Source of the DNA: a virus
Lineage: Duplodnaviria > Caudoviricetes
DNA length: 64,000 nt
Strand: one strand, 5' to 3'
IMG/VR virus record: IMGVR_UViG_3300029288_004108
Location: 1-64,000 of that record
Part shown: in pieces, positions 1 through 64,000 of the stretch
How the letters are laid out: each line of letters opens with the position of its first letter
How positions within the stretch are numbered: position 1 is the first letter of the stretch
Position numbers and translations under genes: made by a program
The notes under the pieces: generated by a model
The model's input: the letters and a program-made list of their open reading frames with translations, nothing else
Databases searched by the model: none
Told to the model about the DNA's origin: nothing

Positions 1-1
1 A

Positions 2-157
2 CCGGAATAAGTAAAAAAGAAAATTAGTGAATCAGGAAAAGGGAAGCATTTTCATTCAGATGAAGTAAAAAAGAAAATTAGTACTTCTTTGAAAGGAAGA
101 GTATTTACACAAGAATGGAAAGATAAAATTAGTATTGCTAATAGAAAAAAGAAATAA
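2..157 (+). pseudogene. 3' fragment of a NUMOD3-repeat (homing-endonuclease-type) ORF with an in-frame TAA at 8-10
   Basis: Frame +2 reads PE*VKKKISESGKGKHFHSDEVKKKISTSLKGRVFTQEWKDKISIANRKKK*. The HSxExKKKIS repeats resemble those in the HNH (17115) and GIY-YIG (60259) ORFs. Truncated by the window edge. Confidence 0.5.
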
Positions 158-185
158 ATTTAATATTAACTTAATACTTAAAAAC

Positions 186-548
186 ATGTACATTATTAGA
201 AAAGAATTCGTTTTTAGTGCTGCCCATAATTTATTAGGAGTCCCTTCATCCCATCCGTGCAGTCAGATTCATGGGCATAACTATACAGTAACAGTTGAGC
301 TTCATTCAAAGGAGCTTGATGAGAAAGACTTTGTACTAGATTACAGAGCATTGGATCCTATTAAAAAGTATATTGATGAGGTTCTTGATCATAGACATCT
401 CAACGACGTGCTTGGTTTTAATCCCACTGCGGAAAATATAGCAAAGCACCTATGGCAAATTTTCCATGAAGCATTCCCTCAAGTATTTGCTATTGAAATT
501 TCAGAAACCCCTAAAACAAGTGCAAGATATGAGCAAGATATTAATTGA
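186..548 (+). CDS. queD: 6-carboxy-5,6,7,8-tetrahydropterin synthase
   Basis: FSAAH, HPCSQIHGHNY, LDHRHLND, PTAENIA and ETPKTSA motifs. ATG at 186 preferred over the ORF-track start at 135. Confidence 0.95.
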   Translation: MYIIRKEFVFSAAHNLLGVPSSHPCSQIHGHNYTVTVELHSKELDEKDFVLDYRALDPIKKYIDEVLDHRHLNDVLGFNPTAENIAKHLWQIFHEAFPQVFAIEISETPKTSARYEQDIN

Positions 549-1293
549 AGCCTTTCCTAAGGAAAAGAAACCAGTACCAGATATCCCTTACTTAAATGTA
601 TCTGAATTCTATATGGATACAATTCAAGGAGAAGGGATTTATGCAGGAGTGCCGGCAGCATTCCTACGTTTACAGGGATGTAAGGTCGGATGTAAATTTT
701 GTGATACAAAGGAAGTATGGCGGGAAGGAAACCCTTATTCCATTCAGGAATTGTTTGAGATTATTCAAAATACTGATCTTCCTGATAAGCTAAAAAACAG
801 GAATCACCATCTTGTAATTACAGGAGGTAGTCCTTTACTCCAGCAGGAGAATCTCTTAGTATTCTTGGAAGCATTTGAAGATACCTTCTATTTTCATCCA
901 TTTACGGAAATAGAAAATGAATGTTCCATTATCCCATCGGATGAAATACTATCTCTGATTGATTGTTGGAATAACTCTCCAAAACTTTTCAATAGTGGAG
1001 TACTACTTTCTCATAGGTATAATGAAAAAGCTATTGCAAAGGTTGTTAATTTTGGGGATGAAGCTTGGTTTAAGTTTGTAATATCGGATGAATCAGACTG
1101 GGATGAAATATCTGATCGTTACATCCGAAACTCTCTCATCTCTCCCAGTAAAATAATCCTCATGCCTGAGGGGGCTACTCCATCGGAAATAGCTGAGAAA
1201 AGAGAGATGGTAATTGATATAGCAATCAAGTATGGAGTCCGGTACTCAACCCGGGAACATATCATGGTTTGGGGGAAAAAGACCGGGGTTTAA
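529..1293 (+). CDS. queE: 7-carboxy-7-deazaguanine synthase (radical SAM)
   Basis: TIQGEG, FLRLQGCKVGCKFCDT (CxxxCxxC), VITGGSPL, FKFVI, ILMPEG. ATG at 529 overlaps the end of queD. Confidence 0.93.
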   Translation: MSKILIEAFPKEKKPVPDIPYLNVSEFYMDTIQGEGIYAGVPAAFLRLQGCKVGCKFCDTKEVWREGNPYSIQELFEIIQNTDLPDKLKNRNHHLVITGGSPLLQQENLLVFLEAFEDTFYFHPFTEIENECSIIPSDEILSLIDCWNNSPKLFNSGVLLSHRYNEKAIAKVVNFGDEAWFKFVISDESDWDEISDRYIRNSLISPSKIILMPEGATPSEIAEKREMVIDIAIKYGVRYSTREHIMVWGKKTGV

Positions 1294-1367
1294 AAATTTC
1301 ATTAAATTATTTGATTTATTCAAATATTATTATTATCTTTAAATAAAATTAATCAAAATCTATTCAA

Positions 1368-1997
1368 ATGATCAACGAAAAAGCACTGCGCGCAGCCGCA
1401 ACAGAATTAAATGAGGTTACCAAAGTCCAGCCTCCATTAAGGACAAAAGCCCCTCTTAAAGACCTTCTCAAAGAGGTAAAGGAATCTATTGATCCCGACG
1501 ATGAAGGTTACATCCTCCAGCCCACGGATAAGTTTTCCGATGCTACTCAGGCTATCTTTGATGAAATACTCGGGAAAACTCCTGCTCCCGAACCCGAACC
1601 TGAGGAAGAACCGGAACCTGATGAAGGTGGACAGGAAGTAGCCGATAAGCTTCATGAAGAGAACATTGAGAAAGCTCCTGTCAACAAAGGAAAGAAAGCT
1701 CCTGCCCCTAAAAAGGAAGAAGAACAGCCTGAAGAAAAGAAACCGGAGAAAACCCCAAAGGCTGAAAAGAAACCAAAAGCACCAAAAGCTCCTGCCCTGA
1801 CAAAGAAATCAATCATTATCGACATGACCGGATCTGCCAAAGGATCGACCATTGAAGAAATGGCTCAGGCTATGGTTGATAAGGGGGTTGATCCTGATTA
1901 CAAAAAGAACTGTGTGGTCACAAAACTCTGGCTTGCAAAGATGGGGTTTAATACCCGTAAGGAAGCAATTGAAAAAGACCCAAGGTTCAAAAGATGA
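1368..1997 (+). CDS. Hypothetical protein with an acidic/Pro/Lys-rich linker and a small C-terminal, possibly winged-helix, domain
   Basis: PEPEPEEEPEP and KAEKKPKAPKAP low-complexity tracts, then KKSIIIDMTGSAKGSTIEEMAQAM. ATGA overlap with the next gene. Confidence 0.7.
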   Translation: MINEKALRAAATELNEVTKVQPPLRTKAPLKDLLKEVKESIDPDDEGYILQPTDKFSDATQAIFDEILGKTPAPEPEPEEEPEPDEGGQEVADKLHEENIEKAPVNKGKKAPAPKKEEEQPEEKKPEKTPKAEKKPKAPKAPALTKKSIIIDMTGSAKGSTIEEMAQAMVDKGVDPDYKKNCVVTKLWLAKMGFNTRKEAIEKDPRFKR

Positions 1998-2839
1998 AGG
2001 AGCGTAAAATCGTCTACAAGATTGAGGAAGGAGTAAAGCCGGAAGAGGTTTACTGTACAACGTATCAAATGAGAAATTTTTACGCTCAGTTTGCCGATGG
2101 CTTTTTCTCCTCCCTTGACGTGATGAATTACATCCAGCACCATGCCGCAGTACTCCAGATGAAAAAAGATTGGGTGGTGCTGGATGTTTGTTGTGGTCGT
2201 GGGATGCTCCTGCCTTTAATCCGATACTATCGACCGGAGATCAGGGAATATGTCGGAGTGGATATATCGGAACAAAACATAAATGAACAACTCCGACGCT
2301 CCGGAATAAAGAAAATAGAAGATGTAAATTCCTATTATCCTTTTACCCTCACTCATGTCATTTCATCGGTAGAGGATATGGATAAGGTCATAAAACATTC
2401 TTCCATTGACTATATCATTTATACATCAGCCATAGAACATATGCAAAAGGATGTAGGATATCGGTCACTGGAAAATTGTTATAATCTTCTCAAACCCGGA
2501 CATAGGATGTTTCTCTCCTGTCCCAACACAATGAATAAGAAAGATCCTTATGATACCCAGTATGCAGCTCATGTCTATGAATGGGACAGGGAGGAATTAA
2601 GTAAAGCCGTCCGGGAAATAGGATTTGAGATTGCTGAGGAATATGGATTGGTAGCCAAGGTTAGGGAATTTGAAGAATGGATGAAACACCAGTCATCAGA
2701 CCTGCAGAGTGAATACTGGAGATTGAAAGAATATCTTCCCACCCAGTGGCTAATGTCCTTTATGCCAATCCTCCACCCGAAAGCAGCATCAGAAGTATTG
2801 ATGATAATTGAAAAACCAATAAGTAAACGTTTACTATGA
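1994..2839 (+). CDS. Class I SAM-dependent methyltransferase
   Basis: VLDVCCGRG (motif I), [34 protein letters not shown]. Confidence 0.88.
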
Positions 2840-3387
2840 CAGAAGAAGCTTTACATGAGTTAATCAAAACTCAGATTTCAGAAATCGGTGATAGTCCCGA
2901 TAGACAAGGATTAAAAGATACTCCGAAGCGGGTTATCCGTTCCTGGCAGGAACTCTATGCAGGGTACTGGGAGAAACCGGAAGATATCCTGACAGTATTT
3001 GATGCCGGTACGTATGATCAGATTGTCTTACTCAAGGACTGTGAACTCTACTCGATGTGTGAGCACCATATGTTACCATTCTTCGGGAAAGCACATATTG
3101 CTTACATCCCGAATGATAAGGTGATTGGAATATCAAAACTTGCCCGTTTGCTGGAAATATATTCCCGACGTCTGCAGATTCAGGAGAGGATCGGAGAGCA
3201 GGTTACAGAAGCTATTATGGATTATCTGGGAGCCAAAGGGGCTGCTTGTATTATAGAAGCGGAGCATATGTGTATGCGGATGAGGGGAGTGGGAAAACAG
3301 AATTCCACCATGGTCACATCATCCCTTAAAGGAGCTTTCTTTACTTCGTCGGCAGCCCGTTTGGAATTGATGGGATTAATAAAATGA
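2836..3387 (+). CDS. folE: GTP cyclohydrolase I
   Basis: [38 protein letters not shown]. Confidence 0.97.
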
Positions 3388-3545
3388 AAATTTACATGGC
3401 AGGGACTCCGGGTACGACTTCCCGGGAAAAGGCTTGGCAAACACTAATCATCAACCGTTTATTATCTTACTGGGACATCCAGGAAGATCAGTTCGGAGTT
3501 CCCTTTGCCTTCAAATTAATCAAATGGAAAAACAAAAAAAAGTAG
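3384..3545 (+). CDS. Mini-ORF 1 (53 aa) resembling the N-terminal module of DpdA/TGT-fold proteins
   Basis: Not in the ORF track. Hand translation: [57 protein letters not shown] overlap with the folE stop. Confidence 0.75.
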
Positions 3546-5413
3546 ACCTCTTTCTGGATTCAGGAGCTTTCTCCGCGTGGACGCAGAAGGCTACCATCGA
3601 CATTCAGGAATATATCCGATTCATAAAAGAGAATCAGGATGTAATTGAAGTATATGCAAACCTGGATGTCATTGGTATTGGAGGGAAACAACCAAACCGA
3701 TTGACTGCCGAAAAGACTTTGGAGAACCAAAGGATAATGGAAAAGGCTGGATTACATCCTATTCCATGTTTTCACTTTGGAGAACCAATGGAATTTCTTG
3801 ATATGTATGTAAAAGAGTATGATTACCTTGCTCTTGGTGTAGCTGGTAACTCCGGTACTCAACTCATTCCATGGTTGGATAAATGTTTCTCAGAGCATAT
3901 CTGTGATCAGGATGGAATGCCAAAGATAAAAATTCATGGGTTTGCCGTAACATCACTCAAAATTATGATGAGATATCCATGGTATTGTATGACGGAAGAA
4001 GATCATCAAGTACTAACCAAACAAGGATGGTGTAGTAGAAAAGATTTGAAAATTGGTGATCAAATTTTAGCTTTTAAAGATGGGATAAGTTTGTGGGAAG
4101 AAATATTAGAAATTCCATCATTTGATGTAATTAATACTCCTATAAAAGCTTTAAATTATAGAACTTTTTCGGCAAGAGTTACTGGGAATCATCGTTGGCG
4201 AGTAAAGTCAGCATATTCTGATAAATGGAAATGGAAAACAACAGATGAGTTAAATACAAATTGTTATATTCCAAGAGTTGGGAAATACCAAGCCCCCATT
4301 AATAAAATATATAGTGATGATTTTGTTAAAGCATTTGCTTGGTATTGGACAGAAGGGTGTATTAAAAAGAGAAAGAACTATAAATTACCGAGTATTACTA
4401 TTTCTCAATCAATATCTGCAAATCCTGAAAAAGTAGAGTTGATTAGGGAAATACTCAAAAATTGTAAAGAAAAGTTTTGTGAAGGTATAGCAGAGCGGTA
4501 TGATTTAGGAATTTATAGGAAAGAAATGACTTTTGAATTATATGGACCTCTTAGAGATTGGTTATTATCTATTTCTCCTAATAAGCAAATTCCAATGGAA
4601 TTTTTATTAAATTTAACGGAAGAACAATTACATATTTTTATAGATCACTCTATTTTAGCAGATGGTTCCAGAGGGGTTTTAAAAAGAAAGAAGAGTTTTG
4701 TAATTACTCAAGGCTCAGAAAAAAATATAGAAGAATTTCGAATTGCCTGTTTGCTTGCTGGTTACCCCACTTCTGTATATAAAAAAGGAGAAAAAGGATT
4801 AGAAATAGCTTCTTCCTCTGTAAATTATATTCATCCAAATCAGATGAAAGTAAATGAATTTTCATATACGGGAAAAATATGGTGTGTCCGTGTTCCCAGT
4901 GGGGCATTCTTTACTAAGTGTAATGGAGAAATATATGTTACTGGAAACTCAGTCGATAGTACCTCATGGGTTGTTACCGGAAGGATGGGATCAATATTTA
5001 TTCCAAGGAGGAAGAATGGTAATTGGGTATATGATGAAAACCCTTGGAAGATAGCAGTATCGAGTCGTTCCCCCGGAACTGAAGATGCTGGGAAACATAT
5101 CGGGACTCTATCAAAAGCTGAACGGGATGTATTCCTTCAATATATCCATGAAAAAGGGTATTCACTCGGCAAATCCGAATTCAAGAAAGTGCTTCAGACT
5201 CATCAGCTCTCCGATAATGAGCGATGGGTTGATAAGAAACCCACTGATAAATCTGCTCTCAGGGAATTGGAAGTGATTACAGAAGACGGATTATCAAACC
5301 GTTACCAATTAAGGGATGAGATAAATATTATGTATTTCCTTGATCTGGAGAAGAACTCCCCTGCGTGGCCTTGGGCATTCAAGTTGAATGATATGCAAAA
5401 AGGATTGTTATGA
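3524..5413 (+). CDS. dpdA: DNA 7-deazaguanine transglycosylase (DpdA, TGT-like) precursor containing an intein
   Basis: LFLDSGAFSAW, YANLDVIG, PIPCFHFGEP, KIHGFAV, YPWY|SVDSTSW after intein removal. Neighbours folE/queD/queE. ATG 3524 follows an AAATTAATCAA leader. Confidence 0.88.
   Translation: MEKQKKVDLFLDSGAFSAWTQKATIDIQEYIRFIKENQDVIEVYANLDVIGIGGKQPNRLTAEKTLENQRIMEKAGLHPIPCFHFGEPMEFLDMYVKEYDYLALGVAGNSGTQLIPWLDKCFSEHICDQDGMPKIKIHGFAVTSLKIMMRYPWYCMTEEDHQVLTKQGWCSRKDLKIGDQILAFKDGISLWEEILEIPSFDVINTPIKALNYRTFSARVTGNHRWRVKSAYSDKWKWKTTDELNTNCYIPRVGKYQAPINKIYSDDFVKAFAWYWTEGCIKKRKNYKLPSITISQSISANPEKVELIREILKNCKEKFCEGIAERYDLGIYRKEMTFELYGPLRDWLLSISPNKQIPMEFLLNLTEEQLHIFIDHSILADGSRGVLKRKKSFVITQGSEKNIEEFRIACLLAGYPTSVYKKGEKGLEIASSSVNYIHPNQMKVNEFSYTGKIWCVRVPSGAFFTKCNGEIYVTGNSVDSTSWVVTGRMGSIFIPRRKNGNWVYDENPWKIAVSSRSPGTEDAGKHIGTLSKAERDVFLQYIHEKGYSLGKSEFKKVLQTHQLSDNERWVDKKPTDKSALRELEVITEDGLSNRYQLRDEINIMYFLDLEKNSPAWPWAFKLNDMQKGLL
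3986..4948 (+). mobile_element. Intein (321 aa) with LAGLIDADG-type homing endonuclease motifs
   Basis: Starts CMTEEDHQVLTKQGW and ends WCVRVPSGAFF...VTGN followed by Ser. Internal FAWYWTEGC and SILADGS motifs. AT-richer than the flanks. Removal restores YPWYSVDSTSW. Confidence 0.93.
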
Positions 5414-5655
5414 AAATCTATTTGGAAGGACATGACCGGGGAGGATTTGAAGATGTCTATTATCCTATTCCCGGTTCCAATAAAGTTCTTATCCGGGAAC
5501 CAGCTGTTATTGCTCATTGGACTGATGGGAGAGTCCTATTTAGTTTCCTTTGGGATGGATTGAGGAGGAAGAATCAGGGAGGTAGAAGAGGTGATTTGCA
5601 TGGAAGAGAAATAAAATATGATTTGAGTGGTTCCTCATTAAAAAGAATGAAATGA
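5410..5655 (+). CDS. Mini-ORF 2 (81 aa), MKIYLEG...VLFSF paralog
   Basis: ATGA overlaps at both ends. Most divergent member of the set. Confidence 0.65.
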   Translation: MKIYLEGHDRGGFEDVYYPIPGSNKVLIREPAVIAHWTDGRVLFSFLWDGLRRKNQGGRRGDLHGREIKYDLSGSSLKRMK

Positions 5656-5828
5656 AAATATACATGGCAACCTGGTTATTCGATAGATCACTCGGGAGAA
5701 GCTCCACCAAACTCCGTTCCAGGAGAAGACTACTCAGTTATTATTTTCTAAGGGATCAGGGGATAACCAACGATCAGCTCAATACCTACTGTATATCCGG
5801 CAGGTTAGATACCAGGAAAATTAAATGA
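5652..5828 (+). CDS. Mini-ORF 3 (58 aa), MKIYMAT...RLLSYY paralog
   Basis: Not in the ORF track. MKIYMATWLFDRSLGRSSTKLRSRRRLLSYYFLRDQGITNDQLNTYCISGRLDTRKIK*. ATGA overlap. Confidence 0.7.
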   Translation: MKIYMATWLFDRSLGRSSTKLRSRRRLLSYYFLRDQGITNDQLNTYCISGRLDTRKIK

Positions 5829-5921
5829 CAAGGGGGTGTAATCAATTGTAATTATAAAATGATAATATCCCTTAATAATGATATCACAAATGATTACATC
5901 AAATAAAACCATCGAGTACCA

Positions 5922-6095
5922 ATGAGAATCTATCTGGCGGGTATCCCAAAAAGATATCATAGGGTGAACGGATTAAAATACAAAGTATTGTTTAGTTATT
6001 TTACAATCGTCTTCCCAACACAAAAGTGGGGAGCAAAAAGTGACTTTAGATATTATACTAATGAAAATATATCTGGCAGCGGTAGAACCACCTAA
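5922..6095 (+). CDS. Mini-ORF 4 (57 aa), MRIYLAG...VLFSY paralog
   Basis: Not in the ORF track. MRIYLAGIPKRYHRVNGLKYKVLFSYFTIVFPTQKWGAKSDFRYYTNENISGSGRTT*. Confidence 0.65.
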   Translation: MRIYLAGIPKRYHRVNGLKYKVLFSYFTIVFPTQKWGAKSDFRYYTNENISGSGRTT

Positions 6096-6228
6096 ACACC
6101 TGAGAATGATACCAAATTGTCTTCTCAGTTATTATGATATTGAAATTACTACCGTACCATTCAGAAAGGAAACATTCAAAACTATAAAATATGGAAATAA
6201 GCAAAAAAGAATTAGAACACGCTCTTGA
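6061..6228 (+). CDS. Mini-ORF 5 (55 aa), MKIYLAA...LLSYYDI paralog
   Basis: MKIYLAAVEPPKHLRMIPNCLLSYYDIEITTVPFRKETFKTIKYGNKQK. Shares LLSYxDI..VPF..FKxIK..NK.K with mini-ORF 1. Confidence 0.7.
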   Translation: MKIYLAAVEPPKHLRMIPNCLLSYYDIEITTVPFRKETFKTIKYGNKQKRIRTRS

Positions 6229-7198
6229 GATCGTCAAACCCGGGCTGGCAAACAAGGATATTGTAGAACAAGCTACATCATTTGCCTTTGTAAAAGGGAA
6301 GGTTGTTACCTATAATGATGAAATAAGTGTTTCTCATCCTGTTGCCGGGTTGGATATTGCGGGAGCGGTAGAGGCTGATATCCTTTACAAATTATTATCA
6401 AAAGCAAAATCTGATACCCTTAACCTGCAGGTGGAAGAAAATCAGATCACTCTCACTCAAGGAAAGATGCAAGCTGGTTTCTCCCTTCAGTCGGAGATAA
6501 AATTACCGATAAATGAAGAGGTGTCGGATATTGGTAAATGGAAGAAATTACCTGATAAATTTTCAGAGTTCCTTGAATTATCCATTCCATCAGCATCGAA
6601 GGATATGAGCAGACCGGTATTGACCTGTGTACATGTATCAAAGGACGGATATATGGAAGCATCTGATAGTTTTTGTCTTACCCGATGCACTTTCTCTGAT
6701 GATGTCCCGGTAAAGACATTCCTTATCCCTGCCACATCTGCTATTCAGGTCATCCGACTCTCCCCTACTCAGATTGCAGAAGGTAAAGGCTGGATTCATT
6801 TTAAGAATGAAGAGGAATCAGTAATATCTTGCAGGGTGCTGGCTGATAGTTTTCCGGATGCTTCTCATCTGTTGAGTGTGGAAGGTCATAAATTGATTCT
6901 ACCGGAAGCTATCCCGGAAGCATTGGATCGGGCGTCGATTGTAGCTAAGAGGGATCATCCACTTGAGGAAATGGTAACAGTGGAAATAAAAGATAAGACT
7001 CTTCTCATATCCTCCGACTCAAAGGAATCATGGTTCAAGGAAGAACTCAGGATAAATTTCAAGGAACATCTTAAATTCAATATCACTCCTTATCTTCTCC
7101 GGAAAATACTTACAAAGACTCGGGAATGTGTGGTGAGTGATAGCAAGTTAAAATTTGAAGGAGAAGGTTGGAAATATATAGCAGCTTTAAGATCATGA
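6191..7198 (+). CDS. dnaN: DNA polymerase III beta-like sliding clamp
   Basis: 335 aa. ELEHALEIVKP, SRPVLTCVHV, EASDSF, DSFPDAS, EALDRASIVA. Size and motif spacing fit a beta clamp. Lies in a replication cluster with a DnaX-like loader. Confidence 0.78.
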   Translation: MEISKKELEHALEIVKPGLANKDIVEQATSFAFVKGKVVTYNDEISVSHPVAGLDIAGAVEADILYKLLSKAKSDTLNLQVEENQITLTQGKMQAGFSLQSEIKLPINEEVSDIGKWKKLPDKFSEFLELSIPSASKDMSRPVLTCVHVSKDGYMEASDSFCLTRCTFSDDVPVKTFLIPATSAIQVIRLSPTQIAEGKGWIHFKNEEESVISCRVLADSFPDASHLLSVEGHKLILPEAIPEALDRASIVAKRDHPLEEMVTVEIKDKTLLISSDSKESWFKEELRINFKEHLKFNITPYLLRKILTKTRECVVSDSKLKFEGEGWKYIAALRS

Positions 7199-7860
7199 TA
7201 AAATTATTGAATATCGACTGCATGGAGTATATGTCGACAGTGCCGGACAAGTATTTTGATTTGGCTATTGTTGACCCGCCGTATGGTGCTGGGCAACATT
7301 TTAATTTCCGATTCGGGACAGGAGATGCAGTTTATAAAAATGAAGCACCTCGACAGCAGTATTTTAATGAACTATTCAGAATATCTAAAGAACAAATTGT
7401 ATGGGGAGGTAATTATTTTACTTATGCCTTACCAGTTAGTAGGTGTTGGATTAGTTGGTATAAAGGACAACCAATAAATTCCTTTTCAGATTTTGAATTG
7501 GCATGGACTTCATTTAATGCAACAAGTAAAGCCGTTAAAATTGAATCCTATGGCTTTAATCACACAGATAAGAAGCAAACTGGAAAAAGTACCATCCATC
7601 CCACACAAAAGCCTATTAAACTTTATAAATGGCTTTTAAAGAACTATTCCAAACCAACAGACAAGATTATCGACACTCATTTAGGCAGTGGTAGTTCCGC
7701 AATAGCTTGTTATGACTTTGATATTTCTGAATTTGTAGGATGTGAGATTGATAAGGAATATTATGATGCTGCAGTTAAGAGATTGGAAGAACATAAGAAA
7801 TTGCCAAAACCCTTTTTCAAAGAAACTTTTAATAATCCTCAACAAGATAAATTGATATAA
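7195..7860 (+). CDS. DNA amino-methyltransferase (N6-adenine/N4-cytosine, beta class)
   Basis: DLAIVDPPYG, IHPTQKP, DTHLGSGS, GCEID. ATG 7195 overlaps the clamp stop. Confidence 0.93.
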   Translation: MIKLLNIDCMEYMSTVPDKYFDLAIVDPPYGAGQHFNFRFGTGDAVYKNEAPRQQYFNELFRISKEQIVWGGNYFTYALPVSRCWISWYKGQPINSFSDFELAWTSFNATSKAVKIESYGFNHTDKKQTGKSTIHPTQKPIKLYKWLLKNYSKPTDKIIDTHLGSGSSAIACYDFDISEFVGCEIDKEYYDAAVKRLEEHKKLPKPFFKETFNNPQQDKLI

Positions 7861-9110
7861 TGGAAGGATTTTTTACAAAAAAGGAAACGGAATCAATTTC
7901 AAGACCCGATGGAAAGACCCGGACGTGTTTTTCCTGTGGATTACATCGTGATTGCCAATCACCAAAGATGCAACCATTTGGCAATTTCAAAAAAGGTATT
8001 ATGAATATTGGGGAAGCTCCCGGTGAGATGGAGGATAAGTCAGGTAAACCTTTCCAAGGAAAGACCGGGAGACTTCTTCAAAAAGTATATTCAGAACTCA
8101 ATATTGATTTATTTGAGGACTGTATAAATATTAATGCTGTCCTTTGTCGTCCGATGGATCAAAATGGAAATAATAGGGCACCGGAGAATTATGAAATTGA
8201 ATGCTGCCGGCAGACTATCCTTCGGTGGATTAATGAATATAAACCAAAGGTAATTATCCTACTGGGAAATGTAGCTGTATATTCCCTGATTGGTCATCGT
8301 TGGAAAAAGGATTTAGGAGGAATTACTAAGTGGCGTGGATGGACTATTCCCGATCAGGATTTCTCAGCATGGATTTGTCCGACATTCCACCCGAGTTTTG
8401 TAGAACGATCGGAGACAGCCGATGTAATGACAATTTGGAAATCTGATCTACTCCAAGCTTTTAAATTGCTGGAGGAAGGGGAATATCAGGGAAAGAAATT
8501 CCTCCTTCATCCTTTCCCAAAGATTAAGGAACCAAATATTGATTTCATAGAGGACTTATCTCCACTCGATCAGATTCAATCCGGAGAGGTAACTATTGAT
8601 TATGAAACAACCGGTATAAAACCACATGCTGTAGGACATAAGATAGTATGTTGTGCTGTGGCGGACTCTCCAGATCATGCTTTTGTATTTCCCATTCCTG
8701 CCTTACCCAAACAACGGGAACCACTCCGGCGACTTCTCCGGGATCCACATGTTGGAAAGATTGCTCAGAATATGAAATATGAGCATGCCTGGTCGTTAGT
8801 CATCCTAAAAACAGAAGTACAAAACTGGATATGGGACACTATGCTCATGTCACATATTTTGGATAACCGACCGGGGGTGACCGGATTAAAATTTCAGGTC
8901 TATGTTCAGTTTGGGGAAGTGGATTATGCTTCACAAATATCACCTTATCTTCAATCAAAGGATTCCTCAAGTGCTAATTCCATAAACCGGATATATGAAC
9001 TATTGGCTAAACCCGGAGGATTACAGATGCTGATGAAGTACTGTGCTCTGGATGCTGTATATGAATATCGACTTGCAAAGAAACAACAATCTGATCTTTT
9101 ACCATTTTAA
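7860..9110 (+). CDS. Family-A DNA polymerase N-terminal subunit: family-4 UDG-like domain plus 3'-5' exonuclease
   Basis: CFSCGLHRDC, IGEAPGEMED, PFQGKTG, PTFHPS (UDG4). IDYETTG, QNMKYE, WDTML, YCALDA (ExoI-III). Confidence 0.88.
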   Translation: MEGFFTKKETESISRPDGKTRTCFSCGLHRDCQSPKMQPFGNFKKGIMNIGEAPGEMEDKSGKPFQGKTGRLLQKVYSELNIDLFEDCININAVLCRPMDQNGNNRAPENYEIECCRQTILRWINEYKPKVIILLGNVAVYSLIGHRWKKDLGGITKWRGWTIPDQDFSAWICPTFHPSFVERSETADVMTIWKSDLLQAFKLLEEGEYQGKKFLLHPFPKIKEPNIDFIEDLSPLDQIQSGEVTIDYETTGIKPHAVGHKIVCCAVADSPDHAFVFPIPALPKQREPLRRLLRDPHVGKIAQNMKYEHAWSLVILKTEVQNWIWDTMLMSHILDNRPGVTGLKFQVYVQFGEVDYASQISPYLQSKDSSSANSINRIYELLAKPGGLQMLMKYCALDAVYEYRLAKKQQSDLLPF

Positions 9111-9122
9111 ACATTAATCAAA

Positions 9123-9443
9123 ATGAACCCAACACTTATTCTTATTGTAGGAGCATTGGCAATGATAGTCATTCTTATCGGGGTACTATCTGCTATCGGA
9201 CTATCCAGAATGGATCGTTACCGGCAGGATATTCGTTTTATTGAAACTGTTGTAGAGCACTGGATCATCTCTCAAAACAATTATTCTACCATTGTCCGAC
9301 TGTTTGCAGATATAGAGAGAAATGATGTAGATCCTGAAAGAACAAATAAAGCTTGGAATAGGTTTATCACCCGTTTCCAGGATTTTCATACTTACACTCC
9401 TCAGGAAGTAAAAGAAGAAATACTAACCATAAATCAAAACTAA
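9123..9443 (+). CDS. Hypothetical protein with an N-terminal transmembrane helix
   Basis: Hydrophobic LILIVGALAMIVILIGVLSAIGL. ATTAATCAAAATG leader. Confidence 0.7.
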   Translation: MNPTLILIVGALAMIVILIGVLSAIGLSRMDRYRQDIRFIETVVEHWIISQNNYSTIVRLFADIERNDVDPERTNKAWNRFITRFQDFHTYTPQEVKEEILTINQN

Positions 9444-9444
9444 T

Positions 9445-9852
9445 ATGAAAAAATTATTTGTAATTCTATTCTTGCCAATGACACTCTCCTGTTTTGCACC
9501 GAGTTTGCCAGGAGAGTTTGTATTGGTCCCTGAGAGAATCAATCCGTTTGAAAAATTACTTGAAGCAGTAATTATAACTGAAAGCAATGGAAATCTACTT
9601 GCTTATAATGAGAAGGAGGAAGCCGTGGGATGTTTGCAAATCCGACAATGTCGGGTAGATCATTTTAACCAGCTATCCGGGAAATCATATACTCTTCAAG
9701 ATATGTATGATTACAATAAAGCAGTAGAAGTATTTATGTTGTTTGCTCAACGATTACAGGATCCAGAGAAGATTGTAAAGCGATGGAATGGAAGTGGTCC
9801 GATGACAACAGTATATTGGAATAAGGTAAAAATCATTTTAAAAAGAGAATAA
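9445..9852 (+). CDS. Lysozyme/lytic-transglycosylase-like protein with a signal or lipoprotein N-terminus
   Basis: MKKLFVILFLPMTLSC, AVIITESNG (catalytic Glu-type), AVGCLQI, RWNGSG. Confidence 0.7.
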   Translation: MKKLFVILFLPMTLSCFAPSLPGEFVLVPERINPFEKLLEAVIITESNGNLLAYNEKEEAVGCLQIRQCRVDHFNQLSGKSYTLQDMYDYNKAVEVFMLFAQRLQDPEKIVKRWNGSGPMTTVYWNKVKIILKRE

Positions 9853-9854
9853 AT

Positions 9855-10139
9855 ATGATAATTCGTGAAACAATAAGAACCGCTCGGAAACAATATGATT
9901 GTGATGCTTCCGAGTGGATTACTAATTATGGTAGCTTATCTACAATAATGGAGGAGTTAAAAATGCCTTTTTCTGATCGCAGGAAATTGGTAATAGCCCA
10001 TCAAGAAAGATATAAGATATACCCCGGAACCAAGTATATAGAACAAATAGGGACTTTTGAAGGTGATTTTTTTCATGTAAGGGGGAGGATTGATATTATA
10101 GAAATATGTAGGAAGTATAATTTATTTTATGAGGAGTAA
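9855..10139 (+). CDS. Hypothetical protein
   Basis: Tightly packed ORF, 94 aa. Confidence 0.6.
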   Translation: MIIRETIRTARKQYDCDASEWITNYGSLSTIMEELKMPFSDRRKLVIAHQERYKIYPGTKYIEQIGTFEGDFFHVRGRIDIIEICRKYNLFYEE

Positions 10140-10151
10140 AAATAAATAAAT

Positions 10152-10406
10152 ATGACAAAACAAGAATGGTTTAAGTTGTTTGATGATACCAAAGAGAACT
10201 TCAAATGGTTCTTTGATGAATATGGGTATGACTGGAATGAGCTAATGAAATATCGGGAAGAAGAAAATCAAGACAAAATGTATTCCTATATGAATACTGT
10301 TTGGTATGAATTACCAGGTAATATATTCAATATAATGAGGACGCCAAAAGGATGGGGTGACTTTCTTAATCTATTAGAGGAATATGCAGAACAATCCACG
10401 GACTGA
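10152..10406 (+). CDS. Hypothetical protein
   Basis: 84 aa, A-rich leader, overlaps the polymerase start. Confidence 0.6.
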   Translation: MTKQEWFKLFDDTKENFKWFFDEYGYDWNELMKYREEENQDKMYSYMNTVWYELPGNIFNIMRTPKGWGDFLNLLEEYAEQSTD

Positions 10407-11766
10407 TGAAGCTTACCGGTTATTCCATGATGGAATACTTGCTCTATGCCGAGCGGAACAAGCAGGTATAAGGGTTGATGTGGAATATGTGGAAAATAAG
10501 AAAAATCATCTTACCCGGAAGATAGAACGTTTGGAACACCAGTTTCAGGACACAAAATTCTACCGTCATTGGCAACACTCCGTAGGTGGTAAGATAAATA
10601 TTCATTCCAACCAACAACTTGCTCATTTTCTCTACGATATTAAAAAGATCACACCACCAAAGGAAACTGTATCAGGTCAGGGAGCAACCGATGAAGATGC
10701 TTTGAAGACTCTTAATATTGAGGAATTAAATAATCTACTGGAAATACGAAAGCTAAAGAAAATCCGTGACACCTATCTGGATGCTTTTCTCCGGGAACAG
10801 GTTGATGGTTATATTCATCCTTTTTTTAACCTGCATCTGGTTAGGACGTTTCGTTCAAGTTCCGACTCACCGAACTTCCAGAATATTCCCAAAAGGGATG
10901 AGGAAGCAATGCAAATAATCCGGCAGGGACTTTTTCCACGTCCGGGTCATCAGCTCTTGGAAATCGACTACTCAGGATTGGAGGTCCGGATAGCGGCATG
11001 TTATCATAAGGATCCAACGATGCTCAAATACATAAATGATCCCTCATCTGATATGCACCGTGACATGGCTATCCAGATATTTAAACTTGACTCATTTGAT
11101 AAAAAGATTCATGGAGTCCTCCGACAAGCTGCAAAAAATGGATTTGTATTTCCTGAGTTCTATGGTGATTACTATGGAAACTGCGCAGAGAATATGGCTT
11201 GTGGATGGTTAAAGCTTCCAAATGGGACATGGAAACCAGGTCAGGGAATAGAACTAAATGGAATACATGCTTCCGATCATCTTATCAGTAAAGGAATAAA
11301 ATCACTCACTCAGTTTGAAAATCACGTTAAGAAGATTGAGGAGGATTTTTGGGGAAGACGTTTCCCGGAGTATGATGCTTGGAAAGCCCGCTGGTGGAAG
11401 ACTTATCAGAAATATGGTTATATTGATCTTCTAACCGGATTTCGTTGTAATGGAGTGATGGTGAGAAATGAATGCATTAATTCTCCTGTGCAGGGGGCTG
11501 CTTTCCATGTAAACCTTAAATCTTTTATCTTATTGGACAAAGCCATGAGAGAAGAAGGTTGGGATTCAAGACTCATTGGTCAGATTCATGACTCAATCGT
11601 TATTGATGTCCACCCGGAAGAATTAGATCATGTTGTAAAAACCGCCAGAAGGATAACCTGTGAAGATGTTCCGAAAGCTTGGAAATGGATCAATGTTCCT
11701 TTGGATATTGAAGCTGAAATCAGCCCGGTTGATGGGAGCTGGGCAGAAAAAAAGAAAATGGATTAA
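10384..11766 (+). CDS. polA: Family-A DNA polymerase catalytic subunit
   Basis: RSSSDSPNFQNIP, EIDYSGLEVRI (motif A), RQAAKNGFVFPEFYG (motif B), NSPVQGAA, GQIHDSI (motif C). Confidence 0.95.
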   Translation: MQNNPRTDEAYRLFHDGILALCRAEQAGIRVDVEYVENKKNHLTRKIERLEHQFQDTKFYRHWQHSVGGKINIHSNQQLAHFLYDIKKITPPKETVSGQGATDEDALKTLNIEELNNLLEIRKLKKIRDTYLDAFLREQVDGYIHPFFNLHLVRTFRSSSDSPNFQNIPKRDEEAMQIIRQGLFPRPGHQLLEIDYSGLEVRIAACYHKDPTMLKYINDPSSDMHRDMAIQIFKLDSFDKKIHGVLRQAAKNGFVFPEFYGDYYGNCAENMACGWLKLPNGTWKPGQGIELNGIHASDHLISKGIKSLTQFENHVKKIEEDFWGRRFPEYDAWKARWWKTYQKYGYIDLLTGFRCNGVMVRNECINSPVQGAAFHVNLKSFILLDKAMREEGWDSRLIGQIHDSIVIDVHPEELDHVVKTARRITCEDVPKAWKWINVPLDIEAEISPVDGSWAEKKKMD

Positions 11767-11826
11767 ATTTTTTATTTAAGAATTTTTTTATTTCATATAA
11801 TTTATTTATATTTAACTCATTAACCT

Positions 11827-12738
11827 ATGTCACTATACTTAAAATATCGACCAACTGACCTTACTCAAATAAAGGGGAATTCTGATGTAATCAGTACCCT
11901 GGAAGGGATGATGGGGGACCGACATACTCTCCCTCATTCCTTCCTTTTGCATGGAGGAACGGGCTGTGGTAAGACTACGATTGCCCGGATAATAGCATCA
12001 AAGCTGGAATGTTCAGATATGGATCTGATGGAAGTCAATACTGCAGATTTCCGGGGAATTGATACAATAAGGGAGTTAATTAAAAATTCCCAGTTTATGC
12101 CTATCAAAGGAGATGTAAAGGTATGGATCATAGATGAAGCCCACAAGCTCACTAACGATGCACAAAATGCTTTGTTGAAAATTCTGGAAGATACCCCCAA
12201 GCATGTTTATTTTATTATCTGTACAACCGACCCTCAAAAACTCCTGCCGACAATAAAAGGTCGTTGTCAACAATTTCAACTAAAGACCTTATCGGAAACG
12301 GAAATGTATTCTCTTCTCCGTAGGGTAGTAAGGGATGAGAAGCAGGAATTACAGAAAGAAATTTATGATCAGATCATTCAGGATTCTCTTGGTCATCCAA
12401 GGAATGCCCTGCAGATACTGGAACAGGTTTTAAATGCCCCCGCTGATCGTCGCTTGGAGATAGCCCGGCAGACTGCTGAACGTCAATCACAGACAATTGA
12501 ACTCTGCCGGGCTTTACTCAATAAAGGTGGATGGAAACAAATTTCCACTATCCTGGAAGGATTAAAAGATCAGGAGCCGGAGGGTATCCGTAGGGCGGTT
12601 TTGGGCTATTGTCAGGCGGTTTTACTCAAGTCAGATAATACCCGGGCAGGATTAATCATGGAGGAGTTTATTTCTCCATTTTACGACTCTGGATTCCCCC
12701 AGTTAGTATTTGCATGTTATACCGTTTATAATAATTAA
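11827..12738 (+). CDS. dnaX: Clamp-loader AAA+ ATPase (DnaX gamma/tau-like)
   Basis: LYLKYRP, GGTGCGKTT, IIDEAHKLT, AQNALLKILED, TIKGRCQ. Confidence 0.92.
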   Translation: MSLYLKYRPTDLTQIKGNSDVISTLEGMMGDRHTLPHSFLLHGGTGCGKTTIARIIASKLECSDMDLMEVNTADFRGIDTIRELIKNSQFMPIKGDVKVWIIDEAHKLTNDAQNALLKILEDTPKHVYFIICTTDPQKLLPTIKGRCQQFQLKTLSETEMYSLLRRVVRDEKQELQKEIYDQIIQDSLGHPRNALQILEQVLNAPADRRLEIARQTAERQSQTIELCRALLNKGGWKQISTILEGLKDQEPEGIRRAVLGYCQAVLLKSDNTRAGLIMEEFISPFYDSGFPQLVFACYTVYNN

Positions 12739-12740
12739 TT

Positions 12741-12920
12741 ATGACATTAATAGATTTACGACTTGAGTACAAGAGACAAACCGGAAAATCAAATATTCCA
12801 ATTAACCATGATCACTATGATGATCCGGAATACATTGTATGGTTAGAAGAACAAATAGTAGAATTAAACAAACCCGTCATTATTTGGGGAGAACCATTAA
12901 GAAAGGAGAATAAAATATGA
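12741..12920 (+). CDS. Small hypothetical protein (59 aa)
   Basis: Not in the track. MTLIDLRLEYKRQTGKSNIP...YIVWLEEQIVE...KENKI*. Fills the gap and has an ATGA overlap with the next gene. Confidence 0.6.
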   Translation: MTLIDLRLEYKRQTGKSNIPINHDHYDDPEYIVWLEEQIVELNKPVIIWGEPLRKENKI

Positions 12921-13405
12921 ACTACGAAGAAGACATTAAAATCGACGACACAGCACTCGATGTGGAATGGCTGGAACAGCCCGGATTGATGCTCCGATAC
13001 TCCCGTCATGCTGCCAATGCCCGGATGGAGGTTGATAAGGCAAAGGAAGCATTTGAATTGACAAAAGCGGAGCTGGACAAAGAAATCAGGTCTTATCCTG
13101 ATCGTTTCGGTATTGAAAAAATTACTGATAAGGTAGTTGAAAATACCCTTCCTATGCAAAAAGATTATAAGGAAGCAAGTGAGAGATTGATCAATGCAAA
13201 GTTTGAATTGGATGTAGCTAACGGAGCTTTACGAGCAATGGAAGCTCGTAAGGATGCTCTTGAAAATCTTGCCCGTTTACTCGGACTCCAATACTTTTCC
13301 GGACCAAAGATACCGAGAAACCTTTCAGAAGAGAAGGAATCCCGTCAGACAAAAATTAACTCTTCCATTGCAAATAAAATGAGAACCAGACAAAGAACCA
13401 CTTAA
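12917..13405 (+). CDS. UvsY-like recombination mediator (coiled coil)
   Basis: IKIDDTALDVEWLEQP, helical. Located between the clamp loader and the SSB/RecA genes. Confidence 0.6.
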   Translation: MNYEEDIKIDDTALDVEWLEQPGLMLRYSRHAANARMEVDKAKEAFELTKAELDKEIRSYPDRFGIEKITDKVVENTLPMQKDYKEASERLINAKFELDVANGALRAMEARKDALENLARLLGLQYFSGPKIPRNLSEEKESRQTKINSSIANKMRTRQRTT

Positions 13406-13416
13406 TAAATAATTTT

Positions 13417-14508
13417 ATGACAAAAGAAAGATCACATTCCTTTAAAGGAAAAATTGTATCAAGTGCTGAAAAGCAGAAGAAATCGTCCCGTGGGGGGAAG
13501 GCTTATATTGAACTACCAAAGGGTATTGAATTTTTAAAACTCCCCGATAATGCAAAATCGGTAAAATTGGATTTCCTCCCTTACATTATTACATCGGAAC
13601 ATCACCCGGAGAGAGATGATAAAGCAGGAGTAGCCCTTCCGGGAACTCCGTGGTACCGTCTTCCCGTTAAAGTCCATACCAAGGTAGGGGCTAATAATGA
13701 AGCAGTGATATGTCCGAGAGTGTTTGGAAAGAAATGTCCGATATGTGAATATCAGGTAAAAAGAATCAAGGAGGGAGCAGATAAGGAAGAATTCAAACTG
13801 TTGTATCCACAGGAGCGGAGTCTTTATATTGTAATCCCGGTAGGGGTAAAAGATTTGGAGGAAAAACCTTATGTTTGGGATATGAGTGATTTCCTATTCC
13901 AGGAAACATTGATTGAGGAACTCCAGGAGGATCCGGATAATGAAGATTTCTTTACTCTCGAGTATGGGAAAACAGCTAATCTTCGATTGAAATGGAAAGA
14001 GATTGGTAAGAGTAATTTCCCAGAGATTGTTAGCATTACATTTGAAGATCGGGAACCTTATGGGGAAGAGGTACTTGATGATATCCCTTCACTGGATGAT
14101 TGTATAAAGGTTTTACCGTATGCTGATCTGGAAGCAAAATTCTTTGATCTCGATAAGGAAGAAGATGCTGGGAAGATTGATGATAGGGAACCTGATGAGG
14201 GGGAATCAAAGAGAACAAAAAGGTATGGTCGTCAGGAGAAAAAAGAAGAACCTGAACCTGAACCAGATCCTAAGGAAGAAGCTCCTCCAAGACGTTCCCG
14301 TAATCGTACTCCCGAACCCGAACCAGAATCCGAACCTGAAGAGGAGAAACCGGCAAGGTCATCCCGGAAGGAAGAGAAATCTAAGGGATCCGATAAATGT
14401 CCCCACGGACATAAGTTCGGAGAGGATACTGATAAATTCCCAAAGGACTGTGATAAATGTCAGATTTGGGATGACTGTATAGATGTTTATGAGAAAAACA
14501 GAAAGTGA
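13417..14508 (+). CDS. Single-stranded DNA-binding protein (T4 gp32-like)
   Basis: LDFLPY, CPRVFGKKCPICE, long acidic/Pro linker, C-terminal Cys cluster. Located next to RecA. Confidence 0.72.
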   Translation: MTKERSHSFKGKIVSSAEKQKKSSRGGKAYIELPKGIEFLKLPDNAKSVKLDFLPYIITSEHHPERDDKAGVALPGTPWYRLPVKVHTKVGANNEAVICPRVFGKKCPICEYQVKRIKEGADKEEFKLLYPQERSLYIVIPVGVKDLEEKPYVWDMSDFLFQETLIEELQEDPDNEDFFTLEYGKTANLRLKWKEIGKSNFPEIVSITFEDREPYGEEVLDDIPSLDDCIKVLPYADLEAKFFDLDKEEDAGKIDDREPDEGESKRTKRYGRQEKKEEPEPEPDPKEEAPPRRSRNRTPEPEPESEPEEEKPARSSRKEEKSKGSDKCPHGHKFGEDTDKFPKDCDKCQIWDDCIDVYEKNRK

Positions 14509-14509
14509 T

Positions 14510-14893
14510 ATGGGATTTTTACCAAAGAAAACAAAAAGGGAAAACTATCGACTTGTGGGGGCTTCAATGCCTCCACAGGTTCATATCTACCTTACTCTTT
14601 ATACTCTTGCAAAGGAAATTGGGAAAACTGATGTCATAGCCCAATTACTTGAAGCATGGACTGAGGAAAGAAGGAAGGAGGAGTCGGAGGATATTTTGAT
14701 AAAAGAACTTGTAGGTAGGATTCAAAGGAAATGGTTTGAATTGAAAAAGGAAAAGACCTCTATGACCTTTGATGATTACAAGATTAAGATGACTCAGGAA
14801 CTTGTCAGTAAAGGTCTTCCGGATGATTATATAGTCACAGTGTTAAACAAAATTGAGCAGTATGAAGCGGTCAAGAGGGGAAGAACCACTTAG
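14510..14893 (+). CDS. Hypothetical, possibly ribbon-helix-helix DNA-binding protein
   Basis: YRLVGASMPPQVHIYLTLYTLAKEIGKTDVIAQLLEAW pattern. Confidence 0.5.
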   Translation: MGFLPKKTKRENYRLVGASMPPQVHIYLTLYTLAKEIGKTDVIAQLLEAWTEERRKEESEDILIKELVGRIQRKWFELKKEKTSMTFDDYKIKMTQELVSKGLPDDYIVTVLNKIEQYEAVKRGRTT

Positions 14894-15932
14894 CTCTCAG
14901 GTCAAGCGGAAAGTTACTCAGGAACCTTTCTCAATCCAACCTATACAAAAGGAGGAATATGATGGGAACTTTGGAAGAGTTATCAGCACCGGTAGTACAT
15001 TACTTGACCTTGCAATATCGGGCGGAAGGATTCGTGGTGGAGGAGTGCCAGGAGGGATTCTTGTTGAGATTTTCGGTCCCTCCGGCTCTGGAAAAACAGT
15101 CCTACTTAGTGAAATGGGAGGATCTGTCCAACGGCAAGGTGGAGACCTTATGTTCCATGATCCGGAAGCCCGATTAGATAAGACCTTTGCTAAGATGTTT
15201 GGAATGGAGGTAAAGGAGGAAAATTATAAACAACCTAATCGTGTCCCGGAAGTATTTAAAGCTGTCAGGGCTTGGGAACCAGAAGGAGATAAGAATGTTA
15301 TTCATGGAGTATTTGCCGATTCCCTTGCTGCACTCTCCACTACTCAGGAAATGGATAATGATGAAGGTGATAAGATGGGAATGCGTCGGGCAAAGGAATT
15401 CAGTGAAGAACTCCGTAAGACCTGCAGGATATTAAAACAGAATAATTACCTGATGGTCTGCTCAAACCAGGTAAGAATAAACATTGATGCCGGACCTTAC
15501 GGACAGAAATATACTACACCTGGTGGAGAAAGCATTGGTTTTTATTCCTCACTCCGTCTCCGTACACTCAAACCCGAGAAGATCAAACGTAAAATAAAGA
15601 TCAAAGGGAAAGAGGAAATGCGGGTAATTGGAGTAGAAACCCAGGTGGAGGTTTTTAAATCATCCATTTGGAAACCATATCATATAGCCCCTGTTACAAT
15701 ACTTTTCGATTATGGAGTGGACGACATTCGGGATTGTCTTCAGTACCTTAAAGATTATTACCAAACCCGGGTTTATACCATAGGTAATCAGACCTTATCC
15801 AATTCCATGGAAGAAGCTATTCAAATGGTAGAGCAGGATAATTTGGAAGAAGCCTTGCGGGAAGAGGTAATAAATGTATGGGAAGAAATTGAATCTAAGT
15901 TTAGATCAGAACGTAAACCAAAAAGACCATGA
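14862..15932 (+). CDS. recA: RecA/UvsX-like recombinase
   Basis: ISTGSTLLDLAISGG, EIFGPSGSGKT, FADSLAAL, NQVR, TPGG. Confidence 0.93.
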   Translation: MKRSRGEEPLSSQVKRKVTQEPFSIQPIQKEEYDGNFGRVISTGSTLLDLAISGGRIRGGGVPGGILVEIFGPSGSGKTVLLSEMGGSVQRQGGDLMFHDPEARLDKTFAKMFGMEVKEENYKQPNRVPEVFKAVRAWEPEGDKNVIHGVFADSLAALSTTQEMDNDEGDKMGMRRAKEFSEELRKTCRILKQNNYLMVCSNQVRINIDAGPYGQKYTTPGGESIGFYSSLRLRTLKPEKIKRKIKIKGKEEMRVIGVETQVEVFKSSIWKPYHIAPVTILFDYGVDDIRDCLQYLKDYYQTRVYTIGNQTLSNSMEEAIQMVEQDNLEEALREEVINVWEEIESKFRSERKPKRP

Positions 15933-16444
15933 TAATACTAACTAATGACCCGTCTTTTACTGCTTGGGGATATGCTGTACTGGATGATGGGGAAATAATA
16001 AAAACAGGATGTATTAAAACTGCTCCTGAACAAAAGAAACGGCGTATCCGGGCATCCGATGATCGGACTCGTAGAGCATCTGATATTGTACAGGAGTTAT
16101 TAAAACTCATTGATGAATATGATGTTGACTTTATGGTTAGTGAAGCTCCACATGGTTCCCAGAATGCTCAAGCAGCTATTATGATTGGTATGGTAGCAGG
16201 GATTACCACAGCTATAGCAGAATGTAAGAATATTCCCATTGAATACTATTCCGAGCAAGATTCAAAGAAAGCCGTATTAGGTAAACGAGCTGCTACAAAG
16301 GAGGATATGATTGAAGCTATTGATAAATTATATGATGTAGACTGGACAAAGGTAAAGTACATTGATGAAGCCGTAGCTGATGCTCTTGCCATACATTATG
16401 TTGCTACAAAACAATCACAGATGCTTAAAATGTTAAAGAGATGA
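15929..16444 (+). CDS. ruvC: RuvC-like Holliday junction resolvase
   Basis: ILTNDPSFTAWGYAV, MVSEAP, ATKEDM, EAVADALAI. Confidence 0.88.
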   Translation: MIILTNDPSFTAWGYAVLDDGEIIKTGCIKTAPEQKKRRIRASDDRTRRASDIVQELLKLIDEYDVDFMVSEAPHGSQNAQAAIMIGMVAGITTAIAECKNIPIEYYSEQDSKKAVLGKRAATKEDMIEAIDKLYDVDWTKVKYIDEAVADALAIHYVATKQSQMLKMLKR

Positions 16445-16800
16445 GAAATTATCAAAATCTAAAACTTATAGTCAATCACGACTACGCTTCTTTTAATGTT
16501 TCTATTTACGGTCAGGTAATAGAAGGAACAAGACTTTTTATCATAGGAGCAGAGGACGGAAGATTAATAGAACAGGAGATCATAGCTGAAAACGAACTTA
16601 CTCCAATGAAAGAATTCAAACCATTATTAACCATGAGTGAATTTGTTTTTAACTCATTCCTAAAATCAGTTGTTGAGTATGCAAATAATATTCAAATCAA
16701 GACAAAAGATGAAAGTCTTATTGAAGGTAAACTTCAAGCAACAGAGAAACATTTGGAAGATATGAGAACTATTTCTATGAAATTACTTAAAATAGTATAG
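16441..16800 (+). CDS. Hypothetical protein
   Basis: ATGA-coupled ORF, 119 aa. Confidence 0.6.
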   Translation: MRNYQNLKLIVNHDYASFNVSIYGQVIEGTRLFIIGAEDGRLIEQEIIAENELTPMKEFKPLLTMSEFVFNSFLKSVVEYANNIQIKTKDESLIEGKLQATEKHLEDMRTISMKLLKIV

Positions 16801-16803
16801 GAG

Positions 16804-17118
16804 ATGAAAGAAGATACAAAGTGGAAAATCGTAAATTTTATTAAAAAGATTCTTCAAGTCAAAGAACATACTCCTAATTATATAATTGAGGAAAGGAAAA
16901 TACAAAAAATACAATCAACTCATATAATTCCTATTCATGAAAGAGACCGTTTTCTCAAGATGGAGGAGGAAATGATAATGCACTACGAGAAAGAACTTTC
17001 TATTGGAATTGCTCAAACAATGGTAAGTATGGGAGCAATAAAATTTGAAGTGGAAGACGATACAATGTCCGGTAATTTGAAAATTAGAGCAACTACTTTT
17101 GTACCCGAGAAGATATGA
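16804..17118 (+). CDS. Hypothetical protein
   Basis: 104 aa, packed. Confidence 0.6.
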   Translation: MKEDTKWKIVNFIKKILQVKEHTPNYIIEERKIQKIQSTHIIPIHERDRFLKMEEEMIMHYEKELSIGIAQTMVSMGAIKFEVEDDTMSGNLKIRATTFVPEKI

Positions 17119-17822
17119 AACATTTATGTGAATGTGGTTGTGGAAAAGAAGTTACTATTTATCGAGGTAAGTCACGTAGATTTATACAAGGCCATCATAT
17201 GAAGGTTGATTATATTCGTAAAATGCATTCCAAACGAATGATGGGGAATAAATTATTTCAAGGAGGTAAAATGCCTCAATCTGCTAAAGACAAAATTGCA
17301 AAAAGTCAAACAGGAGTAAATAATTCTGTTTGGAATGGAGGAAGAACAATAAGCGGTGATGGATACATAACTATATTACAACCAGAACATCCTTTTGCAG
17401 ATGTTAATGGACGAATAAAAGAAGAAAGATTAGTAATGGAAAAGCATCTTGGTAGATACTTATTAAAAACAGAAATTATACATCATATAAATAGAAATAA
17501 GCAAGATAATAGAATTGAGAATTTACAAATAGTGACAAGTTTAGAACATGGAAGAATACATCATAAAGGAAATGCATATGCATTGGGATATAAATTCACG
17601 GAAGAACAACGCAGAAATTCATCTAAAAGTAAACTTGGTCGTATTGTTTCTGAAAAAACAAAACACAAATTATCAATAAGTCACATGGGGAAAACTCATA
17701 CAAAAGAAGCATGTAAAAAGATAAGTATTGCTCGTCAAGGATCAAAAGACTCTATTCAAACTCGAATAAATAAAAGTATATCCGCAAAAATTGCTTGGAG
17801 TAAAAGAAAAAAATCATGTTGA
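17115..17822 (+). mobile_element. Free-standing HNH homing endonuclease with NUMOD3 repeats
   Basis: CECGCG, IHHINRNKQDNRIENL, repeated SxxTKxKIS motifs, AT-rich. Confidence 0.88.
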
Positions 17823-18856
17823 AATCACTACACATTTCCAATTTTCAATCTCACAAAGACACTTCTCTGGATTTCTCTGACGGAGTAAATATAATCATAG
17901 GAGCATCTGACTCGGGTAAATCAGCTGTTATCCGAGCTTTAAAGTGGCTGACATGGAACCGACCATCGGGTGATGCCATACGTAGTAACTGGGGTGGAAA
18001 GACTGAAGTAGAGTTATTTACCGACGATGCCCATATCGTACGTAGTAAGGATAAGGAAGAACTTTATGTCTTAGGTGATCAGCATTTCCGAGCATTCCGG
18101 ACAGAAGTACCAGAAGAAATTGCCAATGCTTTAAATATGTCGGAAATTAACCTACAACAACAGCTTGACTCGCCGTTCCTTCTATCATTAACTTCCGGTC
18201 AGGTAGCAGAGCACTTTAATAAAATAGCTAAACTTGAACAGATTGACCGTGCTACCTCAGCTATAAATAAAGCTATCCGGGAACTGGAGTCGGAGAGAAA
18301 ATATAAAACAACTGACCTTGAAACCAAAGAGGAAGATATAAAACGGTTTGAGTATCTTGAAAAGATGGAAGCTGAGGTTGAGGTGTTGGAAGGAATGGAA
18401 ACTCAGTTAAGGAATCTCCGGAGTTCTTTATCCAATATTACAGTACAAATAGATGATTATGATGAATGTGAAAAGTTTATAATATCAAATGAAAGTGTTT
18501 TAGCAGATGAGGATAAGGTAAACAATCTTCTTACTCTCTACAGTAGAAAAAAGGAATTGGAAAGGGAGGAAGAAGAGTTATATCATTTGACTGAGGATAT
18601 TGATCTTACTCAAGTTGATATTGTTAAACATAAGTTAATTCTGGAGACGGAACCATTGGTAAACTCCTTACTGGGATTATATGATAATAAAAAAGCCCTT
18701 GACAAGGCATTTCTCACCCTCCGGAAGGCACTTTTGGATTTAAATAGTATTGACCTATTGCTTAATAAGAAAGTGGCTGATTTGGGCTTTAAACAAGCTC
18801 AGTTTAAAAAGGAAATGGGTGATGTTTGTGTTTTATGTGGAAGTAAATTGAAATAG
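17816..18856 (+). CDS. SbcC/Rad50 N-terminal half (Walker A, coiled coil, CxxC hook)
   Basis: LHISNFQSH, IGASDSGKS, QQQLDSPFLL. Ends CVLCGSKLK*. Confidence 0.88.
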   Translation: MLKSLHISNFQSHKDTSLDFSDGVNIIIGASDSGKSAVIRALKWLTWNRPSGDAIRSNWGGKTEVELFTDDAHIVRSKDKEELYVLGDQHFRAFRTEVPEEIANALNMSEINLQQQLDSPFLLSLTSGQVAEHFNKIAKLEQIDRATSAINKAIRELESERKYKTTDLETKEEDIKRFEYLEKMEAEVEVLEGMETQLRNLRSSLSNITVQIDDYDECEKFIISNESVLADEDKVNNLLTLYSRKKELEREEEELYHLTEDIDLTQVDIVKHKLILETEPLVNSLLGLYDNKKALDKAFLTLRKALLDLNSIDLLLNKKVADLGFKQAQFKKEMGDVCVLCGSKLK

Positions 18857-18858
18857 AT

Positions 18859-19065
18859 ATGAAAATACCAGCAGAAATAGAATTTAAGATGAATATAAAT
18901 GATTCCGTTACTAAATTACAAAGACTTGGAGAAGTAGCATATAAAGCAGTAAATGCTGTAAATGATTTTAATAGAGCTTTGGAAGAATGTAGAAGGATGG
19001 ATATAGAAATATCTATAAATTATAAACCTTCCACAAAGAAATGGTATCAATTTTGGAGGAAGTGA
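18859..19065 (+). CDS. Hypothetical protein
   Basis: 68 aa, ends KKWYQFWRK. Confidence 0.55.
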   Translation: MKIPAEIEFKMNINDSVTKLQRLGEVAYKAVNAVNDFNRALEECRRMDIEISINYKPSTKKWYQFWRK

Positions 19066-19066
19066 T

Positions 19067-19297
19067 ATGACACACTTAGTAAAACCAAGTAATGATTTTG
19101 GATTAGAGTTATGCAAAATACTTAAACTTGATCCAGGCAAGACAAGGACTATAACAATAGTAAGCCCAGTAGATGATTTTGTTCATATAACAGTCGAACA
19201 AATATTACAGGAAGATGAAGCAGATAAGTTGATCAAAGTACTGATGAAATTTCAATATGCAGAAGATGGAACGGACAAGACAGATAAGGAAGCCTGA
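19067..19297 (+). CDS. Hypothetical protein
   Basis: 76 aa, packed. Confidence 0.55.
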   Translation: MTHLVKPSNDFGLELCKILKLDPGKTRTITIVSPVDDFVHITVEQILQEDEADKLIKVLMKFQYAEDGTDKTDKEA

Positions 19298-20180
19298 TTT
19301 AATCCTCACTTCAGACTGGCACTTACGGGAAGATACTCCTACATGCTGGATAGGAAATTTTCAATCAGAACAGTGGGATAGTGTTAATTTTGTAAGTGGA
19401 TTACAAAAGCGGTGGAATATCCCAGTTATTTGTGCCGGAGATATTTTTCATCATTGGAAGCCTTCACCATGGTTACTTACAATGGCAATGGAGTATTTAC
19501 CAGCAAAATTCTTCTCTTGCGCTGGACAACATGATATGCCACAGCATAATATTGACTTAATTGAAAAAAGTGGTTATTTTACCTTGATGAAAGCGGAAGT
19601 AATTAAAACAATAGATGATTGGGATTTAATTTCACATAATCCAAGTAGAAGTATAGATATTCAATTTTGTCATTTTGGACAATTGCCGAAGAATATGGAT
19701 AAAAGAAATAAGAATATCCTTGCTTGGCACCACATGACCTACATCACTCCACCCTATCCAGGTGCTACGAGTGGGAATGCAATAAGCATATTAAGGAAAT
19801 ATCCTCAATTTGATCTCATAGTCACAGGTGATAATCATCAGTCGTTCTATACTGAATATGAAGGACGGTTACTTGTAAACCCGGGTAATTTAACTCGACA
19901 GACAGCTGATCAAATTGATTTTCAACCAAGGGTTGCTCTCTGGTATGCAGATACAAACTCGATTGAGTGGGTAAATATTCCTATTCAGAAAGATGTTATA
20001 ACTCGGGAACACATTGAAGTCAAAGAACAACGGGACGCCCGAATAGATGCTTTCATATCCAAGTTGAATGGCGACTGGGTGGCTGGAATGTCATTTGAGG
20101 AAAACCTTGAAGCCTTCTTTGCTAAGAATGATACAAGGGAATCAGTAAAAAGTATAATTTATAAAGCAATAGAGTTATGA
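19257..20180 (+). CDS. sbcD: SbcD/Mre11-like metallophosphoesterase nuclease
   Basis: TSDWHL, AGDIFH, GQHD (variant of GNHD), AWHH, GDNH, VNPGN. Confidence 0.88.
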   Translation: MQKMERTRQIRKPDLILTSDWHLREDTPTCWIGNFQSEQWDSVNFVSGLQKRWNIPVICAGDIFHHWKPSPWLLTMAMEYLPAKFFSCAGQHDMPQHNIDLIEKSGYFTLMKAEVIKTIDDWDLISHNPSRSIDIQFCHFGQLPKNMDKRNKNILAWHHMTYITPPYPGATSGNAISILRKYPQFDLIVTGDNHQSFYTEYEGRLLVNPGNLTRQTADQIDFQPRVALWYADTNSIEWVNIPIQKDVITREHIEVKEQRDARIDAFISKLNGDWVAGMSFEENLEAFFAKNDTRESVKSIIYKAIEL

Positions 20181-20383
20181 AAAAATTATTTAAAGTTAGT
20201 TGTTCAGGAAAGTTTGATACATTTTATGATATTTATGTAATAGCTGATACATATGAAGATGCTGGAAACAAAGCATTGCAGAAAATGAAAGATTTAAGAT
20301 ATGATAAAGTTAGTGATTATGTATCAACAATCGAGTTACTTGCAGATGAAAAAGAAACTACTAAAAAATTACTAATATTATGA
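20177..20383 (+). CDS. Hypothetical protein
   Basis: 68 aa, ATGA overlaps. Confidence 0.55.
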   Translation: MKKLFKVSCSGKFDTFYDIYVIADTYEDAGNKALQKMKDLRYDKVSDYVSTIELLADEKETTKKLLIL

Positions 20384-20613
20384 CAGAAAAACAACTACTT
20401 GATTTAAAAGATCAGATTGAAGATGCAAAATCATCTGTATCAGAGTTAAAAGGACAGCAAACAGCTCTCCTTAAACAACTCAAAGATACCTACAAGTGTT
20501 CATCTATTGAAGAAGCTGAGAAGAAGGCTGATCAGATGAAAAAGGATATTGATAAGCTGCAAAAGCAGATTGATGAAGGTTGTAAGGAACTGGAAGAAAA
20601 ATATGATGTATGA
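20380..20613 (+). CDS. Coiled-coil protein, probable middle fragment of SbcC
   Basis: Heptad-rich (LLDLKDQIEDAKSSVSELKGQQTALLKQL). Coupled to the C-terminal ATPase half. Confidence 0.6.
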   Translation: MTEKQLLDLKDQIEDAKSSVSELKGQQTALLKQLKDTYKCSSIEEAEKKADQMKKDIDKLQKQIDEGCKELEEKYDV

Positions 20614-21218
20614 CAATACAACAACTACGACAATCACTGGAACGCCAACAGGGACAAAAGATTCAGATTGAGCAATCCATCAACCAGCTCAAGACTGATT
20701 TAACTGAAAATAAACGATCACTCCGTCGACATGAACAGGCTCGTGAAATTGTGCGTACCGTTGGCCTCGCTACACAACAGGAACTTCAATTCCACATTTC
20801 GGATATTACATCATTGGCACTTGATGCTGTATTTGATGATCCATATGAATTAAAGGTGGAATTTGTAGAAAGGAGAAATAAAACTGAGTGTGATTTGAAA
20901 TTTGTGAGAGGTGATATGGAAATTGATCCTATGACAGCAAGTGGAGTTGGAGCAGTTGATATAGCGTCATTTGCCCTCAGGATAGCTTCCTGGTCAATGA
21001 TGCGTCCACGGACAAGACCTACTATAATCCTTGATGAACCATTTAGGTTTCTATCGGAAAACTATCAGGACAAAGCTTCACAGATGCTAAAAGAGTTATC
21101 TGAAAAGCTTGGTTTGCAATTTATCATTGTCACTCACGAGCAGACTCTATCGAGTTATGCTGATCGGACATTTGAAGTATCTATTCATAAAGGAGTAAGT
21201 AAAGTAAAGCAGTTATGA
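20610..21218 (+). CDS. SbcC/Rad50 C-terminal half (signature, Walker B, H-loop)
   Basis: ASGVGAVD (signature variant), IILDEPF, FIIVTHE. Confidence 0.88.
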   Translation: MTIQQLRQSLERQQGQKIQIEQSINQLKTDLTENKRSLRRHEQAREIVRTVGLATQQELQFHISDITSLALDAVFDDPYELKVEFVERRNKTECDLKFVRGDMEIDPMTASGVGAVDIASFALRIASWSMMRPRTRPTIILDEPFRFLSENYQDKASQMLKELSEKLGLQFIIVTHEQTLSSYADRTFEVSIHKGVSKVKQL

Positions 21219-21499
21219 AAACGTTATTACCTATTATATTATTTATAATCATTGTATTATCTTGTGAAAAGGTAGATGATGATTATTGCTGGACCTGCAC
21301 TACATATTATTATGAAAGGATGTATTTGCAGGATGGAGAGATACTTGAAAAGCGATACACTGATAGTTTAGATATTTGTGGTTATACTGAACGGGATATT
21401 CAAAAATATGAACGATACCGGACGGTTGAGCCATACAATATTAGCACATGTGGCAATCACATCCGTTGGCAAGAGTGTTTATGTATTAAAAAAGATTAA
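21215..21499 (+). CDS. Putative lipoprotein
   Basis: MKTLLPIILFIIIVLSC followed by EKVDDD. Additional CWTC and C-x-C residues. Confidence 0.65.
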   Translation: MKTLLPIILFIIIVLSCEKVDDDYCWTCTTYYYERMYLQDGEILEKRYTDSLDICGYTERDIQKYERYRTVEPYNISTCGNHIRWQECLCIKKD

Positions 21500-21500
21500 A

Positions 21501-21581
21501 ATGAAACCGACAAAAGAACAGATAATATTTGGTGATGTCAAATTACGGGAAAAGATTGAACAGCTTAAATCCGAGCTATAA
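21501..21581 (+). CDS. Very small ORF (26 aa)
   Basis: MKPTKEQIIFGDVKLREKIEQLKSEL*. Fills the gap, TAATG overlap with the next gene. Confidence 0.4.
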   Translation: MKPTKEQIIFGDVKLREKIEQLKSEL

Positions 21582-21949
21582 TGGAACAACATCGAGCAGT
21601 ATCAAAGATGATGACTACTCTACGAATGGAATTGGAAGATATAAAACTTCCTGTTTGGTTTAATGCCTTAATCTGTGAGCATTTCTCACAAATGTATGCT
21701 GCTGGATATGACAAAGGCCGTCAGGATGTAGTAGGTAATGCTCAAAAGAAACCCGTTGCACAATATAATAGTGATGGTCGACTTATTAATATTTTTCCGG
21801 GATTAAATGCAGCAAGCAGATTCACTGGATTTGCAGTAAACAATTTAAACCATGCTATTCTACAAGAACGTCCTTGTAAGGGATTTACCTGGAAATATAT
21901 AACTGTTGAAGAGTATCAGGAAGCTACTCGGGATAAATTGATGTATTAA
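21581..21949 (+). CDS. NUMOD1 domain protein
   Basis: KKPVAQYNSDGRLINIF...AASRFTG...CKGFTWKY. Confidence 0.7.
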   Translation: MEQHRAVSKMMTTLRMELEDIKLPVWFNALICEHFSQMYAAGYDKGRQDVVGNAQKKPVAQYNSDGRLINIFPGLNAASRFTGFAVNNLNHAILQERPCKGFTWKYITVEEYQEATRDKLMY

Positions 21950-22239
21950 CGACCTTCAATCAACTCCCATACCTGACCCATAATCAATGTAGGTTGAGTA
22001 GCTCCGATAGCTTTTTTAAGTACGAGTAATTCCTCAGTCTTTAGTTCAACATCATCCTTACTATCTTTTATCTTCCGATAAATCTCATATTTCTCCCACT
22101 TTGTTTTTTCATTATCCGATTGCTGCGGGATTAGTAAGGAGTTGACACAAACATCTTTTACAGTAAGAGTTCTTCCTTTTTCTCCTTTTAACTCTTCATT
22201 GTTTGCTCCGATGAGAGCGGTGTTGATTTTGATTTTCAT
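21946..22239 (-). CDS. Hypothetical protein, last gene of the tail module
   Basis: ATTTAATCAAAATG leader. Its stop overlaps the stop of the convergent + strand gene. Confidence 0.65.
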   Translation of the reverse strand: MKIKINTALIGANNEELKGEKGRTLTVKDVCVNSLLIPQQSDNEKTKWEKYEIYRKIKDSKDDVELKTEELLVLKKAIGATQPTLIMGQVWELIEGR

Positions 22240-22252
22240 TTTGATTAAATAT

Positions 22253-23839
22253 TTAATTGGTTACTACTGTTATATTATGTGCAAGTAAAGAAGCAACGGC
22301 AGCATCTGATGCCGATGTCCTTGGCTCATTACTTCCTGTGATATATATAGTCTTGGCAGTTGCACTTGATGACGTAGTAGAAGTATCAAGATCAATAATA
22401 AGTTCATCAACTTCTGCTGACGATAATCCTCCTGCTGATGCTGGCTGAAAGTTAAATGCTGTAGAGGAAAGGGCAAGTGATTTCCAAGTCCGTCCACCCG
22501 ATGGAGGAGTATAATTACTAATTGCATTATCTCCAAGTAATTGTATATAAAGAATATTTGCTGGTAAATCATTGAGATCACCATATATAGTGTTACCCCC
22601 AGATAAGTATATTGTTGTGACAGAATTGGATAAGAAAGCAATGTCACCAGTAATTGTATTATTTCCTAAGATAATTAAAGTGACTAAAGTACTATCGCTT
22701 GGAAGATTATTTAATGATCCTCCGACGGTATTATTTCCTATTATATTAATATATGTAGTTAAAGCAGGAATATCTTCAACAAGACCATTTATTGTATTTA
22801 CTCCAGAAATAGAGAAATATCTTAATGTATCAGGTAAAGTAGTAAATCCTCCAGTTATTGTATTACTTCCTGCTATGGTCATATTTGCTATTACGGAATC
22901 TGATGGCCAGTAATCTAAGTCTCCCCCAATAGTACTATTTCCAGCAATATTAATGTTAGTAACCGTAGACTTAATATCCTGAATATCCCCTGATATAGTA
23001 TTAAGTCCCCCTATTGTTATATTAGTTAAAACAGAACTAAAGTTAGCAATATCTCCGGTAATTGTATTATTTCCAAACACAGAAATAGTAGCCAGTGTTG
23101 ACGGAAGATTTACTATGTCTCCTGATATAGTATTGTTCCCCGTAACAGAAAAGAAAGTTAAGCCTTCTTGCAAATTAGTAATATCTCCAGTTAGGGTATT
23201 TGATCCCCCAACTTGAAATTGCTTCATACTTGTTGGAATATCTGATATATTTCCTGAGAAGGTTGTCGTTTGATTTAAAGAAAATATCTCACATACACCA
23301 CCAATATCTGTTACAGAACCAGTGATAGTCCCTCCTGCATATGAACTAAAATATAATAAATTAGGAGATAACTGACTTAAAGCAATTGACATAATTAAAA
23401 TTGTACCGTATATAAGATAGACATCAGTACAATTTGGGTAATTCCAATTGTTCAATGTGAGTGAAGGTGTATTTGCTAAATAAGTAGAGTCCGTTGTTTT
23501 ATATGCCCAAGAGGGATTCCCGCTGGTCGCTGACATTGTATGTCCAAATCCTAACAATAAATCAGGATCATTCATTACAAGATTAGCCGTCCCTGAAGGA
23601 CATTTAACATACTTTGTCTGTAAACTACCTGGAGTAGGAGTCCATGTATCTGTTCCTGTTCCTGTCCCATCCCAATTATCATAAAATAATGCCGTTCCAT
23701 CTAATATAAAAGTAGCACCAGCGGCAACCTTAACACTAAAAGAAGCACATTTAGATCCATCACCACGTGATGTAACAATCAAAGCACGAGAATAATCATA
23801 CATAACACGATAAAATCCGGTGGCTTGTATATGAGGCAT
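22253..23839 (-). CDS. Repeat (LRR/solenoid-like) tail or receptor-binding protein
   Basis: About 10 consecutive 22-24 aa repeats of NTIxGDIxxLPxxLxxIxIxGx. Located at the distal end of the tail module. Confidence 0.7.
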   Translation of the reverse strand: MPHIQATGFYRVMYDYSRALIVTSRGDGSKCASFSVKVAAGATFILDGTALFYDNWDGTGTGTDTWTPTPGSLQTKYVKCPSGTANLVMNDPDLLLGFGHTMSATSGNPSWAYKTTDSTYLANTPSLTLNNWNYPNCTDVYLIYGTILIMSIALSQLSPNLLYFSSYAGGTITGSVTDIGGVCEIFSLNQTTTFSGNISDIPTSMKQFQVGGSNTLTGDITNLQEGLTFFSVTGNNTISGDIVNLPSTLATISVFGNNTITGDIANFSSVLTNITIGGLNTISGDIQDIKSTVTNINIAGNSTIGGDLDYWPSDSVIANMTIAGSNTITGGFTTLPDTLRYFSISGVNTINGLVEDIPALTTYINIIGNNTVGGSLNNLPSDSTLVTLIILGNNTITGDIAFLSNSVTTIYLSGGNTIYGDLNDLPANILYIQLLGDNAISNYTPPSGGRTWKSLALSSTAFNFQPASAGGLSSAEVDELIIDLDTSTTSSSATAKTIYITGSNEPRTSASDAAVASLLAHNITVVTN

Positions 23840-24594
23840 TATACTTCTATTTGTCCAATGGTATAAATAATTTCCTGAGCAGATCCATCACCTACTGCTC
23901 GCCATGAGATAATATTATCCTCTCCATCGGAATCATTTAGATTGACCAATCCTAATTTCTTTGTGAAAGAGGTACCAAGAGTAATATCTACTCCACTTCC
24001 GTCAATAATAAGTTCTAACATCCCTGCATCACCATCTGAAGCATTTAATATATCTACTGTACAATCTCCTGTTACAGTACATATCCAATCTTTATACGTT
24101 GTACAATCTATATTAAGAGGATTAGCAAAAGCAGCAGTTTGGAATGGTTGAGCTGATGTAGTTAAATCAAACCACCCTTTCGTCCCTCCTGAGTCAGTCC
24201 CATAATATTTGCTATTCCCGGGTGATTCCAGATCGTTTACAAGAGTGACCTGATTAACACTATCTTTTGATATAGATTGTGCAAAGGAAATGCCTGTAAT
24301 GTCGAGGTAAGTGGATAAATCCAAATGATAATACTCTGCATCCTTTCCGCTTGAGTCCCCACTTGATGTTGTCAATCCTCCCTGCAGGTCGAGCAGGTTG
24401 TTATGATAGGCATCCGTAATGTTATCAAAATTTACTGATGACTGTCCGGATGTTTGTAATTCTAACTTGGTATAATAATTAGCAAGGTAGGACATAAAAT
24501 CAAAAGCAATACTGCCTCCACTGATAGGACGATTTATTCCCCGTCCTTCAGCATCCCAGTCAACGTGATAAGCATATTTGTTTATTGTTATCAT
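23839..24594 (-). CDS. Putative tail fibre/baseplate protein
   Basis: Located after the tail hub gene. SPGNSKYYGTDSGGTKGWF fibre-like segment. Confidence 0.55.
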   Translation of the reverse strand: MITINKYAYHVDWDAEGRGINRPISGGSIAFDFMSYLANYYTKLELQTSGQSSVNFDNITDAYHNNLLDLQGGLTTSSGDSSGKDAEYYHLDLSTYLDITGISFAQSISKDSVNQVTLVNDLESPGNSKYYGTDSGGTKGWFDLTTSAQPFQTAAFANPLNIDCTTYKDWICTVTGDCTVDILNASDGDAGMLELIIDGSGVDITLGTSFTKKLGLVNLNDSDGEDNIISWRAVGDGSAQEIIYTIGQIEV

Positions 24595-24595
24595 C

Positions 24596-26878
24596 TTACG
24601 ACCATACTAATGTTTCTTCCGTGCTATCAGCTCCATTTCCCTGAATGTTATAAGCACAAACTTTATAAGTAAATGTTTGTCCTGTTGGATCTCCTTCCAG
24701 TGACACCATATCTAAATAGGTGTTAGCTGTACCTGAATATAGTAATTTATATGAATCCACCCACGATGAGGAAAGAGTACTGTAAACTGGCTTCCGATAA
24801 AGTTTATATCCCTGCGCATTTGCTACGGGGTTCCATGCAGCATAAACTGCCCGACGGAATAGTACCTGACTCAGAGTTAATCCCGTAGGAGCGTCTGGGA
24901 CATTCCACTCTCCCGTAGGATTCCCACTGGAGTCATAAGTAGCACCAGTAACTGATACTTCCTCTTCACTATAAGCCTCAGCCTCTATATCATATGTCCC
25001 ATTATTTAAGTCCCATGTAAACCCATTCAATAGAAATGACATAACATCTCCTGATTCATCCAGTATATTATCGTCAGTAATGATGCAGAATGGTTTAAGT
25101 ATTTTATCAATTAGTATTGTTCCTTTTAATCTGGAGAGTGTTCGACCGTATTTACGAAATTTGGTCTTAGCAAATACTTCATATAGTGGACAGGCTTCCG
25201 GAGAGTTTTCTGAAGTCCAAAGATTTGTTAATGTTGTTTCATCACTCAGGAGTAATCCATTACTATAATTGATATTGTTAAGATCAAACAAATGTAATTC
25301 AATCTCATCAGTCTTAACAAAGTTTTCATCCAGCTGGTATTCTATCTTATTGTCCAAAGCTGTTTCATTTACCGTAACCTGGAAATCTCCAACATAAGTT
25401 GTCATAAAAACTGTTGAAGGATCCCCCGATGGTAGTAAGTTTATCAGTCCGGGAAGAACAATTAAAATAAACTTCTGAGTTGTAGGAAATCCTAACTGCT
25501 CCCATATATCATACAAATCACCTGAGAAACTTATAGACCATGTTGTTGATTTATCATCGGTACAGTCGTATATCTGTTTAAATATTACAGCATCAAATGG
25601 ATCGATAGGTAAAATAGAATCTGTAATTTTCCAATCACCTGTTTCAGGATCCTGGTAAACATAATGATTTGTTTGGGCTCCTCCGTCGAGTCTGAGATAG
25701 AATTGAGCAGATACTTCCTGACGGGCAGCCAAGGTGTACCCTTCACCTGACATTTTATAACTGGCACTCAGATTTGTGGTTTCCTCACTCCCGTCATTAA
25801 ACTGGAGTTCAAAACTATAATATAATCCTACGGTAGCACTGGGAGCAGAAAACTTAATCCACTGCTCAATACCTTTACGATTTGTACCTACATCAATATT
25901 AGTAAGGTTAGTATCAGCATACCAAGTATTCTTTGTCAGGGCCCCTGCTGTTGCTGAAGCTGTTGTAAGTATATCAATTGTAAAATCGTTATATACTAAA
26001 GTATCCAGTATTTTATCATGCAGTTCTATTATTAATGTATGTAATCCTGCATCATACTCAACTATCTGACTACAATCAATATATTCAAATGTTTCCCCAT
26101 CACTTCCCTGTTTATATATTTCCTGACGGAGACTTCCAATTTCAACTGCTCCAGTGGAATCATACTTAACCCAATTACCAATACGAGTAATATCTTCCTG
26201 TCTTTCCAGTACCCACATATCATTATAACTATACAGAAAGGCACTAAATGGATGAAGAGCTTTGTTTACAGCTTCATATATATTATCATAATCGTAGGAA
26301 TTACTATAGAACTGAGCATTTTGAACACAGGTCTGTGGTAAGAATGTATCCGTTACTGCCTGAGTCATAGTATCTTCAAACAATGTGGAATTAACATATA
26401 AAGGTAAATCTAAATCTGTTAATCCAATAATCTCATTTACCAAACCATAGACAGTACTCTTCCCTCCTATGTCTTTCAATCCATTGGAATACTTATCTTC
26501 CAAGCGCCGCATATAATCTGTAAACTGAACCGTTATGCTACCGTAAGGTAATAACTGTCGTTCATTAAGATCACAAATCGAGTACCCACGAAAAGCTACC
26601 GTTCCGTCATATGTTATCGTACAAAGGAACTGCCGTTCATATGATCGTAACATAGGGGCAAGTACTCCCATTTCATAATCATTTGCTTCAATTACAATCT
26701 TTGCCCCACGACCAATGATAGGAGTGTTATCGTCCTGATAATTTGTTTGTATCGTTACAGAAGATAATCGCAAATCGTCTTCAACAGAATCAGAGTAGTC
26801 CTGCTGGTATATTTTTACAGATACCAGCTTACTGAAATAATTATAAAAATCTGATTGAAACCTAAGACCGTATGCCAT
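24596..26878 (-). CDS. Tail tip/hub protein with a C-terminal fibronectin type III domain
   Basis: Follows the tape measure gene. PDAPTGLTL...WNPVANAQGYKLYR...YTYKVCAYN-like FN3 pattern. Confidence 0.7.
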   Translation of the reverse strand: MAYGLRFQSDFYNYFSKLVSVKIYQQDYSDSVEDDLRLSSVTIQTNYQDDNTPIIGRGAKIVIEANDYEMGVLAPMLRSYERQFLCTITYDGTVAFRGYSICDLNERQLLPYGSITVQFTDYMRRLEDKYSNGLKDIGGKSTVYGLVNEIIGLTDLDLPLYVNSTLFEDTMTQAVTDTFLPQTCVQNAQFYSNSYDYDNIYEAVNKALHPFSAFLYSYNDMWVLERQEDITRIGNWVKYDSTGAVEIGSLRQEIYKQGSDGETFEYIDCSQIVEYDAGLHTLIIELHDKILDTLVYNDFTIDILTTASATAGALTKNTWYADTNLTNIDVGTNRKGIEQWIKFSAPSATVGLYYSFELQFNDGSEETTNLSASYKMSGEGYTLAARQEVSAQFYLRLDGGAQTNHYVYQDPETGDWKITDSILPIDPFDAVIFKQIYDCTDDKSTTWSISFSGDLYDIWEQLGFPTTQKFILIVLPGLINLLPSGDPSTVFMTTYVGDFQVTVNETALDNKIEYQLDENFVKTDEIELHLFDLNNINYSNGLLLSDETTLTNLWTSENSPEACPLYEVFAKTKFRKYGRTLSRLKGTILIDKILKPFCIITDDNILDESGDVMSFLLNGFTWDLNNGTYDIEAEAYSEEEVSVTGATYDSSGNPTGEWNVPDAPTGLTLSQVLFRRAVYAAWNPVANAQGYKLYRKPVYSTLSSSWVDSYKLLYSGTANTYLDMVSLEGDPTGQTFTYKVCAYNIQGNGADSTEETLVWS

Positions 26879-29800
26879 TAGTATAACGAGTTTTTCTTAT
26901 TTGCTTTTTTCAATATACCTACAAGAGCATCCTGTTCGATACGGAATACTACTTCTCCTCCCTCAGATGAATCATTACGGGAAGACAGAGAGTCTGCCAC
27001 ATTCTTTGGTAATACTACTTCTCCTGATGATAATAAGGCAGGATAGGAATCATTCGGGTAACCTCTTGGAACTACTCCACCTTTAGCAAATCTTCCTGTC
27101 TGCATGCTCAGGAAAGATGTAGGACTTACTGATTTCATAAATCCTCCGACCTTTGCAGGAGCTATGATTGCCATGATAATTTTCATAGCCAGAAGTCTTG
27201 CTAATGCAGCCATCAGTTCATTTATAATGCTTTTCAATATCCCACTCAATACCTGTTGCATATCCTTACCACCTTCCATTATTGATTGGAACATATCAGT
27301 AAAAGCATCTGCGAGTAAATCGGTAGCAGTCTGAGCATTGGTGAGGGTTTGAAGTTGTTTAGCCATTGATTTAAACATCTCCGTACTACCTTGTCCATTC
27401 TCAGACATGGATTGTAACTTATTTTCTAAAGTACTTATTTTGCCAGAGAGCAATTCACTATTGGTTGCTGCGGTATCCAAAGCATTATTCATATCTGTTA
27501 ACCAAGTAAGCTCCTGTGCATTTTGCAAATCAACCAATTCAATCTTTAATCGTTTTATATCATCTACAGTTTTCTGTACTGCTCTCTCATCAAGAATAAC
27601 TCCCTTTTCTTCCTTCTTGGTAAACATATCACGAAGATCCCGTTGAGCTGCCTGCAGAGCATAACTGACTACTTCAATTTTACCAGCCAGCCCACCAAAA
27701 GCATCAGCTTCCGACTGGAGAATGTTAAGCATTTTGTTATCTTCTGCTTTTTCCTTCTGCTCATTCCACAACTGAAGATCACGATAAGCTTTCCGGATAA
27801 TAGCAACCTGAGCTACTATATCTGCTCCGGCAGCAATTCCAAAGAGGGAAGTTTTCCCTGCTGATTTTGTAACAAGCTCAATCAGACTTTCATAGTTCTT
27901 TTTATATGCTTCAAACTTAGCAGAAGTATCATCAAATGAAGGATCTATGAATTTATGTAATTGAATGGAAGATAAATCAGCATCCAAAGAATCCTTTAAT
28001 TTTTGAATAGCTGAAACGGAACCTTCAACTACTCCTTTCCATTTTTTCCAATCATCTATTGTTTGTTTTACCCAAGGAACTTTTATGGACAGTTCCGGAG
28101 TTTCTGCAATGCGTTTAACAATTCCATCATACAACTCAAAGAATGCTTTAGCCTTATCTACATCAGATCCATCACCCCAGTCAATTAATCTTTCAATACT
28201 TAATTTTCCTACTTTAAGATCCTTTTGAATAGCAGAAATTTTTTCATCTAACTCAGCCTGTTTTTTCATCTGCTCTGCTGTCTCCTCAGTAACCTTCAGT
28301 AGTTTCTGTATTTCTTCCCTGAGAGTACGATAATATTTTAAATTGGATTCAGCCGAAGTTTTATCATAACTCATTGCAGCCGTGTAACTATTAATAGCAG
28401 CATTTGCTGCTTCTATTTCTTTCTTAGCTCCTACAATAGCAACTCTATTCTCTTCCCAATGAGGATTGTTCCTATGGGTAAGGTTCCAAATATATTCCTC
28501 CTTCTCCCAAATTATTTGTTTTTGTTTTAATATAAATTCATCATTCTTTATTCCGTCTTTTTGAGCTGCAAGTATTTTATTGTATTTTGATTCCTCAAGG
28601 GAAATACGTTCATCTATCATATTTTGAACTCCTCTCAATTCCTCCTCATTGAGATTTTTCAAATTACTGATATACTTATTTGTCCCCTCTATTTGCTTAT
28701 ATACAATATCTCCTATTTTAGTATCGAGTTCCATTTCAGGAGTAGTAAACGTCAGAGCTTCCTCCATGGTTTTTATCTCGGCCTTTACTTCTCTTATTTT
28801 CTTAATCATCACTCCTATTCCAATAGATAAACCAGCAATGACTATCCCAAATGGATTGGTTGCAAAGAAAGCAATCAGAGTTTTTAGGGTTTTCCCAAGT
28901 GTAACTAAACGAGCACTCCATGAAATTGTAGCTGCTTCAGCTGCAATAACAGCTACTCTTGTTCCGGTAACAACCTGAGAGAACCATATTAAAACCTTAC
29001 CTACTCCATTGAGAGTATTTAATAAACCGGTTAGGACATATCCTAAAGTACTAAAAATAAGAGCAACAGGTCCAGCAGCAGCTACAATCAATCCCCACTT
29101 AATAACACTTTTCTGTTGAGCTTCTGTCAAGGAATCAAACCATTTAGCAACTTTATCAAGTACCCGAGTAAGCCATTCAAGTACAGGAATAAGACCTTCT
29201 GCTATTTGCTTCCCTAAGGAAATCATTGAAGTCTGCATCCCTGCTATTGCCTTATCATATCGGAGTTTGATCGTGTCTGCAACCGCAGCAAATGCTTTTC
29301 CGAGAGCTCCTGATGAATTAGTAATCTCCTTCATTATCTCAGAATTATACTTCATATTCTTTCCTGATAATGATAAGACTCCAAGCATTGCCCGGATATT
29401 TGGAAATACTTTACTGACAAGAGTTTCTCCATAAGCAGCCGACAGCTCATTTAATTTTTGCATTAAAGCCATTATACCCTGCTCACGGAGTATCTTTCTC
29501 AGATCACCATACGATGTTTTCATCTGTCCAAGAGCTTCTGATGCTTCATCCATAGCAACAGAACCCTGCTTTGTTTCTTTCATCAACACATTAAACACTC
29601 CACGGAGATATGTTGCAGCCTGAGCAGCTGTTGATCCTGTCAGGGTAATCCCTGCCATTGCCCCTGCTACCTGATCAATGGACACTCCAAGATTTGAAGC
29701 AATAGGAGTTAATGACCCCATAGCAGCAGCAAATCCAGATGCTTCTGCTTTCCCTTCCCTTACGGCAGCAACCAAGACATCCGTAGCATAAGCTGCCGTC

Positions 29801-30360
29801 AATCCTGTCCCCCGATAGGCATTTAGAACGGATGTAAGATAGTTTGCTACCTCCTGTGTTGTCCCTAATCCAGCGGCAGCCGCTTTAGCGGATTTATTAA
29901 GTACATCCAGTGCCTGAGCTCCCTGAATACCAGACGATGCAATAAAATAAAGACCTTCAGCCAATTCCTTCGGATTACGACCAAACTCCTTAGCCATATT
30001 CTGAATATCCTTACTCCAGCCATTTACAACACTCTGAGCCGTTCCGGTTAATCCTACAATCTTCTGAATAGCAAATTCATAATCCTTTGCCATTGACATC
30101 ACGGCTTTACCAGCCAAAGTCATTGGAGCTGTTATTGTAGCTGATGCCAAGTAACCAAATGTACGGATGCGTTGTGATACCAAAGCAATATGGCCGATAG
30201 CTTGTTTTGAGAACACTTCAAATGGTTGAGTTAGAGCAGGAGTGATCTTTGGAACTTTGTTTTGTATATCCTTGACAAAGTCATTTACTCTTGTCTTGGC
30301 TGCAAGTAATCCAGAGTCATCTACCCCGAGTGTAATTGTTAGAGTCCCAATATCAGCCAT
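26878..30360 (-). CDS. Tail tape measure protein
   Basis: 1160 aa, Ala-rich helical, ADIGTLTITLGVD start, GRFAKGGVV near the C-terminus. Follows the chaperones. Confidence 0.92.
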   Translation of the reverse strand: MADIGTLTITLGVDDSGLLAAKTRVNDFVKDIQNKVPKITPALTQPFEVFSKQAIGHIALVSQRIRTFGYLASATITAPMTLAGKAVMSMAKDYEFAIQKIVGLTGTAQSVVNGWSKDIQNMAKEFGRNPKELAEGLYFIASSGIQGAQALDVLNKSAKAAAAGLGTTQEVANYLTSVLNAYRGTGLTAAYATDVLVAAVREGKAEASGFAAAMGSLTPIASNLGVSIDQVAGAMAGITLTGSTAAQAATYLRGVFNVLMKETKQGSVAMDEASEALGQMKTSYGDLRKILREQGIMALMQKLNELSAAYGETLVSKVFPNIRAMLGVLSLSGKNMKYNSEIMKEITNSSGALGKAFAAVADTIKLRYDKAIAGMQTSMISLGKQIAEGLIPVLEWLTRVLDKVAKWFDSLTEAQQKSVIKWGLIVAAAGPVALIFSTLGYVLTGLLNTLNGVGKVLIWFSQVVTGTRVAVIAAEAATISWSARLVTLGKTLKTLIAFFATNPFGIVIAGLSIGIGVMIKKIREVKAEIKTMEEALTFTTPEMELDTKIGDIVYKQIEGTNKYISNLKNLNEEELRGVQNMIDERISLEESKYNKILAAQKDGIKNDEFILKQKQIIWEKEEYIWNLTHRNNPHWEENRVAIVGAKKEIEAANAAINSYTAAMSYDKTSAESNLKYYRTLREEIQKLLKVTEETAEQMKKQAELDEKISAIQKDLKVGKLSIERLIDWGDGSDVDKAKAFFELYDGIVKRIAETPELSIKVPWVKQTIDDWKKWKGVVEGSVSAIQKLKDSLDADLSSIQLHKFIDPSFDDTSAKFEAYKKNYESLIELVTKSAGKTSLFGIAAGADIVAQVAIIRKAYRDLQLWNEQKEKAEDNKMLNILQSEADAFGGLAGKIEVVSYALQAAQRDLRDMFTKKEEKGVILDERAVQKTVDDIKRLKIELVDLQNAQELTWLTDMNNALDTAATNSELLSGKISTLENKLQSMSENGQGSTEMFKSMAKQLQTLTNAQTATDLLADAFTDMFQSIMEGGKDMQQVLSGILKSIINELMAALARLLAMKIIMAIIAPAKVGGFMKSVSPTSFLSMQTGRFAKGGVVPRGYPNDSYPALLSSGEVVLPKNVADSLSSRNDSSEGGEVVFRIEQDALVGILKKANKKNSLY

Positions 30361-30829
30361 TTTGCTTTGGTTTTAAATTTGTTGGTGGACGAGTTGTATC
30401 AGCCCTTTTCTGCTTTTTCTGTGAAGCTTCATATATATCTTTCAATGCTTTTTTCATCTCATCCAAACTTTGTTTCTTGACCTCCTTAGGAGCATTCTTG
30501 TCCCACTGAGGCATATAATCAGTCAGTTCAACCAGTTGTACTTTTTTCTTTCCTGCTCCCCACTTGATAGCAATATTGGTTATTATCGTTGCCAATTCTG
30601 CCATCCTAAAATCTGCTCTCCACTCTCCTACAGGATCAAGCTGATCAGCTGCTTCCCATTCATTTATCTGATCAGCTGTAAGACCTGGAGAATGTTTCCT
30701 TAATATAGGGATTCCCAGGAAATAATAAGTACTTACTACACCATCTAAAAGAACGTCAGGGTGTAAAACCCCTAATTCTCTACAGAGTCGGAACCAGAAT
30801 TGTCGGCTTGGCCGACTACGGAGTTTTTT
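30353..30829 (-). CDS. Tail assembly chaperone T segment reached by -1 frameshift (G-T)
   Basis: The -1 frame from the slip site is open: KLRSRPSRQFWFRLCRELGVLHPD...EWEAADQLDPVGEWRADFRMAELAT..., continuing to the stop at 30353. Confidence 0.82.
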   Translation of the reverse strand, partial: KKLRSRPSRQFWFRLCRELGVLHPDVLLDGVVSTYYFLGIPILRKHSPGLTADQINEWEAADQLDPVGEWRADFRMAELATIITNIAIKWGAGKKKVQLVELTDYMPQWDKNAPKEVKKQSLDEMKKALKDIYEASQKKQKRADTTRPPTNLKPKQNG

Positions 30830-31182
30830 ACTAATGCCTCCTTATCCTGTTCTGATACCCGATTTATTCGTTGAGCTTCCGTTACAATCTTATCCAGTGA
30901 TGCCGCAGACATATTCTGACTCAATGTTCCAATATCAGTATGTTGCAGCAATAGATTCCCTTCTTCATCACAAAGGGTAGCCACCGCCAGCTTTGCCCGG
31001 AAATCATCCAGTGCCTGTTGATACTTTCCACCAGGTCCTTCTTTTAGTAAGGATGTTTCCCAGCGGTCTCTTTCCCTACCTGACATCTGACGGACAAACA
31101 CAAAATTATCTTCTCCAAGATCCACTTTTACAATCTGCACTTTCTCTTTCTGCAGAAGGTCTTTACGATTTAATAGTCCCAT
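30772..31182 (-). CDS. Tail assembly chaperone (G)
   Basis: FVFVRQMSGRERDRWE, LCDEEGN. Located between the tail tube and tape measure genes. Confidence 0.85.
   Translation of the reverse strand: MGLLNRKDLLQKEKVQIVKVDLGEDNFVFVRQMSGRERDRWETSLLKEGPGGKYQQALDDFRAKLAVATLCDEEGNLLLQHTDIGTLSQNMSAASLDKIVTEAQRINRVSEQDKEALVKNSVVGQADNSGSDSVEN
30802..30829 (-). promoter_or_regulatory. Programmed -1 frameshift signal: A_AAA_AAC plus downstream hairpin
   Basis: Minus strand GTA AAA AAC (30829-30823), followed 6 nt later by GTCGGC-CAA-GCCGAC (30816-30802). Confidence 0.8.
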
Positions 31183-31220
31183 GATTAGTTTTTGTTTTGT
31201 TGTTTATAAAATAAAAAATT

Positions 31221-31229
31221 CTTGATTAG
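31221..31229 (-). repeat. CTAATCAAG(T)AATTTTTT motif, copy after the tail tube gene
   Basis: The same 9-mer plus U-tract occurs at 41670-41678 after the major capsid gene. Confidence 0.55.
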
Positions 31230-31247
31230 AATTAGTTTTTCAATCTA

Positions 31248-31682
31248 CTACGACGGAGCTTCAGTAGCGGTACCTGAGTTCATTGTTACAGGTCCACTGA
31301 TCTTAATAGTAACGTCGGCAGTAATCTTATCATCTGTCGGAATGGTAATAGGACATTCTGTTACCAAACCTTCAAATTCTAATGTAGTTAACTCTGCATC
31401 TGAAAGACAGATTTCATAGAAGTGAGAATTAGGATCCTCGAAATCGTCCTTAAATGCATCGTAGGTAGCTCTGGTGAAGTTCATACTGAGGGAAATTGTT
31501 CCTGCATCCCTAAAGCCAGCAATGAACTCCCGATAACCACCAGTGGAATCCAGTGACGTTACGTCAATGAAATCCCTTGTCATTGTCGGACCGGTGATAG
31601 AATTTATTTCTGCCAGATTAGCCCAAGCTGAACCACTCCAGCGACGAAATTGTGTTCCTACCCCTGATACTGCATTACTCAT
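31248..31682 (-). CDS. Major tail tube protein
   Basis: IDVTSLDSTGGYREFIAGFRDAGTISL, TADVTIKISG. AAGGAGGT upstream. Confidence 0.88.
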   Translation of the reverse strand: MSNAVSGVGTQFRRWSGSAWANLAEINSITGPTMTRDFIDVTSLDSTGGYREFIAGFRDAGTISLSMNFTRATYDAFKDDFEDPNSHFYEICLSDAELTTLEFEGLVTECPITIPTDDKITADVTIKISGPVTMNSGTATEAPS

Positions 31683-31721
31683 TTGTTTTTACCTCCTTCT
31701 CAATAATTAAATTAAACATTT

Positions 31722-32123
31722 TTACCTTCTCTGAATGTCAAAATTTATGACAAAATGAGCAAGGCCGTTGTCATCCCAAGTCATGAACGTTGGTCCATTC
31801 TTACAAGCAACAACGCTATATAAAGTTCCATTCCATGTCTCCTGTGCCCGGCCATGGAGAGAACTAATTATATTCTGAGCCAAATCCATCGCTTCCCGGT
31901 AATCAGAGTTACGAAGTCTGATCTGTACGGATGGGTAATAATATGCTCCTTCTGATTTTCCTGCCAAAGACATACTTGGAGGATACCCGTAACTATCCAA
32001 TATGACAACAGAGTTTTTTGGAGTAGTCGGTTCTTTACCTACGAAAAGAGTAGTTCCAATGACAAGTCCGAGACTTGTATCGGCAACTAACATGGCAGCA
32101 ATATCAACTGAAGTAGCATTCAT
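31722..32123 (-). CDS. Tail terminator-like protein
   Basis: YPSVQIRLR, HFVINFDI. Located before the tail tube gene. Confidence 0.7.
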   Translation of the reverse strand: MNATSVDIAAMLVADTSLGLVIGTTLFVGKEPTTPKNSVVILDSYGYPPSMSLAGKSEGAYYYPSVQIRLRNSDYREAMDLAQNIISSLHGRAQETWNGTLYSVVACKNGPTFMTWDDNGLAHFVINFDIQRR

Positions 32124-32689
32124 TTTACTGTAGCATTTTTCTTTATCGTATCAATTATCTTGTTCCTATTTTTCTTAAAAGCTGCTTCCAACCATTTTCC
32201 TCCTGACCCTGGTCTCGACCAATTAACATCAGGGTGAGTCCCTTCCATCTCATGCACAAACAAAGCATAGTTAGCAGAATAACCCATCATAACAATAGGG
32301 CCTCGTTTTGCAAGAGCATTAACAGCTGCTTTTGCTCCTCCTACGATTGCTGTGTGTTGTGCTCTCATATCCTTTGCTTTTGCCCCGGTCTTTGGATTCT
32401 TTTTGAAATGACCTGATAAACTATCTCCATGTTCCCCTTCAGCTGATACAACAAACCAACTTGCCCGGAGATTACCAGTATCAACAGGAGTAAGTGGAGA
32501 TTCATTTTCTGTAGCATTCCTAATCAATACAGCTGATTCAATCAGTCCCTTAGAAGTACGATCTTTAATTCCAAGGATTTGAACATTGAGATTTTTTAAC
32601 ACCTCATCCAACCCGGTGATAGTTGTCTGATTATATCCTCCGAGATGACCAACACTTCTTTGTCCAAATCCTCTTAGTCGCTTTGCCAT
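32120..32689 (-). CDS. HK97 gp10-like neck/tail completion protein
   Basis: TPVDTGNLRAS, YALFVHE, KWLEAA. Confidence 0.78.
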   Translation of the reverse strand: MAKRLRGFGQRSVGHLGGYNQTTITGLDEVLKNLNVQILGIKDRTSKGLIESAVLIRNATENESPLTPVDTGNLRASWFVVSAEGEHGDSLSGHFKKNPKTGAKAKDMRAQHTAIVGGAKAAVNALAKRGPIVMMGYSANYALFVHEMEGTHPDVNWSRPGSGGKWLEAAFKKNRNKIIDTIKKNATVK

Positions 32690-32690
32690 A

Positions 32691-33101
32691 TTATGTTAAC
32701 CAAGGTGTTAAAAATGCTTTTCGTAAAAATACAGTATTTGAACCAACTGCAGGTGTCTTTTCAAATCTTTTAATTATATGAGCTCCCACAATTTTATGAG
32801 GATCATAAAAGCTACCACTGCTATCACTGCTATCTTCCAAATCAGTCAATGAACCAAGATACAGAAATCCTTCTTCATCCAAATCCTGATTGACAAAAAC
32901 TATTGCCCTACAAATATCCTGATAACCAATAACCTGGTTCCCGGTAATGGTTCCAAGCACCTGAGCTTTTTCTTCCCACCTACATACAATTTCCACAGGA
33001 TCATCAAATGTAATAGAACCATAACCATCTTCCTGAGGATTCCCCCAATAGACAGCAGTCTGTACTAATCTTGATGTTATGAAATCTGCTATACTCATCA
33101 C
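32691..33101 (-). CDS. Head closure/stopper protein
   Basis: QTAVYW, DGYG...FDDPVEIVCRWE. Position in the neck module. Confidence 0.7.
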   Translation of the reverse strand: MMSIADFITSRLVQTAVYWGNPQEDGYGSITFDDPVEIVCRWEEKAQVLGTITGNQVIGYQDICRAIVFVNQDLDEEGFLYLGSLTDLEDSSDSSGSFYDPHKIVGAHIIKRFEKTPAVGSNTVFLRKAFLTPWLT

Positions 33102-33478
33102 TCGAAACTTTTAACTGCATATATTGATGCTGCTTTCAAACCGGTCTTTGCAATTAACCCTGATGGATCAAGAGCAAGTAGGAGTTGTCCGTAGGGGGTA
33201 GATTCAAAACCTTTCCCCCACTGTCCGGCGTACTTTATCCTTGCATCTCCGATCTGCTCCTCCATAGCAACCCGGGAAGTCGTACTGGCTATGATGTGAG
33301 CAACATAACAGGCTTGAATCTTTGCAAGTAAAGTATCACTGATTGTCCCGGTATAATATTCATATACCTTTGTAAGTATCAAATCGACTGTTTCCAATAA
33401 AACATTGACATAACCTTCACCAAGACTTGAGTCCTGCATCAGATCAGCTACATCATCTGTTGTTGCTAATACGGCCAT
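33098..33478 (-). CDS. Head-tail connector/adaptor
   Basis: YVAHIIA, EEQIGDARIKY, STPYGQ. AAGGAGGT upstream. Confidence 0.72.
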   Translation of the reverse strand: MAVLATTDDVADLMQDSSLGEGYVNVLLETVDLILTKVYEYYTGTISDTLLAKIQACYVAHIIASTTSRVAMEEQIGDARIKYAGQWGKGFESTPYGQLLLALDPSGLIAKTGLKAASIYAVKSFE

Positions 33479-34178
33479 ATTTTACCTCCTTTTCTTTCTT
33501 ACGTGTTGTTTCCAATAATGGATCAATATAATTGAATACTGATGGCTTCCATCGCAGTCGGAGCCAATCGAGTGTTTCATACAACTGGGAATAATCTCCA
33601 TAAACTAATCTCTCAGGATACACTACTTTACAATCCAGTCCTTCCGTGATCATCTCCACAAACCGCTTTTCATATTCATGAACCAACCATAACCACCCTT
33701 CCTTCTCAGACGAAATCCCTACGGCTTTCCTTTTATCGGGATCCTTGAAGGCTTGCATATATCCTGTCTTTTGACAAGATTCCACTATATCTGCTGTTCT
33801 CCTGCGAACGATTACCCATTTAGCATGAGGGTAGGCTGAGTGCCATACAGCCCAAATGAGAGCTGCTCTACTGCTTTTATAAAACCATTCCCCTTTTTCA
33901 TATCCTTCTCTTTCAAATATCTCATCTACAGAATCCTTCCAGGTAAGTGGAATTTTTATATGTTGTTTATCCGGTAGTGGGTATTGTCCCATTTCATCAG
34001 CCCAAATACTTGCAAGGTAAGGTTTTTCAAGTACCTCCTTTATAGCATCATTTTCATTTACCCCTTTATACCCGGACATACTTCCACCAAATGCTCCACA
34101 ACGATTTATCACTCCTGCAATCATGGAAGCTCCTGATCGTGGGACACCTGTAACTATTATTGGAGGACGTTCTATCAT
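33453..34178 (-). CDS. Sulfotransferase family protein
   Basis: PIIVTGVPRSGASM (PAPS-binding loop type), WVIVRR, VYPERL. Confidence 0.75.
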   Translation of the reverse strand: MIERPPIIVTGVPRSGASMIAGVINRCGAFGGSMSGYKGVNENDAIKEVLEKPYLASIWADEMGQYPLPDKQHIKIPLTWKDSVDEIFEREGYEKGEWFYKSSRAALIWAVWHSAYPHAKWVIVRRRTADIVESCQKTGYMQAFKDPDKRKAVGISSEKEGWLWLVHEYEKRFVEMITEGLDCKVVYPERLVYGDYSQLYETLDWLRLRWKPSVFNYIDPLLETTRKKEKEVKYGRISNNR

Positions 34179-35440
34179 GCTCTGTATTTATTTCGCACCA
34201 TTACTCTTTCTGCCATTTTTTCACTATCCGGAACAACCCGGACTTTCTGCTGAGGATGTCGGCGATAGTGAGCAAGTATTGACGGACAATACCCCAGTTT
34301 CAATCCTGCTTTGAAACAACGTAGACTAAATTCATACTCCTCCATTGTGTTTAATGACTCGTCAAATGTACCTATTTTTTCAAATACTTCCTTACGATAC
34401 ATTAAAGTTGCTGAATGAATATAATTCTTTACAAGCATATCACGAAGTGTGGGATGCTCTATTTTAGGTTTATATAATATCCGATCAGACTTATATGAAT
34501 AAAATTCCTCTGCCCACCCATGAATAAAATCAGCTCCGGTGCTTTCAAAAGTCCTGATGGAATCCTCAATACAGTTTGGAGAGAGCATATCATCTTCATG
34601 TAAATAACGAATGTAATCTCCTTCCGCCTGTGGGAGGACTTTATTAAAGTTTGCCGGCCAATTTCCACTACCCTGTCCAAGTAATAACTGAACACCTTTC
34701 GGCACACTGTCAATAGCATCCTGGAGCCATCCTCTGTCCACTTTGTAGGGAATAATTACAGTTACTAACCTGTTGAAGAACACTCTTTGTTGCACGTAGT
34801 GATTTACCCAATCTAAACCTATTGCCTGTAATATACGGGGTTTCCCGTGGAAACAGATAAGATTGGCTCCGTGGGGGATGCTATCTAACAGTTGCCTGCT
34901 CCTTGGTTTAAAATCATATATGGTGTTTGTAATGTTTTGCCAAAATAAATCTGCTTGTATAACTGTCCGTAAATAAGTATCCATACGCTTCCCCGTAGGA
35001 GCTTTGAAGGATTGCCAAACCTTCTTTATCTTCTCCGATTCGGCAGGGAACCAAACCAAACCAGTAGCCAACTGCCCTACCTGCCAAAAGTCTTGGAGTG
35101 TAATAAACTTTTTACGATCAGGAATGATATCAATAAGGCGTTCCAGAGAGTTGATTACAGCGGTATCTAAATCAATGTAAAGGAACGGTCGGTATTGTTC
35201 CATTGCAGGAGAGTAGAGTTCCATACGAGACCATGTACCGGGGAGAGTAGTCTGTAAAGGAATTACTTCAAATCCCTGCAGGTCATAATGAGTAGAGGCT
35301 TTATCCCACATGCAGATAATTCGTGGACGAACAGGAGATTGCCATTTTCCATTAATGTGTCGGGCAATCAGCTGGACATCTCCCATCGAGAAATCTCCTC
35401 CTGAACGTAATACAAGCATTATGGTTTCTCTCTTTTTCAT
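34175..35440 (-). CDS. Two-domain glycosyltransferase (GT8-like plus GT2-like)
   Basis: WSRMELY, LYIDLDTAV, ICFHGKPR. Then VTVIIPYK, YLHEDD, EEYEFSLR. Confidence 0.85.
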   Translation of the reverse strand: MKKRETIMLVLRSGGDFSMGDVQLIARHINGKWQSPVRPRIICMWDKASTHYDLQGFEVIPLQTTLPGTWSRMELYSPAMEQYRPFLYIDLDTAVINSLERLIDIIPDRKKFITLQDFWQVGQLATGLVWFPAESEKIKKVWQSFKAPTGKRMDTYLRTVIQADLFWQNITNTIYDFKPRSRQLLDSIPHGANLICFHGKPRILQAIGLDWVNHYVQQRVFFNRLVTVIIPYKVDRGWLQDAIDSVPKGVQLLLGQGSGNWPANFNKVLPQAEGDYIRYLHEDDMLSPNCIEDSIRTFESTGADFIHGWAEEFYSYKSDRILYKPKIEHPTLRDMLVKNYIHSATLMYRKEVFEKIGTFDESLNTMEEYEFSLRCFKAGLKLGYCPSILAHYRRHPQQKVRVVPDSEKMAERVMVRNKYRA

Positions 35441-36264
35441 ATCTTCCCCAGTAAATCCGTTACAGCATGCTCAAGTTGTTCTTTTGGATTAAGCCATGTT
35501 TTGGAAAGCAGATAATTCTTTTCCATTGCTATCTTTGCTTTCCGGTAATCGTCCGGAGTCAACTGATTACATACTTCCACAATCTCCTCTATATTATTAA
35601 CCCTGATCATACCAGCAGGATCAAAATACTGCTCAATATTTGAACAACCATAATATATTGGAAGAGTATGTGATTGGAAACAATCCAAAAGCTTTTCTGA
35701 AAAGTAATTCCGGATTGACGTATTTTCAATAGCTATATGGAACATTGAATCAAACAATGGTTCCTTTGATGCTCCCAGTATCAATTCCCCTTCATAATTT
35801 ACTTCTGTCCACGGGACAAAGGTATGCCAAAACTTAGCATTTCCACTCAGATAAAATCTCTTTGGAACTGTTATCCTATCACGATTCTTCCAAACCTGAT
35901 GACGCAATTCATACCCTTCCATCTTAGAATCACTCTTCCCACCAACAACAGTAGATACTGAGAAATGCTTCCGTGGAGATTTGTAATTGATTACCCACGG
36001 TTTTGTCATATGAAATTTTATAGCCTTTAAATTAGACTTGAGTAGCTCGTTATGAAAAGTAAACAGATAAGAATAATATTCCGGATGCTTCTTTACCAAT
36101 CTGTATAATAGACCTTTTCTTGGTTCTTCCAATACCTGAATACGGATATTTCCACGCTGTACTCTCGAACGGTTCAATTCATCTATGTAAACATCCACAT
36201 CCTTGTCTGAGTAAACCTCAAACGGGACGGGATTATTACCATAGTGAAATCTTACCTTTTTCAT
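35437..36264 (-). CDS. GT10 (alpha-1,3-fucosyltransferase-like) glycosyltransferase
   Basis: FHIAIEN, YFSEKLLDCF, PIYYG. Confidence 0.82.
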   Translation of the reverse strand: MKKVRFHYGNNPVPFEVYSDKDVDVYIDELNRSRVQRGNIRIQVLEEPRKGLLYRLVKKHPEYYSYLFTFHNELLKSNLKAIKFHMTKPWVINYKSPRKHFSVSTVVGGKSDSKMEGYELRHQVWKNRDRITVPKRFYLSGNAKFWHTFVPWTEVNYEGELILGASKEPLFDSMFHIAIENTSIRNYFSEKLLDCFQSHTLPIYYGCSNIEQYFDPAGMIRVNNIEEIVEVCNQLTPDDYRKAKIAMEKNYLLSKTWLNPKEQLEHAVTDLLGKI

Positions 36265-36755
36265 ACCTTTGCTACTAATACATCTTTTTCAACATAACCA
36301 TCTTCCAAATAAAACTGATATGCCTGATTGATCTTTGTTATTTTGTGTCGGAGAATATCGGTATTGAATCCACATTTTTCCTTTTTCCAGTCCCTGAGAT
36401 CATCAATCAGGAGAGTGTGAGTCTTAACAGGATGGTTCCGAATAATTTCCAATTCCTGAAGTAAAGGAGATTTTCCATTTCCTTTGTGAGCATCAAGCCA
36501 GAAAGTAACAGGTTCTTCTATATATCTTAATAACACTCCCAGCACTTTTACTGTATCTCCAAGAAGTAGATGGACATCCGGGTGATCCTTAAATCTTTCC
36601 TGGCAGTGATTATATCTCTCAGGGTCTATCTCAATAGAGTAAACAATCTCAAACCCTTCATCCAGTGCCTGTTGAATCCCATCGCCATAATTGGAACCGG
36701 TCTCAACAAAAACCCTATTTAAGTATTTTCCAAATAATCCCTTAGTCGCTGACAT
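36261..36755 (-). CDS. SAM-dependent methyltransferase-like protein
   Basis: FVETGSNYGDG, SIEID, FWLDAH, LLIDD. Confidence 0.72.
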   Translation of the reverse strand: MSATKGLFGKYLNRVFVETGSNYGDGIQQALDEGFEIVYSIEIDPERYNHCQERFKDHPDVHLLLGDTVKVLGVLLRYIEEPVTFWLDAHKGNGKSPLLQELEIIRNHPVKTHTLLIDDLRDWKKEKCGFNTDILRHKITKINQAYQFYLEDGYVEKDVLVAKV

Positions 36756-37560
36756 AACTCCTTATTTTATCTTTCCAATAATTAAAAGTTAATTTCTCCT
36801 TATCCCATTTTCCTTTCTTATACAATTCCCATATATTATCAAGAATTTCTTTTGTAACCTCTTCCCATTCACTTACGTATACTATAGGTAAATCATTATA
36901 AAACCATGTATTAATACCTTTCTTTACAATCGGTATAGCTCCCATGTAGAGTGTTTCCCAAAGGCGGTGAGTATCTATACCATTTCCATCAGGACAGAAT
37001 ACATATTTATGATTGTAAATATTATTCAAATATTCATCAAATCCTACTCCATTAACTCCATGGAAAGATGTAACCCAAGGTTCTTTTTCAAACAAATCAT
37101 ACAACGGCTGTCGTTCCTTTGGATTGGTTTTTACATTGGAATTAAGATATACAAGATTCTTGTATTTCCTTGGTATTTTCAACCAAGCTTCCATCTTCTC
37201 TTTCTTCCGGATATTCTTAAACCACTTATCATTTTCCAACCCTATTGGGATCGACTCTACCTTAGGATTAGTAGTATTTACATTTTGAGTAAACCAATGA
37301 ATAACATTATCCGGAACCTGGAAAGAATCATCTATATTTACATCACAATTATGAGTAACAATAACAAACTCACACTTTAATCCTTTGATTTCCTCAAACA
37401 GCTGACGGACATACATTGTATGAGTATAAACAATATTCCTTTCCTTTAAAGCACAAGGACAATAAGTATTTTCCAAAGGGTTGCAATCTTTAACTCCCTT
37501 TGGATAGTAAACAAGATCAGCTACCCCTACAAATTTTTCTCCTGTAATCCAATCCATCAT
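36742..37560 (-). CDS. Exostosin/GT47-like glycosyltransferase
   Basis: FCPDGNGIDTHRLWETLYMGAIPIV. Confidence 0.78.
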   Translation of the reverse strand: MMDWITGEKFVGVADLVYYPKGVKDCNPLENTYCPCALKERNIVYTHTMYVRQLFEEIKGLKCEFVIVTHNCDVNIDDSFQVPDNVIHWFTQNVNTTNPKVESIPIGLENDKWFKNIRKKEKMEAWLKIPRKYKNLVYLNSNVKTNPKERQPLYDLFEKEPWVTSFHGVNGVGFDEYLNNIYNHKYVFCPDGNGIDTHRLWETLYMGAIPIVKKGINTWFYNDLPIVYVSEWEEVTKEILDNIWELYKKGKWDKEKLTFNYWKDKIRSYVSD

Positions 37561-38219
37561 GTTACCCGTTTACGATTTTTAAACAAACAATTTGTTAATC
37601 CTTCTTTACGGTTTCCCAATAAACCACTCCCAATGAGTAAATCAAATCCATGTTTATCAAGATACTGTTTTACCTCTGCAAATAAATGGTCACCAGTATA
37701 ATAATGTTCAAACACTACTTCCGTGATTATATATTGTACAGTAGATAGGTAATCTCCCAAACCTTCGAACACTTCTATTTCCACTCCTTGTACATCCATG
37801 CAAAGGAGATTGATCCTGTCCAGTCTGACCTGTCGCATAAATGTATCCAGTCGGGTAGCTTCAACAAGAGTCTTTCTTTGGAAAAATTCATTTTGATTGT
37901 CCCTATGCCAAAGTAAAGAAGAAGCTCCAATATTTTTATCTACACTCCTTTCCATATCAGTTGGAAAGAAATCCACCATTCCATCCAGATTGTAAACAGC
38001 TTTTTCAACAAGGGTAATAAATGGATTATGTTGCAGATTTTGTTTGCAGAGAGCGATGGATTCCGGATTACATTCAAACGTGTATAATTTTTCAGGATGA
38101 TAATATTTCCAAAGCTCAACCGTATCCAACCCATCCCTGCTACCACATTCAATAATCGTTCTTACCCTCTCAGGATTTATCCGGTTTAAGAATTTTCTAT
38201 TTAAGTATGAACTATTCAT
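37557..38219 (-). CDS. FkbM-family methyltransferase
   Basis: IIECGSRDG, FECNP, MDVQGVE, EVVF. Confidence 0.85.
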   Translation of the reverse strand: MNSSYLNRKFLNRINPERVRTIIECGSRDGLDTVELWKYYHPEKLYTFECNPESIALCKQNLQHNPFITLVEKAVYNLDGMVDFFPTDMERSVDKNIGASSLLWHRDNQNEFFQRKTLVEATRLDTFMRQVRLDRINLLCMDVQGVEIEVFEGLGDYLSTVQYIITEVVFEHYYTGDHLFAEVKQYLDKHGFDLLIGSGLLGNRKEGLTNCLFKNRKRVT

Positions 38220-39105
38220 TACTCATGTATAAGTGAAGATTCTTTGAATGAATATGTAAATTATTAATCTTTACATCTTTGCAATCATACCTGAAGTAAG
38301 GGACTTTCCTTCCGTCTCCATTTTTCCAAATAACAGTATAATCCAGATGTGCCCTAAGTAATTGTCCGATGTAATGATCTTCTGGTTTTACTCCCGGAAT
38401 ACCATCAGGAGTTCCCCCAACATACTGCCCCCACGAAGCCGGATCAAATATTGATTGAAATTTATCAAAACCAACAGAGCACTCCGCAAATGGTAATGTA
38501 GGTAATGGAACCATCAAACCCGGGTATTCTTTGGTATATACCCTCATCAGGGTCATTTCATTTACCATATCCATTCCATAACGACGACGGATTTCCCGGA
38601 CTTTATATTGATGTAATAGTCCAAGAATGAAAGTAGTCATGTGAGAAAGTGCTTTCGGATTTTTAATAAACATCATTCCTGTCATCACTTTGTCCGGACC
38701 ACCGTAGGTAATAGCAAGATTTTGATAAGAATGAATAAATATAGGGTGATAAGATTCAATATCAAAGTAAATCAGTACATCATTTTCAAAATGATAAACA
38801 TCATGTAAATTCCTGGTAGTTATAAAATTTGCTATATACATTAATCTGGTAGTGGTGATTGTCCAAAAATCATTTTCCCCTCTACCATAAAGAACTTCAA
38901 AAGTATGAATATCATCCGATGTACATTCCCGTTTATCTACAACATTTATATTATAGAGGGAGAACACCGGGTCACTCATCCAAATATGATCAGTAATGAA
39001 ATAAACAGTAACGTTTGGATTAAACAAACGGAATTGCTTGAAAGTATATTTCAAATAATCCGGTAAACTTCCTCCACTATGGAACATCACGACTGTCATA
39101 ACCAC
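38212..39105 (-). CDS. Putative glycosyltransferase
   Basis: YHFENDVLIY (DxD-like), FDPASWGQYVGG, NLHIHSK. Glycan-cluster context. Confidence 0.6.
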   Translation of the reverse strand: MVMTVVMFHSGGSLPDYLKYTFKQFRLFNPNVTVYFITDHIWMSDPVFSLYNINVVDKRECTSDDIHTFEVLYGRGENDFWTITTTRLMYIANFITTRNLHDVYHFENDVLIYFDIESYHPIFIHSYQNLAITYGGPDKVMTGMMFIKNPKALSHMTTFILGLLHQYKVREIRRRYGMDMVNEMTLMRVYTKEYPGLMVPLPTLPFAECSVGFDKFQSIFDPASWGQYVGGTPDGIPGVKPEDHYIGQLLRAHLDYTVIWKNGDGRKVPYFRYDCKDVKINNLHIHSKNLHLYMSNE

Positions 39106-39833
39106 GAGTGCATTGTTAAAAGATCATTATTTGTATGACGGAAAGTTGATACATAATTTCTTATCTCATCATCAGTCCACCTACGTTTTTTCCAGCGATG
39201 ACAAACACTTACATTTTTGTAGGTATAAGCATTAGGCCAATATTTTGATACAAAATTACCATAAAGTTCATATTCAGAAAATCCACTTCCTTCATTCATC
39301 TGATTGATCACTTCCACACAATTATTAAAGAACTCTTCCGGAGTCATCTTCTTTTCATTGAGCAAATATTGAATCATACCCCTCTTGAAAAACATTAACT
39401 CCGATATAAATGAATGAGGATAAATCCGGTCGAGATCCAATACAGTTTTCATCAAATGGAAATATGGAAGATGATGTTGGTCTCTCCCGAGAAAGAAACA
39501 AGGAGAAGCCGGTTCTATTTCAATCGGCTTATTTATTATTGTATCAGCATCAACTACAAGATAATTATTTGTAGTAACCTGCTGAAAGAGTTTTATGAAT
39601 TGTTGTCGATACCATCCCTGACGGGAAGTCATCTTAATCTTTGAAAAATCAAAATCAATTACTTCTTCATCCCGGTGTGTATCAGCTTCCACCCAAATAT
39701 ATTCCTCCGGAATTGCTACCGGAGCTATCAAATGATATTTATGAATACCCTTGATATGAAAATTAATGGATTCCAACACAAACGGAAGTTTGTTAAAATC
39801 CTTTTGGGAAACGGTTATTAATACATCAAACAT
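39096..39833 (-). CDS. Putative GT-A glycosyltransferase (DUF6492-like)
   Basis: WYRQQFIKL, LVVDADT (DxD), FISELM, SEYELYG. Confidence 0.7.
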   Translation of the reverse strand: MFDVLITVSQKDFNKLPFVLESINFHIKGIHKYHLIAPVAIPEEYIWVEADTHRDEEVIDFDFSKIKMTSRQGWYRQQFIKLFQQVTTNNYLVVDADTIINKPIEIEPASPCFFLGRDQHHLPYFHLMKTVLDLDRIYPHSFISELMFFKRGMIQYLLNEKKMTPEEFFNNCVEVINQMNEGSGFSEYELYGNFVSKYWPNAYTYKNVSVCHRWKKRRWTDDEIRNYVSTFRHTNNDLLTMHSWL

Positions 39834-40605
39834 CAGCTGATAATTTTATCCAGTCAGCAGGAAAGTTATTTCTTTTAGCCCTATCCAGTCGGGTTATCCA
39901 GAAATCAGGAGTAACCACAACTTTATCAGGATTGGTATTAAGTAGAGCAGCCCACCAGGAAAATGTTGAATTTGCTATGATCTGATGTTTACATAACCGC
40001 AGCAATTCAAAATCCAGGTAGTATTGTAAATGCACAAATGTTATCTTCCTATCAAAATAATCCTCTATGAAATGTCTTTTACACCAAGCAATATCATCAG
40101 AGAAGATATACAATGGTCCATCAACCATGCTTATTGCCCGGGCATAATAACTGAAAGGTAATGTTGGAATGGTATCACTTGTCAGGTAATCATCCCTACG
40201 GATATGAACCCCAATAGAATTTTCCAAACGTATCTGCTCAAGCAAAGCATAATACTCTTCCGTATGAACCTGTTCCTTTAACCAAACTTCCCTTTGAAGC
40301 ATTGGAAGTATATCTTTAAAGTATTCCATATACTGCCAATATCCAAAGAAGTTCTTTCCATCCATTTTTTGGTAGGAAAGATCAAATGTAGGACGATGTT
40401 TTGAGTCAGTAATAGTCTGGGCTCCCACAAAAGGAGAAAAGGCTAATTCCAAAAGGAAATTGCCTAACATATATTCCCTATGTTTACTTTTCCCGAAGTT
40501 AGATATATCATACCGGACAACGATTCCATTCTCTTGCATCTGTCGACCAAAAGCATATTGGAAAAGTTGATTTCCCAGTCCACCCATTAATCTAACTACG
40601 TTCAT
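39826..40605 (-). CDS. GT11 alpha-1,2-fucosyltransferase-like glycosyltransferase
   Basis: GGLGNQLFQYA, GVHIRRDDY, FSDD, IIANSTFSWWAA. Confidence 0.92.
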   Translation of the reverse strand: MNVVRLMGGLGNQLFQYAFGRQMQENGIVVRYDISNFGKSKHREYMLGNFLLELAFSPFVGAQTITDSKHRPTFDLSYQKMDGKNFFGYWQYMEYFKDILPMLQREVWLKEQVHTEEYYALLEQIRLENSIGVHIRRDDYLTSDTIPTLPFSYYARAISMVDGPLYIFSDDIAWCKRHFIEDYFDRKITFVHLQYYLDFELLRLCKHQIIANSTFSWWAALLNTNPDKVVVTPDFWITRLDRAKRNNFPADWIKLSADV

Positions 40606-41305
40606 CGAGAATTTCTTTTACAGTCAACTTACGGAACTGTGTAATAGCAGATGTAGGTGATGCATTTAAGATTTCAATTCCCATTGCCTGAGCATCACGA
40701 GCAATGTCTTCAAATCCTCTCAGGTGACGTTCAAACGGAAGCTTTCTCCGTTTCCTTTCATCACCGACATTTATAACACCTCTCCCATATAGATTATGCC
40801 AGTGCTGACGATTATCACCATTTAGTGACATATCAAACCCGAGTAGGATAATTCGCTTTGCCCCGGCATGAGCTGCAACACTCACTGCGGCAGCTCCGGA
40901 GTTCCCATTCCATGAAACAAGATTAGGAGCAGAACTTATACCTCTTGGTTTCCTTCCGTCCCTCCCCAAAAACTTAATCCATGTTTCCTTTGAGGCTCCA
41001 TTATGACATGTAATTTTCATTCCCGGGAACACTGCTAACCGAGTCCGGTGAGTCTGATAAAAACCACTATCTCCAAAGAACACCATGTCAATCCAGTCAC
41101 CAATCAAATACGCTACATTTATACCTATTACATGTTTATCATGTAAAGGTTTCATGTAATCGGAATAGACGCTTGGAGGGGATGTACCTGCAAGTACATT
41201 ATCAACAACCTCTTTTGGAATATCGAATTGGGTAAAGACCGATGGTCCACCCCCTAATATCCAAACGTCTCCACCTTCCCATATTCGTGGGACTCGCCAG
41301 TTCAT
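40592..41305 (-). CDS. Maf/DUF115 (MptE-like) glycosyltransferase-type protein
   Basis: WILGGGPS, VIGINVA, GNSGAAA, IILLGFDM, ILNAS. Confidence 0.68.
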   Translation of the reverse strand: MNWRVPRIWEGGDVWILGGGPSVFTQFDIPKEVVDNVLAGTSPPSVYSDYMKPLHDKHVIGINVAYLIGDWIDMVFFGDSGFYQTHRTRLAVFPGMKITCHNGASKETWIKFLGRDGRKPRGISSAPNLVSWNGNSGAAAVSVAAHAGAKRIILLGFDMSLNGDNRQHWHNLYGRGVINVGDERKRRKLPFERHLRGFEDIARDAQAMGIEILNASPTSAITQFRKLTVKEILDERS

Positions 41306-41646
41306 CCGGCTAAGTCTTTAGCAAACTGTTCAGCTGCTTCTTTCTTTAAGGCCTTTTCATTGATAACCTTCCCTTTGCTATCAACAACATCAAACCATAC
41401 TTTGCTTTCTCCTCTTGGTTTGACTTCATAAGCTGACTTGGTTATCTCAATAGGCGGAGGAGGTGGAGGAGTAGGAAGCTCTTCCAATGGAACGCAGAGA
41501 TCACGGAAACCTTTTGGAATTTCTTCCACATAGGCAGTAAATACCTGCCCGGGTTTGATGAGGTGTCCTTTGAAAACAAATCCACCACCACCAGTTTTCT
41601 TCCAACGAATTGGTCTATTCTCGTCTGTCATTCTTTTTCTTTCCAT
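41302..41646 (-). CDS. Hypothetical protein downstream of the major capsid gene
   Basis: 114 aa, Pro-rich linker, ALKKEAAE C-terminus. Confidence 0.6.
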   Translation of the reverse strand: MERKRMTDENRPIRWKKTGGGGFVFKGHLIKPGQVFTAYVEEIPKGFRDLCVPLEELPTPPPPPPIEITKSAYEVKPRGESKVWFDVVDSKGKVINEKALKKEAAEQFAKDLAG

Positions 41647-41669
41647 AATTTCAAAAATTAAAAAAATTA

Positions 41670-41678
41670 CTTGATTAG
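41670..41678 (-). repeat. CTAATCAAG(T)AATTTTTT motif, copy after the major capsid gene
   Basis: The same motif occurs at 31221-31229. Confidence 0.55.
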
Positions 41679-41689
41679 TAACTCATTTA

Positions 41690-42799
41690 TTATGCAAGAT
41701 GAACAATCCCGGTCTTACCGTTCTGGTCGGAACGGATCTGAGGAACCTGGATGGTCATCACTTTGAATTTGCTTATCATACCACCTTCGGTATTCCATTC
41801 AACGTTCTGCATAGCCATTCCCTGAACGAGGCGGACTACATCAGAAGTCATCTGAACCATAAGGACGTTGTCATCCGGCAGGGTATCGACAACTTTGATA
41901 CCTTTGATACCGTCGATCTTCATGATCCTTTCCCTGATGGTTGTTCCAGGGGTCTGAGTATCATAATCGTCATCAAGAACGGTTTCATAATCGGTCGGAA
42001 TATACAACTGCCACGGACCATAGTGGTAAGCCGCAATTGAAGCTTTCTTCATCTCCAGAACATCCTGAAGAATACCGGCAGCGGTCATTGCTGAAGCATC
42101 CCAAGGAATACTTAGGTTGACCAGGTTACGGTCAGGATGATTGATGTAACTGTAAATCGAATTACGGCTACGGGAGTCGGTTGCTCCATAACTGTAGGTG
42201 ATGTCTGTGAAGAGCATAGCTTCCAGTTTCTCAAGGATCCTACGGGCAGCTCTTTCTGCAGATGTGGTATCGAGTGGGTTCCCAAGATTCCTGCTTGCAG
42301 CAAGTACCCTTGCATTGATTTCATAATCAACATGGATTATGGGAATCGGCAGGTAGTTGTGCTGGAATACAGGACGGTCGTTATTTCCACGAGTTACACC
42401 ATCCATGGTAACAACAGCCTCCATAGCATCACTTACGTCATGCCATTCAAGGACAGTTGTCCCAAGACCATTACCAAGATTATAGATCAGACCAGCTGCT
42501 CTTAAATCTTCAAAGCCACCAAGGCGCTGACGGGATACTTCCATAATGGCTGTATCCAGCTGTTTCCACTCATCGTGACGAAGAGTAGCAGTGGTGTTTG
42601 TCTGAATTGTAGCCCAGTTTTCCGGTTTCTTAGGATCTCCACCACGGTAAACCGTCATGTAATTTCCCCAATTTCCGTTTTTATCCTGAGCCATGTACGG
42701 GCGCATACGACCAAGGTTCAGAGAACCATTGGCTGAGAGAGTATTAGCAAGAATACCTATGCCACCGTTCGGAGCGATTAAATCAACATTTACTTCCAT
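41690..42799 (-). CDS. Major capsid protein (HK97 fold, encapsulin/Linocin-like)
   Basis: PIPIIHVDYEINARVLAAS, GPWQLYIP, VPQIRSD. Follows the protease and decoration genes. Start at ATG 42799 (alternative 42826). Confidence 0.85.
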   Translation of the reverse strand: MEVNVDLIAPNGGIGILANTLSANGSLNLGRMRPYMAQDKNGNWGNYMTVYRGGDPKKPENWATIQTNTTATLRHDEWKQLDTAIMEVSRQRLGGFEDLRAAGLIYNLGNGLGTTVLEWHDVSDAMEAVVTMDGVTRGNNDRPVFQHNYLPIPIIHVDYEINARVLAASRNLGNPLDTTSAERAARRILEKLEAMLFTDITYSYGATDSRSRNSIYSYINHPDRNLVNLSIPWDASAMTAAGILQDVLEMKKASIAAYHYGPWQLYIPTDYETVLDDDYDTQTPGTTIRERIMKIDGIKGIKVVDTLPDDNVLMVQMTSDVVRLVQGMAMQNVEWNTEGGMISKFKVMTIQVPQIRSDQNGKTGIVHLA

Positions 42800-42818
42800 T
42801 TTCTTACGGTATTTAGCA

Positions 42819-43307
42819 TTAAACAATTCTTACTTTGATCCTCTTATTGACCCCCAGTCCACCACCTACATCCTGACCAGATGAATCAGCACTGGCATCC
42901 ATCTCTTCGAGTGAAATACCTACGATGACATTGGTCTGAACATTAGCTGTAACAGATGCTTCATCTGCTGCGTGAGCAATCAGATAACCAGCACCATTGG
43001 ATTCAAGTAGTGTCCCTTCAGCAACATCCTGACCATCGGCCAGAATCCCGAGAACGACATCACCAGGAGCAGGAAACCAAACCTGCACCTTATCACCAGC
43101 TGCATAGGCATCGTCAATCCCTTTGCCCTGAAGTTCATCTTCAAGAGCAAACATTTTAGGACCAACGTTACCTCCAGCGGTAGCATGGACTTTGACTTCA
43201 TTATCAGTATTAAGCTCCAGCAAACTTCCCGGAAGGATAGCTGCATCAGCTACATACTCATCAATGTTGTCAGAGTACTTTTTAATCTTAATCGTGTTGT
43301 ACGACAT
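42819..43307 (-). CDS. Head decoration/cement protein
   Basis: AAILPGSLLE, FALEDELQG, VQVWFPAPGD. Located between protease and MCP. AAGGAGGT upstream. Confidence 0.7.
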   Translation of the reverse strand: MSYNTIKIKKYSDNIDEYVADAAILPGSLLELNTDNEVKVHATAGGNVGPKMFALEDELQGKGIDDAYAAGDKVQVWFPAPGDVVLGILADGQDVAEGTLLESNGAGYLIAHAADEASVTANVQTNVIVGISLEEMDASADSSGQDVGGGLGVNKRIKVRIV

Positions 43308-43324
43308 TTCTTATACCTCCTTTT

Positions 43325-44605
43325 TTACTTTTTAGGTTCTACTCCAGCAGGATACAGTGGTTCTACCGTAGAGGTAGAAACATTGGTCTGGAAACCAGTG
43401 TTGAGTGAATAATCAACCACTTCTTCCTTCTTAACTGACTGAGCCAATTTTTCCAAATGAGCATCAGACATTGTTTTGAGTTCTTCATCAGTCCAAACAT
43501 CTTTGGTGTTTGCCTGAATCTTTTGGATCCATCCATCTCTCCTCTCCTTCAGCTGACGCTTCCCGAAATCGAGAGCAGCCTGATCTTCAGGAGTGAGTTT
43601 ATTGACCTCAACGGTCTTTGTTACCTCTTTTTCCACAACTTTCTCAACTTCAATGGGTTTAGCCATTTTATCGAGTATTGCTTCATTTAAGGTCTCCAGC
43701 ATTTCCCTGTCGTCTTCAGTATATTTTCCCTGACTGTTTGCAATCAGTTCATCTACCTTCTTTTTGACACAAGGAGTGCATTTTACAGCATTTTCTGCCA
43801 TTTCTTGTACCTCCTTTTTATTAATATTAAACATCGGTTTTGGATCATCCTCTTTATCAGAATGATCACTATTAGCTCTGATACCACAGCCATCTGCCAT
43901 TGAACAAGCACCAACACTGCCGGGCAGAAGTGCTAAGTGATCTGGTCTATGATTTCTGGCTATTGCATCATAATGCTCTCCATTCCATTCTCCCTCTGTG
44001 AAATCATCCTCAGTAAACATACCAAGACTAACTTCTAACGGTTCTCCATTCTTGATATGATTAAAGGCTTCCAGAGAAATCTCTTGTAGTTTCAAGGAGT
44101 CCAACCAAGCTTCCGCCATAAGTTTATTTCCTTCTACTCTCGTATTATATACTGTCCCTACTACTTGATTCTCTGCAATCAGTGGATCATTAGCAGAAAC
44201 ATTTACCCCATCAACTTCAGGGTGATTAATTACAACAGGTCTCCCATTCCAAGACTGAGGAATTTTTCCTAACTCTGTTATTTCATGAAGTAATGGTCCA
44301 TGACTTCCATGATGAACTCCTTCTACCATCATAACAACAGGAACTATCAAATGCTCTCTTCCTTGGTAGATCCTTTGTTTTGTCATGTACTTAGCACTCT
44401 GTTGAGTCAGGACAATGACTGTCTTACTTTCATTATCTACAACACCATTTGCCTGACGGATAGCAGAAGCAGCACAGGTTTCATCTGTCCCTCCTTTTGC
44501 AATACAAGATTGAAGAGCAGAGTTTGCTATATGGACCCATTGTTCCTTCTGTTTATCGGAAAGACCTTTTTTGTGAGATTCTACATCCTGTTTACTCCAC
44601 GGCAT
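43325..44605 (-). CDS. Prohead protease/scaffold (DUF2213-like)
   Basis: VVINHP, EVSLGM, NHRPDHLALLP, GACS. Acidic helical C-terminus. AAGGAGG upstream. Confidence 0.75.
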   Translation of the reverse strand: MPWSKQDVESHKKGLSDKQKEQWVHIANSALQSCIAKGGTDETCAASAIRQANGVVDNESKTVIVLTQQSAKYMTKQRIYQGREHLIVPVVMMVEGVHHGSHGPLLHEITELGKIPQSWNGRPVVINHPEVDGVNVSANDPLIAENQVVGTVYNTRVEGNKLMAEAWLDSLKLQEISLEAFNHIKNGEPLEVSLGMFTEDDFTEGEWNGEHYDAIARNHRPDHLALLPGSVGACSMADGCGIRANSDHSDKEDDPKPMFNINKKEVQEMAENAVKCTPCVKKKVDELIANSQGKYTEDDREMLETLNEAILDKMAKPIEVEKVVEKEVTKTVEVNKLTPEDQAALDFGKRQLKERRDGWIQKIQANTKDVWTDEELKTMSDAHLEKLAQSVKKEEVVDYSLNTGFQTNVSTSTVEPLYPAGVEPKK

Positions 44606-44618
44606 CTTAATTTCCTCC

Positions 44619-45077
44619 TTATCTTTTCAGGTTTAAATATACTGGTTTTCTTGAATATATGATATCTCTCAACGAATAATTTATTTCATGTTTAATGAAA
44701 ACTATGTTTTTGAACATTAGAAACATATTATCATCTCCCCCAAAATGGCTAAATCCTTCGGTTTTATAATCTCCATCTCTTCCTGATGCAACCAATATGA
44801 CTGGTATATTTTCATGATCAATATAATTCCTGATACCTTCCCATGCCCGGAAGAAGAATGGAGTAATGGTATAGACTATTGGAATCTTTCCTGATAGAGC
44901 CATTCCTACTGCTATATCAACTGCCACCTGCTCGGCTGCTCCTACATTAAAGAATTGCTTTGGAAATTCCTCACTGATCTTATCAAACATTCCGTAACCC
45001 AAATCAGCTGTAATCAGGACAATGGAAGAGTCTTCTTTCATTAATTCATACAAATCCGTTGCAAACTTCTTTCTCAT
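44619..45077 (-). CDS. Transketolase-like pyrimidine-binding subunit (short)
   Basis: ITADLG, NVGAAEQ, GMALSG, YIDHE, HFG, PVYL. Confidence 0.85.
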   Translation of the reverse strand: MRKKFATDLYELMKEDSSIVLITADLGYGMFDKISEEFPKQFFNVGAAEQVAVDIAVGMALSGKIPIVYTITPFFFRAWEGIRNYIDHENIPVILVASGRDGDYKTEGFSHFGGDDNMFLMFKNIVFIKHEINYSLRDIIYSRKPVYLNLKR

Positions 45078-45652
45078 ATCTTTACATAATGAGCAGATAA
45101 ACCATCAAGTCCATACTCCTCTACATGAGTCTCTCTCACTCTGATCTGAGGCATTATGTGAACCACATTACTTATCATCTGCAAGTCTATCTTATCATAG
45201 GCGGAATAGCCATTCCAATTAAGATATATCAGCAAGTTATATACCTGATACTTTCTAATAACATTAGCTGCTTCCCAAATGGAACCTTCTGTGCATTCTC
45301 CATCCGATACCAAACACCAAACTTTCCTTTCCCTATCAGCCAAAGCCATTCCTACTGCTATTGGAAGCCCATGACCAAGACTACCCGTAGAACAATAGAT
45401 ATGAAAGTATTCCTCCCTTTCAGGATGAGTTCCAAATTTCTTAAATAACCACTCTGCATCATACTCATAGTACTTCTCCAACACTACATATAATGCTAAC
45501 CCTGCATGACCAGAGGATAAGATAAAAGGTTCATCTGCTCCTTTCTCCTGATATATCTCATCAATTATACCAACTGTCGTCAGATTACTCCCAAGGTGAG
45601 AAAGCCCGAGCCGGTGAGAAATATCAATTATCCTATCATGTAAAGCACTCAT
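45074..45652 (-). CDS. Transketolase-like ThDP-binding N-terminal subunit
   Basis: HLGSNL, ILSSGHA, TGSLGHG, SDGECTEGSIWEA (GDG-type motif). Confidence 0.87.
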   Translation of the reverse strand: MSALHDRIIDISHRLGLSHLGSNLTTVGIIDEIYQEKGADEPFILSSGHAGLALYVVLEKYYEYDAEWLFKKFGTHPEREEYFHIYCSTGSLGHGLPIAVGMALADRERKVWCLVSDGECTEGSIWEAANVIRKYQVYNLLIYLNWNGYSAYDKIDLQMISNVVHIMPQIRVRETHVEEYGLDGLSAHYVKI

Positions 45653-46755
45653 ATAGAGAGAATATCTTTAATTGTATGACAAATATAAACAACCTGAGCT
45701 TGAGTTAACCGATAAGGACAAGGGAGATTAATTCCATTATCTCCAATGTGTCTGGCTACCGGATTATTAGCATTTTCAAACATTGGAAAAGAACTCATTG
45801 GTGGGAAGAATGGTCGGGAATCAATTCCTTTTTCCTTCATCTTACTCATCAACTCATCTCTCCCTACATTGAACTTATCATTCAATACAATTGACGTCAT
45901 CCAGTGATTTGACCTCTCAACATATGTTGATTTCTTACTCAACCGCACCCCTTCTATTCCCCACAATTCCTGATCATACCAATTATAAATAAGGTGTTTC
46001 TTTGCAAGTAATTCCTCTATCCTCTCCAGTTGAGCCAGTCCCCAAGCTGCCTGCAGGTTAGACATTTTATATTTATAACCAATATCACTTATATGAAATC
46101 CTGATCCGGAACGACCATGCTCGGAGTAATGATGAATCTTTTCAAACAACTCATCATTATCTGTAACAATCATTCCACCTTCTCCGGTAGATAGCAATTT
46201 TGCTCCTTGGAAACTGAAACAACCAATATCACCAAAACTCCCTGTCCGGTGATGATCAATTTCAGCTCCTATGGACGGGGCAGCATCCTCCACGATCTTC
46301 AATCCATAAGTGTGAGCAATATGGAGTAATGGAATCATATCTGAAGGATGCCCATAATTATGAACAGGAATAATAGCTTTTGTATTTTTGGTAATCAATC
46401 TTTCTACACTCACCGGGTCTATACACCAGGTATCCTTTCTTACATCAGCAAATACCGGACGGGCTCCTACATATCGGACAACACTTGCCGTAGCTATCCA
46501 CGATGTATCAGGAACAATGACTTCATCTCCTTCTTTTATTCCAAGAGCAATCAAAGCTAAATGTAATGCTCCAGTACAGGAAGAAGTGGTTTTTGCATGT
46601 TTTACTCCAATATATTTTGCAAATGCTTCTTCAAACCTCTTAATGTAATCACCCCAGTGATCTTCATGACCATTGGTAATAGCATCAGTAACATAACCAA
46701 TTTCCTTCTGTGTTATGGAAGGACCAGCAGTTAATATCATTTTCTTTACTGACAT
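45649..46755 (-). CDS. DegT/DnrJ/EryC1/StrS sugar aminotransferase (perosamine synthase-like)
   Basis: SSCTGALHLAL, EDAA, SFQGAKLLSTGEGG, IGYKYKMSN. Confidence 0.92.
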   Translation of the reverse strand: MSVKKMILTAGPSITQKEIGYVTDAITNGHEDHWGDYIKRFEEAFAKYIGVKHAKTTSSCTGALHLALIALGIKEGDEVIVPDTSWIATASVVRYVGARPVFADVRKDTWCIDPVSVERLITKNTKAIIPVHNYGHPSDMIPLLHIAHTYGLKIVEDAAPSIGAEIDHHRTGSFGDIGCFSFQGAKLLSTGEGGMIVTDNDELFEKIHHYSEHGRSGSGFHISDIGYKYKMSNLQAAWGLAQLERIEELLAKKHLIYNWYDQELWGIEGVRLSKKSTYVERSNHWMTSIVLNDKFNVGRDELMSKMKEKGIDSRPFFPPMSSFPMFENANNPVARHIGDNGINLPCPYRLTQAQVVYICHTIKDILSI

Positions 46756-47417
46756 AGCTCCATTACAATATACGACTTTTCAGATCGACGTTCCTCATGC
46801 TCGTCCAGAGGAATCCACTCGATCATACCATCATGTTCTACTCTATATAATGGTATCTGATTGACTTCCTTAAATCCTAATCTCTCATAGAAAGTAATTG
46901 CATGAGGATTATCAGACAAAACTTTTAAATAAAATTCTTTAATCTTTAATCCCGTCCGCCCATAATTTATAAGGGTATTCACTGCATAAGACATCATACC
47001 TTTATATACATTCTTAACTCCACGCACTACATTATCTATTTCTACTGAGGGAATATCATAATTGAAAGAAGAATAACCAATATGACCAATAGGGAGGGCA
47101 TCAGCTGTATGTGGATGAATCATAAATAAAAGACGATCCTTCCTTGGTAGTAAAACATTGTCTATCCAATTCATTGTTTGCTCCTCTGTCCCCTTAAATC
47201 TATTTGCAAAACCAATAGAATTTTCCTCTCTCCACTGTTTTATCAATGGTATATAATTAGGATATAATATTTGTTTATATAGATACGTGATTGGTTTAAG
47301 ATCACCTATAATCTCCTTTTTGGAATTCAAAATAGGAAGATAATGCCAATGATATTCCTTTTGTCCAAAATTTTTGAACGTATCAAATGTTTGCTCTATG
47401 AATGATTTATATTCCAT
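46746..47417 (-). CDS. GNAT-family N-acyltransferase
   Basis: IGHIG, EIDNVVRG, DNPHAITFYERLGF. Confidence 0.8.
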   Translation of the reverse strand: MEYKSFIEQTFDTFKNFGQKEYHWHYLPILNSKKEIIGDLKPITYLYKQILYPNYIPLIKQWREENSIGFANRFKGTEEQTMNWIDNVLLPRKDRLLFMIHPHTADALPIGHIGYSSFNYDIPSVEIDNVVRGVKNVYKGMMSYAVNTLINYGRTGLKIKEFYLKVLSDNPHAITFYERLGFKEVNQIPLYRVEHDGMIEWIPLDEHEERRSEKSYIVMELCQ

Positions 47418-48691
47418 TGTTTGATTACATTATAAATATATTCAAATACAGGTTCCTCATAATGAGGAGCACAACCTAAGAAAAACACTTTATCCAGTAC
47501 CTGATTTGCTTCCGGATAATCATTACAATCTGATAACCAGTAGTAACCAGGGTGGAGAAGTATATTGCCTGAAAAATAATTACGAGTCTGAATTTTATTT
47601 TGCTCAAGGAACTGAACCAATTCTTGCTTTAATTCCTTTGTCTCACAGATAAATGGAACTCCAAACCAACACACATCAGATTTTTCAAATTGTTGAACAC
47701 TTTTTACTCCTTCTATATTACTTGTCAGAATTGGTTCAATTATATATTTTGAACGCTTTCTTCTCCGATCAATTTCATCAAACTTTTCTAACTGTACTCT
47801 CCCAATAGCTCCTTGAAGATCCAGTGGTTTAAGGTTATACCCCATCTGAGAAAATACATATTTATGATCAACCACTCCATCATAAGCCTCCAGCCACTTT
47901 CCAAATCTCCTTCCACAAGAACCATCTTTCAACATATTAGCTTCCCCGACACAAGTACAATCTCTTCCCCACCAAGCTATACTCCGCATTATCCTCATCA
48001 AATCAATATCATCCGTGCTAACCATACCCCCTTCTCCGGTACAAATATGGTGAGCAGGATAAAATGAACAACTGGAAGCCACAGCATATTCATTGAGATA
48101 CCTTCCATCCCAACGACTGCCTAAGCTATCACACCCATCCAGTATTAGCTTAATATCATGCCGGCGGCATATTTCCATTAATCTATCCATATCTGGAGGA
48201 TTTCCAAGGACTGGAGAAACAATAATAGCCTTAACCCAGTCATACATTCTTTCTGCAACCCTGTCCAAATCAAAATTTAATGTGTCCCATTCAATATCAG
48301 CAAATACAGGAGTTAGGTTATTCTGTACAATAACAGATACGGTAGTAGGGAAACCTACAGGGGAAACAATAATTCCATCATCCGCTTTCCATCCATAATA
48401 TTGTTTGAGAGCAGTTAACATAACCAGGTTGGCAGATGATCCGGAATTAACCATGAGAGAATGCTTAACATTAAACTTATGACTAAATTCCTTTTCAAAT
48501 GCATCTACATTTTCTCCAGCCGTGATCCATGAACCATTCAAAAATGTATTTATTGCAGCAATAGCTTCCCTACTATCCCAATATGGACCGGAATACGGAA
48601 TGAGTGTTTCTCCGGGAACAAAATGCTTTCCATATAGATATGGAGGAACGTGGTTCCCAACAATACTTGTTATTTTACTCAAATCAATCAT
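47396..48691 (-). CDS. rfbH: CDP-4-keto-6-deoxyglucose 3-dehydrase E1 (RfbH/DdhC-like)
   Basis: PYSG, NSGSSANL, SFYPAHHICTGEGG (His at the Lys position), WGRDCTC...C..RF Cys cluster, DHKY. Confidence 0.88.
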   Translation of the reverse strand: MIDLSKITSIVGNHVPPYLYGKHFVPGETLIPYSGPYWDSREAIAAINTFLNGSWITAGENVDAFEKEFSHKFNVKHSLMVNSGSSANLVMLTALKQYYGWKADDGIIVSPVGFPTTVSVIVQNNLTPVFADIEWDTLNFDLDRVAERMYDWVKAIIVSPVLGNPPDMDRLMEICRRHDIKLILDGCDSLGSRWDGRYLNEYAVASSCSFYPAHHICTGEGGMVSTDDIDLMRIMRSIAWWGRDCTCVGEANMLKDGSCGRRFGKWLEAYDGVVDHKYVFSQMGYNLKPLDLQGAIGRVQLEKFDEIDRRRKRSKYIIEPILTSNIEGVKSVQQFEKSDVCWFGVPFICETKELKQELVQFLEQNKIQTRNYFSGNILLHPGYYWLSDCNDYPEANQVLDKVFFLGCAPHYEEPVFEYIYNVIKQWNINHS

Positions 48692-49419
48692 AATTCCTCC
48701 AATTCAGGATACGATGATTTAGCTACCCAAAATTTCCTTTCTCTCAAGCAAGCTCCTTTATCTTTCAAGTAATTTGCATGAGCAATAGGGTTTTGATCAT
48801 TATAAACATAAAGTACCTTATCAATAAATCGCATGTGCTTTTGACCACACATTTCAATCATTGGGTATAACATAGTACAATCAAATGAGTTATTCGGATA
48901 ATTCCCATTTGAATAAAGCAAATCCTCTTTCTTTATAGCATCAAATAACTTCTTTCGACAAGTAACCAAATGTGAAGCAAACCAATTTCCACTTCTCCGG
49001 TATAATTGGGTGTCCAAGATTGGAAAACATCCTTTACCATGTAATCCGCTTGTCCGTATAAAATTTCCATAAGTCAACCATATTTCTTTTTGATATACTT
49101 CATTCAGATACTCCAGAACATCATCCGAGTAAAGATAATCATCACCACTCAGGAATGCAATTACATCTTCCCTATCGGTAGCCATCAGATTTATTCCTGC
49201 TATAAAATTTGCAATATGATAAGGTTGTTTTGGAGTATGTATGGCTTGAAATAAGGAATATTCTTTTTGAATTATTTCCCACGTCCCGTCATCACTATCA
49301 TCATCCATTATAATAACCTCATAATTCTTATAGGTCTGCATCAGAACAGAATCCAGACATTTCCTTATGTAAGGAGCTGCATTACGCTGGGTGACTAATA
49401 TGATAAATCTGTTAAGCAT
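48688..49419 (-). CDS. GT2 glycosyltransferase
   Basis: CLDSVLMQTYKNYEVIIMDDDSDDGT, FLSGDDYL, LYVYN. ATG 49419. Confidence 0.88.
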   Translation of the reverse strand: MLNRFIILVTQRNAAPYIRKCLDSVLMQTYKNYEVIIMDDDSDDGTWEIIQKEYSLFQAIHTPKQPYHIANFIAGINLMATDREDVIAFLSGDDYLYSDDVLEYLNEVYQKEIWLTYGNFIRTSGLHGKGCFPILDTQLYRRSGNWFASHLVTCRKKLFDAIKKEDLLYSNGNYPNNSFDCTMLYPMIEMCGQKHMRFIDKVLYVYNDQNPIAHANYLKDKGACLRERKFWVAKSSYPELEEL

Positions 49420-49657
49420 TATATGAGTAAACTGTTCCTTGTATATGTTTTTTATAAAGGGTGACGGAGATAGCAGTAGAACCACTTATGGTAAAAGTGA
49501 CAATATCATGAAGTTTTACATTCCATTCCTTTGGTCTACCCGTTCCCCCTTCCCGGGCAAATGTATATTTTAGTCCAGTCTGCAGATCCATCAACACACC
49601 CTTATTAGGGGTATTGTAATGTCCATCATCCATTTTTATAACCTGTCCGTAAGCCAT
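49412..49657 (-). CDS. Small protein, possibly OB/cold-shock-like fold
   Basis: KGVL...YTF...VKLHDIVTFTI...AISVTL pattern. Confidence 0.45.
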   Translation of the reverse strand: MAYGQVIKMDDGHYNTPNKGVLMDLQTGLKYTFAREGGTGRPKEWNVKLHDIVTFTISGSTAISVTLYKKHIQGTVYSYNA

Positions 49658-49658
49658 A

Positions 49659-50699
49659 TCATTCTTCTATAAAAGGTAAAGCAATACAACGACACATAGG
49701 ATGCAAAGGAATCATTGGTTCAATCTCATCCAAAGTAAATATTTTTCCTTCCAATTCAGCACATCGTTCACAAACCCGATCATCGCCAGCTGTTTTCCAT
49801 TCCCCCTTAACTTTTATTCCCAGTACTCCCCAATTACGATATTCCTGAATTGTAGCCAGGTGATGAGCTCTAATGAGTTCAGTCCGGGCAATCATCTCTG
49901 CCCGACGTTTTGCAGGAATAAATCTTCCAAGCTTATCAGTTATTCCTAAAGTGCCTGTTCCTGTTCCATCAATAGCAGCAACCATCTTCCGGGCAAGTAA
50001 CACCGGACCATCTCCGTCGATCATTCCCTGAGCAAGAATCTGAGCAATATTATTTGCCATAGCCTCTGTAACTCCAACGAGCTCCGCGAACACTCTGGTA
50101 AATAATACTCCCACACGATCCATATGAAACGGAGTCCCAAACACTACATCTATCCCACCAGAAGAATCAATTGAAGGAATATCCATTCCAGCAGCAATCA
50201 TTTCCTGCCTTGCCCTTATTATTCCTCTCTTGTATGAATCTGCTACATACATATTTGTCCAAGCAGATTCAATTGCAACTCCTATCTGTTGAAATTGAGT
50301 GGTTGTCAATATCCCACGATCAACCTGTTGCCGAAGCCAACGCATAAATACCTCTATCCGGTCAGAAGAACGGGGGTAATCAAACGCATGCCACCCGGGT
50401 GGTATCATTTGCTGGGTAGTCACCGATCGTTTCTTAGCACCAAAACAATCCTTATCTACAACAGCAATTTTGATAACCTTTATTAATTCATCAAATCTAC
50501 GATTCATTGCCCGGGAAAAAGCATTACGAAGTGCCGTGGTCCGGGTAGGATCGTAGTTGTTGGAAAGGGTTAATATAGCATGTTCACACAGATGCACTTG
50601 GTAATCTTCTACGTTGTTTAGGTTCTCCTCTTTGAGCCTTTGATTTTTCCTTTGGTTTCTCCGGAGCCGGAGCAGGTGGGTTGAGCAGATCCATAGCAT
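49659..50699 (-). CDS. Minor head protein (SPP1 gp7/Mu gpF-like)
   Basis: IARTE, WKTAGDDRVCERC, PLHPMCRC. True start uncertain, probably near 50600. Confidence 0.85.
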   Translation of the reverse strand: MLWICSTHLLRLRRNQRKNQRLKEENLNNVEDYQVHLCEHAILTLSNNYDPTRTTALRNAFSRAMNRRFDELIKVIKIAVVDKDCFGAKKRSVTTQQMIPPGWHAFDYPRSSDRIEVFMRWLRQQVDRGILTTTQFQQIGVAIESAWTNMYVADSYKRGIIRARQEMIAAGMDIPSIDSSGGIDVVFGTPFHMDRVGVLFTRVFAELVGVTEAMANNIAQILAQGMIDGDGPVLLARKMVAAIDGTGTGTLGITDKLGRFIPAKRRAEMIARTELIRAHHLATIQEYRNWGVLGIKVKGEWKTAGDDRVCERCAELEGKIFTLDEIEPMIPLHPMCRCIALPFIEE

Positions 50700-52062
50700 C
50701 TTTCATCTTAGATAATTCCTCTTTCATTTCTGCATCCCGCATACTGTGGACTAATTCAATCTCATCAGTAGTAAATCCAGCAAACTTTTCAAGGAAAACA
50801 CTCGGAGGGACTATTTCTATTGCCATAGGATTGGAAGTATATTCTCTGAGAGCATTTGCTCGTGCCTTTCCTATTTCCACTCTCATCTTCTCACTCTGAG
50901 CAAACAGATCGGACCATTTAACACTATAATCATCCGATGGCTCCGGTAATACTCCATATTCGATCAACTTATCTACAAACGGCCGGACAATACAAGGTTC
51001 CGCATGTTCCTCCCTACGAGTCTGTACATATGATAACCACTCACTTCTATCTTCCGACGATGCTAATTCCCCACGCTCACTACCGGTTAAAATTCTGATA
51101 GGAATGCCTGTTTCCGATGAGATAAGTTTTAACTGAATATCTATGTGAGAGGAGGGGTCTGATACCTGTTGTTGAAGAGCTTCTATGTCAATACCTTCAT
51201 TAACCAATATCCTACGAAGGTTATGTTCAAACTCATCAATCTGGTTTTTCAAATCAACCTTAAACTCAGGTGTAGCCTGATATTCCGGATCAAGTTTCCC
51301 ATGATAACCCGGACGAGCACCACGCCAAAACATTTCGGCATCACCACCAGCAATCTTCTCAACATCCATCAATCGGTTGAAAATAGCTTCCAGACGTGGA
51401 GTTCCATATACATCAGATTCCAGTGGACTATCTGTAACATGAATTACCCTGCTATAATGAACTTTTACTGCTCTACTTCCTTTTGTAGAAGGATCAATGG
51501 TTTGAATGTTATACAGTAAAGGCATTCCATATCGCTCATTACCAGGATTGTCTTCAAAAGAATCAATCTCAGCGGTACTTTCTCCAAGTGGACGAATGTA
51601 CTTTAATTGTTTCTTTCCGGCAGATAATGGTTTTATCCAATCTTCATTCCGGGAAATATCATTGAAACCCAGCAGGAGTACACCATATCTTCCGATACCA
51701 GTAAGACGATCAAGGCGGGAAAGTTTTGATTTTAAACCAAGGTCCCGATTGAGTTCTCTCCAAGCTTTTTCAAACTCGGTTTCTTCTGGTTCATTGGACT
51801 CCTGTAATTCCAAAACCCCTTGCCATGTAGCTTTGACCGGACGATCAATAACCGCTTTGGCAATTTCCTGACGCTTATAACGGGCAAAGAAATCAGTAAA
51901 TACTAACTCAGCTTTATATCCCAAAGCTAACATTAAATCCCGATTCCCCCCGTAAGACTGAGTACCAAGTTGAGTAGCTAACATAGCCCTTCCTACAATT
52001 TCACTAAGGACTTGTATCTGCTTTGGGTCAACTGGTACTGGTGTACTCCTTACTCGTTTCAT
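50584..52062 (-). CDS. Portal protein (DUF1073-like)
   Basis: YKRQEIAKAVIDRPVKATW, RLTGIGRYG, HYSRVIH, IPIRILTG. ATG 52062. Confidence 0.85.
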   Translation of the reverse strand: MKRVRSTPVPVDPKQIQVLSEIVGRAMLATQLGTQSYGGNRDLMLALGYKAELVFTDFFARYKRQEIAKAVIDRPVKATWQGVLELQESNEPEETEFEKAWRELNRDLGLKSKLSRLDRLTGIGRYGVLLLGFNDISRNEDWIKPLSAGKKQLKYIRPLGESTAEIDSFEDNPGNERYGMPLLYNIQTIDPSTKGSRAVKVHYSRVIHVTDSPLESDVYGTPRLEAIFNRLMDVEKIAGGDAEMFWRGARPGYHGKLDPEYQATPEFKVDLKNQIDEFEHNLRRILVNEGIDIEALQQQVSDPSSHIDIQLKLISSETGIPIRILTGSERGELASSEDRSEWLSYVQTRREEHAEPCIVRPFVDKLIEYGVLPEPSDDYSVKWSDLFAQSEKMRVEIGKARANALREYTSNPMAIEIVPPSVFLEKFAGFTTDEIELVHSMRDAEMKEELSKMKDAMDLLNPPAPAPEKPKEKSKAQRGEPKQRRRLPSASV

Positions 52063-52072
52063 TAATATATAT

Positions 52073-52534
52073 TTAAAATTTCCAACTTGCTCCAAGCAAG
52101 ATTAGTGGTACTTTATTTGTAAAGTCATATCCACCACCGGCATTAACAAAATCAATAAAGTTTACTGTGCCCGCAATACCAAAACCTACATTCGTAGGAT
52201 CATTAAAATTTATAATGAATAATACGTTTGCTCCATAATCATTTACGAGCACTCCATTTTGCTCAATATAATGCTGTACTCCTGCACCAAGACCAGCAGC
52301 AGTAAAAGCACTACCTCCCCATTTCTTTGCTTCTTTGTCATATACAAGATTAACGGCATTGAGCTCAGCTGTAGGTTTTGCAAACCACTGTATCGACTTG
52401 TCTCCTTCTCCTTTAAATACAAGAGTAGCAGACGCCCCCCTTGTCTTTTTTAAGAACTGACTGAATATTCCATCCTGTGCCATAAGTACCACAGGAAAAA
52501 GTAGGATAATTAAAAGTGCCAACAATTTTTTCAT
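52073..52534 (-). CDS. Exported protein, possible small outer-membrane beta-barrel
   Basis: Signal peptide MKKLLALLIILLFPVVLMA, Gly/aromatic alternating strands, terminal LGASWKF. Confidence 0.5.
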   Translation of the reverse strand: MKKLLALLIILLFPVVLMAQDGIFSQFLKKTRGASATLVFKGEGDKSIQWFAKPTAELNAVNLVYDKEAKKWGGSAFTAAGLGAGVQHYIEQNGVLVNDYGANVLFIINFNDPTNVGFGIAGTVNFIDFVNAGGGYDFTNKVPLILLGASWKF

Positions 52535-52535
52535 C

Positions 52536-52868
52536 TTACTTTCCTCCTCTTACTGCTTTAATTTCTTTATCCGACATATACTTACCTTTGATGGAAGGAA
52601 CCTGTTTCCTGATCAGTTTTCCTACCCAACTCCAGATTAAACCCAGAACAGAACCTTGTTTTATAATATTGGTCTGTCCAAAGAGAGTTTCCAAGAAAGC
52701 ATACAAAATGAAGATCAGACTCCACATATTTGCTTTTAGAAATTCTACAATAGTGTCAAAGCCAGTGACAATAACCACATTGGTTGAGTCAGGCTGTTCC
52801 TGTGCTATCACAGCTATCGCTGCAACAAACAACATCATCAAAAACATAAAGAACTTTTTCATTTTCAT
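52536..52868 (-). CDS. Membrane protein with a signal peptide (holin/antiholin-like)
   Basis: N-terminal hydrophobic segment, second TM (SLIFILYAFLETLF), basic C-terminus. Confidence 0.5.
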   Translation of the reverse strand: MKMKKFFMFLMMLFVAAIAVIAQEQPDSTNVVIVTGFDTIVEFLKANMWSLIFILYAFLETLFGQTNIIKQGSVLGLIWSWVGKLIRKQVPSIKGKYMSDKEIKAVRGGK

Positions 52869-53707
52869 TCTACAAATTTAATTACCCACATATCAAAAGA
52901 CTTTTTACTATCTAAAATATATTTCCAAGGAATTAAGCACCCTCCATCACTCCCCCAATTCCTCCCCCAACTATTAAGCTCAAACACGCCTGCTGATTCA
53001 TAATCAGTTACGCATTTGCAATGTCCACCAATTTGATCTTCAAAACACTTCGGATAAGGAACTACTCCTGTCCGAGCAACTTCCTCGGACATAAAGGATT
53101 CATAAAGGAGCTGTCCATAAACAATAGCATATCCTTCATAAATTGCACTCATTATAGCTTCTTTTGTCACCGGATATATCCTGTAATATTCCAAAGTCTG
53201 ATGTTTCTCTCCTTCTGTATAAGCCTGATCTGAAGGTTTTACAGCAAACTTTGATGGAATGTATGGCCAGGTTTCTTCCTTACACAACCCATATTTATTC
53301 AATCCCTTTATCACATCCCTTATACTTGCTCCGCTATCTTCCCCCTTACAATCATCTTCCCGGGCATTATAATAAGCATACAATCGGGAAGGATCATAAA
53401 TAGGTTGATTATTTTTTATGAGAGCCCTGATGAATCCTGCGGCAGCTCCATGACCAGTGCAGGAACCGATAGAGCCCTGATCCCAACGAAAAGGGAAATT
53501 CTTGAAATTCCTCCTTTCTGTAGATTCCGGGAGAAGTACCCGGGCTTTATATCTTGGGGTATATACCCTATCCCGTGGATCCACCTTATCTCGTTTTAAA
53601 CCAAAATTCCGGACTGGAACTGGTTTACGTTTGAAAAGTCTTCTTATAAATCTTATCATTGCTATAATATTAAATGTTTGAACATATGGTAATTTCTCTG
53701 GTCTCAT
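52865..53707 (-). CDS. Papain-like (C1) cysteine peptidase
   Basis: DQGSIGSCTGH, GGHC, NSWG. Confidence 0.88.
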   Translation of the reverse strand: MRPEKLPYVQTFNIIAMIRFIRRLFKRKPVPVRNFGLKRDKVDPRDRVYTPRYKARVLLPESTERRNFKNFPFRWDQGSIGSCTGHGAAAGFIRALIKNNQPIYDPSRLYAYYNAREDDCKGEDSGASIRDVIKGLNKYGLCKEETWPYIPSKFAVKPSDQAYTEGEKHQTLEYYRIYPVTKEAIMSAIYEGYAIVYGQLLYESFMSEEVARTGVVPYPKCFEDQIGGHCKCVTDYESAGVFELNSWGRNWGSDGGCLIPWKYILDSKKSFDMWVIKFVE

Positions 53708-54138
53708 ACTATATTAATATATAACTCCTCTCCAGCTGTTTTATATGCTTTTAACATAGCAGTAAGTTTTTTCTCATAATACTCTCCATTGGATAATTCT
53801 CCTTTCTTAGTATTGTCCCCTACAAGCATACAACCTGCGGTATTCTTTACTGTCCTCCCACGATGTACCCGAATTCCTATGAAGTGTTTTACATCAAGTA
53901 TGATTGGTAAATCTCTCTTGAATTTAGGACTATATGTTACATCCACTTTATATCTGCCATAAGGAATAGCAGTTTCCCCATAGATTTTCATTTCACCTGG
54001 ATCTTCCAAATCACCATCTTTGTTAAAATCCCTAACAGGATCTTCCAAAGTATTGCAAAACGGTCGATCACCGATGGAGAGTATCCCCACAGTATGTGTT
54101 GGTTTACAAAATAATCGTTCAAGAAATAAATTTATCAT
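53704..54138 (-). CDS. DUF5675-family putative endolysin
   Basis: CNTLED, TAIPYGRY, IRVHRG, TAGCMLVG. Confidence 0.78.
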   Translation of the reverse strand: MINLFLERLFCKPTHTVGILSIGDRPFCNTLEDPVRDFNKDGDLEDPGEMKIYGETAIPYGRYKVDVTYSPKFKRDLPIILDVKHFIGIRVHRGRTVKNTAGCMLVGDNTKKGELSNGEYYEKKLTAMLKAYKTAGEELYINIV

Positions 54139-54359
54139 TTCTTTTTTCCTTTAATTATGGGAAATATCAAATCTTTGAAAAGATAGTAAACAATCACAAC
54201 CACACAAACTGTCATAAATACCATTCCAAATACCTGTGCAACGTTTGTTGCTGCAAAATCTTTGAATATCATAGCAAATTCCATATATATTTCAATGACA
54301 ACCAAACCAATATAAACCCCAAAACAATACCTGATACGATCCGTAAGCCAATATTCCAA
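54135..54359 (-). CDS. Two-TM membrane protein, holin candidate
   Basis: Two hydrophobic helices, IIKGKKK tail, directly upstream of the endolysin-like gene. Confidence 0.55.
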   Translation of the reverse strand: MEYWLTDRIRYCFGVYIGLVVIEIYMEFAMIFKDFAATNVAQVFGMVFMTVCVVVIVYYLFKDLIFPIIKGKKK

Positions 54360-54862
54360 AGACTATTTAATCGGATTGATCGAGAAAGTAACGGTGCAAG
54401 TTCCTCCATTTCCTGCCGGCATTTTGTAATAATATCCGGTTGAAGCATTTCCACCTTTGCTTCAAGTTCTGCAAGTTTCTTTTTCTTCTTTTCCAATCTT
54501 CCTTCCACTACTGTTATTCTACTGTCTTCACTTTCAACCTTGGTTTCCATCTCATCCAAACGACTCTTTATTTCCGTTATATTATCTGATATGACTTTCT
54601 GTCCCAAAGCTAATTCCGCAAGTTTATCATTGATTGGAACCAATACTTCCGCAAGCTCTTTGGCAATAGATACAACAAGATCCTTTCGAAACTCTTCATC
54701 AAACGTTTGTTTGAAAGCTTCATTACTCAAATCCTGAAGACGAATTAAATATTGGAGATCATAAATATTTAAACTCATCTTCTCCCGACTTGAAGGAGTC
54801 ATCGGGACACGGTTGATTTCATTCATCACATCAACCTCAGTAGATTTCTTTTTTGCAGTCAT
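54269..54862 (-). CDS. Coiled-coil protein with a C-terminal TM helix
   Basis: Heptads from LAELALGQ to LAELEAKVEML. Terminal IVSGIVLGFILVWL. Confidence 0.6.
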   Translation of the reverse strand: MTAKKKSTEVDVMNEINRVPMTPSSREKMSLNIYDLQYLIRLQDLSNEAFKQTFDEEFRKDLVVSIAKELAEVLVPINDKLAELALGQKVISDNITEIKSRLDEMETKVESEDSRITVVEGRLEKKKKKLAELEAKVEMLQPDIITKCRQEMEELAPLLSRSIRLNSLWNIGLRIVSGIVLGFILVWLSLKYIWNLL

Positions 54863-55263
54863 TGTTTTTTACGGATTGTAATTTTTGTTTTTAATGTATC
54901 TTGCCAGCTTACCTTTTCAACCGTTAATCCATCCATATATTGGTAAAATTCTTCTTTTGTCAGAGAATTATCACGCATAAGATAACGACCATACGATTTT
55001 TGTGTATTATCTAAAGAACGTGTTAATGAAACAATATCAAGTTGTAAATCCTGAATTGATTGATTTACACGATAACTTTGTGATTGCACATTATCAAATG
55101 CCTTATATATACTATCCACCTTGAGTACCATTTGCTTTGAAAGAGTGATAGTATTATTGGTGGAATCTATAAACTTGAAAGCCCCGAAAAGAACAACAAG
55201 TGCTGCAAATGCCCCAGTTATACAACTGGCTATCTTTGAAATGTTAAGTAATTTTTCTGTCAT
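54859..55263 (-). CDS. N-terminal TM plus coiled-coil protein (spanin-like topology)
   Basis: ATG 55263 (ATGA overlap). ITGAFAALVVLFGAF TM followed by a coiled coil. Confidence 0.5.
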   Translation of the reverse strand: MTEKLLNISKIASCITGAFAALVVLFGAFKFIDSTNNTITLSKQMVLKVDSIYKAFDNVQSQSYRVNQSIQDLQLDIVSLTRSLDNTQKSYGRYLMRDNSLTKEEFYQYMDGLTVEKVSWQDTLKTKITIRKKQ

Positions 55264-55655
55264 ACGCTGATTCCTAATAAAAAACATATTCCCATTGGAA
55301 GAAACATAGTAAACTTGCAAAACCATCCAAATCCACCAAACCATACCATTACTTTATCATACCACTTTTTATCACCATAGTAATTCCATGGTTTCTTTGC
55401 AAACAAGTTATATGTCAAATCAAATACTCCAAACCGTAAAAAGATATATCCACAAATCAATTGCCAATCTGGAACGTAATACCTGTCAAAATTCCTAGCT
55501 ATCAATAAATACCATATTGCAAAAAGAAGAACAGCCAGTACAAACTGTACCCATCCTTTGAAAATAAAATCTCTAAAGGAGGATTGTGTCAAGCTCAATC
55601 TCCCTTCAAAAATAGCTTCTGGTAAAATAAATAATGTTGCGTAAAGTAATAGCAT
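55260..55655 (-). CDS. Multi-pass membrane protein
   Basis: Four hydrophobic segments, IFLRFGVFDLTYN. Confidence 0.6.
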   Translation of the reverse strand: MLLLYATLFILPEAIFEGRLSLTQSSFRDFIFKGWVQFVLAVLLFAIWYLLIARNFDRYYVPDWQLICGYIFLRFGVFDLTYNLFAKKPWNYYGDKKWYDKVMVWFGGFGWFCKFTMFLPMGICFLLGISV

Positions 55656-55659
55656 CTTA

Positions 55660-55947
55660 TTAAAGTGTAATATTCAAATAAACTATGTATGCCATGTAAA
55701 TCAATATTGCTGTCGTTAGGCTTGCCCAGATTGTAGCATAAGCATCCTTAAATTCTGGTGTGCCCTTACCTAATAACTTATCCCAGATTAATTCTTTGCC
55801 TATCCCAGCTAATATACCTACTAAGGCAGAAAATAAAGTTACTTCAGGATGAGCAATAGGTATCCAAATAATTATGATCAGTACCGCTGCAATAGCTGTA
55901 ATAAGTGATCCTCTTCCAAGATGTTTTATTTTGTCTTTTGGTATCAT
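55660..55947 (-). CDS. Small membrane protein, paralog of 56863-57081
   Basis: KHL...GKELIWDK...DAYAT motif. Confidence 0.62.
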   Translation of the reverse strand: MIPKDKIKHLGRGSLITAIAAVLIIIIWIPIAHPEVTLFSALVGILAGIGKELIWDKLLGKGTPEFKDAYATIWASLTTAILIYMAYIVYLNITL

Positions 55948-55948
55948 T

Positions 55949-56866
55949 TTATATTGGACTTGGAAAATTATATCTTATACGTTCATTTACAATTCCACAA
56001 TGTTTCTTTAAATAATGAGAAGTAGCTTCAAGTTTTGAATGTCGAAGCTGATCCATTAATTCCCGCATTGAAATTCCTGACATATGTAAATTAGAAGCTC
56101 CTGTATGTTTAAATGAATAAAATTTTATGCTTTTTGATAAATTAAACTGATCACGAAATTTATTAAAACGCCAACGAAGCATATTAGTCGAACATGGGCG
56201 ATTTCCTATTACTTTCTTATTTCCAAATACAAATAAAGATTTATCAGCTATATCTATATGATATTCTTGACAAAGATCTATTAAATGTTGTGGCATTGTG
56301 ACAATTTGTCGTGTTTTATTCTTTGCTAACTCCTGTCGAACAGTAATTGTTCCCTGAATGCAATCAATATCTCCTACCTTTAATAATCGTAATTCTTTCC
56401 CTGGACGAATGAAACAGTAATACTGAATCATGCATGCCAGATAAAGCTGCGGATCCTTTTCTTTGATCTCGAGCAAGAGAGGTTTAAGAATGTCCTGGGG
56501 AATAATGTCAGCTCCCTGATCCGGTTTCTTCTTTGGCATGACAACAAGATCGAAAGGCAGGTATTCAACCTCTCCCCTTTTCAATGCATAGCGGAATAGC
56601 TGGCGAAGGTTCAGAAGAAAATGTTCGCATGATGGTTTATCAAGATTCCTTTCGCTTCCAAGATATAGGAAGAAGTCAGCCATGTTTTGCTGCGAGATCT
56701 TCCGCATAGGTATATCAGCCAGGCCCTTAATTTCAAGCCATTCCTTAAACACTCTGAAGTTATTTAGGTACGGCAAAAAGGATTTATGCTGGACTGCAAC
56801 CTCTTTCTCGGCCAGGAATCCGGGTATCATATCTTTCACCGTTTTATGTCGTCTGAATAAACTCAT
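55949..56866 (-). CDS. Tyrosine recombinase/integrase (XerC-sized)
   Basis: FIRPGKE (R), AKNK (K), YSFKHTGA, QLRHS (H), TSHY (Y). Confidence 0.9.
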   Translation of the reverse strand: MSLFRRHKTVKDMIPGFLAEKEVAVQHKSFLPYLNNFRVFKEWLEIKGLADIPMRKISQQNMADFFLYLGSERNLDKPSCEHFLLNLRQLFRYALKRGEVEYLPFDLVVMPKKKPDQGADIIPQDILKPLLLEIKEKDPQLYLACMIQYYCFIRPGKELRLLKVGDIDCIQGTITVRQELAKNKTRQIVTMPQHLIDLCQEYHIDIADKSLFVFGNKKVIGNRPCSTNMLRWRFNKFRDQFNLSKSIKFYSFKHTGASNLHMSGISMRELMDQLRHSKLEATSHYLKKHCGIVNERIRYNFPSPI

Positions 56867-57081
56867 TGATATATAACCATTACCCAGTAAGCTATGAAAC
56901 CGCCTCCGAAGGTAAGAGCCAGGTCAGACCAGTCGAAGATCTCTCTGTCATGGTATTTATCCCATAACTCCTTGCTTATACCAAAAAGAACAGCAATTGC
57001 TACTGACCATATCCCTGCGAACTGGAAGCAAGTTGTCAGGAAAAAGCCAGCCAAAAAATGAAGTATTAAATCTGTTCTCAT
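56863..57081 (-). CDS. Small membrane protein, paralog of 55660-55947
   Basis: LHFLAG...SKELWDK...DLALT motif. Confidence 0.62.
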   Translation of the reverse strand: MRTDLILHFLAGFFLTTCFQFAGIWSVAIAVLFGISKELWDKYHDREIFDWSDLALTFGGGFIAYWVMVIYQ

Positions 57082-57112
57082 TTCGTTGTCGTAGTTATCC
57101 GTAAGTCACTAT

Positions 57113-59122
57113 CTATAAAGTTACTTCTGCATAAAATAATTCTCCTACTGTAACACCGCCTACTACTCCCCTATAACAGCTATACCACATCTTAACAATA
57201 TTACCTAAAACTATGGGCGAAATGCTCTGGGGTTGGTCAATAGAATCATCCCCCGCTGAATCACCAAGGACTTTCCCCAATTTATACCATGTTATTAAAT
57301 CTTCGGAATAAGCAAGCCCAATAGAATTATTTGCCCCATCATAAGCCCAGTACCACATATACCATAACCCATTTATAAGAACAGGTATTGATGGTCTAAT
57401 ATAATAGTCGTCAAATTCCCCCGATAGCCCAACAGAAATTAATGGGTTATTGGCATGTTTTGTCCAGTTGATACCGTCAGGAGATGTGGCTAACCCTATT
57501 TTATATGTATTGGGGGATGTTGCCTTTGCACCGGCATAAAACATATAATAAGTTGATCCATTTTTAATTACACAAGGATGATGAACAAAATTATCGTCCC
57601 ATGCTCCTGATGCACCACGTTCTAATACAGAACCGACTTTTGTCCAAGTATTGCCATCAGTTGATGTCGCATATCCTATCTTGTCCCAAACATCTGATCC
57701 ATTAATAGCATCAAACCACATCTTCCAATCACTAACACCGTCATAGATTACCGAAGGATCAGCCTGCCCTTTTTCATCAAATGATCCCACTCCCCCTACT
57801 GCTAATAATGGGCTTGATTTTACAGAAAATGTCAAACCATCAGCAGATGTTCTTTTTTCAATAGTCCATATAGGTGTAGTAGCGTGTTGTGTTTCTTCAA
57901 AAAAATGATAAGTATTACCGACTAAGGTCATTGCCCTTGCGTTAATATTATCTATACTTAATGCATCCCCATTCGCAACAGGATCATTTAGATCATCATC
58001 AAGTGAATTTTTATAACCATTGAATGCATCAGTAAGCATAATAACATTCGCCTCAGTCATGTATTTACCTATAAAAGAAAATGAAATTTGAGATGTAGAA
58101 AACAGAGTCGCTGTACCATTATCATTCTGTGCTAATTCATATATTTCGTGTGCAGATAACGCTCTCGATAATGCCGTCCCTGTGTATGAATCAAATGCAA
58201 CTTTATTATGGTATGCTTTTAGGTCTGTTAGGTTTGCACCATTCCTTATAGCGATAAACATCCCAGAACCATCTGTTGTGGCTTTTGTTAAGTCTCCTGA
58301 ACCGGGGAAGTGGTTTAGTCTCATATAACTTATATCCCCTGTGAATCGTGCAAGAATATTTATATAAGTATCATCCCCTGTAATTACATCTGCTGTACCG
58401 AACTGACAACTTGCAGTTAACGCAGACGTGTTTATATACACCCCAAATGATGCATCGTTTTGAGCTAATCTAACAGCGTTTGTCGATGGCACATAATTAC
58501 TTCGTAAATAAGAACTTGTCCCGTTGCCGGAAAATCCAGCAAAAGCCTGAAATGGGACGGCATTAACAAGAGTAGCGTGATAAGCATTCCCTATGATATT
58601 TTTCAATGAACTTTCTGATGTCTGCCCCATATAAATGCGCATATAATCAAATTGTTCAGAGAGGCTTGTAATGCCGAATCCTTGTTTAATGGTGTATATA
58701 AATCTGCCTAATCTTGATAGTTGCTTAGAAGACAGCGATGTAGAAAGTCCTGTTATATATGTATTTAAGTCTGCATCTATCACAACATTATTTGTTACAT
58801 TAGTTGTCCCCCCCGTCTTAACAAAAGTCATAACAACTACATCACCATAAACAACTGCACTTGCCAAAACAACTGTCCAAACATTACCCGCCCATGATGC
58901 AGAAATGACCACCCTCGCCACACCATTTACAGTACAGGTTATATCAGTAGCTAAAAGCGAAGTCCTTGCAGCCGGGAAAGTCAAAACTACATGAGTAGGT
59001 GCAGCATTCTCAACCGTCGCTGAAATCAGTGAAGACCAGTACGTACTGCCCGAAATTCCTTCACTTTTAATAGATGACTTAACAATTGGTCGAATTATGT
59101 TTTTCACTACTGATTTAATCAT
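57113..59122 (-). CDS. Multidomain protein with a C-terminal glycoside-hydrolase-like five-bladed beta-propeller
   Basis: QADPSVIY, WKMWF, IGYATSTDG..W, HHPCVIK, IGLATSPDG..WTK, IRPSI (GH43/32/130 clan pattern). Beta-rich N-terminal domains. Confidence 0.68.
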   Translation of the reverse strand: MIKSVVKNIIRPIVKSSIKSEGISGSTYWSSLISATVENAAPTHVVLTFPAARTSLLATDITCTVNGVARVVISASWAGNVWTVVLASAVVYGDVVVMTFVKTGGTTNVTNNVVIDADLNTYITGLSTSLSSKQLSRLGRFIYTIKQGFGITSLSEQFDYMRIYMGQTSESSLKNIIGNAYHATLVNAVPFQAFAGFSGNGTSSYLRSNYVPSTNAVRLAQNDASFGVYINTSALTASCQFGTADVITGDDTYINILARFTGDISYMRLNHFPGSGDLTKATTDGSGMFIAIRNGANLTDLKAYHNKVAFDSYTGTALSRALSAHEIYELAQNDNGTATLFSTSQISFSFIGKYMTEANVIMLTDAFNGYKNSLDDDLNDPVANGDALSIDNINARAMTLVGNTYHFFEETQHATTPIWTIEKRTSADGLTFSVKSSPLLAVGGVGSFDEKGQADPSVIYDGVSDWKMWFDAINGSDVWDKIGYATSTDGNTWTKVGSVLERGASGAWDDNFVHHPCVIKNGSTYYMFYAGAKATSPNTYKIGLATSPDGINWTKHANNPLISVGLSGEFDDYYIRPSIPVLINGLWYMWYWAYDGANNSIGLAYSEDLITWYKLGKVLGDSAGDDSIDQPQSISPIVLGNIVKMWYSCYRGVVGGVTVGELFYAEVTL

Positions 59123-59134
59123 AGTCTGTAATTG

Positions 59135-59512
59135 TTACCAATCAAAACCAAACCGTACACTGCCACTTGTATATTCATCACTACGTACACCGGCACGCCA
59201 TACTACACCCATGCCATTATCATCAATCTCTACCCGATTACCAATAGCAAACGTTGATCCATCCAACGAATCAAAATCAGTCCAATCGGCATCACCTGGA
59301 CATTTAAATTGTAAAGCTACCGTAATAGTAGATGCTGCCGAAGGTGCTTCAGATTGTTCAAGAGCAGCCTCTCTGATCGAAAAGAAAATTCTGCCTCCTA
59401 ACTTCTGTATGTGTCGTGCATCAATCTCTTTGGTAAAATACCCAGTTGATCCGGGCAAAGTATCAACTGTTGCATACTCATAATTATTACCTGAACTTTG
59501 TGAATTTGCCAT
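59135..59512 (-). CDS. Hypothetical beta-rich protein
   Basis: 125 aa, VWRAGV, FGFDW end. Confidence 0.6.
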   Translation of the reverse strand: MANSQSSGNNYEYATVDTLPGSTGYFTKEIDARHIQKLGGRIFFSIREAALEQSEAPSAASTITVALQFKCPGDADWTDFDSLDGSTFAIGNRVEIDDNGMGVVWRAGVRSDEYTSGSVRFGFDW

Positions 59513-59531
59513 TTCTTTATCGTTTTATAGT

Positions 59532-60230
59532 TTATGAACTAAATGCCGGAGCATTGGTAGTATCTAACATTGATCCTAACTCCAAAGCCACCCACTGAGA
59601 ACCATTCCATTGTAAAAGTGCAAATTCTCCAGTAGTATTAAACGTAAGTGTACTAACATCACTGCCAAATGTCCCTGTGACTTTTCCTTCACCACTGCCA
59701 ACGGAGTCTCCACCGTCGGCTTTCATCAGTATCTTTTTTAACTGTCCTGTAACCGTTCCATCGGGGAGTATAAAAGTATCTCCGGCAGAATCAGTGGAAA
59801 TAAGTGAAAGATATTTATCTACATCGAGAGTTGTTTCAGATTCTCCTGCCGATATCTCTTCCTGAGCTTCATAGAGTTTATTAAGAATAGCCCGGGTTTC
59901 TTCAACAGTCTTTTTGACAAACGCACCAGAACCACTGGCAACCACAAAATCATTTGCCGCTGTGGCTAAAGCATGTGTGACATAAGCGGTTGTGGCTGTA
60001 TATGCGGCTGAACCAAGACTCAATGTGGTTTTAACCTGAGCAAGAGTCTGTTTTGCAAATGCTCCGGAACCTGATGCTACGAGAAAATCATTAGCAGCCG
60101 TTGCAAGTGAATGTTTTACATACTGGGTTTCCGGATTGGAACCAAGATTTAACCGAGTACGGAGTTCCGTAAGACGTTCTCCTGCCCCAGCACCTTTCAG
60201 AGTGTATAATTCTTTTACTACTTTTTTCAT
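59532..60230 (-). CDS. Fibre-like protein with an internal 46-aa tandem repeat
   Basis: YVKHSLATAANDFLVASGSGAFAK and YVTHALATAANDFVVASGSGAFVK. RTRLNLGS and KTTLSLGS motifs. Confidence 0.6.
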   Translation of the reverse strand: MKKVVKELYTLKGAGAGERLTELRTRLNLGSNPETQYVKHSLATAANDFLVASGSGAFAKQTLAQVKTTLSLGSAAYTATTAYVTHALATAANDFVVASGSGAFVKKTVEETRAILNKLYEAQEEISAGESETTLDVDKYLSLISTDSAGDTFILPDGTVTGQLKKILMKADGGDSVGSGEGKVTGTFGSDVSTLTFNTTGEFALLQWNGSQWVALELGSMLDTTNAPAFSS

Positions 60231-60253
60231 TTCTTTTTATGTTATGCGTTGTG

Positions 60254-60261
60254 CAAATTTA
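60254..60261 (-). promoter_or_regulatory. Bacteroidota-type -7 promoter box TAAATTTG(CA)
   Basis: Matches TAnnTTTG, 24 nt upstream of ATG 60230. Overlaps the GIY-YIG stop. No clear -33 TTTG. Confidence 0.5.
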
Positions 60262-61050
60262 TATAATTTTCTTGCGTTTACTTTCACTTATTTTCATTCT
60301 TGTTTCCATGGAGACAATACGTCCTGTTCTTTTCTCAGCAGATTTCCTTACTGATTCCGGATTTTTCTTCCTTCCTTTCTGATATAAAGCTATTTTCTCT
60401 TTGGTTTCCTCAGAATGATGAAATCCTTTATTCCAATGACCCCCTCTTTCTTCTATTGCTTTACAAAGGCTTTTTGATAATTTCCTTTTAGTCTCTTCAG
60501 AAATTTTACATCCTTTATGAGAAATACTCTGGTGGAGAAGGGCTTCCGGACTTGCTTTCTTTCCTTTATTCCAAGGTACTTGTGATCCCTTTTTCCCTTT
60601 ATTCCAAGGGGGAGTTTTCATTTTCCTTCCTTTACTCCAAGGAATATGACCTAATAAAGTTTTGGAAATTTGTTGCCGTTGCTCAATTGGTATAATTTTA
60701 CCTTTTTGGGACTCTGATATTTTTCTTTTTGTTTCCTCTGTAAATTTTACTCCTAAATTACTTTCAGCCTTCTTCCGAATATTAAAAGCAGGATGAAGTA
60801 AATCCATATAATATTGTTCTCTTTCTATTAATTTTTTCTTAGGGCAACTCTCTACTATAGAAAACACTAAATCATCTACCCCATATTTATTTGTATGATT
60901 TTGTAAGTGTCGAGTATTTTTATTATACCGAAGGGACATAATATGTTCTTTCCAACGCTTTCCTATATTAACGGCACTTCCAATATAAATCTTTCCATTT
61001 ATTTTGGATTGAATTTGATAAATTCCAGATATATGTCTAAATCTAATCAT
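60259..61050 (-). mobile_element. GIY-YIG homing endonuclease with NUMOD3 repeats
   Basis: GIYQIQSKINGKIYIG, REQYYMD, repeated PWNKG and SEETKRKIS. Immediately downstream of terL. Confidence 0.92.
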
Positions 61051-61053
61051 TTG

Positions 61054-62568
61054 TTAAGTAATCCTCTGAGCAAACTTTTTCTGTGTTAAATGGCTAAAAG
61101 CCCCGCTACAGGCATCAGTCTGATCTTTGTACGTGGAAGCTGGGAAAAACCGAAGCTCTTCTATTAAATCCCTGTGCCAATTTCCAATCAGGAGCATTAC
61201 ATTCCCATTGTTTACCTGAACGGAAAATGGATCAGCTCTAAATGCCTTATCACCTGTTGGTCTCTCAGCATAAGCCAAATAACCACCCAAATTACGAATT
61301 GTCCCTTCAGCTGATTCCTTACCACCTGAACCTGGTTCCTGTTCTATCCAAATGTGACATGATTTCCCATCCGTTTCCGCTACGTTTCTTATTATCCTTT
61401 CCCTTTCGTCTGTCCCCCAACGACCACGCTTTACATCCTCTATAACCCAGCGACCACTCATCAATAATGACATCTTCACCCCCGCTGTCCACGCTCCGGC
61501 ATCCTGTGTTCCAGCTTTATCCCAATAACGGACTGTTTTTACAATGTGTGCAGGAGAAGGCATTTGGGTAAGGACTGTAAACCTATCAACCTTGAACATT
61601 CCTCCACCTGGAGGAGTCGGATTCTGTCCGATCTGTCCGGCATAACCATATTGACCAAGGTCAGCCTGAAGGTCTTCCAACACCGGCCAAGACAGCCGAC
61701 TTGGATCCATCAGATCATCTTTGTAGTATTTTATCAACTCCGGAGGTGACACCTGCTTACGAAAATTCCGGCATTCTCCGGGAATACATATATGTTTAAT
61801 ATTTTCCTTTTGTTTTGTCAGCATGTGCCCCGATGGATCATCCTGATGAAGACGCTGCATTATTAATATGGTAGGGGTAGTAGCTTTATCGGTTTTACGG
61901 GTAGAGAGCGTTTGTTCCATCCACCGGTTTGCATTCCCGAGTTCAATCTCGGATATTGCCTGAGTGGGATTAATCGGATCATCCACGATCAATATATCAC
62001 CATGAAATCCCATAAGGGTACCACCGACGGATGTTGAAAACCGATATCCACCCGGAGTGATTTTTGGAGGACGACCTGGAGATACCACTTCTTTTTTCAC
62101 CATTTTGAAATTTGACTTGGTATCCTTATCCTCTTTTATGTCGATGTCAGGATAGAGTTCCTGGAATTTTCCCGATCTCACCAATTCCCTACAAGACTCT
62201 GCAGATTCCAACGACAAAGCTCCCGAGTAGGATGCACAGATAAACCTCATCCACCACCACCGGGTCCAGCACCATACGGGAAACATTATTGAACATGTGA
62301 TAGTTTTTGTGCTACCAGGTGGTACATTGATAATTGCATCATATTCCTTTGGTTTTTTCTCCGCTACCCGATAAGCGATATGTTCCAGCTCTCCACAAAG
62401 ATACTCGATATGCCAGTTGGGTTGAAATTGATGAGCGGAGACGACAGGCCAGAAATACTGGAGAAAATGATAAAAAGACCGATTATTAAGTTCCCGGATT
62501 ATAAGGAGGGGATTTTCCAATAATACCCGCATCCTTTCCTTTTTTGATTCTACATCAATCTCCGGCAT
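61054..62568 (-). CDS. terL: Terminase large subunit
   Basis: INVPPGSTKT, LIVDDP, IMQRLHQDD, RYWDKA, EQEPGSGG, KDQTDA. Confidence 0.93.
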   Translation of the reverse strand: MPEIDVESKKERMRVLLENPLLIIRELNNRSFYHFLQYFWPVVSAHQFQPNWHIEYLCGELEHIAYRVAEKKPKEYDAIINVPPGSTKTITCSIMFPVWCWTRWWWMRFICASYSGALSLESAESCRELVRSGKFQELYPDIDIKEDKDTKSNFKMVKKEVVSPGRPPKITPGGYRFSTSVGGTLMGFHGDILIVDDPINPTQAISEIELGNANRWMEQTLSTRKTDKATTPTILIMQRLHQDDPSGHMLTKQKENIKHICIPGECRNFRKQVSPPELIKYYKDDLMDPSRLSWPVLEDLQADLGQYGYAGQIGQNPTPPGGGMFKVDRFTVLTQMPSPAHIVKTVRYWDKAGTQDAGAWTAGVKMSLLMSGRWVIEDVKRGRWGTDERERIIRNVAETDGKSCHIWIEQEPGSGGKESAEGTIRNLGGYLAYAERPTGDKAFRADPFSVQVNNGNVMLLIGNWHRDLIEELRFFPASTYKDQTDACSGAFSHLTQKKFAQRIT

Positions 62569-63052
62569 CCGCTTGTGGTAATTGTTTTGATATTATGGAT
62601 TTCATCAACATCAATTCCTCCGACGACATATCATCCATATTAAAATTATTGATATTGACTGTCCGATTATCTGTTATGGAAATATTATGAGATTCCGACC
62701 ATTTCTCCCGCTGACGGAGAGAGAGCCATTTATTTGCCGCCCACGCATCAGGTCCTTTATACTTTTTAACTGTTGTAATAATCACCTCTCCTTTCACCAC
62801 ATGGACAACTTCCTCTTCATATTCATACCCCATTGCACACTTTAACAACGACTCAGCCACCTTAGCGTCAGTCTGAATTTTCCCTCTCTCCATTGCTTCA
62901 GAGAACTCGGGTTTTGTGCGTTTCCAAAAATCAATCGTAACGGGTTCCACTCCCAACACCTCAGCCACCTCCCGATCGGTTGCCCCAAGCAGACACAATA
63001 AATATACCTGCCTTGATAAATCCTCCTTCCACTTTATTGGGTATTTTGACAT
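62555..63052 (-). CDS. terS: Terminase small subunit
   Basis: LGATDREVAEVLGV...WKRTKPEFSEAM HTH, VAESL, WLSLR. Confidence 0.85.
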   Translation of the reverse strand: MSKYPIKWKEDLSRQVYLLCLLGATDREVAEVLGVEPVTIDFWKRTKPEFSEAMERGKIQTDAKVAESLLKCAMGYEYEEEVVHVVKGEVIITTVKKYKGPDAWAANKWLSLRQREKWSESHNISITDNRTVNINNFNMDDMSSEELMLMKSIISKQLPQADAGD

Positions 63053-64000
63053 TCCTCAAAATTTTTCCAGTCAAAAATAAAATTTCTTTTCAGATAACAA
63101 TCATCCAATTCAATTATTCATATACATTTTTTCAATTTTCCAATTTTCAGATATTCATGGAATATTTTTCAACACGTATCATTTTTCATAAAATCTTTGG
63201 AGGAATTTTTTCATTCCAAAACCAAAATAAAATTTTGAAAATTTTTACCCACTAATAAAATAAAGAGTTCCAAGATAAAAACACCAAATCTGAAAAACAA
63301 TCGATCCCTATATATAGATAAATATGATTATATCAGTATATATTTATTGGAGGAATAATTCCTTTTTCTCGTTTGGAGATGAGAATATTCCGGAAAACAC
63401 GGTGCAGACCATTTTGACACGTCAGAATTTTAGTGGGGTCCTTGACCCGATTCCCCAATATCCATCCGTCAGATAGGGGGGTCCCTATCTGATCATATCT
63501 ATATATGTAGATATATCCATATATTGATTGATCCCGTATCGTATTGATATATTGATATATGTAAATGTTTCTGTATCTATGATACGATACATATCTAATT
63601 ATCAATATATGTTATTTATTCATTATTTTATTTTTAAATTGATCACCTGGGTTCAGTAGGGGTCAGGGGACTTTTTGATATTTTCAGATTCCCATATCTA
63701 TATATTTACATACTTATATATTTACCTAATTATATATACATTGATACCCCTCCTATTCATATATTACCCCTTCTCCGGGAAGAATACAATACATATGATC
63801 ATATCTACATATATCTATTATTCCTCCTCCTTACATATATACATATCTATATTTATTCCTCCTCTCTTTGATATTGATCTTTTATATATTCCTATTCATC
63901 TTTTTCATTATTATGTGTCTTTTCTCCTTATTTTATATTCCTGGATATCAGTCTACATCATTATTTAGAATCATTATAAATTACGGTTTATTATTAAAAT
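63053..64000. other. Long AT-rich, apparently non-coding region with local repeats
   Basis: TA-dinucleotide runs, inverted repeats, three GGGGTC hexamers, and an ATATCTA(T)..TTATTCCTCCTC direct repeat. Only low-complexity ORFs. Confidence 0.55.
63072..63079 (-). promoter_or_regulatory. Possible TAnnTTTG box (TATTTTTG) upstream of terS
   Basis: About 20 nt upstream of ATG 63052. AT-rich context, so a chance match is possible. Confidence 0.3.

What the first reader, a model, noticed from the sequence alone, without database searches (positions are those of the whole stretch)
3384..6228. Five paralogous MKIYxA...LLSY mini-ORFs around dpdA: a split transglycosylase with interchangeable N-terminal subunits?
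Seen: five 53-81 aa ORFs at 3384, 5410, 5652, 5922 and 6061, three of them missed by the ORF track. All begin M(K/R)IY(L/M)(A/E) and carry a later (L/V)L(S/F)S(Y/F)-type strand. One lies just before dpdA and four just after. Three are coupled by ATGA. Their first 18 nt are near-identical (ATGAAAATTTACATGGCA vs ATGAAAATATACATGGCA). DpdA itself starts almost directly at LFLDSGAFS. From recall, many TGT/DpdA-like phage proteins have an N-terminal IYxAG...LLSY segment before that motif, forming the first strands of the TIM barrel. Inference: the barrel is completed in trans or by frameshift from a bank of variable beta-alpha-beta modules. These could diversify target sequence, substrate base or anti-defence properties, or act as recombination cassettes. 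I know of no described system like this.
Basis: partly seen in the sequence, partly recalled or inferred. Interest (0 to 1): 0.9.

Follow-up and report, generated by a model that had tools for sequence, protein, structure and literature searches.

The report
Split phage DpdA with spare N-terminal subunits
This phage's DNA 7-deazaguanine-inserting enzyme (DpdA) lacks the first quarter of its TIM barrel, and that quarter is encoded as five separate, conserved ~55-80 aa mini-genes that probably plug into the enzyme in trans; the same arrangement recurs in over a hundred uncultured phage contigs and I found no description of it.

Summary
Five small ORFs (3384, 5410, 5652, 5922, 6061) share an MKIY(L/M)A…(L/V)(L/F)S(Y/F) pattern found nowhere else in the window's six frames. 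They are homologues of the N-terminal beta1-alpha1-beta2-alpha2 segment of full-length phage DpdA (CAjan DpdA and about half of 120 close homologues carry it fused). The window's DpdA starts 8 residues before the catalytic LFLDSGAFS strand, so it has six of eight barrel strands. It also carries a 321-aa intein.

Across 81 related viral loci, 44 have a core-only DpdA and 73 carry 1-7 free modules (178 intact ORFs). These fall into conserved subfamilies. Amino-acid change in them is constrained about as strongly as in DpdA, FolE and the clamp. The 'ATWL' type (window 5652) has 329 cluster representatives worldwide, almost all stand-alone, and lies just downstream of dpdA in 44 of 47 loci found through it alone. 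Co-folding this type with a core-only DpdA places it in the beta8-beta1-beta2-beta3 slot (ipSAE 0.89, best control 0.00).

The A_AAA_AAG -1 site could also fuse module 1 to the core, but relatives do not conserve it. Different DNA-context specificities per module are plausible but untested.

The parts
3384..3545 (+). Module A (53 aa). This is the N-terminal beta1-alpha1-beta2-alpha2 quarter-barrel of DpdA, encoded as its own ORF. Its ATG overlaps the folE stop (ATGA) and its tail overlaps the DpdA core start by 22 nt.
   Evidence: HMM score 82.9 bits. Orthologues in L004, L003 and L007 and a fused form in L005, with pN/pS 0.16-0.31. Collinear with fused homologues.
3536..3542 (+). A_AAA_AAG heptamer in the module A frame, directly followed by TAG (3543-3545). 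A -1 slip would read on as ...[14 protein letters not shown] and produce a fused, full-length DpdA.
   Evidence: Read from the sequence. The heptamer is kept in L002. The downstream fold is not significant. The shift is not conserved in other split relatives.
3524..5413 (+). DpdA core (629 aa precursor). It starts 8 residues before the catalytic-Asp strand LFLDSGAFS, so it contains barrel strands 3-8 only, and it is interrupted by an intein.
   Evidence: phrog_887 E 1e-47, matching profile positions 54-204 of 509. 41% identity to CAjan DpdA for the L004 orthologue. Alignment to L004.
3986..4948 (+). Intein of 321 aa with a weak LAGLIDADG match. It lies between ...RYPWY and SVDSTSW, begins with Cys and ends ...TGN followed by Ser.
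   Evidence: Absent from L003-L008, present in L002.
5410..5655 (+). Module E (81 aa), a divergent module with a long beta1/alpha1 loop. It is ATGA-coupled to the dpdA stop.
   Evidence: HMM 30.6 bits. Seen only in the window and L002. Between those two it shows 9 synonymous against 2 non-synonymous codon changes.
5652..5828 (+). Module B (58 aa), the 'ATWL' subfamily and the most widespread free module. It is ATGA-coupled to module E.
   Evidence: 329 representatives worldwide. Sits downstream of dpdA in 44 of 47 loci. The L004 orthologue co-folds with its core. pN/pS 0.18-0.28.
5922..6095 (+). Module C (57 aa), the 'AGIPKRY…QKWGAK' subfamily.
   Evidence: HMM 58 bits. Orthologues in L004/L026 and L079. 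79% amino-acid identity to L004 with saturated synonymous sites.
6061..6228 (+). Module D (55 aa), the '…LLSYYD…PFRK.TF' subfamily and the closest paralogue of A. It overlaps module C by 35 nt and the clamp gene start by 38 nt.
   Evidence: Found in 15 loci. pN/pS 0.27-0.47.
2836..3387 (+). FolE (GTP cyclohydrolase I), the upstream neighbour. Context only: part of the 7-deazaguanine synthesis operon.
   Evidence: Pfam PF01227, E 3e-67.
6191..7198 (+). Sliding-clamp (DNA polymerase III beta-like) gene, the downstream boundary of the module array. Context only.
   Evidence: Weak Pfam DNA_pol3_beta_2/3 matches. Same synteny as CAjan.

Best explanation
The locus encodes a DpdA1-type DNA guanine / 7-deazaguanine transglycosylase that is naturally split inside its TIM barrel.

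The catalytic core (3524-5413, after intein excision) carries strands beta3-beta8 and both catalytic aspartates. Strands beta1 and beta2 with their helices are supplied by a separate ~55-aa polypeptide. Module A is the cognate, historically contiguous piece. Modules E, B, C and D are anciently diverged paralogues of it, translated from the same operon by overlapping start/stop coupling. I propose that they compete for the same slot between beta8 and beta3 of the core, giving a mixed population of holoenzymes.

In solved TGT and bacterial DpdA structures, the beta1/alpha1 and beta2/alpha2 loops lie on the catalytic, nucleic-acid-binding face. The subfamily-specific loops of the modules are therefore the likeliest determinants of which G contexts (or which deazaguanine base) each holoenzyme handles.

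Shown here: homology, the fold position of the segment, conservation and selection, strict linkage to dpdA, and a predicted complex. Inferred: physical binding, the core's need for a module, and different specificities. In this window a -1 slip at A_AAA_AAG may additionally yield some covalently fused A-core protein.
For: 1. The core is N-terminally short. phrog_887 aligns from profile position 54. The experimentally characterised CAjan DpdA carries a 61-aa segment with the same pattern before VFLDSGAFS.

2. The segment is part of the barrel. The AF2 model of fused L005 DpdA (pLDDT 89) has strand 2-6, helix 12-21, strand 24-28 and helices up to 47 ahead of strand 55-59 (LFLDS). VIA-align gives Z 17 to TGTs, rmsd 3.4-4.0 over about 255 residues, with model residue 1 on Z. 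mobilis TGT residue 40.

3. Fused and split forms coexist. Of the 120 best homologues, about half are ~350 aa fused and about half ~305 aa core-only. Of 81 viral loci, 37 are fused and 44 core-only, and 73 have at least one free module.

4. In 87 of 94 unique fused N-termini a Met lies 4-19 residues before the motif, exactly where core-only proteins start. Met frequency elsewhere in the module is 1.1%.

5. The modules are real genes. pN is 0.15-0.33 with saturated pS, like the DpdA core, FolE and the clamp. Window against L002: module E 9 synonymous to 2 non-synonymous, module B 9 to 3. There are 178 intact free modules with Met at model position 1.

6. B type: 329 representatives at E<=1e-3, almost all 41-80 aa. 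The DSG motif lies 866-2468 nt upstream on the same strand in 44 of 47 loci found through B alone. One natural B-like fusion to DpdA exists in L071.

7. Co-fold of the L004 core with the L004 B module: ipSAE 0.89, 0.89 and 0.88, best of 3 controls 0.00. In calibration this mark was reached by 58 of 80 solved complexes and 2 of 110 mismatched pairs; those counts hold only roughly here because my own alignments were used. The runs agree in at least 98% of contacts and partner pLDDT is 83-84. The lowest-error contacts are B 24-30 with core 7-11 (the Asp strand) and B 2-4 with core 158-161 (the second-Asp strand), which is barrel closure.

8. From the literature: bacterial DpdA Ins1 and Ins2 (the beta1/alpha1 and beta2/alpha2 loops) lie on the DNA-binding face (PMC10164549). 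CAjan DpdA modifies only GA and GGC (PMC7544227).
Against: There is no experimental evidence of translation, binding or activity. The co-fold pass may largely reflect likeness to fused TGT-fold structures, since these are halves of one fold. Only the B type, and a 73%-identical relative's core, was co-folded. C, D, E and the window's own intein-containing core were not.

Free modules also accompany fused, apparently complete DpdAs (34 of 37 fused loci). Barrel completion alone therefore does not explain them unless the conserved internal start really is used.

A few core-only loci show no module, or only a sub-threshold one, within about 5 kb (for example L072; L080 has only an 11.6-bit hit). 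Some modules are frameshifted in relatives, which suggests dispensability. The deep conservation of distinct subfamilies could equally mean distinct partners or regulatory roles.
Confidence: 0.62

Rival explanations
1. Programmed -1 ribosomal frameshifting, or slippage on the A8 tract, at A_AAA_AAG (3536-3542) is the main route to functional DpdA here. On this view ORF1 is simply the 5' part of one gene, and the other four ORFs are unrelated to DpdA assembly.
For: The heptamer is canonical, lies in the correct frame and is immediately followed by a stop. The shifted product is collinear with fused homologues. The heptamer is kept in L002 although the neighbouring bases differ.
Against: Other split relatives need +1 or have plain ATGA or short overlaps: 3 are +1 and 2 are -1 among further loci. 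L007 and L008 have no module upstream of the core at all. The core has its own conserved Met start. The downstream RNA fold is not exceptional (z -1.58, 16 of 200 shuffles fold as well). No Shine-Dalgarno-like stimulator is visible upstream. The Lys-rich linker explains the A-run by itself. This rival also does not account for modules B-E.
Confidence: 0.2
2. The free modules are regulators or decoys rather than productive subunits. They would occupy the open edge of the core, or bind nascent core, to hold DpdA inactive or to time its activity. Alternatively they pair with some partner other than DpdA.
For: They persist next to fused, complete DpdAs. The subfamilies B, D, G and H are each deeply conserved and, apart from one B-like case, were not seen fused to the core in this sample. 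The predicted binding site is the same as for a productive subunit.
Against: Strand residues facing the core are conserved in all types, as in fused forms. There is one natural B-like fusion to a DpdA with intact catalytic motifs. In 44 of 81 loci the core has no fused module, so at least one free module must be productive if DpdA works at all. No candidate alternative partner is conserved in the loci.
Confidence: 0.13
3. The downstream ORFs are decaying duplicates or silent recombination cassettes of the dpdA 5' end and have no protein function.
For: Their 5' ends are near-identical. A gene has been inserted or deleted exactly at a module boundary in L002. Some modules are frameshifted in relatives. 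Copy number varies from 0 to 7.
Against: ORFs stay intact with Met at model position 1 across relatives whose synonymous sites are saturated. pN/pS is 0.16-0.47, as for bona fide genes. Module E shows 9 synonymous to 2 non-synonymous changes between near-identical genomes. Stop/start coupling is conserved. B has 329 worldwide representatives of conserved length.
Confidence: 0.05

Closest known systems
DpdA1 of Escherichia phage CAjan / Seuratvirus and phage 9g (DNA preQ0/G+ transglycosylases; PMC6884629, PMC7544227)
   Same: 41% identity over the core for the L004 orthologue. Same catalytic motifs: the Asp in (V/L)FLDSGAFS and the Asp in S(C/V)DS(S/T)SW. Same synteny: folE, small ORF, dpdA, small ORF, clamp, polymerase. 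Same N-terminal M.(I/V)(Y/F)(L/M)A…SY pattern.
   Different: CAjan DpdA is one polypeptide with the N-segment fused. Its flanking small ORFs are not modules (HMM <=4.7 bits). Here the N-segment is a separate gene with four extra paralogues, and the core carries an intein.
Bacterial DpdA (S. Montevideo, PMC10164549) and tRNA-guanine transglycosylases (e.g. Z. mobilis TGT, P. horikoshii ArcTGT)
   Same: The (beta/alpha)8 fold: Z 17, rmsd 3.4-4.0 over about 255 residues. The catalytic Asp is on beta3.
   Different: No sequence-level PDB match. The phage enzyme has no N-terminal beta-sheet lid, because the model starts at TGT residue 40. The Zn site was not examined. All solved members are single chains through beta1-beta3.
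Exchangeable specificity subunits of DNA-modifying enzymes (Type I R-M HsdS)
   Same: One catalytic core with several alternative small specificity-bearing partners encoded nearby. This is a functional analogy only.
   Different: HsdS is a complete, separately folded DNA-binding protein. Here the exchangeable piece would be an integral quarter of the catalytic domain's own barrel. There is no homology.
Laboratory fragment complementation of TIM barrels (half- and quarter-barrel work on HisF/TrpF-type enzymes; from my own knowledge)
   Same: A (beta-alpha)2 unit supplied in trans to complete a (beta/alpha)8 barrel.
   Different: Those are engineered. This would be a natural, widespread, multi-paralogue case.

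Membership tests
DpdA1-type DNA 7-deazaguanine transglycosylase (TGT superfamily) | Significant sequence similarity to characterised phage DpdA | tested here: met
   phrog_887, E 1e-47. tblastn of the L004 orthologue hits CAjan, 9g and Seurat dpdA at 39-41% identity, E 1e-44 to 1e-47. Pfam and NCBIfam give no hit.
DpdA1-type DNA 7-deazaguanine transglycosylase (TGT superfamily) | TGT-type (beta/alpha)8 fold | tested here: met
   AF2 model of the fused relative L005 (68% identical), pLDDT 89. Foldseek probability 1.00 to TGTs. VIA Z 17.3, rmsd 3.5, 258 residues aligned. The window's own protein was not folded because of its intein.
DpdA1-type DNA 7-deazaguanine transglycosylase (TGT superfamily) | Two catalytic aspartates (CAjan Asp63 and Asp206) | tested here: met
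   LFLDSGAFS at core residues 9-17, and SVDSTSW immediately after the intein. The CAjan residue assignment comes from PMC7544227.
DpdA1-type DNA 7-deazaguanine transglycosylase (TGT superfamily) | Complete eight-stranded barrel in one polypeptide | tested here: not met
   The core starts 8 residues before the third strand. The first two strands lie in separate ORFs.
DpdA1-type DNA 7-deazaguanine transglycosylase (TGT superfamily) | Genomic association with deazaguanine synthesis genes | tested here: met
   QueD 135-548, radical-SAM QueE-like 466-1293 and FolE 2836-3387. No QueC is seen in this stretch.
DpdA1-type DNA 7-deazaguanine transglycosylase (TGT superfamily) | Structural Zn site (CxCxxC…H) as in TGT and bacterial DpdA | not tested
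   Not examined here.
DpdA1-type DNA 7-deazaguanine transglycosylase (TGT superfamily) | Guanine / 7-deazaguanine exchange activity on DNA | not testable with these tools
   Needs biochemistry or LC-MS of phage DNA.
DpdA N-terminal quarter-barrel module (family proposed here) | Homology to the N-terminus of fused DpdA | tested here: met
   Seed alignment and HMM. All five window ORFs score 30.6-82.9 bits. The A-subfamily HMM scores 72-92 bits on fused N-termini.
DpdA N-terminal quarter-barrel module (family proposed here) | Occupies the beta1/beta2 position of the barrel when combined with a core | tested here: met
   Prediction only, and only for the B type with the L004 core: ipSAE 0.89 against best control 0.00. 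Contacts are B beta2 with the core's Asp strand and B beta1 with the core's second-Asp strand.
DpdA N-terminal quarter-barrel module (family proposed here) | Protein-coding constraint | tested here: met
DpdA N-terminal quarter-barrel module (family proposed here) | Strict genomic linkage to dpdA | tested here: met
   73 of 81 dpdA loci have free modules. 44 of 47 B-anchored loci have dpdA just upstream.
Programmed -1 ribosomal frameshift site (dnaX / IS911 type) | X_XXY_YYZ heptamer in the zero frame | tested here: met
   A_AAA_AAG at 3536-3542 in the ORF1 frame.
Programmed -1 ribosomal frameshift site (dnaX / IS911 type) | Downstream stimulatory structure or upstream SD-like element | tested here: inconclusive
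   A hairpin is possible 5 nt after the stop, but z is -1.58 and 16 of 200 shuffles fold as well. No GGAGG-like element is seen in 3505-3535.
Programmed -1 ribosomal frameshift site (dnaX / IS911 type) | Conservation of the shift among relatives | tested here: not met
   L004 and others need +1. Others have ATGA overlaps, are fused, or have no upstream module.
Intein with homing endonuclease | In-frame insertion absent from orthologues, Cys at position 1, C-terminal Asn followed by Ser/Thr/Cys, endonuclease domain | tested here: met
   321 aa between RYPWY and SVDSTSW, starting C…, ending …TGN|S. The LAGLIDADG_3 match is weak, E 0.013.

The most novel reading that the evidence does not exclude
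The module array is a combinatorial specificity system. One catalytic DpdA core is reprogrammed by alternative ~55-aa quarter-barrel subunits whose exposed beta1/alpha1 and beta2/alpha2 loops set the flanking-sequence context (or the deazaguanine derivative) accepted. The phage thereby modifies G in many more contexts than a single-chain DpdA1 such as CAjan's (GA and GGC only). Even 'fused' genes would release core by internal initiation so that it can pair with the free subunits.
Probability: 0.35. Interest if true: 0.9.

Novelty: new variant of a known kind. Interest (0 to 1): 0.8.

Why it matters
If the core really needs these micro-subunits, four things follow.

1. It would be the first natural enzyme I know of whose TIM barrel is completed by a choice of separately encoded (beta-alpha)2 pieces. 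That bears directly on the old question of whether barrels evolved from quarter-barrel units.

2. It would add a new layer to the phage-host arms race over restriction, because a phage could widen or change which guanines are hypermodified by gaining or losing 170-nt genes.

3. It would explain and correct annotation. Hundreds of 'hypothetical' 45-80 aa ORFs and about half of this DpdA clade, which look N-terminally truncated, are currently uninterpretable.

4. It would offer a naturally modular scaffold for engineering sequence-selective DNA base-exchange enzymes.

It also carries a practical warning: expressing such a dpdA alone in E. coli may fail for lack of its subunit.

Tried and rejected
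- Pfam, PHROGs and NCBIfam on the five mini-ORFs gave no family at E<=1, apart from one chance-level PHROG row.
- phmmer of fused DpdA against PDB sequences gave no hit.
- blastn of the region against GenBank phages hit only folE fragments.
- tblastn of modules A and B against GenBank phages gave no match at E<=1.
- The cultured phages CAjan and Cellulophaga phiSM have fused DpdA and no free modules (HMM <=4.7 bits), so I found no cultured model.
- ESM Atlas on module B gave only an unnamed cluster at 0.77, which is uninformative.
- Literature searches for split DpdA, small ORFs or N-terminal subunits found nothing relevant.
- Complex prediction was unreachable four times before it ran.
- Sequencing error at the A8 run is rejected as the cause of the split. 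An independent metagenome (L002) has the same frame arrangement with different neighbouring bases, and the split recurs in many loci.
- A conserved programmed frameshift is rejected.
- The long proteins among B-profile hits (P0237, P0179) are read-throughs into unrelated neighbours (a helical protein and an HNH endonuclease), not informative fusions.
- The L081 D-type module that is in frame with a 912-aa UDG-polymerase ORF is likewise judged to be adjacency without a stop.

Full report
**1. What is in the window**

The window is part of a 77,650-bp IMG/VR virus record rated 100% complete. The + strand from 135 to about 11,800 is an early/replication operon:
- QueD (135-548)
- a radical-SAM QueE-like gene (466-1293)
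- an unknown 209-aa ORF
- a SAM methyltransferase (1994-2839)
- FolE (2836-3387)
- the region in question
- a sliding clamp (6191-7198)
- a DNA methyltransferase
- a UDG/3'-5' exonuclease protein
- PolA

A pattern search finds them nowhere else in the six frames of the 64 kb.

The large ORF between them hits phrog_887 ('queuine tRNA-ribosyltransferase', E 1e-47). Its residues 5-154 align to profile positions 54-204, so about 53 N-terminal profile positions are missing. It also contains a 321-aa intein (3986-4948) between RYPWY and SVDSTSW. This is shown by alignment to an intein-less orthologue, and the intein has a weak LAGLIDADG match.

**2. The small ORFs are the missing N-terminus of DpdA and copies of it**

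The closest characterised enzyme is the DpdA of E. coli phage CAjan (41% identity for the L004 orthologue). CAjan has the same gene order: folE, small ORF, dpdA, small ORF, clamp, polymerase. CAjan DpdA is a single chain with a 61-residue segment of the same pattern (M.VFMAA…ILESYHY) ahead of VFLDSGAFS.

Among the 120 best of 2,314 homologues of a fused relative, about half are ~350 aa with such a segment. The other half are ~305 aa and start 5-18 residues before LFLDSGAFS.

An AlphaFold2 model of the fused relative L005 (pLDDT 89, pTM 0.86) shows the segment as strand 2-6, helix 12-21, strand 24-28 and helices 29-47. The strand carrying the catalytic Asp (55-59) follows. The model matches TGTs (Foldseek probability 1.00; VIA Z 17, rmsd 3.4-4.0, about 255 residues). 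Model residue 1 lies on Z. mobilis TGT residue 40. This means the segment is beta1-alpha1-beta2-alpha2 of the barrel, just after the point where TGT's N-terminal lid ends. The window's core therefore has six of eight strands.

**3. Comparative genomics**

Seven close loci and 80 further loci carrying this DpdA clade were scanned with an HMM built from the modules. There were 279 hits above 10 bits on the dpdA strand, against 2 on the other strand.
- 37 of 81 loci have a module fused in frame to DpdA, and 44 have a core-only DpdA.
- 73 of 81 carry 1-7 free modules, including most loci with a fused DpdA.
- 178 free modules are intact 40-100 aa ORFs with Met at model position 1.

The free modules fall into recurring subfamilies:
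- B 'ATWL': 44 loci
- G 'TAPGNE': 17 loci
- D '…LLSYYD…PFRK': 15 loci
- A 'AGTPG…WQ…SFWDI': 14 loci
- H 'VMNV.GRER': 8 loci
- C: 3 loci
- many others

In L007 the A-type module lies 2.6 kb away from a core that starts directly after folE.

**4. They are genes, not debris**

Between the window and L003, L004, L005 and L007, synonymous sites are saturated (pS 0.64-1.0). Despite this, modules A-D keep 52-79% amino-acid identity with pN 0.15-0.33. This is indistinguishable from the DpdA core, FolE and the clamp.

Between the window and the near-identical L002, module E shows 9 synonymous against 2 non-synonymous codon changes, and module B shows 9 against 3.

A profile of the B family found 329 cluster representatives (145 at E<=1e-10) among 1.84 billion proteins. 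Almost all are 41-80 aa stand-alone gene calls. The few long ones are read-throughs into unrelated neighbours.

Loci retrieved through B alone have the DpdA motif on the same strand 866-2468 nt upstream in 44 of 47 cases. The commonest distance (about 870 nt) means B starts at the dpdA stop. Two of the three exceptions are at contig ends.

**5. How module and core are joined**

In the window and L002, the A ORF overlaps the core's ATG by 22 nt and ends AAC AAA AAA AAG TAG. A -1 slip on A_AAA_AAG would give a fused protein collinear with fused homologues. Several observations count against this being the main mechanism:
- L004, L033 and L057 would need +1.
- L041 has a plain ATGA overlap.
- Others have no upstream module.
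- The downstream RNA fold is unremarkable (z -1.58).

The general rule is therefore separate, coupled translation. Frameshifting is at most a local extra.

In addition, 87 of 94 unique fused N-termini keep a Met 4-19 residues (79 of them at 8-12) before the motif, which is where core-only proteins begin. Met frequency elsewhere in the module is 1.1%, and most exceptions have Val at that position. This points to internal initiation, or to repeated fusion and fission at this joint. It offers a way for free modules to find a core even in 'fused' phages. The fused locus without this Met (L016/L017) also has no free modules, although this is a single lineage.

**6. Predicted assembly**

The L004 core (311 aa, alignment A3) and the L004 B module (59 aa, alignment A4) were co-folded. 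Scores were ipSAE 0.89, 0.89 and 0.88, against 0.00 for the best of three controls. In the tool's calibration this mark was reached by 58 of 80 solved complexes and 2 of 110 mismatched pairs; these counts hold only roughly because my own alignments were used. The runs agree in at least 98% of contacts, and partner pLDDT is 83-84.

The lowest-error contacts pair B residues 24-30 (its second strand) with core residues 7-11 (VDLFL, the catalytic-Asp strand). They also pair B residues 2-4 (its first strand) with core 158-161 (YSVD, the second-Asp strand). This is exactly a beta8-beta1-beta2-beta3 closure. B residues 8-12, including the family-invariant Trp8, are not in the interface, so they would sit on the open catalytic face.

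The model supports binding but does not show it. Because the two chains are halves of a known fold, the pass may largely reflect that likeness. One natural B-like module is fused to a DpdA with intact motifs in L071.

**7. Mechanism proposed**

- Shown: homology, fold position, selection, linkage and a predicted complex.
- Inferred: the core is non-functional alone and is completed in trans by any of the modules.
- More speculative: the modules confer different specificities.

The basis for the last step is published work. In bacterial DpdA, the insertions after beta1 and beta2 form part of the DNA-binding surface and flank the active site (PMC10164549). Single-chain DpdA1 enzymes are context-restricted; CAjan modifies only GA and GGC (PMC7544227). 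The parts of the modules that differ most between subfamilies are these loops, whereas the strands that face the core are conserved in all.

Two other arrangements are consistent with value in having several variants:
- L087 carries two complete tandem dpdA paralogues and no free modules.
- L052 has two modules in frame ahead of one core.

**8. Rivals**

- Frameshift-only: about 0.2.
- Regulatory or decoy role, or another partner: about 0.13.
- Decaying duplicates or silent cassettes: about 0.05. This is disfavoured by section 4.

Points that weaken my reading:
- Free modules occur beside fused DpdAs.
- A few core-only loci have no module, or only a sub-threshold one, within 5 kb (L072; L080).
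- Some modules are frameshifted in relatives (L039, L068, L078 and others).
- Only one module type was co-folded, and not with the window's own core.

**9. Comparison with what is known, and novelty**

The enzyme is a member of the DpdA1 clade by sequence, fold, catalytic motifs and context, except that it fails the 'single complete barrel' feature. The modules match no Pfam, PHROG or NCBIfam family. They have no match in GenBank phages. CAjan and Cellulophaga phiSM have fused enzymes without free modules. The DpdA papers I read do not mention a split or accessory small ORFs, and full-text searches found none.

I therefore class it as a new variant of a known kind: a naturally split DpdA with a multigene family of quarter-barrel subunits, widespread in uncultured phages.

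Earlier first-reader notes on this window flagged the heptamer and the intein. I checked both independently.

Noticed in passing
window 3986-4948: A 321-aa intein (Cys1 … TGN|Ser, weak LAGLIDADG) sits immediately before the SVDSTSW strand that carries the second catalytic Asp of DpdA. It is present in L002 and absent from L003-L008.
   Followed up: partly
window 135-3387: The deazaguanine operon contains QueD, a QueE-like radical-SAM gene, FolE, an unknown 209-aa ORF (1368-1997, no Pfam hit) and a class-I SAM methyltransferase (1994-2839). No QueC is in view. The inserted base may therefore be CDG-derived or methylated rather than preQ0.
   Followed up: partly
L002 6111-6731 (between the orthologues of window modules E and B): A 206-aa gene with no Pfam hit is present in L002 but absent from the otherwise 92-98% identical window. 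The indel lies exactly at module boundaries, where the 5' ends of modules are near-identical (D3/D4). This suggests recombination between module starts.
   Followed up: no
L087 4096-6026; L052 4869-6035: L087 has two complete dpdA paralogues in tandem and no free modules. L052 has two modules in frame, each with its own Met, ahead of one core.
   Followed up: no
L039 170-304; L068 4979-5225 and 5288-5450; L078 88-290; also L086, L069, L036, L074, L063, L028, L011: Several modules in relatives are interrupted by a frameshift, in several cases just after an …RER(E/K)… stretch. In L068 this includes the module joined to the core. The cause could be decay, assembly error or slippage on an AG-rich tract; it was not resolved.
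   Followed up: no
window 5837-5852 / 5883-5898: A 16-nt inverted repeat (88% complementary, 30-nt loop) lies in the only real intergenic gap of the array, between modules B and C. One arm differs in L002. It could be a terminator or an operator.
   Followed up: no
window 6189-6210 vs 3521-3541: The end of module D together with the clamp gene's start (ATGGAAATAAGCAAAAAAG) resembles the end of module A together with the DpdA core's start (ATGGAAAAACAAAAAAAAG). The clamp's first codons may therefore derive from a duplicated module/core junction.
   Followed up: no
L081 7422-10160; P0179; P0237: Some modules are in frame with the next gene: a 912-aa UDG-polymerase, an HNH endonuclease and a helical protein. 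These are probably read-throughs of adjacent genes rather than functional fusions.
   Followed up: partly
L016/L017: This fused DpdA lacks the otherwise conserved internal Met before LFLDSGAFS, and its locus also has no free modules (dpdA abuts the clamp gene).
   Followed up: partly

Follow-up and report, generated by a model that had tools for sequence, protein, structure and literature searches.

Conserved C-terminal peptides on phage DpdA and other DNA-acting enzymes are candidate docking motifs for a DnaN-type sliding clamp

In phages T4 and RB69, the C-terminal peptides of gp43, gp33 and gp55 bind gp45, a PCNA-type trimer. Bacterial clients of the beta clamp use the motifs QL[SD]LF, Q-phi-x-[LM]-[FL] or Q-phi-x-[LM]-x-[FL], and include Pol II, Pol IV, the alpha and epsilon subunits of Pol III, Hda, MutS/MutL and others (PMC11139829). 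Methyltransferases go unmentioned in that review (a text search for "methyl" gave 0 hits). DNMT1 and UNG2 are tethered to PCNA via a PIP-box, and modification and repair take place behind the fork (PMC9690074). A 2025 preprint (10.64898/2025.12.06.692756) did not reproduce a proposed interaction between the T4 alpha-glucosyltransferase and gp45, which counts against tethering by analogy. Literature text searches found no paper linking the modification enzymes or the resolvase discussed below to a clamp.

The locus studied here lies in a 64,000-nucleotide stretch of viral DNA (the window), and every feature given below is on the plus strand. DpdA, a DNA 7-deazaguanine transglycosylase of the TGT-like family (3524..5413; phrog_887, E 2.8e-48), is encoded in an operon with 7-deazaguanine synthesis genes, the window ORFs for QueD, QueE and FolE lying upstream. 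It thus resembles bacterial Dpd and phage DpdA1-4, which share this transglycosylase family and operon content and for which insertion is post-replicative (PMC10516641). That paper mentions no clamp or processivity factor. The bacterial system pairs DpdA with a ParB-like DpdB, whereas here DpdB is absent and the partner of dpdA is the gene for a 335-residue clamp (6191..7198; phrog_947). The clamp stop overlaps the ATG of an N6/N4 DNA methyltransferase gene (7195..7860; PF01555 and phrog_67) in an ATGA at 7195-7198. A TAATG at 7858-7862 joins the latter to the gene for the exo subunit of a split family-A DNA polymerase (7860..9110), which combines UDG-like and 3'-5' exonuclease domains (PF03167, PF01612, phrog_17); the three genes are translationally coupled. 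Megablast of the region against cultured phages gave no match; the clade of this phage is uncultured.

The initial annotation had drawn attention to the C-terminal ends of these proteins: QKGLL in DpdA (5396..5410, stop at 5411-5413), QDKLI in the DNA methyltransferase (7843..7857), QSDLLPF in the exo subunit (9087..9107) and SKRLL (2822..2836) in the SAM methyltransferase of the deazaguanine operon (1994-2839). Coordinates and residues proved exact, and the first three genes do flank the clamp gene. Perhaps three unrelated proteins ending in Q-x-x-hydrophobic-hydrophobic are alike by chance? Across the window, with roughly 85 greedy ORF calls, a match to Q..[LMIVF][LIFM] within the last 8 residues is confined to DpdA, the DNA methyltransferase and the exo subunit; composition predicts about 1 match per 85 ORFs, and three alone are only mildly unusual. 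However, the tails are conserved behind variable linkers in hundreds of homologues across five families. In the three families for which 120 homologues each were compared, terminal conservation exceeds the internal rate of the relaxed motif (0.002-0.003 per residue) by 50-80 times. These conservation data refute the chance reading, to which we give next to no weight, and bear out the view of the termini as conserved short linear motifs. Over the first 22 kb (about 35 genes), a conserved terminal [LIMF][FL] occurs only in DpdA, the DNA methyltransferase and the SAM methyltransferase.

The DpdA gene contains a 321-residue intein (3986-4948), and we searched with the C-extein (4949-5410), obtaining 531 homologues. 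The 120 compared share a conserved extreme C-terminus, with the consensus Q[KN]G[LF]F or GF[GS]L, preceded by a basic linker that varies; 56 carry the relaxed motif at the end and 81 end in [LMIF][FL]. Conservation reaches remote representatives at 35-60% identity. Of 70 unique tails, 65 fit one of two classes, x[LF]F* or [FL]x[LIF]* (asterisk, stop), which mirror the pentameric and hexameric forms of the clamp motif. For the intein-free homologue P0002, whose last five residues are identical to those of the window DpdA, the AF2 model places the last 8 residues in coil with a pLDDT of 63, as against 93.5 overall. The tail is thus predicted to be a flexible segment outside the folded domain. 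The hydrophobic tail is absent from several other DpdA-like subfamilies that lie directly upstream of the same clamp.

The DNA methyltransferase provides the closest match to a described motif. Its C-terminus, which starts past the end of the PF01555 match, is likewise conserved behind a variable linker as Q[LQT]KLF (35/120 homologues by the strict and 93/120 by the relaxed pattern), and this family consensus matches the published clamp motif Q-phi-x-[LM]-[FL] (PMC11139829). A subgroup of homologues (P0262, P0276, P0277, P0317 and L005) has tandem-motif tails, and the window protein retains a degenerate first motif, LPKPFF (7801..7818). Each of the three window tails departs at position 2 from the strict forms of the motif, Q-phi-x-[LM]-[FL] and Q-phi-x-[LM]-x-[FL]. 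This residue is K in QKGLL and D in QDKLI, which moreover ends in Ile; QSDLLPF, with its Gln shifted, can be fitted only as a 7-mer, or else with LPF at positions 4-6 and no Gln.

By sequence profile and predicted structure, the gene at 6191-7198 is a three-domain DnaN-type clamp: a profile search against PDB beta clamps gave E 1e-16, and the AF2 model (pLDDT 93.4) has bacterial beta clamps, including that of E. coli, as its best Foldseek matches (TM 0.77). PF02768 scores 21 bits on this protein, under its cut-off. Because Pfam alone barely detects the clamp, the PF02768 genome scan for clamps was redone with a clamp profile and positive controls. Among 54 phage clamps, putative cleft-equivalent residues, mapped by sequence, are conserved at R/K141, L144, S158, D159, R162, Y329, L333 and R/K334; we take their E. 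coli counterparts to be R152, L155, T172-L177, P242 and the C-terminal strand. In the window, the clamp itself carries C162. The adjacency of dpdA and clamp is nearly universal: of 67 viral contigs anchored on DpdA, 66 have a clamp gene no more than 3 kb downstream of dpdA (median gap, 425 bp), and the pairing holds whether the polymerase is a split PolA, a fused PolA or a DnaE-UDG.

We propose, with a probability of roughly 60%, that the C-terminal peptides are docking motifs of the bacterial clamp-binding type and that their likely receptor is the phage clamp. Each would consist of a flexible, often basic linker leading to a Gln and a pair of hydrophobic or aromatic residues that finish in the free carboxylate, and would slot into the hydrophobic cleft that a DnaN-type clamp has between its domains II and III. 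That clamp would most likely be the product of 6191-7198, loaded by the phage's own gamma/tau-like AAA+ clamp-loader subunit (11827..12738; PF13177, E 3e-29), with the host clamp possibly serving as well. DpdA, both methyltransferases and a RuvC-like resolvase described below would travel on clamps that remain on freshly replicated DNA, which would concentrate base exchange, methylation and junction resolution behind the fork, as for DNMT1 on PCNA. We infer both binding and replication coupling, and DNA modification is probably tied to replication. Of the earlier proposal that these enzymes are tethered to the phage clamp, part stands: the motifs are conserved, the methyltransferase consensus is canonical, the clamp is DnaN-type and dpdA is syntenic with it. 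The window tails themselves depart from the strict consensus, and the accompanying suggestion that host DNA is spared finds no support.

We extend clamp docking to the exo subunit with less confidence, on the model of Pol III epsilon, the proofreading counterpart among beta-clamp clients. Its C-terminus is again conserved behind a variable linker, as [IL]LPF; 106 of 120 homologues end in LPF and 33 of 120 have the relaxed Q motif. LPF is missing from the corresponding junction of the fused PolA relatives L002, L060 and L071, where an ordinary linker is found. We considered whether the exo tail is merely an inherited linker and rejected this: the Gln and one hydrophobic residue come from the fused form, and LPF is new in the split forms.

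Such a distribution, with LPF confined to split polymerases, also suits a non-clamp partner. The exo [IL]LPF might dock in the Pol subunit (10384..11766; PF00476) and hold the split polymerase together, or might mimic the SSB C-terminal tip, DD[IL]PF, in the way that the T7 gp2.5 and gp4 tails bind T7 polymerase; the DpdA and methyltransferase tails could use another shared hub. The motif is absent from the Pol subunit itself (57 homologue tails). Moreover, D, E or N commonly precedes LPF (YDDLPF, YDFLPF, FDELPF), and the CAjan helicase ends DYVPF. The SSB-tip pattern is an acidic run followed by [IL]PF, however, and the window exo tail has only one acidic residue. Exo tails of a second class, [ML]G[IL], are unlike the SSB tip and similar to the LGL end of Pol IV. 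The canonical QLKLF of the methyltransferases indicates a beta clamp, and in most loci the clamp gene overlaps the exo gene. The tail class of the exo subunit covaries with that of DpdA, which suggests one receptor (Fisher p=0.014, confounded by phylogeny). We regard a non-clamp partner as unlikely. Of the 25 clamp columns that best separate the tail classes, 8 fall in pre-defined cleft segments, where 3.0 would be expected (p=0.005). This specificity-position analysis is suggestive only, because tree-split controls, at 2-7, reach 7/25.

Two further families have related tails. About two-thirds of 25 unique SAM methyltransferase homologue tails are of the kind KRLL, YKLL, QKGFDL, QKGFGF, NSFF or KKLF. 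The RuvC-like resolvase (15929-16444; phrog_159), whose tail QSQMLKMLKR (16412..16441) was absent from the initial annotation, belongs to a family in which 20 of 24 unique tails contain [LMIF][KRQ][LMFIY][LMFIYT] in the last 10 residues (e.g., TLKLL, TLRLF); in most other families the count is 0. The vocabulary of these two families is absent from the Pol subunit, the loader, the UvsX-like and SSB-like proteins and other neighbours. Among the families compared, the motif is limited to DNA-acting enzymes.

Hydrophobic or basic-hydrophobic C-terminal ends can also serve as degrons. The tails might accordingly be protease tags, or intramolecular or oligomer contacts, that tune lifetime or activity with no link to replication, and the KRLL of the SAM methyltransferase, which lacks Gln, would fit. 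Confinement to DNA-acting enzymes argues against this, as do the Gln conserved at -5, the canonical clamp-motif match and the tight dpdA-clamp synteny. Nor do variable linkers and a DpdA-homologue tail modelled at low confidence, not packed, suggest such contacts. We consider this explanation highly improbable.

Clamp docking would place these proteins beside known clients in several respects. As in bacterial beta-clamp clients, the motif is at a flexible terminus, has a Gln, two hydrophobic positions and a free carboxylate, occurs in pentameric and hexameric variants, and is accompanied by a DnaN-type clamp. Unlike in bacteria, K, N or Q is frequent at position 2 and G at position 3; the candidates are DpdA, an N6/N4 methyltransferase, a SAM methyltransferase and a RuvC-like resolvase; and the predicted receptor is probably phage-encoded. 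The logic would be that of DNMT1 and UNG2 on PCNA, with a different clamp family and motif and in a prokaryotic virus. As in T4 and RB69, several phage proteins share a C-terminal peptide (there gp45-binding) and a DNA-modifying enzyme is proposed to act with replication; unlike gp45, the clamp here is a three-domain DnaN type, and the motif differs.

It is a tentative possibility, just short of an even bet, that clamp tethering is a general, undescribed delivery route for phage DNA-modifying enzymes. DpdA would then rely on the phage or host clamp, instead of ParB-like DpdB, for loading onto DNA, and the near-obligate pairing of dpdA with a clamp gene would be explained. A single cleft on the phage clamp would serve the enzymes of base exchange, of tailoring methylation and adenine or cytosine methylation, of proofreading and of junction resolution, and the small N6/N4 methyltransferases of phages and prophages that end QLKLF, a large family, would be prokaryotic counterparts of DNMT1-PCNA. 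If so, the efficient access of phage DpdA to double-stranded DNA in the absence of DpdB would have a concrete explanation that can be tested. Differences in modification level between DpdA subfamilies could be explained, as could DpdA failures in heterologous E. coli assays lacking the phage clamp (PMC10516641). A tag fused to the C-terminus of these enzymes would hide the motif, and reconstituting modification may need co-expression of clamp and loader. DNA methyltransferases, a transglycosylase and a resolvase would join the short list of beta-clamp clients.

Cultured phages extend the comparison (223 homologues annotated tgt or DpdA). The order dpdA then clamp recurs in CAjan, PaMx25, RHEph06, BcepGomr and a Stenotrophomonas phage, whose DpdA proteins end MELF, QELF, QRLF, QQGLFV and QMELF, respectively. 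The tail is absent from two actinophage DpdA proteins and from phiSM DpdA; the tail-less actinophage genes adjoin a ParB-like gene, in contrast to the clamp pairing seen here. We rejected the idea that the motif is specific to clamp-encoding phages: canonical motifs occur in clamp-less lambdoid phages and Flavobacterium siphophages, the cultured Flavobacterium phage methyltransferases ending QQKLF and QTKLF. The comparison of orthologs with and without a clamp gene, which the initial annotation had called for, finds DpdA tails in clamp-encoding phages and in clamp-less lambdoid phages. The clamp-less lambdoid DpdA proteins end QLGLSF, QLQLAV and QLAFEV, sequences that would fit the host clamp. 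RothD, which lies outside the clamp scan, has a DpdA ending QLAFEI.

The window opens with a 22-kb early and replication module, encoded on the plus strand, of an uncultured phage whose full record is 77,650 bases long; a nucleotide search of the region found no near relative among cultured phages. By gene order, QueD and QueE occupy the upstream end of the module, followed by the SAM methyltransferase (MTase) of the deazaguanine operon (1994-2839), FolE and an intein-containing DpdA (3524-5413). Several mini-ORFs separate DpdA from a 335-aa clamp (6191-7198), after which come an N6/N4 DNA MTase (7195-7860) and a UDG-like plus 3'-5' exonuclease protein (7860-9110), the exo subunit of a split family-A polymerase. 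ATGA and TAATG overlaps translationally couple clamp, MTase and exo. Four small genes lie before the polymerase half, or Pol subunit (10384-11766), and are followed in turn by a clamp-loader AAA+ protein (11827-12738) and recombination genes that include a RuvC-like resolvase (15929-16444). The four genes between the split PolA halves (9123-10406) encode a membrane protein, an SLT-like transglycosylase with a signal-like N-terminus, a phrog_13613 protein and an 84-aa ORF. A gp32-like SSB candidate at 13417-14508, which had no PHROG match, contains a CPICE zinc motif, a long acidic/Pro-rich region and a second, C-terminal Cys/His cluster.

The initial annotation had reported clamp-binding-like C-termini in this module, and the four it quoted are all exact: QKGLL in DpdA, QDKLI in the DNA MTase, QSDLLPF in the exo subunit and SKRLL in the SAM MTase. 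In a greedy ORF call over the whole window (~85 genes), three proteins and no others, namely DpdA, the DNA MTase and the exo subunit, have Q-x-x-hydrophobic-hydrophobic (Q..[LMIVF][LIFM]) within their last eight residues. About one such ORF would be expected from composition. Taken alone, a count of three is only mildly unusual, and conservation is therefore the real test. Among 120 homologues per family (53-100% identity to the query), a relaxed form of the motif was present at the C-terminus in 47% of DpdA, 78% of DNA MTase and 28% of exo proteins; inside proteins, its rate is 0.2-0.3% per residue.

Each family has its own tail. DpdA proteins share an invariant WPW-x-F-K, then 4-6 variable and often basic residues, then an end of the form Q[KN]G[LF]F or, in a second class, GF[GSA]L. 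This architecture is kept at 35-60% identity, with tails such as QRKLF, QKSLF, KGFGL and GFDL. In the DNA MTase family, the tail Q[LQT]KLF (QLKLF, QQKLF, QTKLF) lies past the last helix of the methylase domain and, from its sequence, is a textbook beta-clamp motif. The window MTase falls in a subgroup with two tandem degenerate copies, LPKPFF then QDKLI. Its tail seems modular: the closest homologues (80-88% identity, 206-208 aa) end in HKMQTKLF, and the 22-residue tandem tail is common to a homologue of 60% identity (P0357). The exo family ends in K-Q-[RQ]-x-[NDE]-[IL]-L-P-F, with a terminal LPF in 106/120. The published beta-clamp motif is Q-phi-x-[LM]-[FL] or Q-phi-x-[LM]-x-[FL]; its Gln is important, not essential, and a terminal carboxylate adds to binding (PMC11139829). 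The window's own DpdA, DNA MTase and exo tails are all off this strict motif.

When each gene of the window's first 22 kb is set against its homologues in 80 related IMG/VR loci, DpdA, the DNA MTase and the SAM MTase alone show a terminal hydrophobic pair that is conserved; it is missing from the Pol subunit, the clamp loader and the UvsX-like and gp32-like proteins, among others. Two families join those first listed. SAM MTase homologues end in KRLL, YKLL, QKGFDL, QKGFGF, NSFF or KKLF, which by sequence is the same vocabulary as that of the DpdA tails. RuvC-like resolvases carry a near-terminal Q-S-P-[TM]-L-[KR]-[LM]-[LMF] (for example, TLKLL or TLRLF) in 20/24 unique tails, a motif with 0 occurrences in most other families. 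The tails of the initial annotation are confirmed, and the observation is considerably widened.

Is there a plausible receptor? Judged by both profile and model, the 6191-7198 product is homologous to DnaN. Solved beta clamps were matched at E 1e-16 by a profile built from 54 members of the clade. The AF2 model of the clamp is confident (pLDDT 93.4); structurally it comes closest to bacterial beta clamps (TM 0.77), many of which were solved with cleft peptides. Mapped by sequence, the probable equivalents of the E. coli cleft, namely the strand with R152/L155, the segment T172-L177 and the C-terminal strand, are conserved among the phage clamps. On the side of the candidate ligand, an intein-free DpdA homologue that shares the last five residues was modelled with AF2: order is good as far as the WPWAF segment, and the final eight residues are coil (pLDDT 63). 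In this model, the loose tail has the look expected of a docking peptide.

The two genes are also linked. Anchoring on DpdA rather than on the polymerase, we took the viral contigs that extend 3 kb or more beyond dpdA on its downstream side. Of these 67 contigs, 66 encode a same-strand DnaN-type clamp within that 3 kb, at a median gap of 425 bp. The polymerase that follows is a split PolA, a fused PolA or a DnaE-type Pol III alpha with a C-terminal UDG-like domain. Examples of the last, with PHP and alpha domains, are L139:13880-17242, L150:8378-11650 and L164:11398-15513, the L164 copy holding an intein. The order FolE-DpdA-(small ORFs)-clamp-polymerase recurs in cultured phages CAjan, PaMx25, RHEph06, BcepGomr and a Stenotrophomonas phage, whose DpdA tails are MELF, QELF, QRLF, QQGLFV and QMELF, respectively; a clamp profile confirmed the clamp in 5/5.

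The initial annotation had tied the tails to the phage's own clamp. Canonical-type tails do occur in clamp-encoding phages, but they also occur without one. No clamp gene was detected in five cultured phages scanned (three temperate lambdoid-type phages and two actinophages), and the DpdA-like proteins of the three lambdoid-type phages end in QLQLAV, QLAFEV and QLGLSF. That of Klebsiella phage RothD, which was outside the clamp scan, ends in QLAFEI. These hexamer-type motifs would suit a host clamp. Hence, the motif is not restricted to phages with a clamp of their own, and its distribution fits clamp docking in general. Outside the clamp scan as well, MTases of small Flavobacterium siphophages end in QQKLF and QTKLF, and the DpdA of Cellulophaga phiSM has no tail. 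The two actinophage DpdA proteins (Mycobacterium phage Bipper, L249; Gordonia phage Sour, L251) have no hydrophobic tail, and both adjoin a ParB-like gene at the genome end. The pairing recalls bacterial DpdA with DpdB and may, by analogy, represent an alternative DNA-delivery partner. Other DpdA-like subfamilies directly upstream of the same clamp have ordinary helix ends and no hydrophobic tail, so the tail is not obligatory for a clamp-adjacent DpdA.

Exo tails fall into [IL]LPF and [ML]G[IL] classes and DpdA tails into F-terminal and L-terminal classes, and the two covary within genomes (15/5/2/7; Fisher p=0.014). We ranked clamp alignment columns by how well they separate the two tail groups, with the cleft segments fixed beforehand. 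Of the 25 best columns, 8 lay in cleft segments where 3.0 were expected (p=0.005), as did 13 of the best 40 (p=0.0002); the columns of highest entropy were not enriched there. When the clamp tree was divided into arbitrary clades, 2-7 of 25 fell in these segments, so phylogeny accounts for much of the column signal. We take the apparent coupling between tail class and clamp columns as weak and supportive only.

The exo subunit's tail has a serious rival explanation: it may hold the exo and Pol subunits together instead of binding the clamp. In the three fused PolA relatives, a normal linker occupies the position of the split forms' end and keeps the Gln and one hydrophobic residue without the LPF; an LPF after acidic residues resembles an SSB tip. 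As to its partner, clamp or Pol subunit, the exo tail is ambiguous. The CAjan helicase (L083:2574-4550) ends in VEDPDYVPF, which is likewise SSB-tip-like and similar to the exo end. In a distant relative (L002:2306-5883 and 6590-8809), the gene for a fused 897-aa UDG-exo-PolA comes after an HNH-type endonuclease gene and a second copy of an N-terminal UDG fragment, and the 739-aa clamp-loader gene has a large insert, probably an intein.

Overall, we consider clamp docking of the DNA-modifying enzymes the most likely mechanism suggested by these sequences, with a probability of roughly 0.6. That host DNA would be spared, as the initial annotation proposed, is conjecture. For the tethering logic there is precedent in DNMT1-PCNA and in the proposed binding of T4 alpha-glucosyltransferase to gp45; the latter interaction was not reproduced with C-terminally tagged enzymes (2025 preprint, 10.64898/2025.12.06.692756). 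Our literature search found no paper linking DpdA or deazaguanine modification to a clamp and none combining adenine methyltransferase, DnaN and clamp-binding. Neither a clamp nor a processivity factor is mentioned in the main paper on DpdA subfamilies, which reports failed attempts to obtain working DpdA3 and DpdA4 in E. coli (PMC10516641), and a 2024 beta-clamp review mentions no methyltransferase (0 matches for 'methyl'; PMC11139829).

The DpdA intein (3986-4948, 321 aa; Cys ... Gly-Asn|Ser) splits the protein at YPWY|SVDSTSW. Most DpdA homologues (~300-360 aa) lack it, and a few of 629-718 aa also have an insert. Mini-ORFs at 3384-3545 and 5410-6228 that start MKIY(L/M)A resemble DpdA1-type N-termini (MKLYLAGIYT in the Stenotrophomonas phage, MNLFIAGLYT in BcepGomr, MKP(V/I)K(L/I)YFA in loci L046 and L078). 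One DpdA-like subfamily of the clade ends instead in an LDILISYAY strand, which may reflect a permuted or split architecture.

Follow-up and report, generated by a model that had tools for sequence, protein, structure and literature searches.

The window analysed here comprises 64,000 nucleotides and belongs to the complete 77.6-kb genome of an uncultured tailed phage, a siphovirus. Ten co-oriented genes (g1 to g10), described in the first-pass annotation as a glycan assembly line, occupy positions 33453-41305 on the minus strand with all open reading frames intact. Their claimed insertion between the major capsid and neck genes is confirmed by head and tail genes identified on both sides. The upstream flank holds the protease/scaffold (43325-44605), head decoration (42819-43307) and major capsid genes (41690-42826), and the downstream flank a first (33098-33478) and a second adaptor gene (32691-33101) as well as Neck1 (32120-32689), followed by the connector, the major tail protein and the tape measure. 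The interval between the capsid gene and g1 contains s114 (41302-41646, minus strand), a small conserved ORF with a poly-proline linker that matches no family; it is kept in relatives lacking g1 or the entire island (e.g., L062, L064, L156) and probably lies outside the glycan system.

Neighbouring island genes overlap by 4-26 nt at each junction, and the overlaps run unbroken from s114 through the ten genes to the second adaptor gene, i.e., the proposed overlap-coupling within the late head operon holds. Neither promoter-like sites (53 vs. 64.8 expected) nor terminator-like sites (18 vs. 12.8 ± 3.1 expected) were rated as enriched. Given these junctions and the missing enrichment, RNA polymerase can arrive at the neck and tail genes only by way of the island. 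That is, judging from the gene arrangement, the island must be co-transcribed late with the structural genes. A chimeric assembly does not account for the block, because the same arrangement recurs on many independent contigs.

Maf is a flagellin O-glycosyltransferase and the closest structural match of g1 (40592-41305), a Maf/GT42-fold (DUF115) transferase of 237 aa. Its Maf/DUF115-like assignment is weak in Pfam (MptE/DUF115, E 0.002) but firm when based on phrog_4603 (E 2e-32) and on the AF2 model (pLDDT 95), which matches Maf (PDB 5MU5) with Z 14.7 and an rmsd of 3.5 over 192 residues and CstI/II with Z of about 11-12. The N- and C-terminal domains flanking the Maf core in 5MU5 are missing, such that g1 consists of the catalytic core only. 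Its GGGPS and LxGFD motifs and H168 are unchanged across 29 homologues.

Three further genes carry the families proposed for them. The product of g2 (39826-40605) belongs to GT11, the alpha-1,2-fucosyltransferase family (PF01531, 1.2e-21, 77.7 bits with a cut-off of 23.9; phrog_2644, 2e-35), and that of g8 (35437-36264) to GT10, the alpha-1,3/4-fucosyltransferase family, with residues 172-235 matching the GT10 C-terminal domain (PF00852, 8.8e-7, 29.2 bits, cut-off 23.9). For g5 (37557-38219), an FkbM-family SAM methyltransferase, the PF05050 match is above cut-off (1.4e-17) and accompanied by phrog_8156 (1.7e-17). The “other putative glycosyltransferase” g4 (38212-39105) is without match in Pfam and PHROG and belongs to no named family; it gains a GT-A fold from its AF2 model (mean pLDDT 64, better over the N-terminal 200 residues), for which all top structural matches are GT-A nucleotide-sugar transferases (LARGE1, Z 13.3; YeGT, 12.8; XXYLT1, 12.1; glycogenin, 12.0).

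Other calls are retained in weaker form. g3 (39096-39833) is a probable GT-A glycosyltransferase whose DUF6492 score is slightly below the curated cut-off (PF20102, 1.6e-4, 21.3 bits vs. 22.9) and which finds no PDB match by sequence, but its YLVVDAD segment with the D-A-D motif is conserved. For g7 (36261-36755), without a Pfam match, language-model neighbours among class I and rhamnosyl O-methyltransferases (0.92-0.93) and an invariant glycine-rich ETGSxxGDG motif serve as a lead towards a small class I SAM methyltransferase, i.e., the second methyltransferase is probable at best. The supposed GT8+GT2 fusion g9 (34175-35440) keeps its GT2 half, with residues 259-396 matching PF13632 and PF00535 and the C-terminal half matching PDB 5tze (3.6e-4). 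GT8 itself was not detected in its N-terminal half, which is tentatively GT-A-like given a phrog_1962 glycosyltransferase match (3.5e-24, residues 6-216) and a D-L-D motif. As a side observation, the language-model neighbours of g4 are viral clusters, and both g3 and g4 have neighbours among giant-virus clusters, which we treat as a lead only.

The call that had to be replaced is that of g6 (36742-37560) as GT47-like: its Exostosin/GT47 match is below cut-off, while its homology to GT114 is clear. Against the PBCV-1 beta-xylosyltransferase A075L (PDB 8q8i/8avq/8asa) we obtained E 2.3e-44 with phmmer and 4e-59 with a profile search. The A075L residues Asp73, Asn148, Arg158 and Arg208, whose catalytic roles are described in PMC11571054, align with D73, N140, R150 and R199 of g6, and all four are invariant across 9 phage homologues. 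The known role of A075L concerns the N-glycan on the major capsid protein of chloroviruses (PMC11571054). The early arm of the phage encodes a UDP-xylose synthase (UDP-glucuronate decarboxylase; E 1e-106 to human UXS1).

The last gene, g10 (33453-34178), is a PAPS-type sulfotransferase, usually terminal in such islands. Its match to PF13469 (Sulfotransfer_3, 8.8e-4) is below cut-off, but both PAPS-binding motifs are kept, with the 5'-PSB (T10, G11, R14, S15, G16) and 3'-PB residues (R125-T128, D130, S134) invariant in 17 homologues. Full-length matches are restricted to tyrosylprotein sulfotransferases and are weak (E 0.3).

The ten-gene limits of the island hold, but the system reaches further: beside the early-arm UDP-xylose synthase, Pfam and NCBIfam searches reveal a second sugar block of six genes (44619-49485, minus strand) between the MuF and protease genes. 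It encodes a GT2, an RfbH-like PLP dehydratase, a GNAT, a LegC/PseC-like aminotransferase and a split ThDP (transketolase-like) enzyme. The block is found in L001, L011, L013, L020, L023, L050 and L051 and missing from most other relatives.

None of the 16 sugar genes (ten island, six second block) encodes a hydrophobic segment. In agreement with the first-pass annotation, neither the island nor the whole 77.6-kb genome shows a flippase, a polymerase or another polytopic membrane protein, small holin-like ORFs excepted. Since lipid-linked intermediates primed by the host can likewise be substrates of soluble glycosyltransferases, an envelope target would be compatible with the missing membrane proteins. 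The enzymes might hence alter an envelope glycan of the host, be it O-antigen, capsule or the precursor of a protein O-glycan, while it is carried by host-primed lipids; the host flippase and ligase would export the product, and the phage would gain superinfection exclusion or progeny that do not stick to cell debris. This would fit the cytoplasmic glycosyltransferases of O-antigen and capsule loci, which are usually soluble or peripheral like the island enzymes, and the GT11, GT10, GT2, FkbM and RfbH-like enzymes typical of these loci. It would also suit a phage that is temperate by gene content, as its integrase indicates, and a cassette turnover at strain level resembling that of surface-polysaccharide loci. 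We nevertheless regard it as unlikely. The island is no moron with expression of its own near the attachment site but is translationally coupled to the late structural genes around it, and a surface change minutes before lysis would presumably replace few of the receptors already present. Furthermore, the genome encodes no membrane protein of the Gtr, Wzx, Wzy or acetylase type, the closest characterised relative of g6 works on a capsid-protein glycan, and the Maf-fold gene is fixed beside the capsid gene with a co-varying decoration loop, as detailed below.

The capsid gene of this phage is common to more than 500 uncultured IMG/VR contigs. Synteny in relatives is strong: g1 directly follows the capsid gene in 57/57 close relatives and in 49/55 of a more distant sample. 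The Maf-fold gene keeps this place across capsid identities from ~40% to 74%. What lies between g1 and the adaptor genes has a variable length of 0 to about 9 kb, is often sulfotransferase-terminated and turns over at strain level; complete capsid-to-adaptor islands, s114 included, span about 0.3-9.2 kb. The pool from which the cassettes are drawn counts at least 70 protein clusters, comprising glycosyltransferases, methyltransferases, sugar-nucleotide enzymes and sulfotransferases. Our best explanation is that the ten genes represent one allele of a hypervariable island for virion modification, located in the head module of a large uncultured siphovirus lineage. We found no published description of this island type. 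The claim of a scale beyond described phages stands in comparison with the phage cases consulted (Corndog has four such genes, PMC4351075), but within its own lineage the island is unexceptional.

Small alleles bear on a further explanation, in which neither virion nor envelope is modified. Bacterial toxin glycosyltransferases modify host cytoplasmic proteins, and the phage enzymes could likewise target such proteins for takeover or anti-defence, or modify a soluble oligosaccharide or metabolite; on this view, g1 and the sulfotransferase would act directly on proteins without any complex glycan. Islands with a sulfotransferase alone (L062, L156, L157, L167, L186) or with g1 as sole enzyme (L024) suggest that these enzymes can work without an island-built glycan. 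The tyrosylprotein matches of g10 and the TcdA/TcdB-like glycosyltransferase domains in the islands of some relatives point the same way. On the other hand, seven to eight glycosyltransferase domains together with sugar-nucleotide enzymes and a UDP-xylose synthase indicate a multi-sugar product, takeover genes are usually early and would not be expected at a fixed capsid-adjacent position, and no host target can be named, such that we give this explanation a small chance only.

Regarding acceptors, the head decoration protein carries a Ser-rich acidic C-terminal loop at residues of about 137-154 (D-A-S-A-D-S-S-G...; 42846-42899, minus strand), with the alignment consensus ALEAxDLSxSSGxxSS...RIKVRI. 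The loop accompanies canonical g1, while g1-less lineages are without it. Among 124 distinct rows, and with a threshold of at least 4 Ser set after the sequences had been inspected, canonical g1 coincides with loops of at least 4 Ser in 96 cases and fewer in 13, compared to 3 and 12 for absent or divergent g1. On the capsid tree, all 5-7 independent contrasts show the same direction and 0 the opposite one (sign test p 0.06-0.25, underpowered). One exception, L007, combines canonical g1 with a Thr-rich loop. Given this co-variation, the loop is our best candidate glycan acceptor. A second, weaker candidate would be the Ser/Thr/Gly-rich C-terminal tail of the major tail protein (...PVTMNSGTATEAPS; 31251-31292, minus strand), which provides no co-variation signal since all relatives, the island-less L034 among them, have such a tail in similar form.

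Taken together, the island enzymes probably, if far from certainly, build a custom glycan that covers the virus particle. This putative virion glycosylation is favoured by the co-transcription with late structural genes combined with the solubility of all enzymes, by the protein O-glycosyltransferase fold of g1, which as sole island enzyme of L024 can evidently act without an island-built glycan, by the homology of g6 to a chlorovirus capsid-glycan enzyme, and by the lineage-wide position next to the capsid gene. The cytoplasmic pathway of the first-pass annotation gains from the same observations while being unproven; host-surface mimicry or particle shielding as its benefit is speculation. 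We infer the following steps, including their order and donors. The g1 enzyme would use an activated donor made by the host to place the first sugar on Ser/Thr of a surface protein, with the decoration-protein loop as best candidate. The chain would be lengthened by the GT11, GT10, GT114 and GT2 enzymes and three GT-A-type enzymes, one step probably adding beta-xylose from UDP-xylose of the phage's own synthase. Two methyltransferases and the PAPS-dependent sulfotransferase would cap it, and the second block would contribute a further GT2 as well as an unusual amino-deoxy sugar. Against virion glycosylation count the donors, as neither a CMP-sugar synthetase nor a NeuB-type synthase (for g1) nor an APS kinase (for g10) was found in the phage, the flanking Maf domains missing from g1, the weak calls for g3, g7 and the N-terminal half of g9, the low power of the loop co-variation test, and the integrase, which may imply a lysogenic role of the island.

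Glycosylation of a modified DNA base had been offered as an alternative and finds no support here. Multi-sugar DNA glycans are reported from other phages (bioRxiv 10.1101/2023.12.21.572611), but a thymidylate-synthase-type hydroxymethylase was looked for in the phage and not found, the ten early genes scanned have replication and repair functions, and the island resides in the head module, with ~25 kb between it and the genes for DNA modification. Nor do known DNA glycosylation systems account for a Maf-fold enzyme or for capping by methyl and sulfate groups. To our knowledge, no DNA with glycosylated 7-deazaguanines has been described. We thus consider it highly improbable that the glycosyltransferases decorate phage DNA.

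Virion glycosylation by such genes was reported for the mycobacteriophages Che8, Corndog and Myrna (Freeman et al. 2023, as summarised in PMC12363180). There, too, the virion structural operon includes phage genes for soluble glycosyltransferases and an O-methyltransferase (see PMC4351075 for the layout of Corndog gp35-38); the enzymes are expressed during infection but absent from particles, and both capsid and tail tube are reported to be glycosylated. These phages of Actinobacteria have two to four genes rather than ten plus six and differ from the phage studied here, whose hosts are probably Bacteroidota-type anaerobes and which has other enzyme families (Maf/GT42 fold, GT11, GT10, GT114, sulfotransferase). 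They also differ from our lineage of more than 500 contigs, for which glycosylation is predicted, in its hypervariable cassette and implied sulfation. PBCV-1 (A075L/GT114, A064R, A111/114R) shares virus-encoded cytoplasmic, membrane-independent glycosyltransferases and methyltransferases, which yield a complex glycan with fucose, xylose and methyl-sugars on the major capsid protein (PMC11571054, PMC7826918). Homology to this machinery is demonstrated for g6 only, with its catalytic residues conserved. Whereas this eukaryotic giant virus bears N-linked glycans on Vp54, the Maf-fold candidate initiator and the Ser-rich candidate acceptor suggest O-linkage in the bacterial siphovirus.

Flagellin glycosylation islands (Magnetospirillum Maf, PDB 5MU5) resemble the phage island in that a DUF115-fold transferase is encoded next to a surface protein that self-assembles into a polymer, and in their strain-variable sugar-synthesis and tailoring genes. 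They differ in the target (flagellin vs. a proposed virion protein) and from the core-only g1, for which the phage encodes neither a nonulosonic-acid synthase nor a CMP-transferase as partner. Serotype-converting phages and O-antigen/capsule loci (GtrABC; Iap/Wzy-beta/acetylase of phage D3) share phage-borne sugar-modifying genes and strain-level turnover, but need prophage-expressed polytopic membrane proteins, which are absent here, where the genes sit inside a late operon. Finally, the Pseudomonas phages D3, PMG1 and PAJU2 (Detrevirus) contain, among their head-tail joining genes, an ORF annotated as alpha-2,3-sialyltransferase and a methyltransferase; the cryo-EM paper on the D3 capsid is silent on glycosylation. 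This ORF is a g1 homologue (23-37% identity) in the same capsid-to-tail slot with the methyltransferase nearby, within sets of 2-4 genes that, unlike the island described here, include no sulfotransferase or further glycosyltransferase families.

The virus record (77,650 bp, rated complete by CheckV, with the window as its first 64 kb) carries in its late arm, all on the minus strand, the terminase (61054-62568), the portal (50584-52095), a MuF-like minor head protein (49659-50699), a first block of sugar genes (44619-49485), the protease/scaffold gene (43325-44605), the head decoration protein (42819-43307) and the major capsid protein (41690-42826). There follow an ORF of 114 aa (41302-41646) and the ten-gene island (33453-41305, minus strand; genes g1 to g10, numbered from the capsid side), beyond which the arm continues with two head-tail adaptors, Neck1, the connector, the major tail protein, chaperones and the tape measure. 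The ten genes reported in the first-pass annotation are confirmed, with refinements to their family calls, and the gene layout shows that the glycosyltransferase (GT) genes do lie within the virion structural operon, as in mycobacteriophage virion glycosylation.

Starting with the 114-aa ORF and ending with the second adaptor gene, each gene overlaps the next by 4-26 nt. Consensus scans gave no excess of promoter-like sites (53 vs. 64.8 expected, for the sigma-70 consensus only, which is weak for a Bacteroidota-type host) and no enrichment of terminator-like sites (18 vs. 12.8 +/- 3.1 expected). Barring a non-sigma-70 promoter concealed within coding sequence, the island must therefore be transcribed together with the late structural genes. 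The G+C content is 0.34-0.35 at 36-40 kb and 0.40-0.46 in the flanks, which fits an exchange of cassette modules.

The first island gene, g1, matches phrog_4603 with an E-value of 2e-32 and, marginally, Pfam PF01973 (MptE/DUF115; 18.3 bits vs. a cut-off of 34.6). For its AF2 model, built from a 29-sequence alignment (pLDDT 95), the best structural match is the catalytic domain of Maf, a flagellin glycosyltransferase (5MU5 residues 261-514; Z 14.7, rmsd 3.5 A over 192 residues), with the GT42 sialyltransferases CstI/CstII ranking below (Z 10-12, rmsd 3.5-3.9 over 165-181 residues, 16-17% identity). GGGPS, LxGFD and H168 are invariant in the same alignment. That is, the earlier Maf/DUF115-like call is borne out by the fold as well as by the GxGPS and LxGxD motifs. 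With 237 aa, g1 comprises the catalytic core only, i.e., it aligns to the central domain of 5MU5 alone and lacks the N- and C-terminal flanking domains of Maf, the full-length form of which has ~630 aa. Characterised Maf relatives glycosylate a self-assembling surface protein.

Among the other genes, four calls of the first-pass annotation pass the curated Pfam cut-offs: GT11 for g2 (PF01531, 77.7 bits vs. 23.9), the GT10 C-terminal domain for g8 (PF00852, 29.2 bits vs. 23.9, over 64 residues only), FkbM for g5 and GT2 for the C-terminal half of g9. The N-terminal half of g9 shows a D-L-D motif and a PHROG glycosyltransferase match, with PF01501 (GT8) not among the Pfam matches at E <= 0.01, and g3 shows a DUF6492 match close to the threshold together with a conserved D-A-D motif. 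No sequence match was found for g4; its model, of modest confidence (pLDDT 64), matches only GT-A nucleotide-sugar transferases (LARGE1, YeGT, XXYLT1, glycogenin and LgtC, Z 11-13) and suggests a GT-A-fold glycosyltransferase. Language-model neighbours and a glycine-rich motif only point to g7 as a putative methyltransferase; an APS-kinase reading, suggested by weak rows at E 0.5, was rejected after a family-level search returned no APS kinase in the genome. Among PDB sequences, the profiles of g3, g4 and g7 gave no significant match, and profile-profile comparison of g3, g4 and g9 with one another detected no paralogy.

The sulfotransferase gene g10 scores below its Pfam cut-off (PF13469, 20 bits vs. 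27). Both its 5'-phosphosulfate motif (T10, G11, R14, S15, G16) and its 3'-phosphate motif (R125, R126, R127, T128, D130, S134) are fully or almost fully conserved across 17 homologues, and its sole full-length database matches are tyrosylprotein sulfotransferases, which are weak. Neither a protein search with g10 nor a nucleotide search with the island returned a match in 50,697 phage records.

For g6, the earlier label GT47-like has to be replaced: PF03016 reaches 18.1 bits (cut-off 33.4), and the gene is clearly homologous to the PBCV-1 beta-xylosyltransferase A075L (phmmer E 2.3e-44 with a single sequence, profile E 4e-59), the founder of CAZy family GT114, which was moved there from GT47 (PMC11571054). 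Residues 66-270 of g6 align with A075L chain residues 68-281, i.e., across the GT-B core. The catalytic base Asp73 of A075L and its donor-binding residues Asn148, Arg158 and Arg208 (PMC11571054) correspond to D73, N140, R150 and R199 in g6, which are invariant in 9 phage homologues. Far from g6, in the early plus-strand arm beyond the window (genome 73177-74127, or 10177-11127 of the genome piece L054), the phage encodes a UDP-glucuronate decarboxylase, i.e., a UDP-xylose synthase (UXS; E 1e-106 to human UXS1). This enzyme probably feeds a xylosyltransferase-like GT114 function of g6, such that both donor and transferase would be phage-encoded. Among the 50,697 phage records, g6 has two matches only, both uncultured, with a best E-value of 1e-19 (vs. 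2e-44 for A075L). As g6 is far nearer to the chlorovirus protein than to these records, one may ask whether genes have passed between phages and giant viruses, and the GT114 link suggests an enzyme pool common to both.

The capsid protein has distant cultured relatives only (Brevundimonas siphoviruses at 35%, haloarchaeal tailed viruses at 31%), while related capsid proteins are encoded on 531-543 IMG/VR stretches and 22 MAG contigs. The latter have mixed labels, with Bacteroidota/Bacteroidales holding the largest share, and clear chromosomal integration was seen on none of the 22. Comparing ~220 fetched loci, we find a recurring order of capsid gene, small ORF, g1, variable cassette, often g9 plus sulfotransferase, and adaptor 1. 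The synteny in relatives that had been proposed as a check is thereby observed, with a cassette of variable content, and the chimeric assembly considered earlier is ruled out, as the arrangement recurs on many independent contigs. g1 is present in 57/57 close relatives with enough downstream sequence and in 49/55 of a more distant sample (47 canonical and 2 divergent).

Between capsid gene and adaptor 1, the interval ranges from 264 bp (L034, no island) up to 9.2 kb. Cassette genes form at least 70 clusters, most prominently of GT2, methyltransferases, sugar-nucleotide epimerases/dehydratases, PseB-like, DegT, radical SAM, GT32, TcdA/B-like GTs and sulfotransferases. Content can differ sharply at 93-95% capsid identity (Jaccard 0.17-0.2), and one cassette type stays intact down to 75%. 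Since g1-g6, g9 and g10 are found together in locus L057 and g7-g8 in the L010 type, the island studied here looks like the union of modules found separately elsewhere.

At the lower end, the island consists of g1 alone in L024, and at least 6 loci (L062, L156, L157, L167/L169, L186, L061/L225) have sulfotransferase-only islands, i.e., capsid gene, small ORF, sulfotransferase and adaptor. Either enzyme can thus work without an island-built glycan. The former arrangement fits g1 being an initiator on protein; the latter hints that a lone sulfotransferase may sulfate virion protein side chains directly, with which the weak tyrosylprotein-sulfotransferase resemblance agrees. The conserved 114-aa ORF consists of two small domains, with a P-T-P-P-P-P-P-P linker between them that varies in length and composition among relatives. 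As relatives without g1 or without the island still have this ORF, it was discarded as a part of the glycan system.

Concerning acceptors, the head decoration protein has a variable loop (42846-42899) between two conserved strands, with the consensus ALEAxD-L-S-x-S-S-G-x-x-S-S...RIKVRI. Given 124 distinct capsid/decoration pairs and a serine threshold chosen after the data were seen, the loop has at least 4 Ser in 96 and fewer in 13 pairs with canonical g1, compared to 3 and 12, respectively, for pairs with no or divergent g1. The g1-less loci L034, L060, L061/L225, L062/L156, L157, L167 and L186 show a short Thr-rich loop or none. On the capsid tree, this reduces to 5-7 independent g1/loop contrasts; all informative ones are concordant and none is opposite, with sign test p-values of 0.06-0.25, i.e., too few contrasts to reach significance. 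In view of these few contrasts and the post-hoc threshold, we name the Ser-rich loop a candidate acceptor and not a result. The major tail protein gives no signal, since its Ser/Thr/Gly-rich C-terminal tail occurs in all relatives including the island-less one. DSSG was rejected as a sequon: its 5 occurrences all fall into morphogenesis proteins, and shuffled proteomes have on average 3.8 four-mers in at least 5 proteins. It is kept in 0/38 MuF and 1/28 adaptor 2 proteins and not in other proteins, apart from the decoration protein alone (8/50), and we consider it further only as part of the Ser-rich loop of that protein.

The sugar system extends beyond the island. The block between the MuF-like and protease genes (44619-49485) encodes a GT2, an RfbH-like PLP enzyme, a GNAT, a LegC/PseC-like aminotransferase and a two-gene ThDP enzyme, and including UXS there are ~17 sugar-related genes, nearly one fifth of the genome. 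Hydrophobic segments occur in 0/16 of the late-arm sugar proteins. Scanning the whole genome for polytopic membrane proteins such as a GtrA flippase, GtrB, a type-specific Gtr, Wzy or an acetylase yielded only small holin-like ORFs, and the tape measure is the sole ORF with at least 4 hydrophobic segments, such that the earlier statement on lacking flippase and polymerase genes extends to the whole genome. Gtr-type or O-antigen serotype conversion, in contrast, needs such proteins. Soluble GTs commonly work on lipid-linked intermediates that are host-primed and host-exported, and the phage has an integrase; both would suit enzymes acting on a host-envelope glycan. We nevertheless regard that target as improbable, given the island's position inside the late operon, the absence of Gtr/Wzy-type proteins, the Maf fold of g1, the GT114 link of g6 and the loop co-variation.

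With regard to donors, the complete phage genome gave no match to a NeuB/PseI-type synthase (PF03102) or a CMP-transferase (PF02348), with controls recovered, nor was an APS kinase found. The donor of g1, PAPS and GDP-fucose must therefore be host-derived. Nonulosonate-type genes are restricted to the LegC/PseC-like aminotransferase and a weak PseH-like GNAT. The first-pass annotation had also offered glycosylation of a modified base in phage DNA as an alternative, which is unlikely: no thymidylate-synthase-type hydroxymethylase (PF00303) was matched while controls were recovered, the island is far from the dpdA cluster, and the early genes scanned have replication and repair functions and are not neighbours of the GTs. 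That the enzymes act on a non-virion protein or make a soluble product is less probable than a virion target.

Overall, glycosylation of virion proteins by the island enzymes is the best available interpretation, which we lean towards while it is unproven. It draws on the forced late co-expression with head and neck proteins, the Maf-fold enzyme fixed beside the capsid gene, the homology of g6 to a capsid-glycan enzyme, the co-variation of g1 and decoration loop, and the mycobacteriophage precedent. To our knowledge, phage-encoded virion glycosylation has been shown only in few mycobacteriophages with two to four genes each, and we know of no report of sulfation for any phage particle. The earlier impression of a scale beyond known phage examples holds in terms of ten genes vs. 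two to four, but within its lineage the island is at the large end and not unique. In Corndog, the segment between portal and protease genes encodes one methyltransferase and three GTs (PMC4351075), and Che8, Corndog and Myrna are all reported to have glycosylated virions (as summarised in PMC12363180).

The phage island would resemble mycobacteriophage virion glycosylation and chlorovirus capsid glycosylation in its working, and follows a logic similar to flagellin glycosylation islands; with the giant algal virus machinery it has at least one enzyme family, GT114, in common. What sets it apart from all three is its enzyme set, the implied sulfation, its size, a minimal Maf-like core without flanking domains or nonulosonate pathway, and its hypervariability across a very large lineage of uncultured phages. 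Among cultured phages, the D3 group of Pseudomonas phages carries a g1 homologue (annotated as alpha-2,3-sialyltransferase) and a methyltransferase among the head-tail joining genes, e.g., in PMG1 (NC_016765.1, 5813-6409 and 8575-9192) and PAJU2 (NC_011373.1, 7780-8349 and 9109-9723). The g1 homologues of these phages are D3 orf7, PMG1_0008 and PAJU2 gp10. A full-text literature search returned neither a description of such an island nor an account of glycosylation in D3-like Pseudomonas phages.

A fuller model of virion glycosylation, which we put forward tentatively, is that more than 500 uncultured siphoviruses coat their heads, and perhaps tails, with a strain-specific, O-linked, methylated and sulfated fucose/xylose glycan. 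Assembly would take place in the cytoplasm on the Ser-rich loop of the decoration protein, with the first sugar added by the minimal Maf-like g1; the island would thereby serve as a 'serotype locus' of the virus particles, and sulfotransferase-only islands would sulfate virion proteins directly. If true, glycosylated particles would be common among environmental phages that infect Gram-negative anaerobes, and the glycosylation would be chemically elaborate including sulfation, and under diversifying turnover like bacterial O-antigens. This would bear on phage stability, adsorption and aggregation as well as on recognition by host and animal immune systems, and would change the reading of virome proteomics. 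The soluble, membrane-free enzymes and the cultured proxies D3, PMG1 and PAJU2 make the idea directly testable.

Some further genes are worth recording. A GIY-YIG/NUMOD3 homing-endonuclease-like gene (60259-61050, minus strand) lies immediately downstream of the large terminase gene, and an HNH endonuclease gene is found at 17115-17822 (plus strand). The lysis region is probably made up of a C1 (papain-family) cysteine peptidase-like gene, the DUF5675 gene after it (52865-54138, minus strand) and small multi-TM holin-like ORFs (55260-55947); for a C1 peptidase this is an odd neighbourhood. The early arm also encodes a fusion of a pentapeptide-repeat protein with DUF5758 (genome 67393-67863; L054:4393-4863), a possible DNA mimic or anti-defence candidate. 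Finally, a 669-aa protein (57113-59122, minus strand) is located between the terminase region and the integrase; its C-terminal part resembles the five-bladed beta-propeller families GH130, GH32 and GH43 (E 1e-5 to 1e-7), and it may be a glycan-degrading or glycan-binding phage protein.
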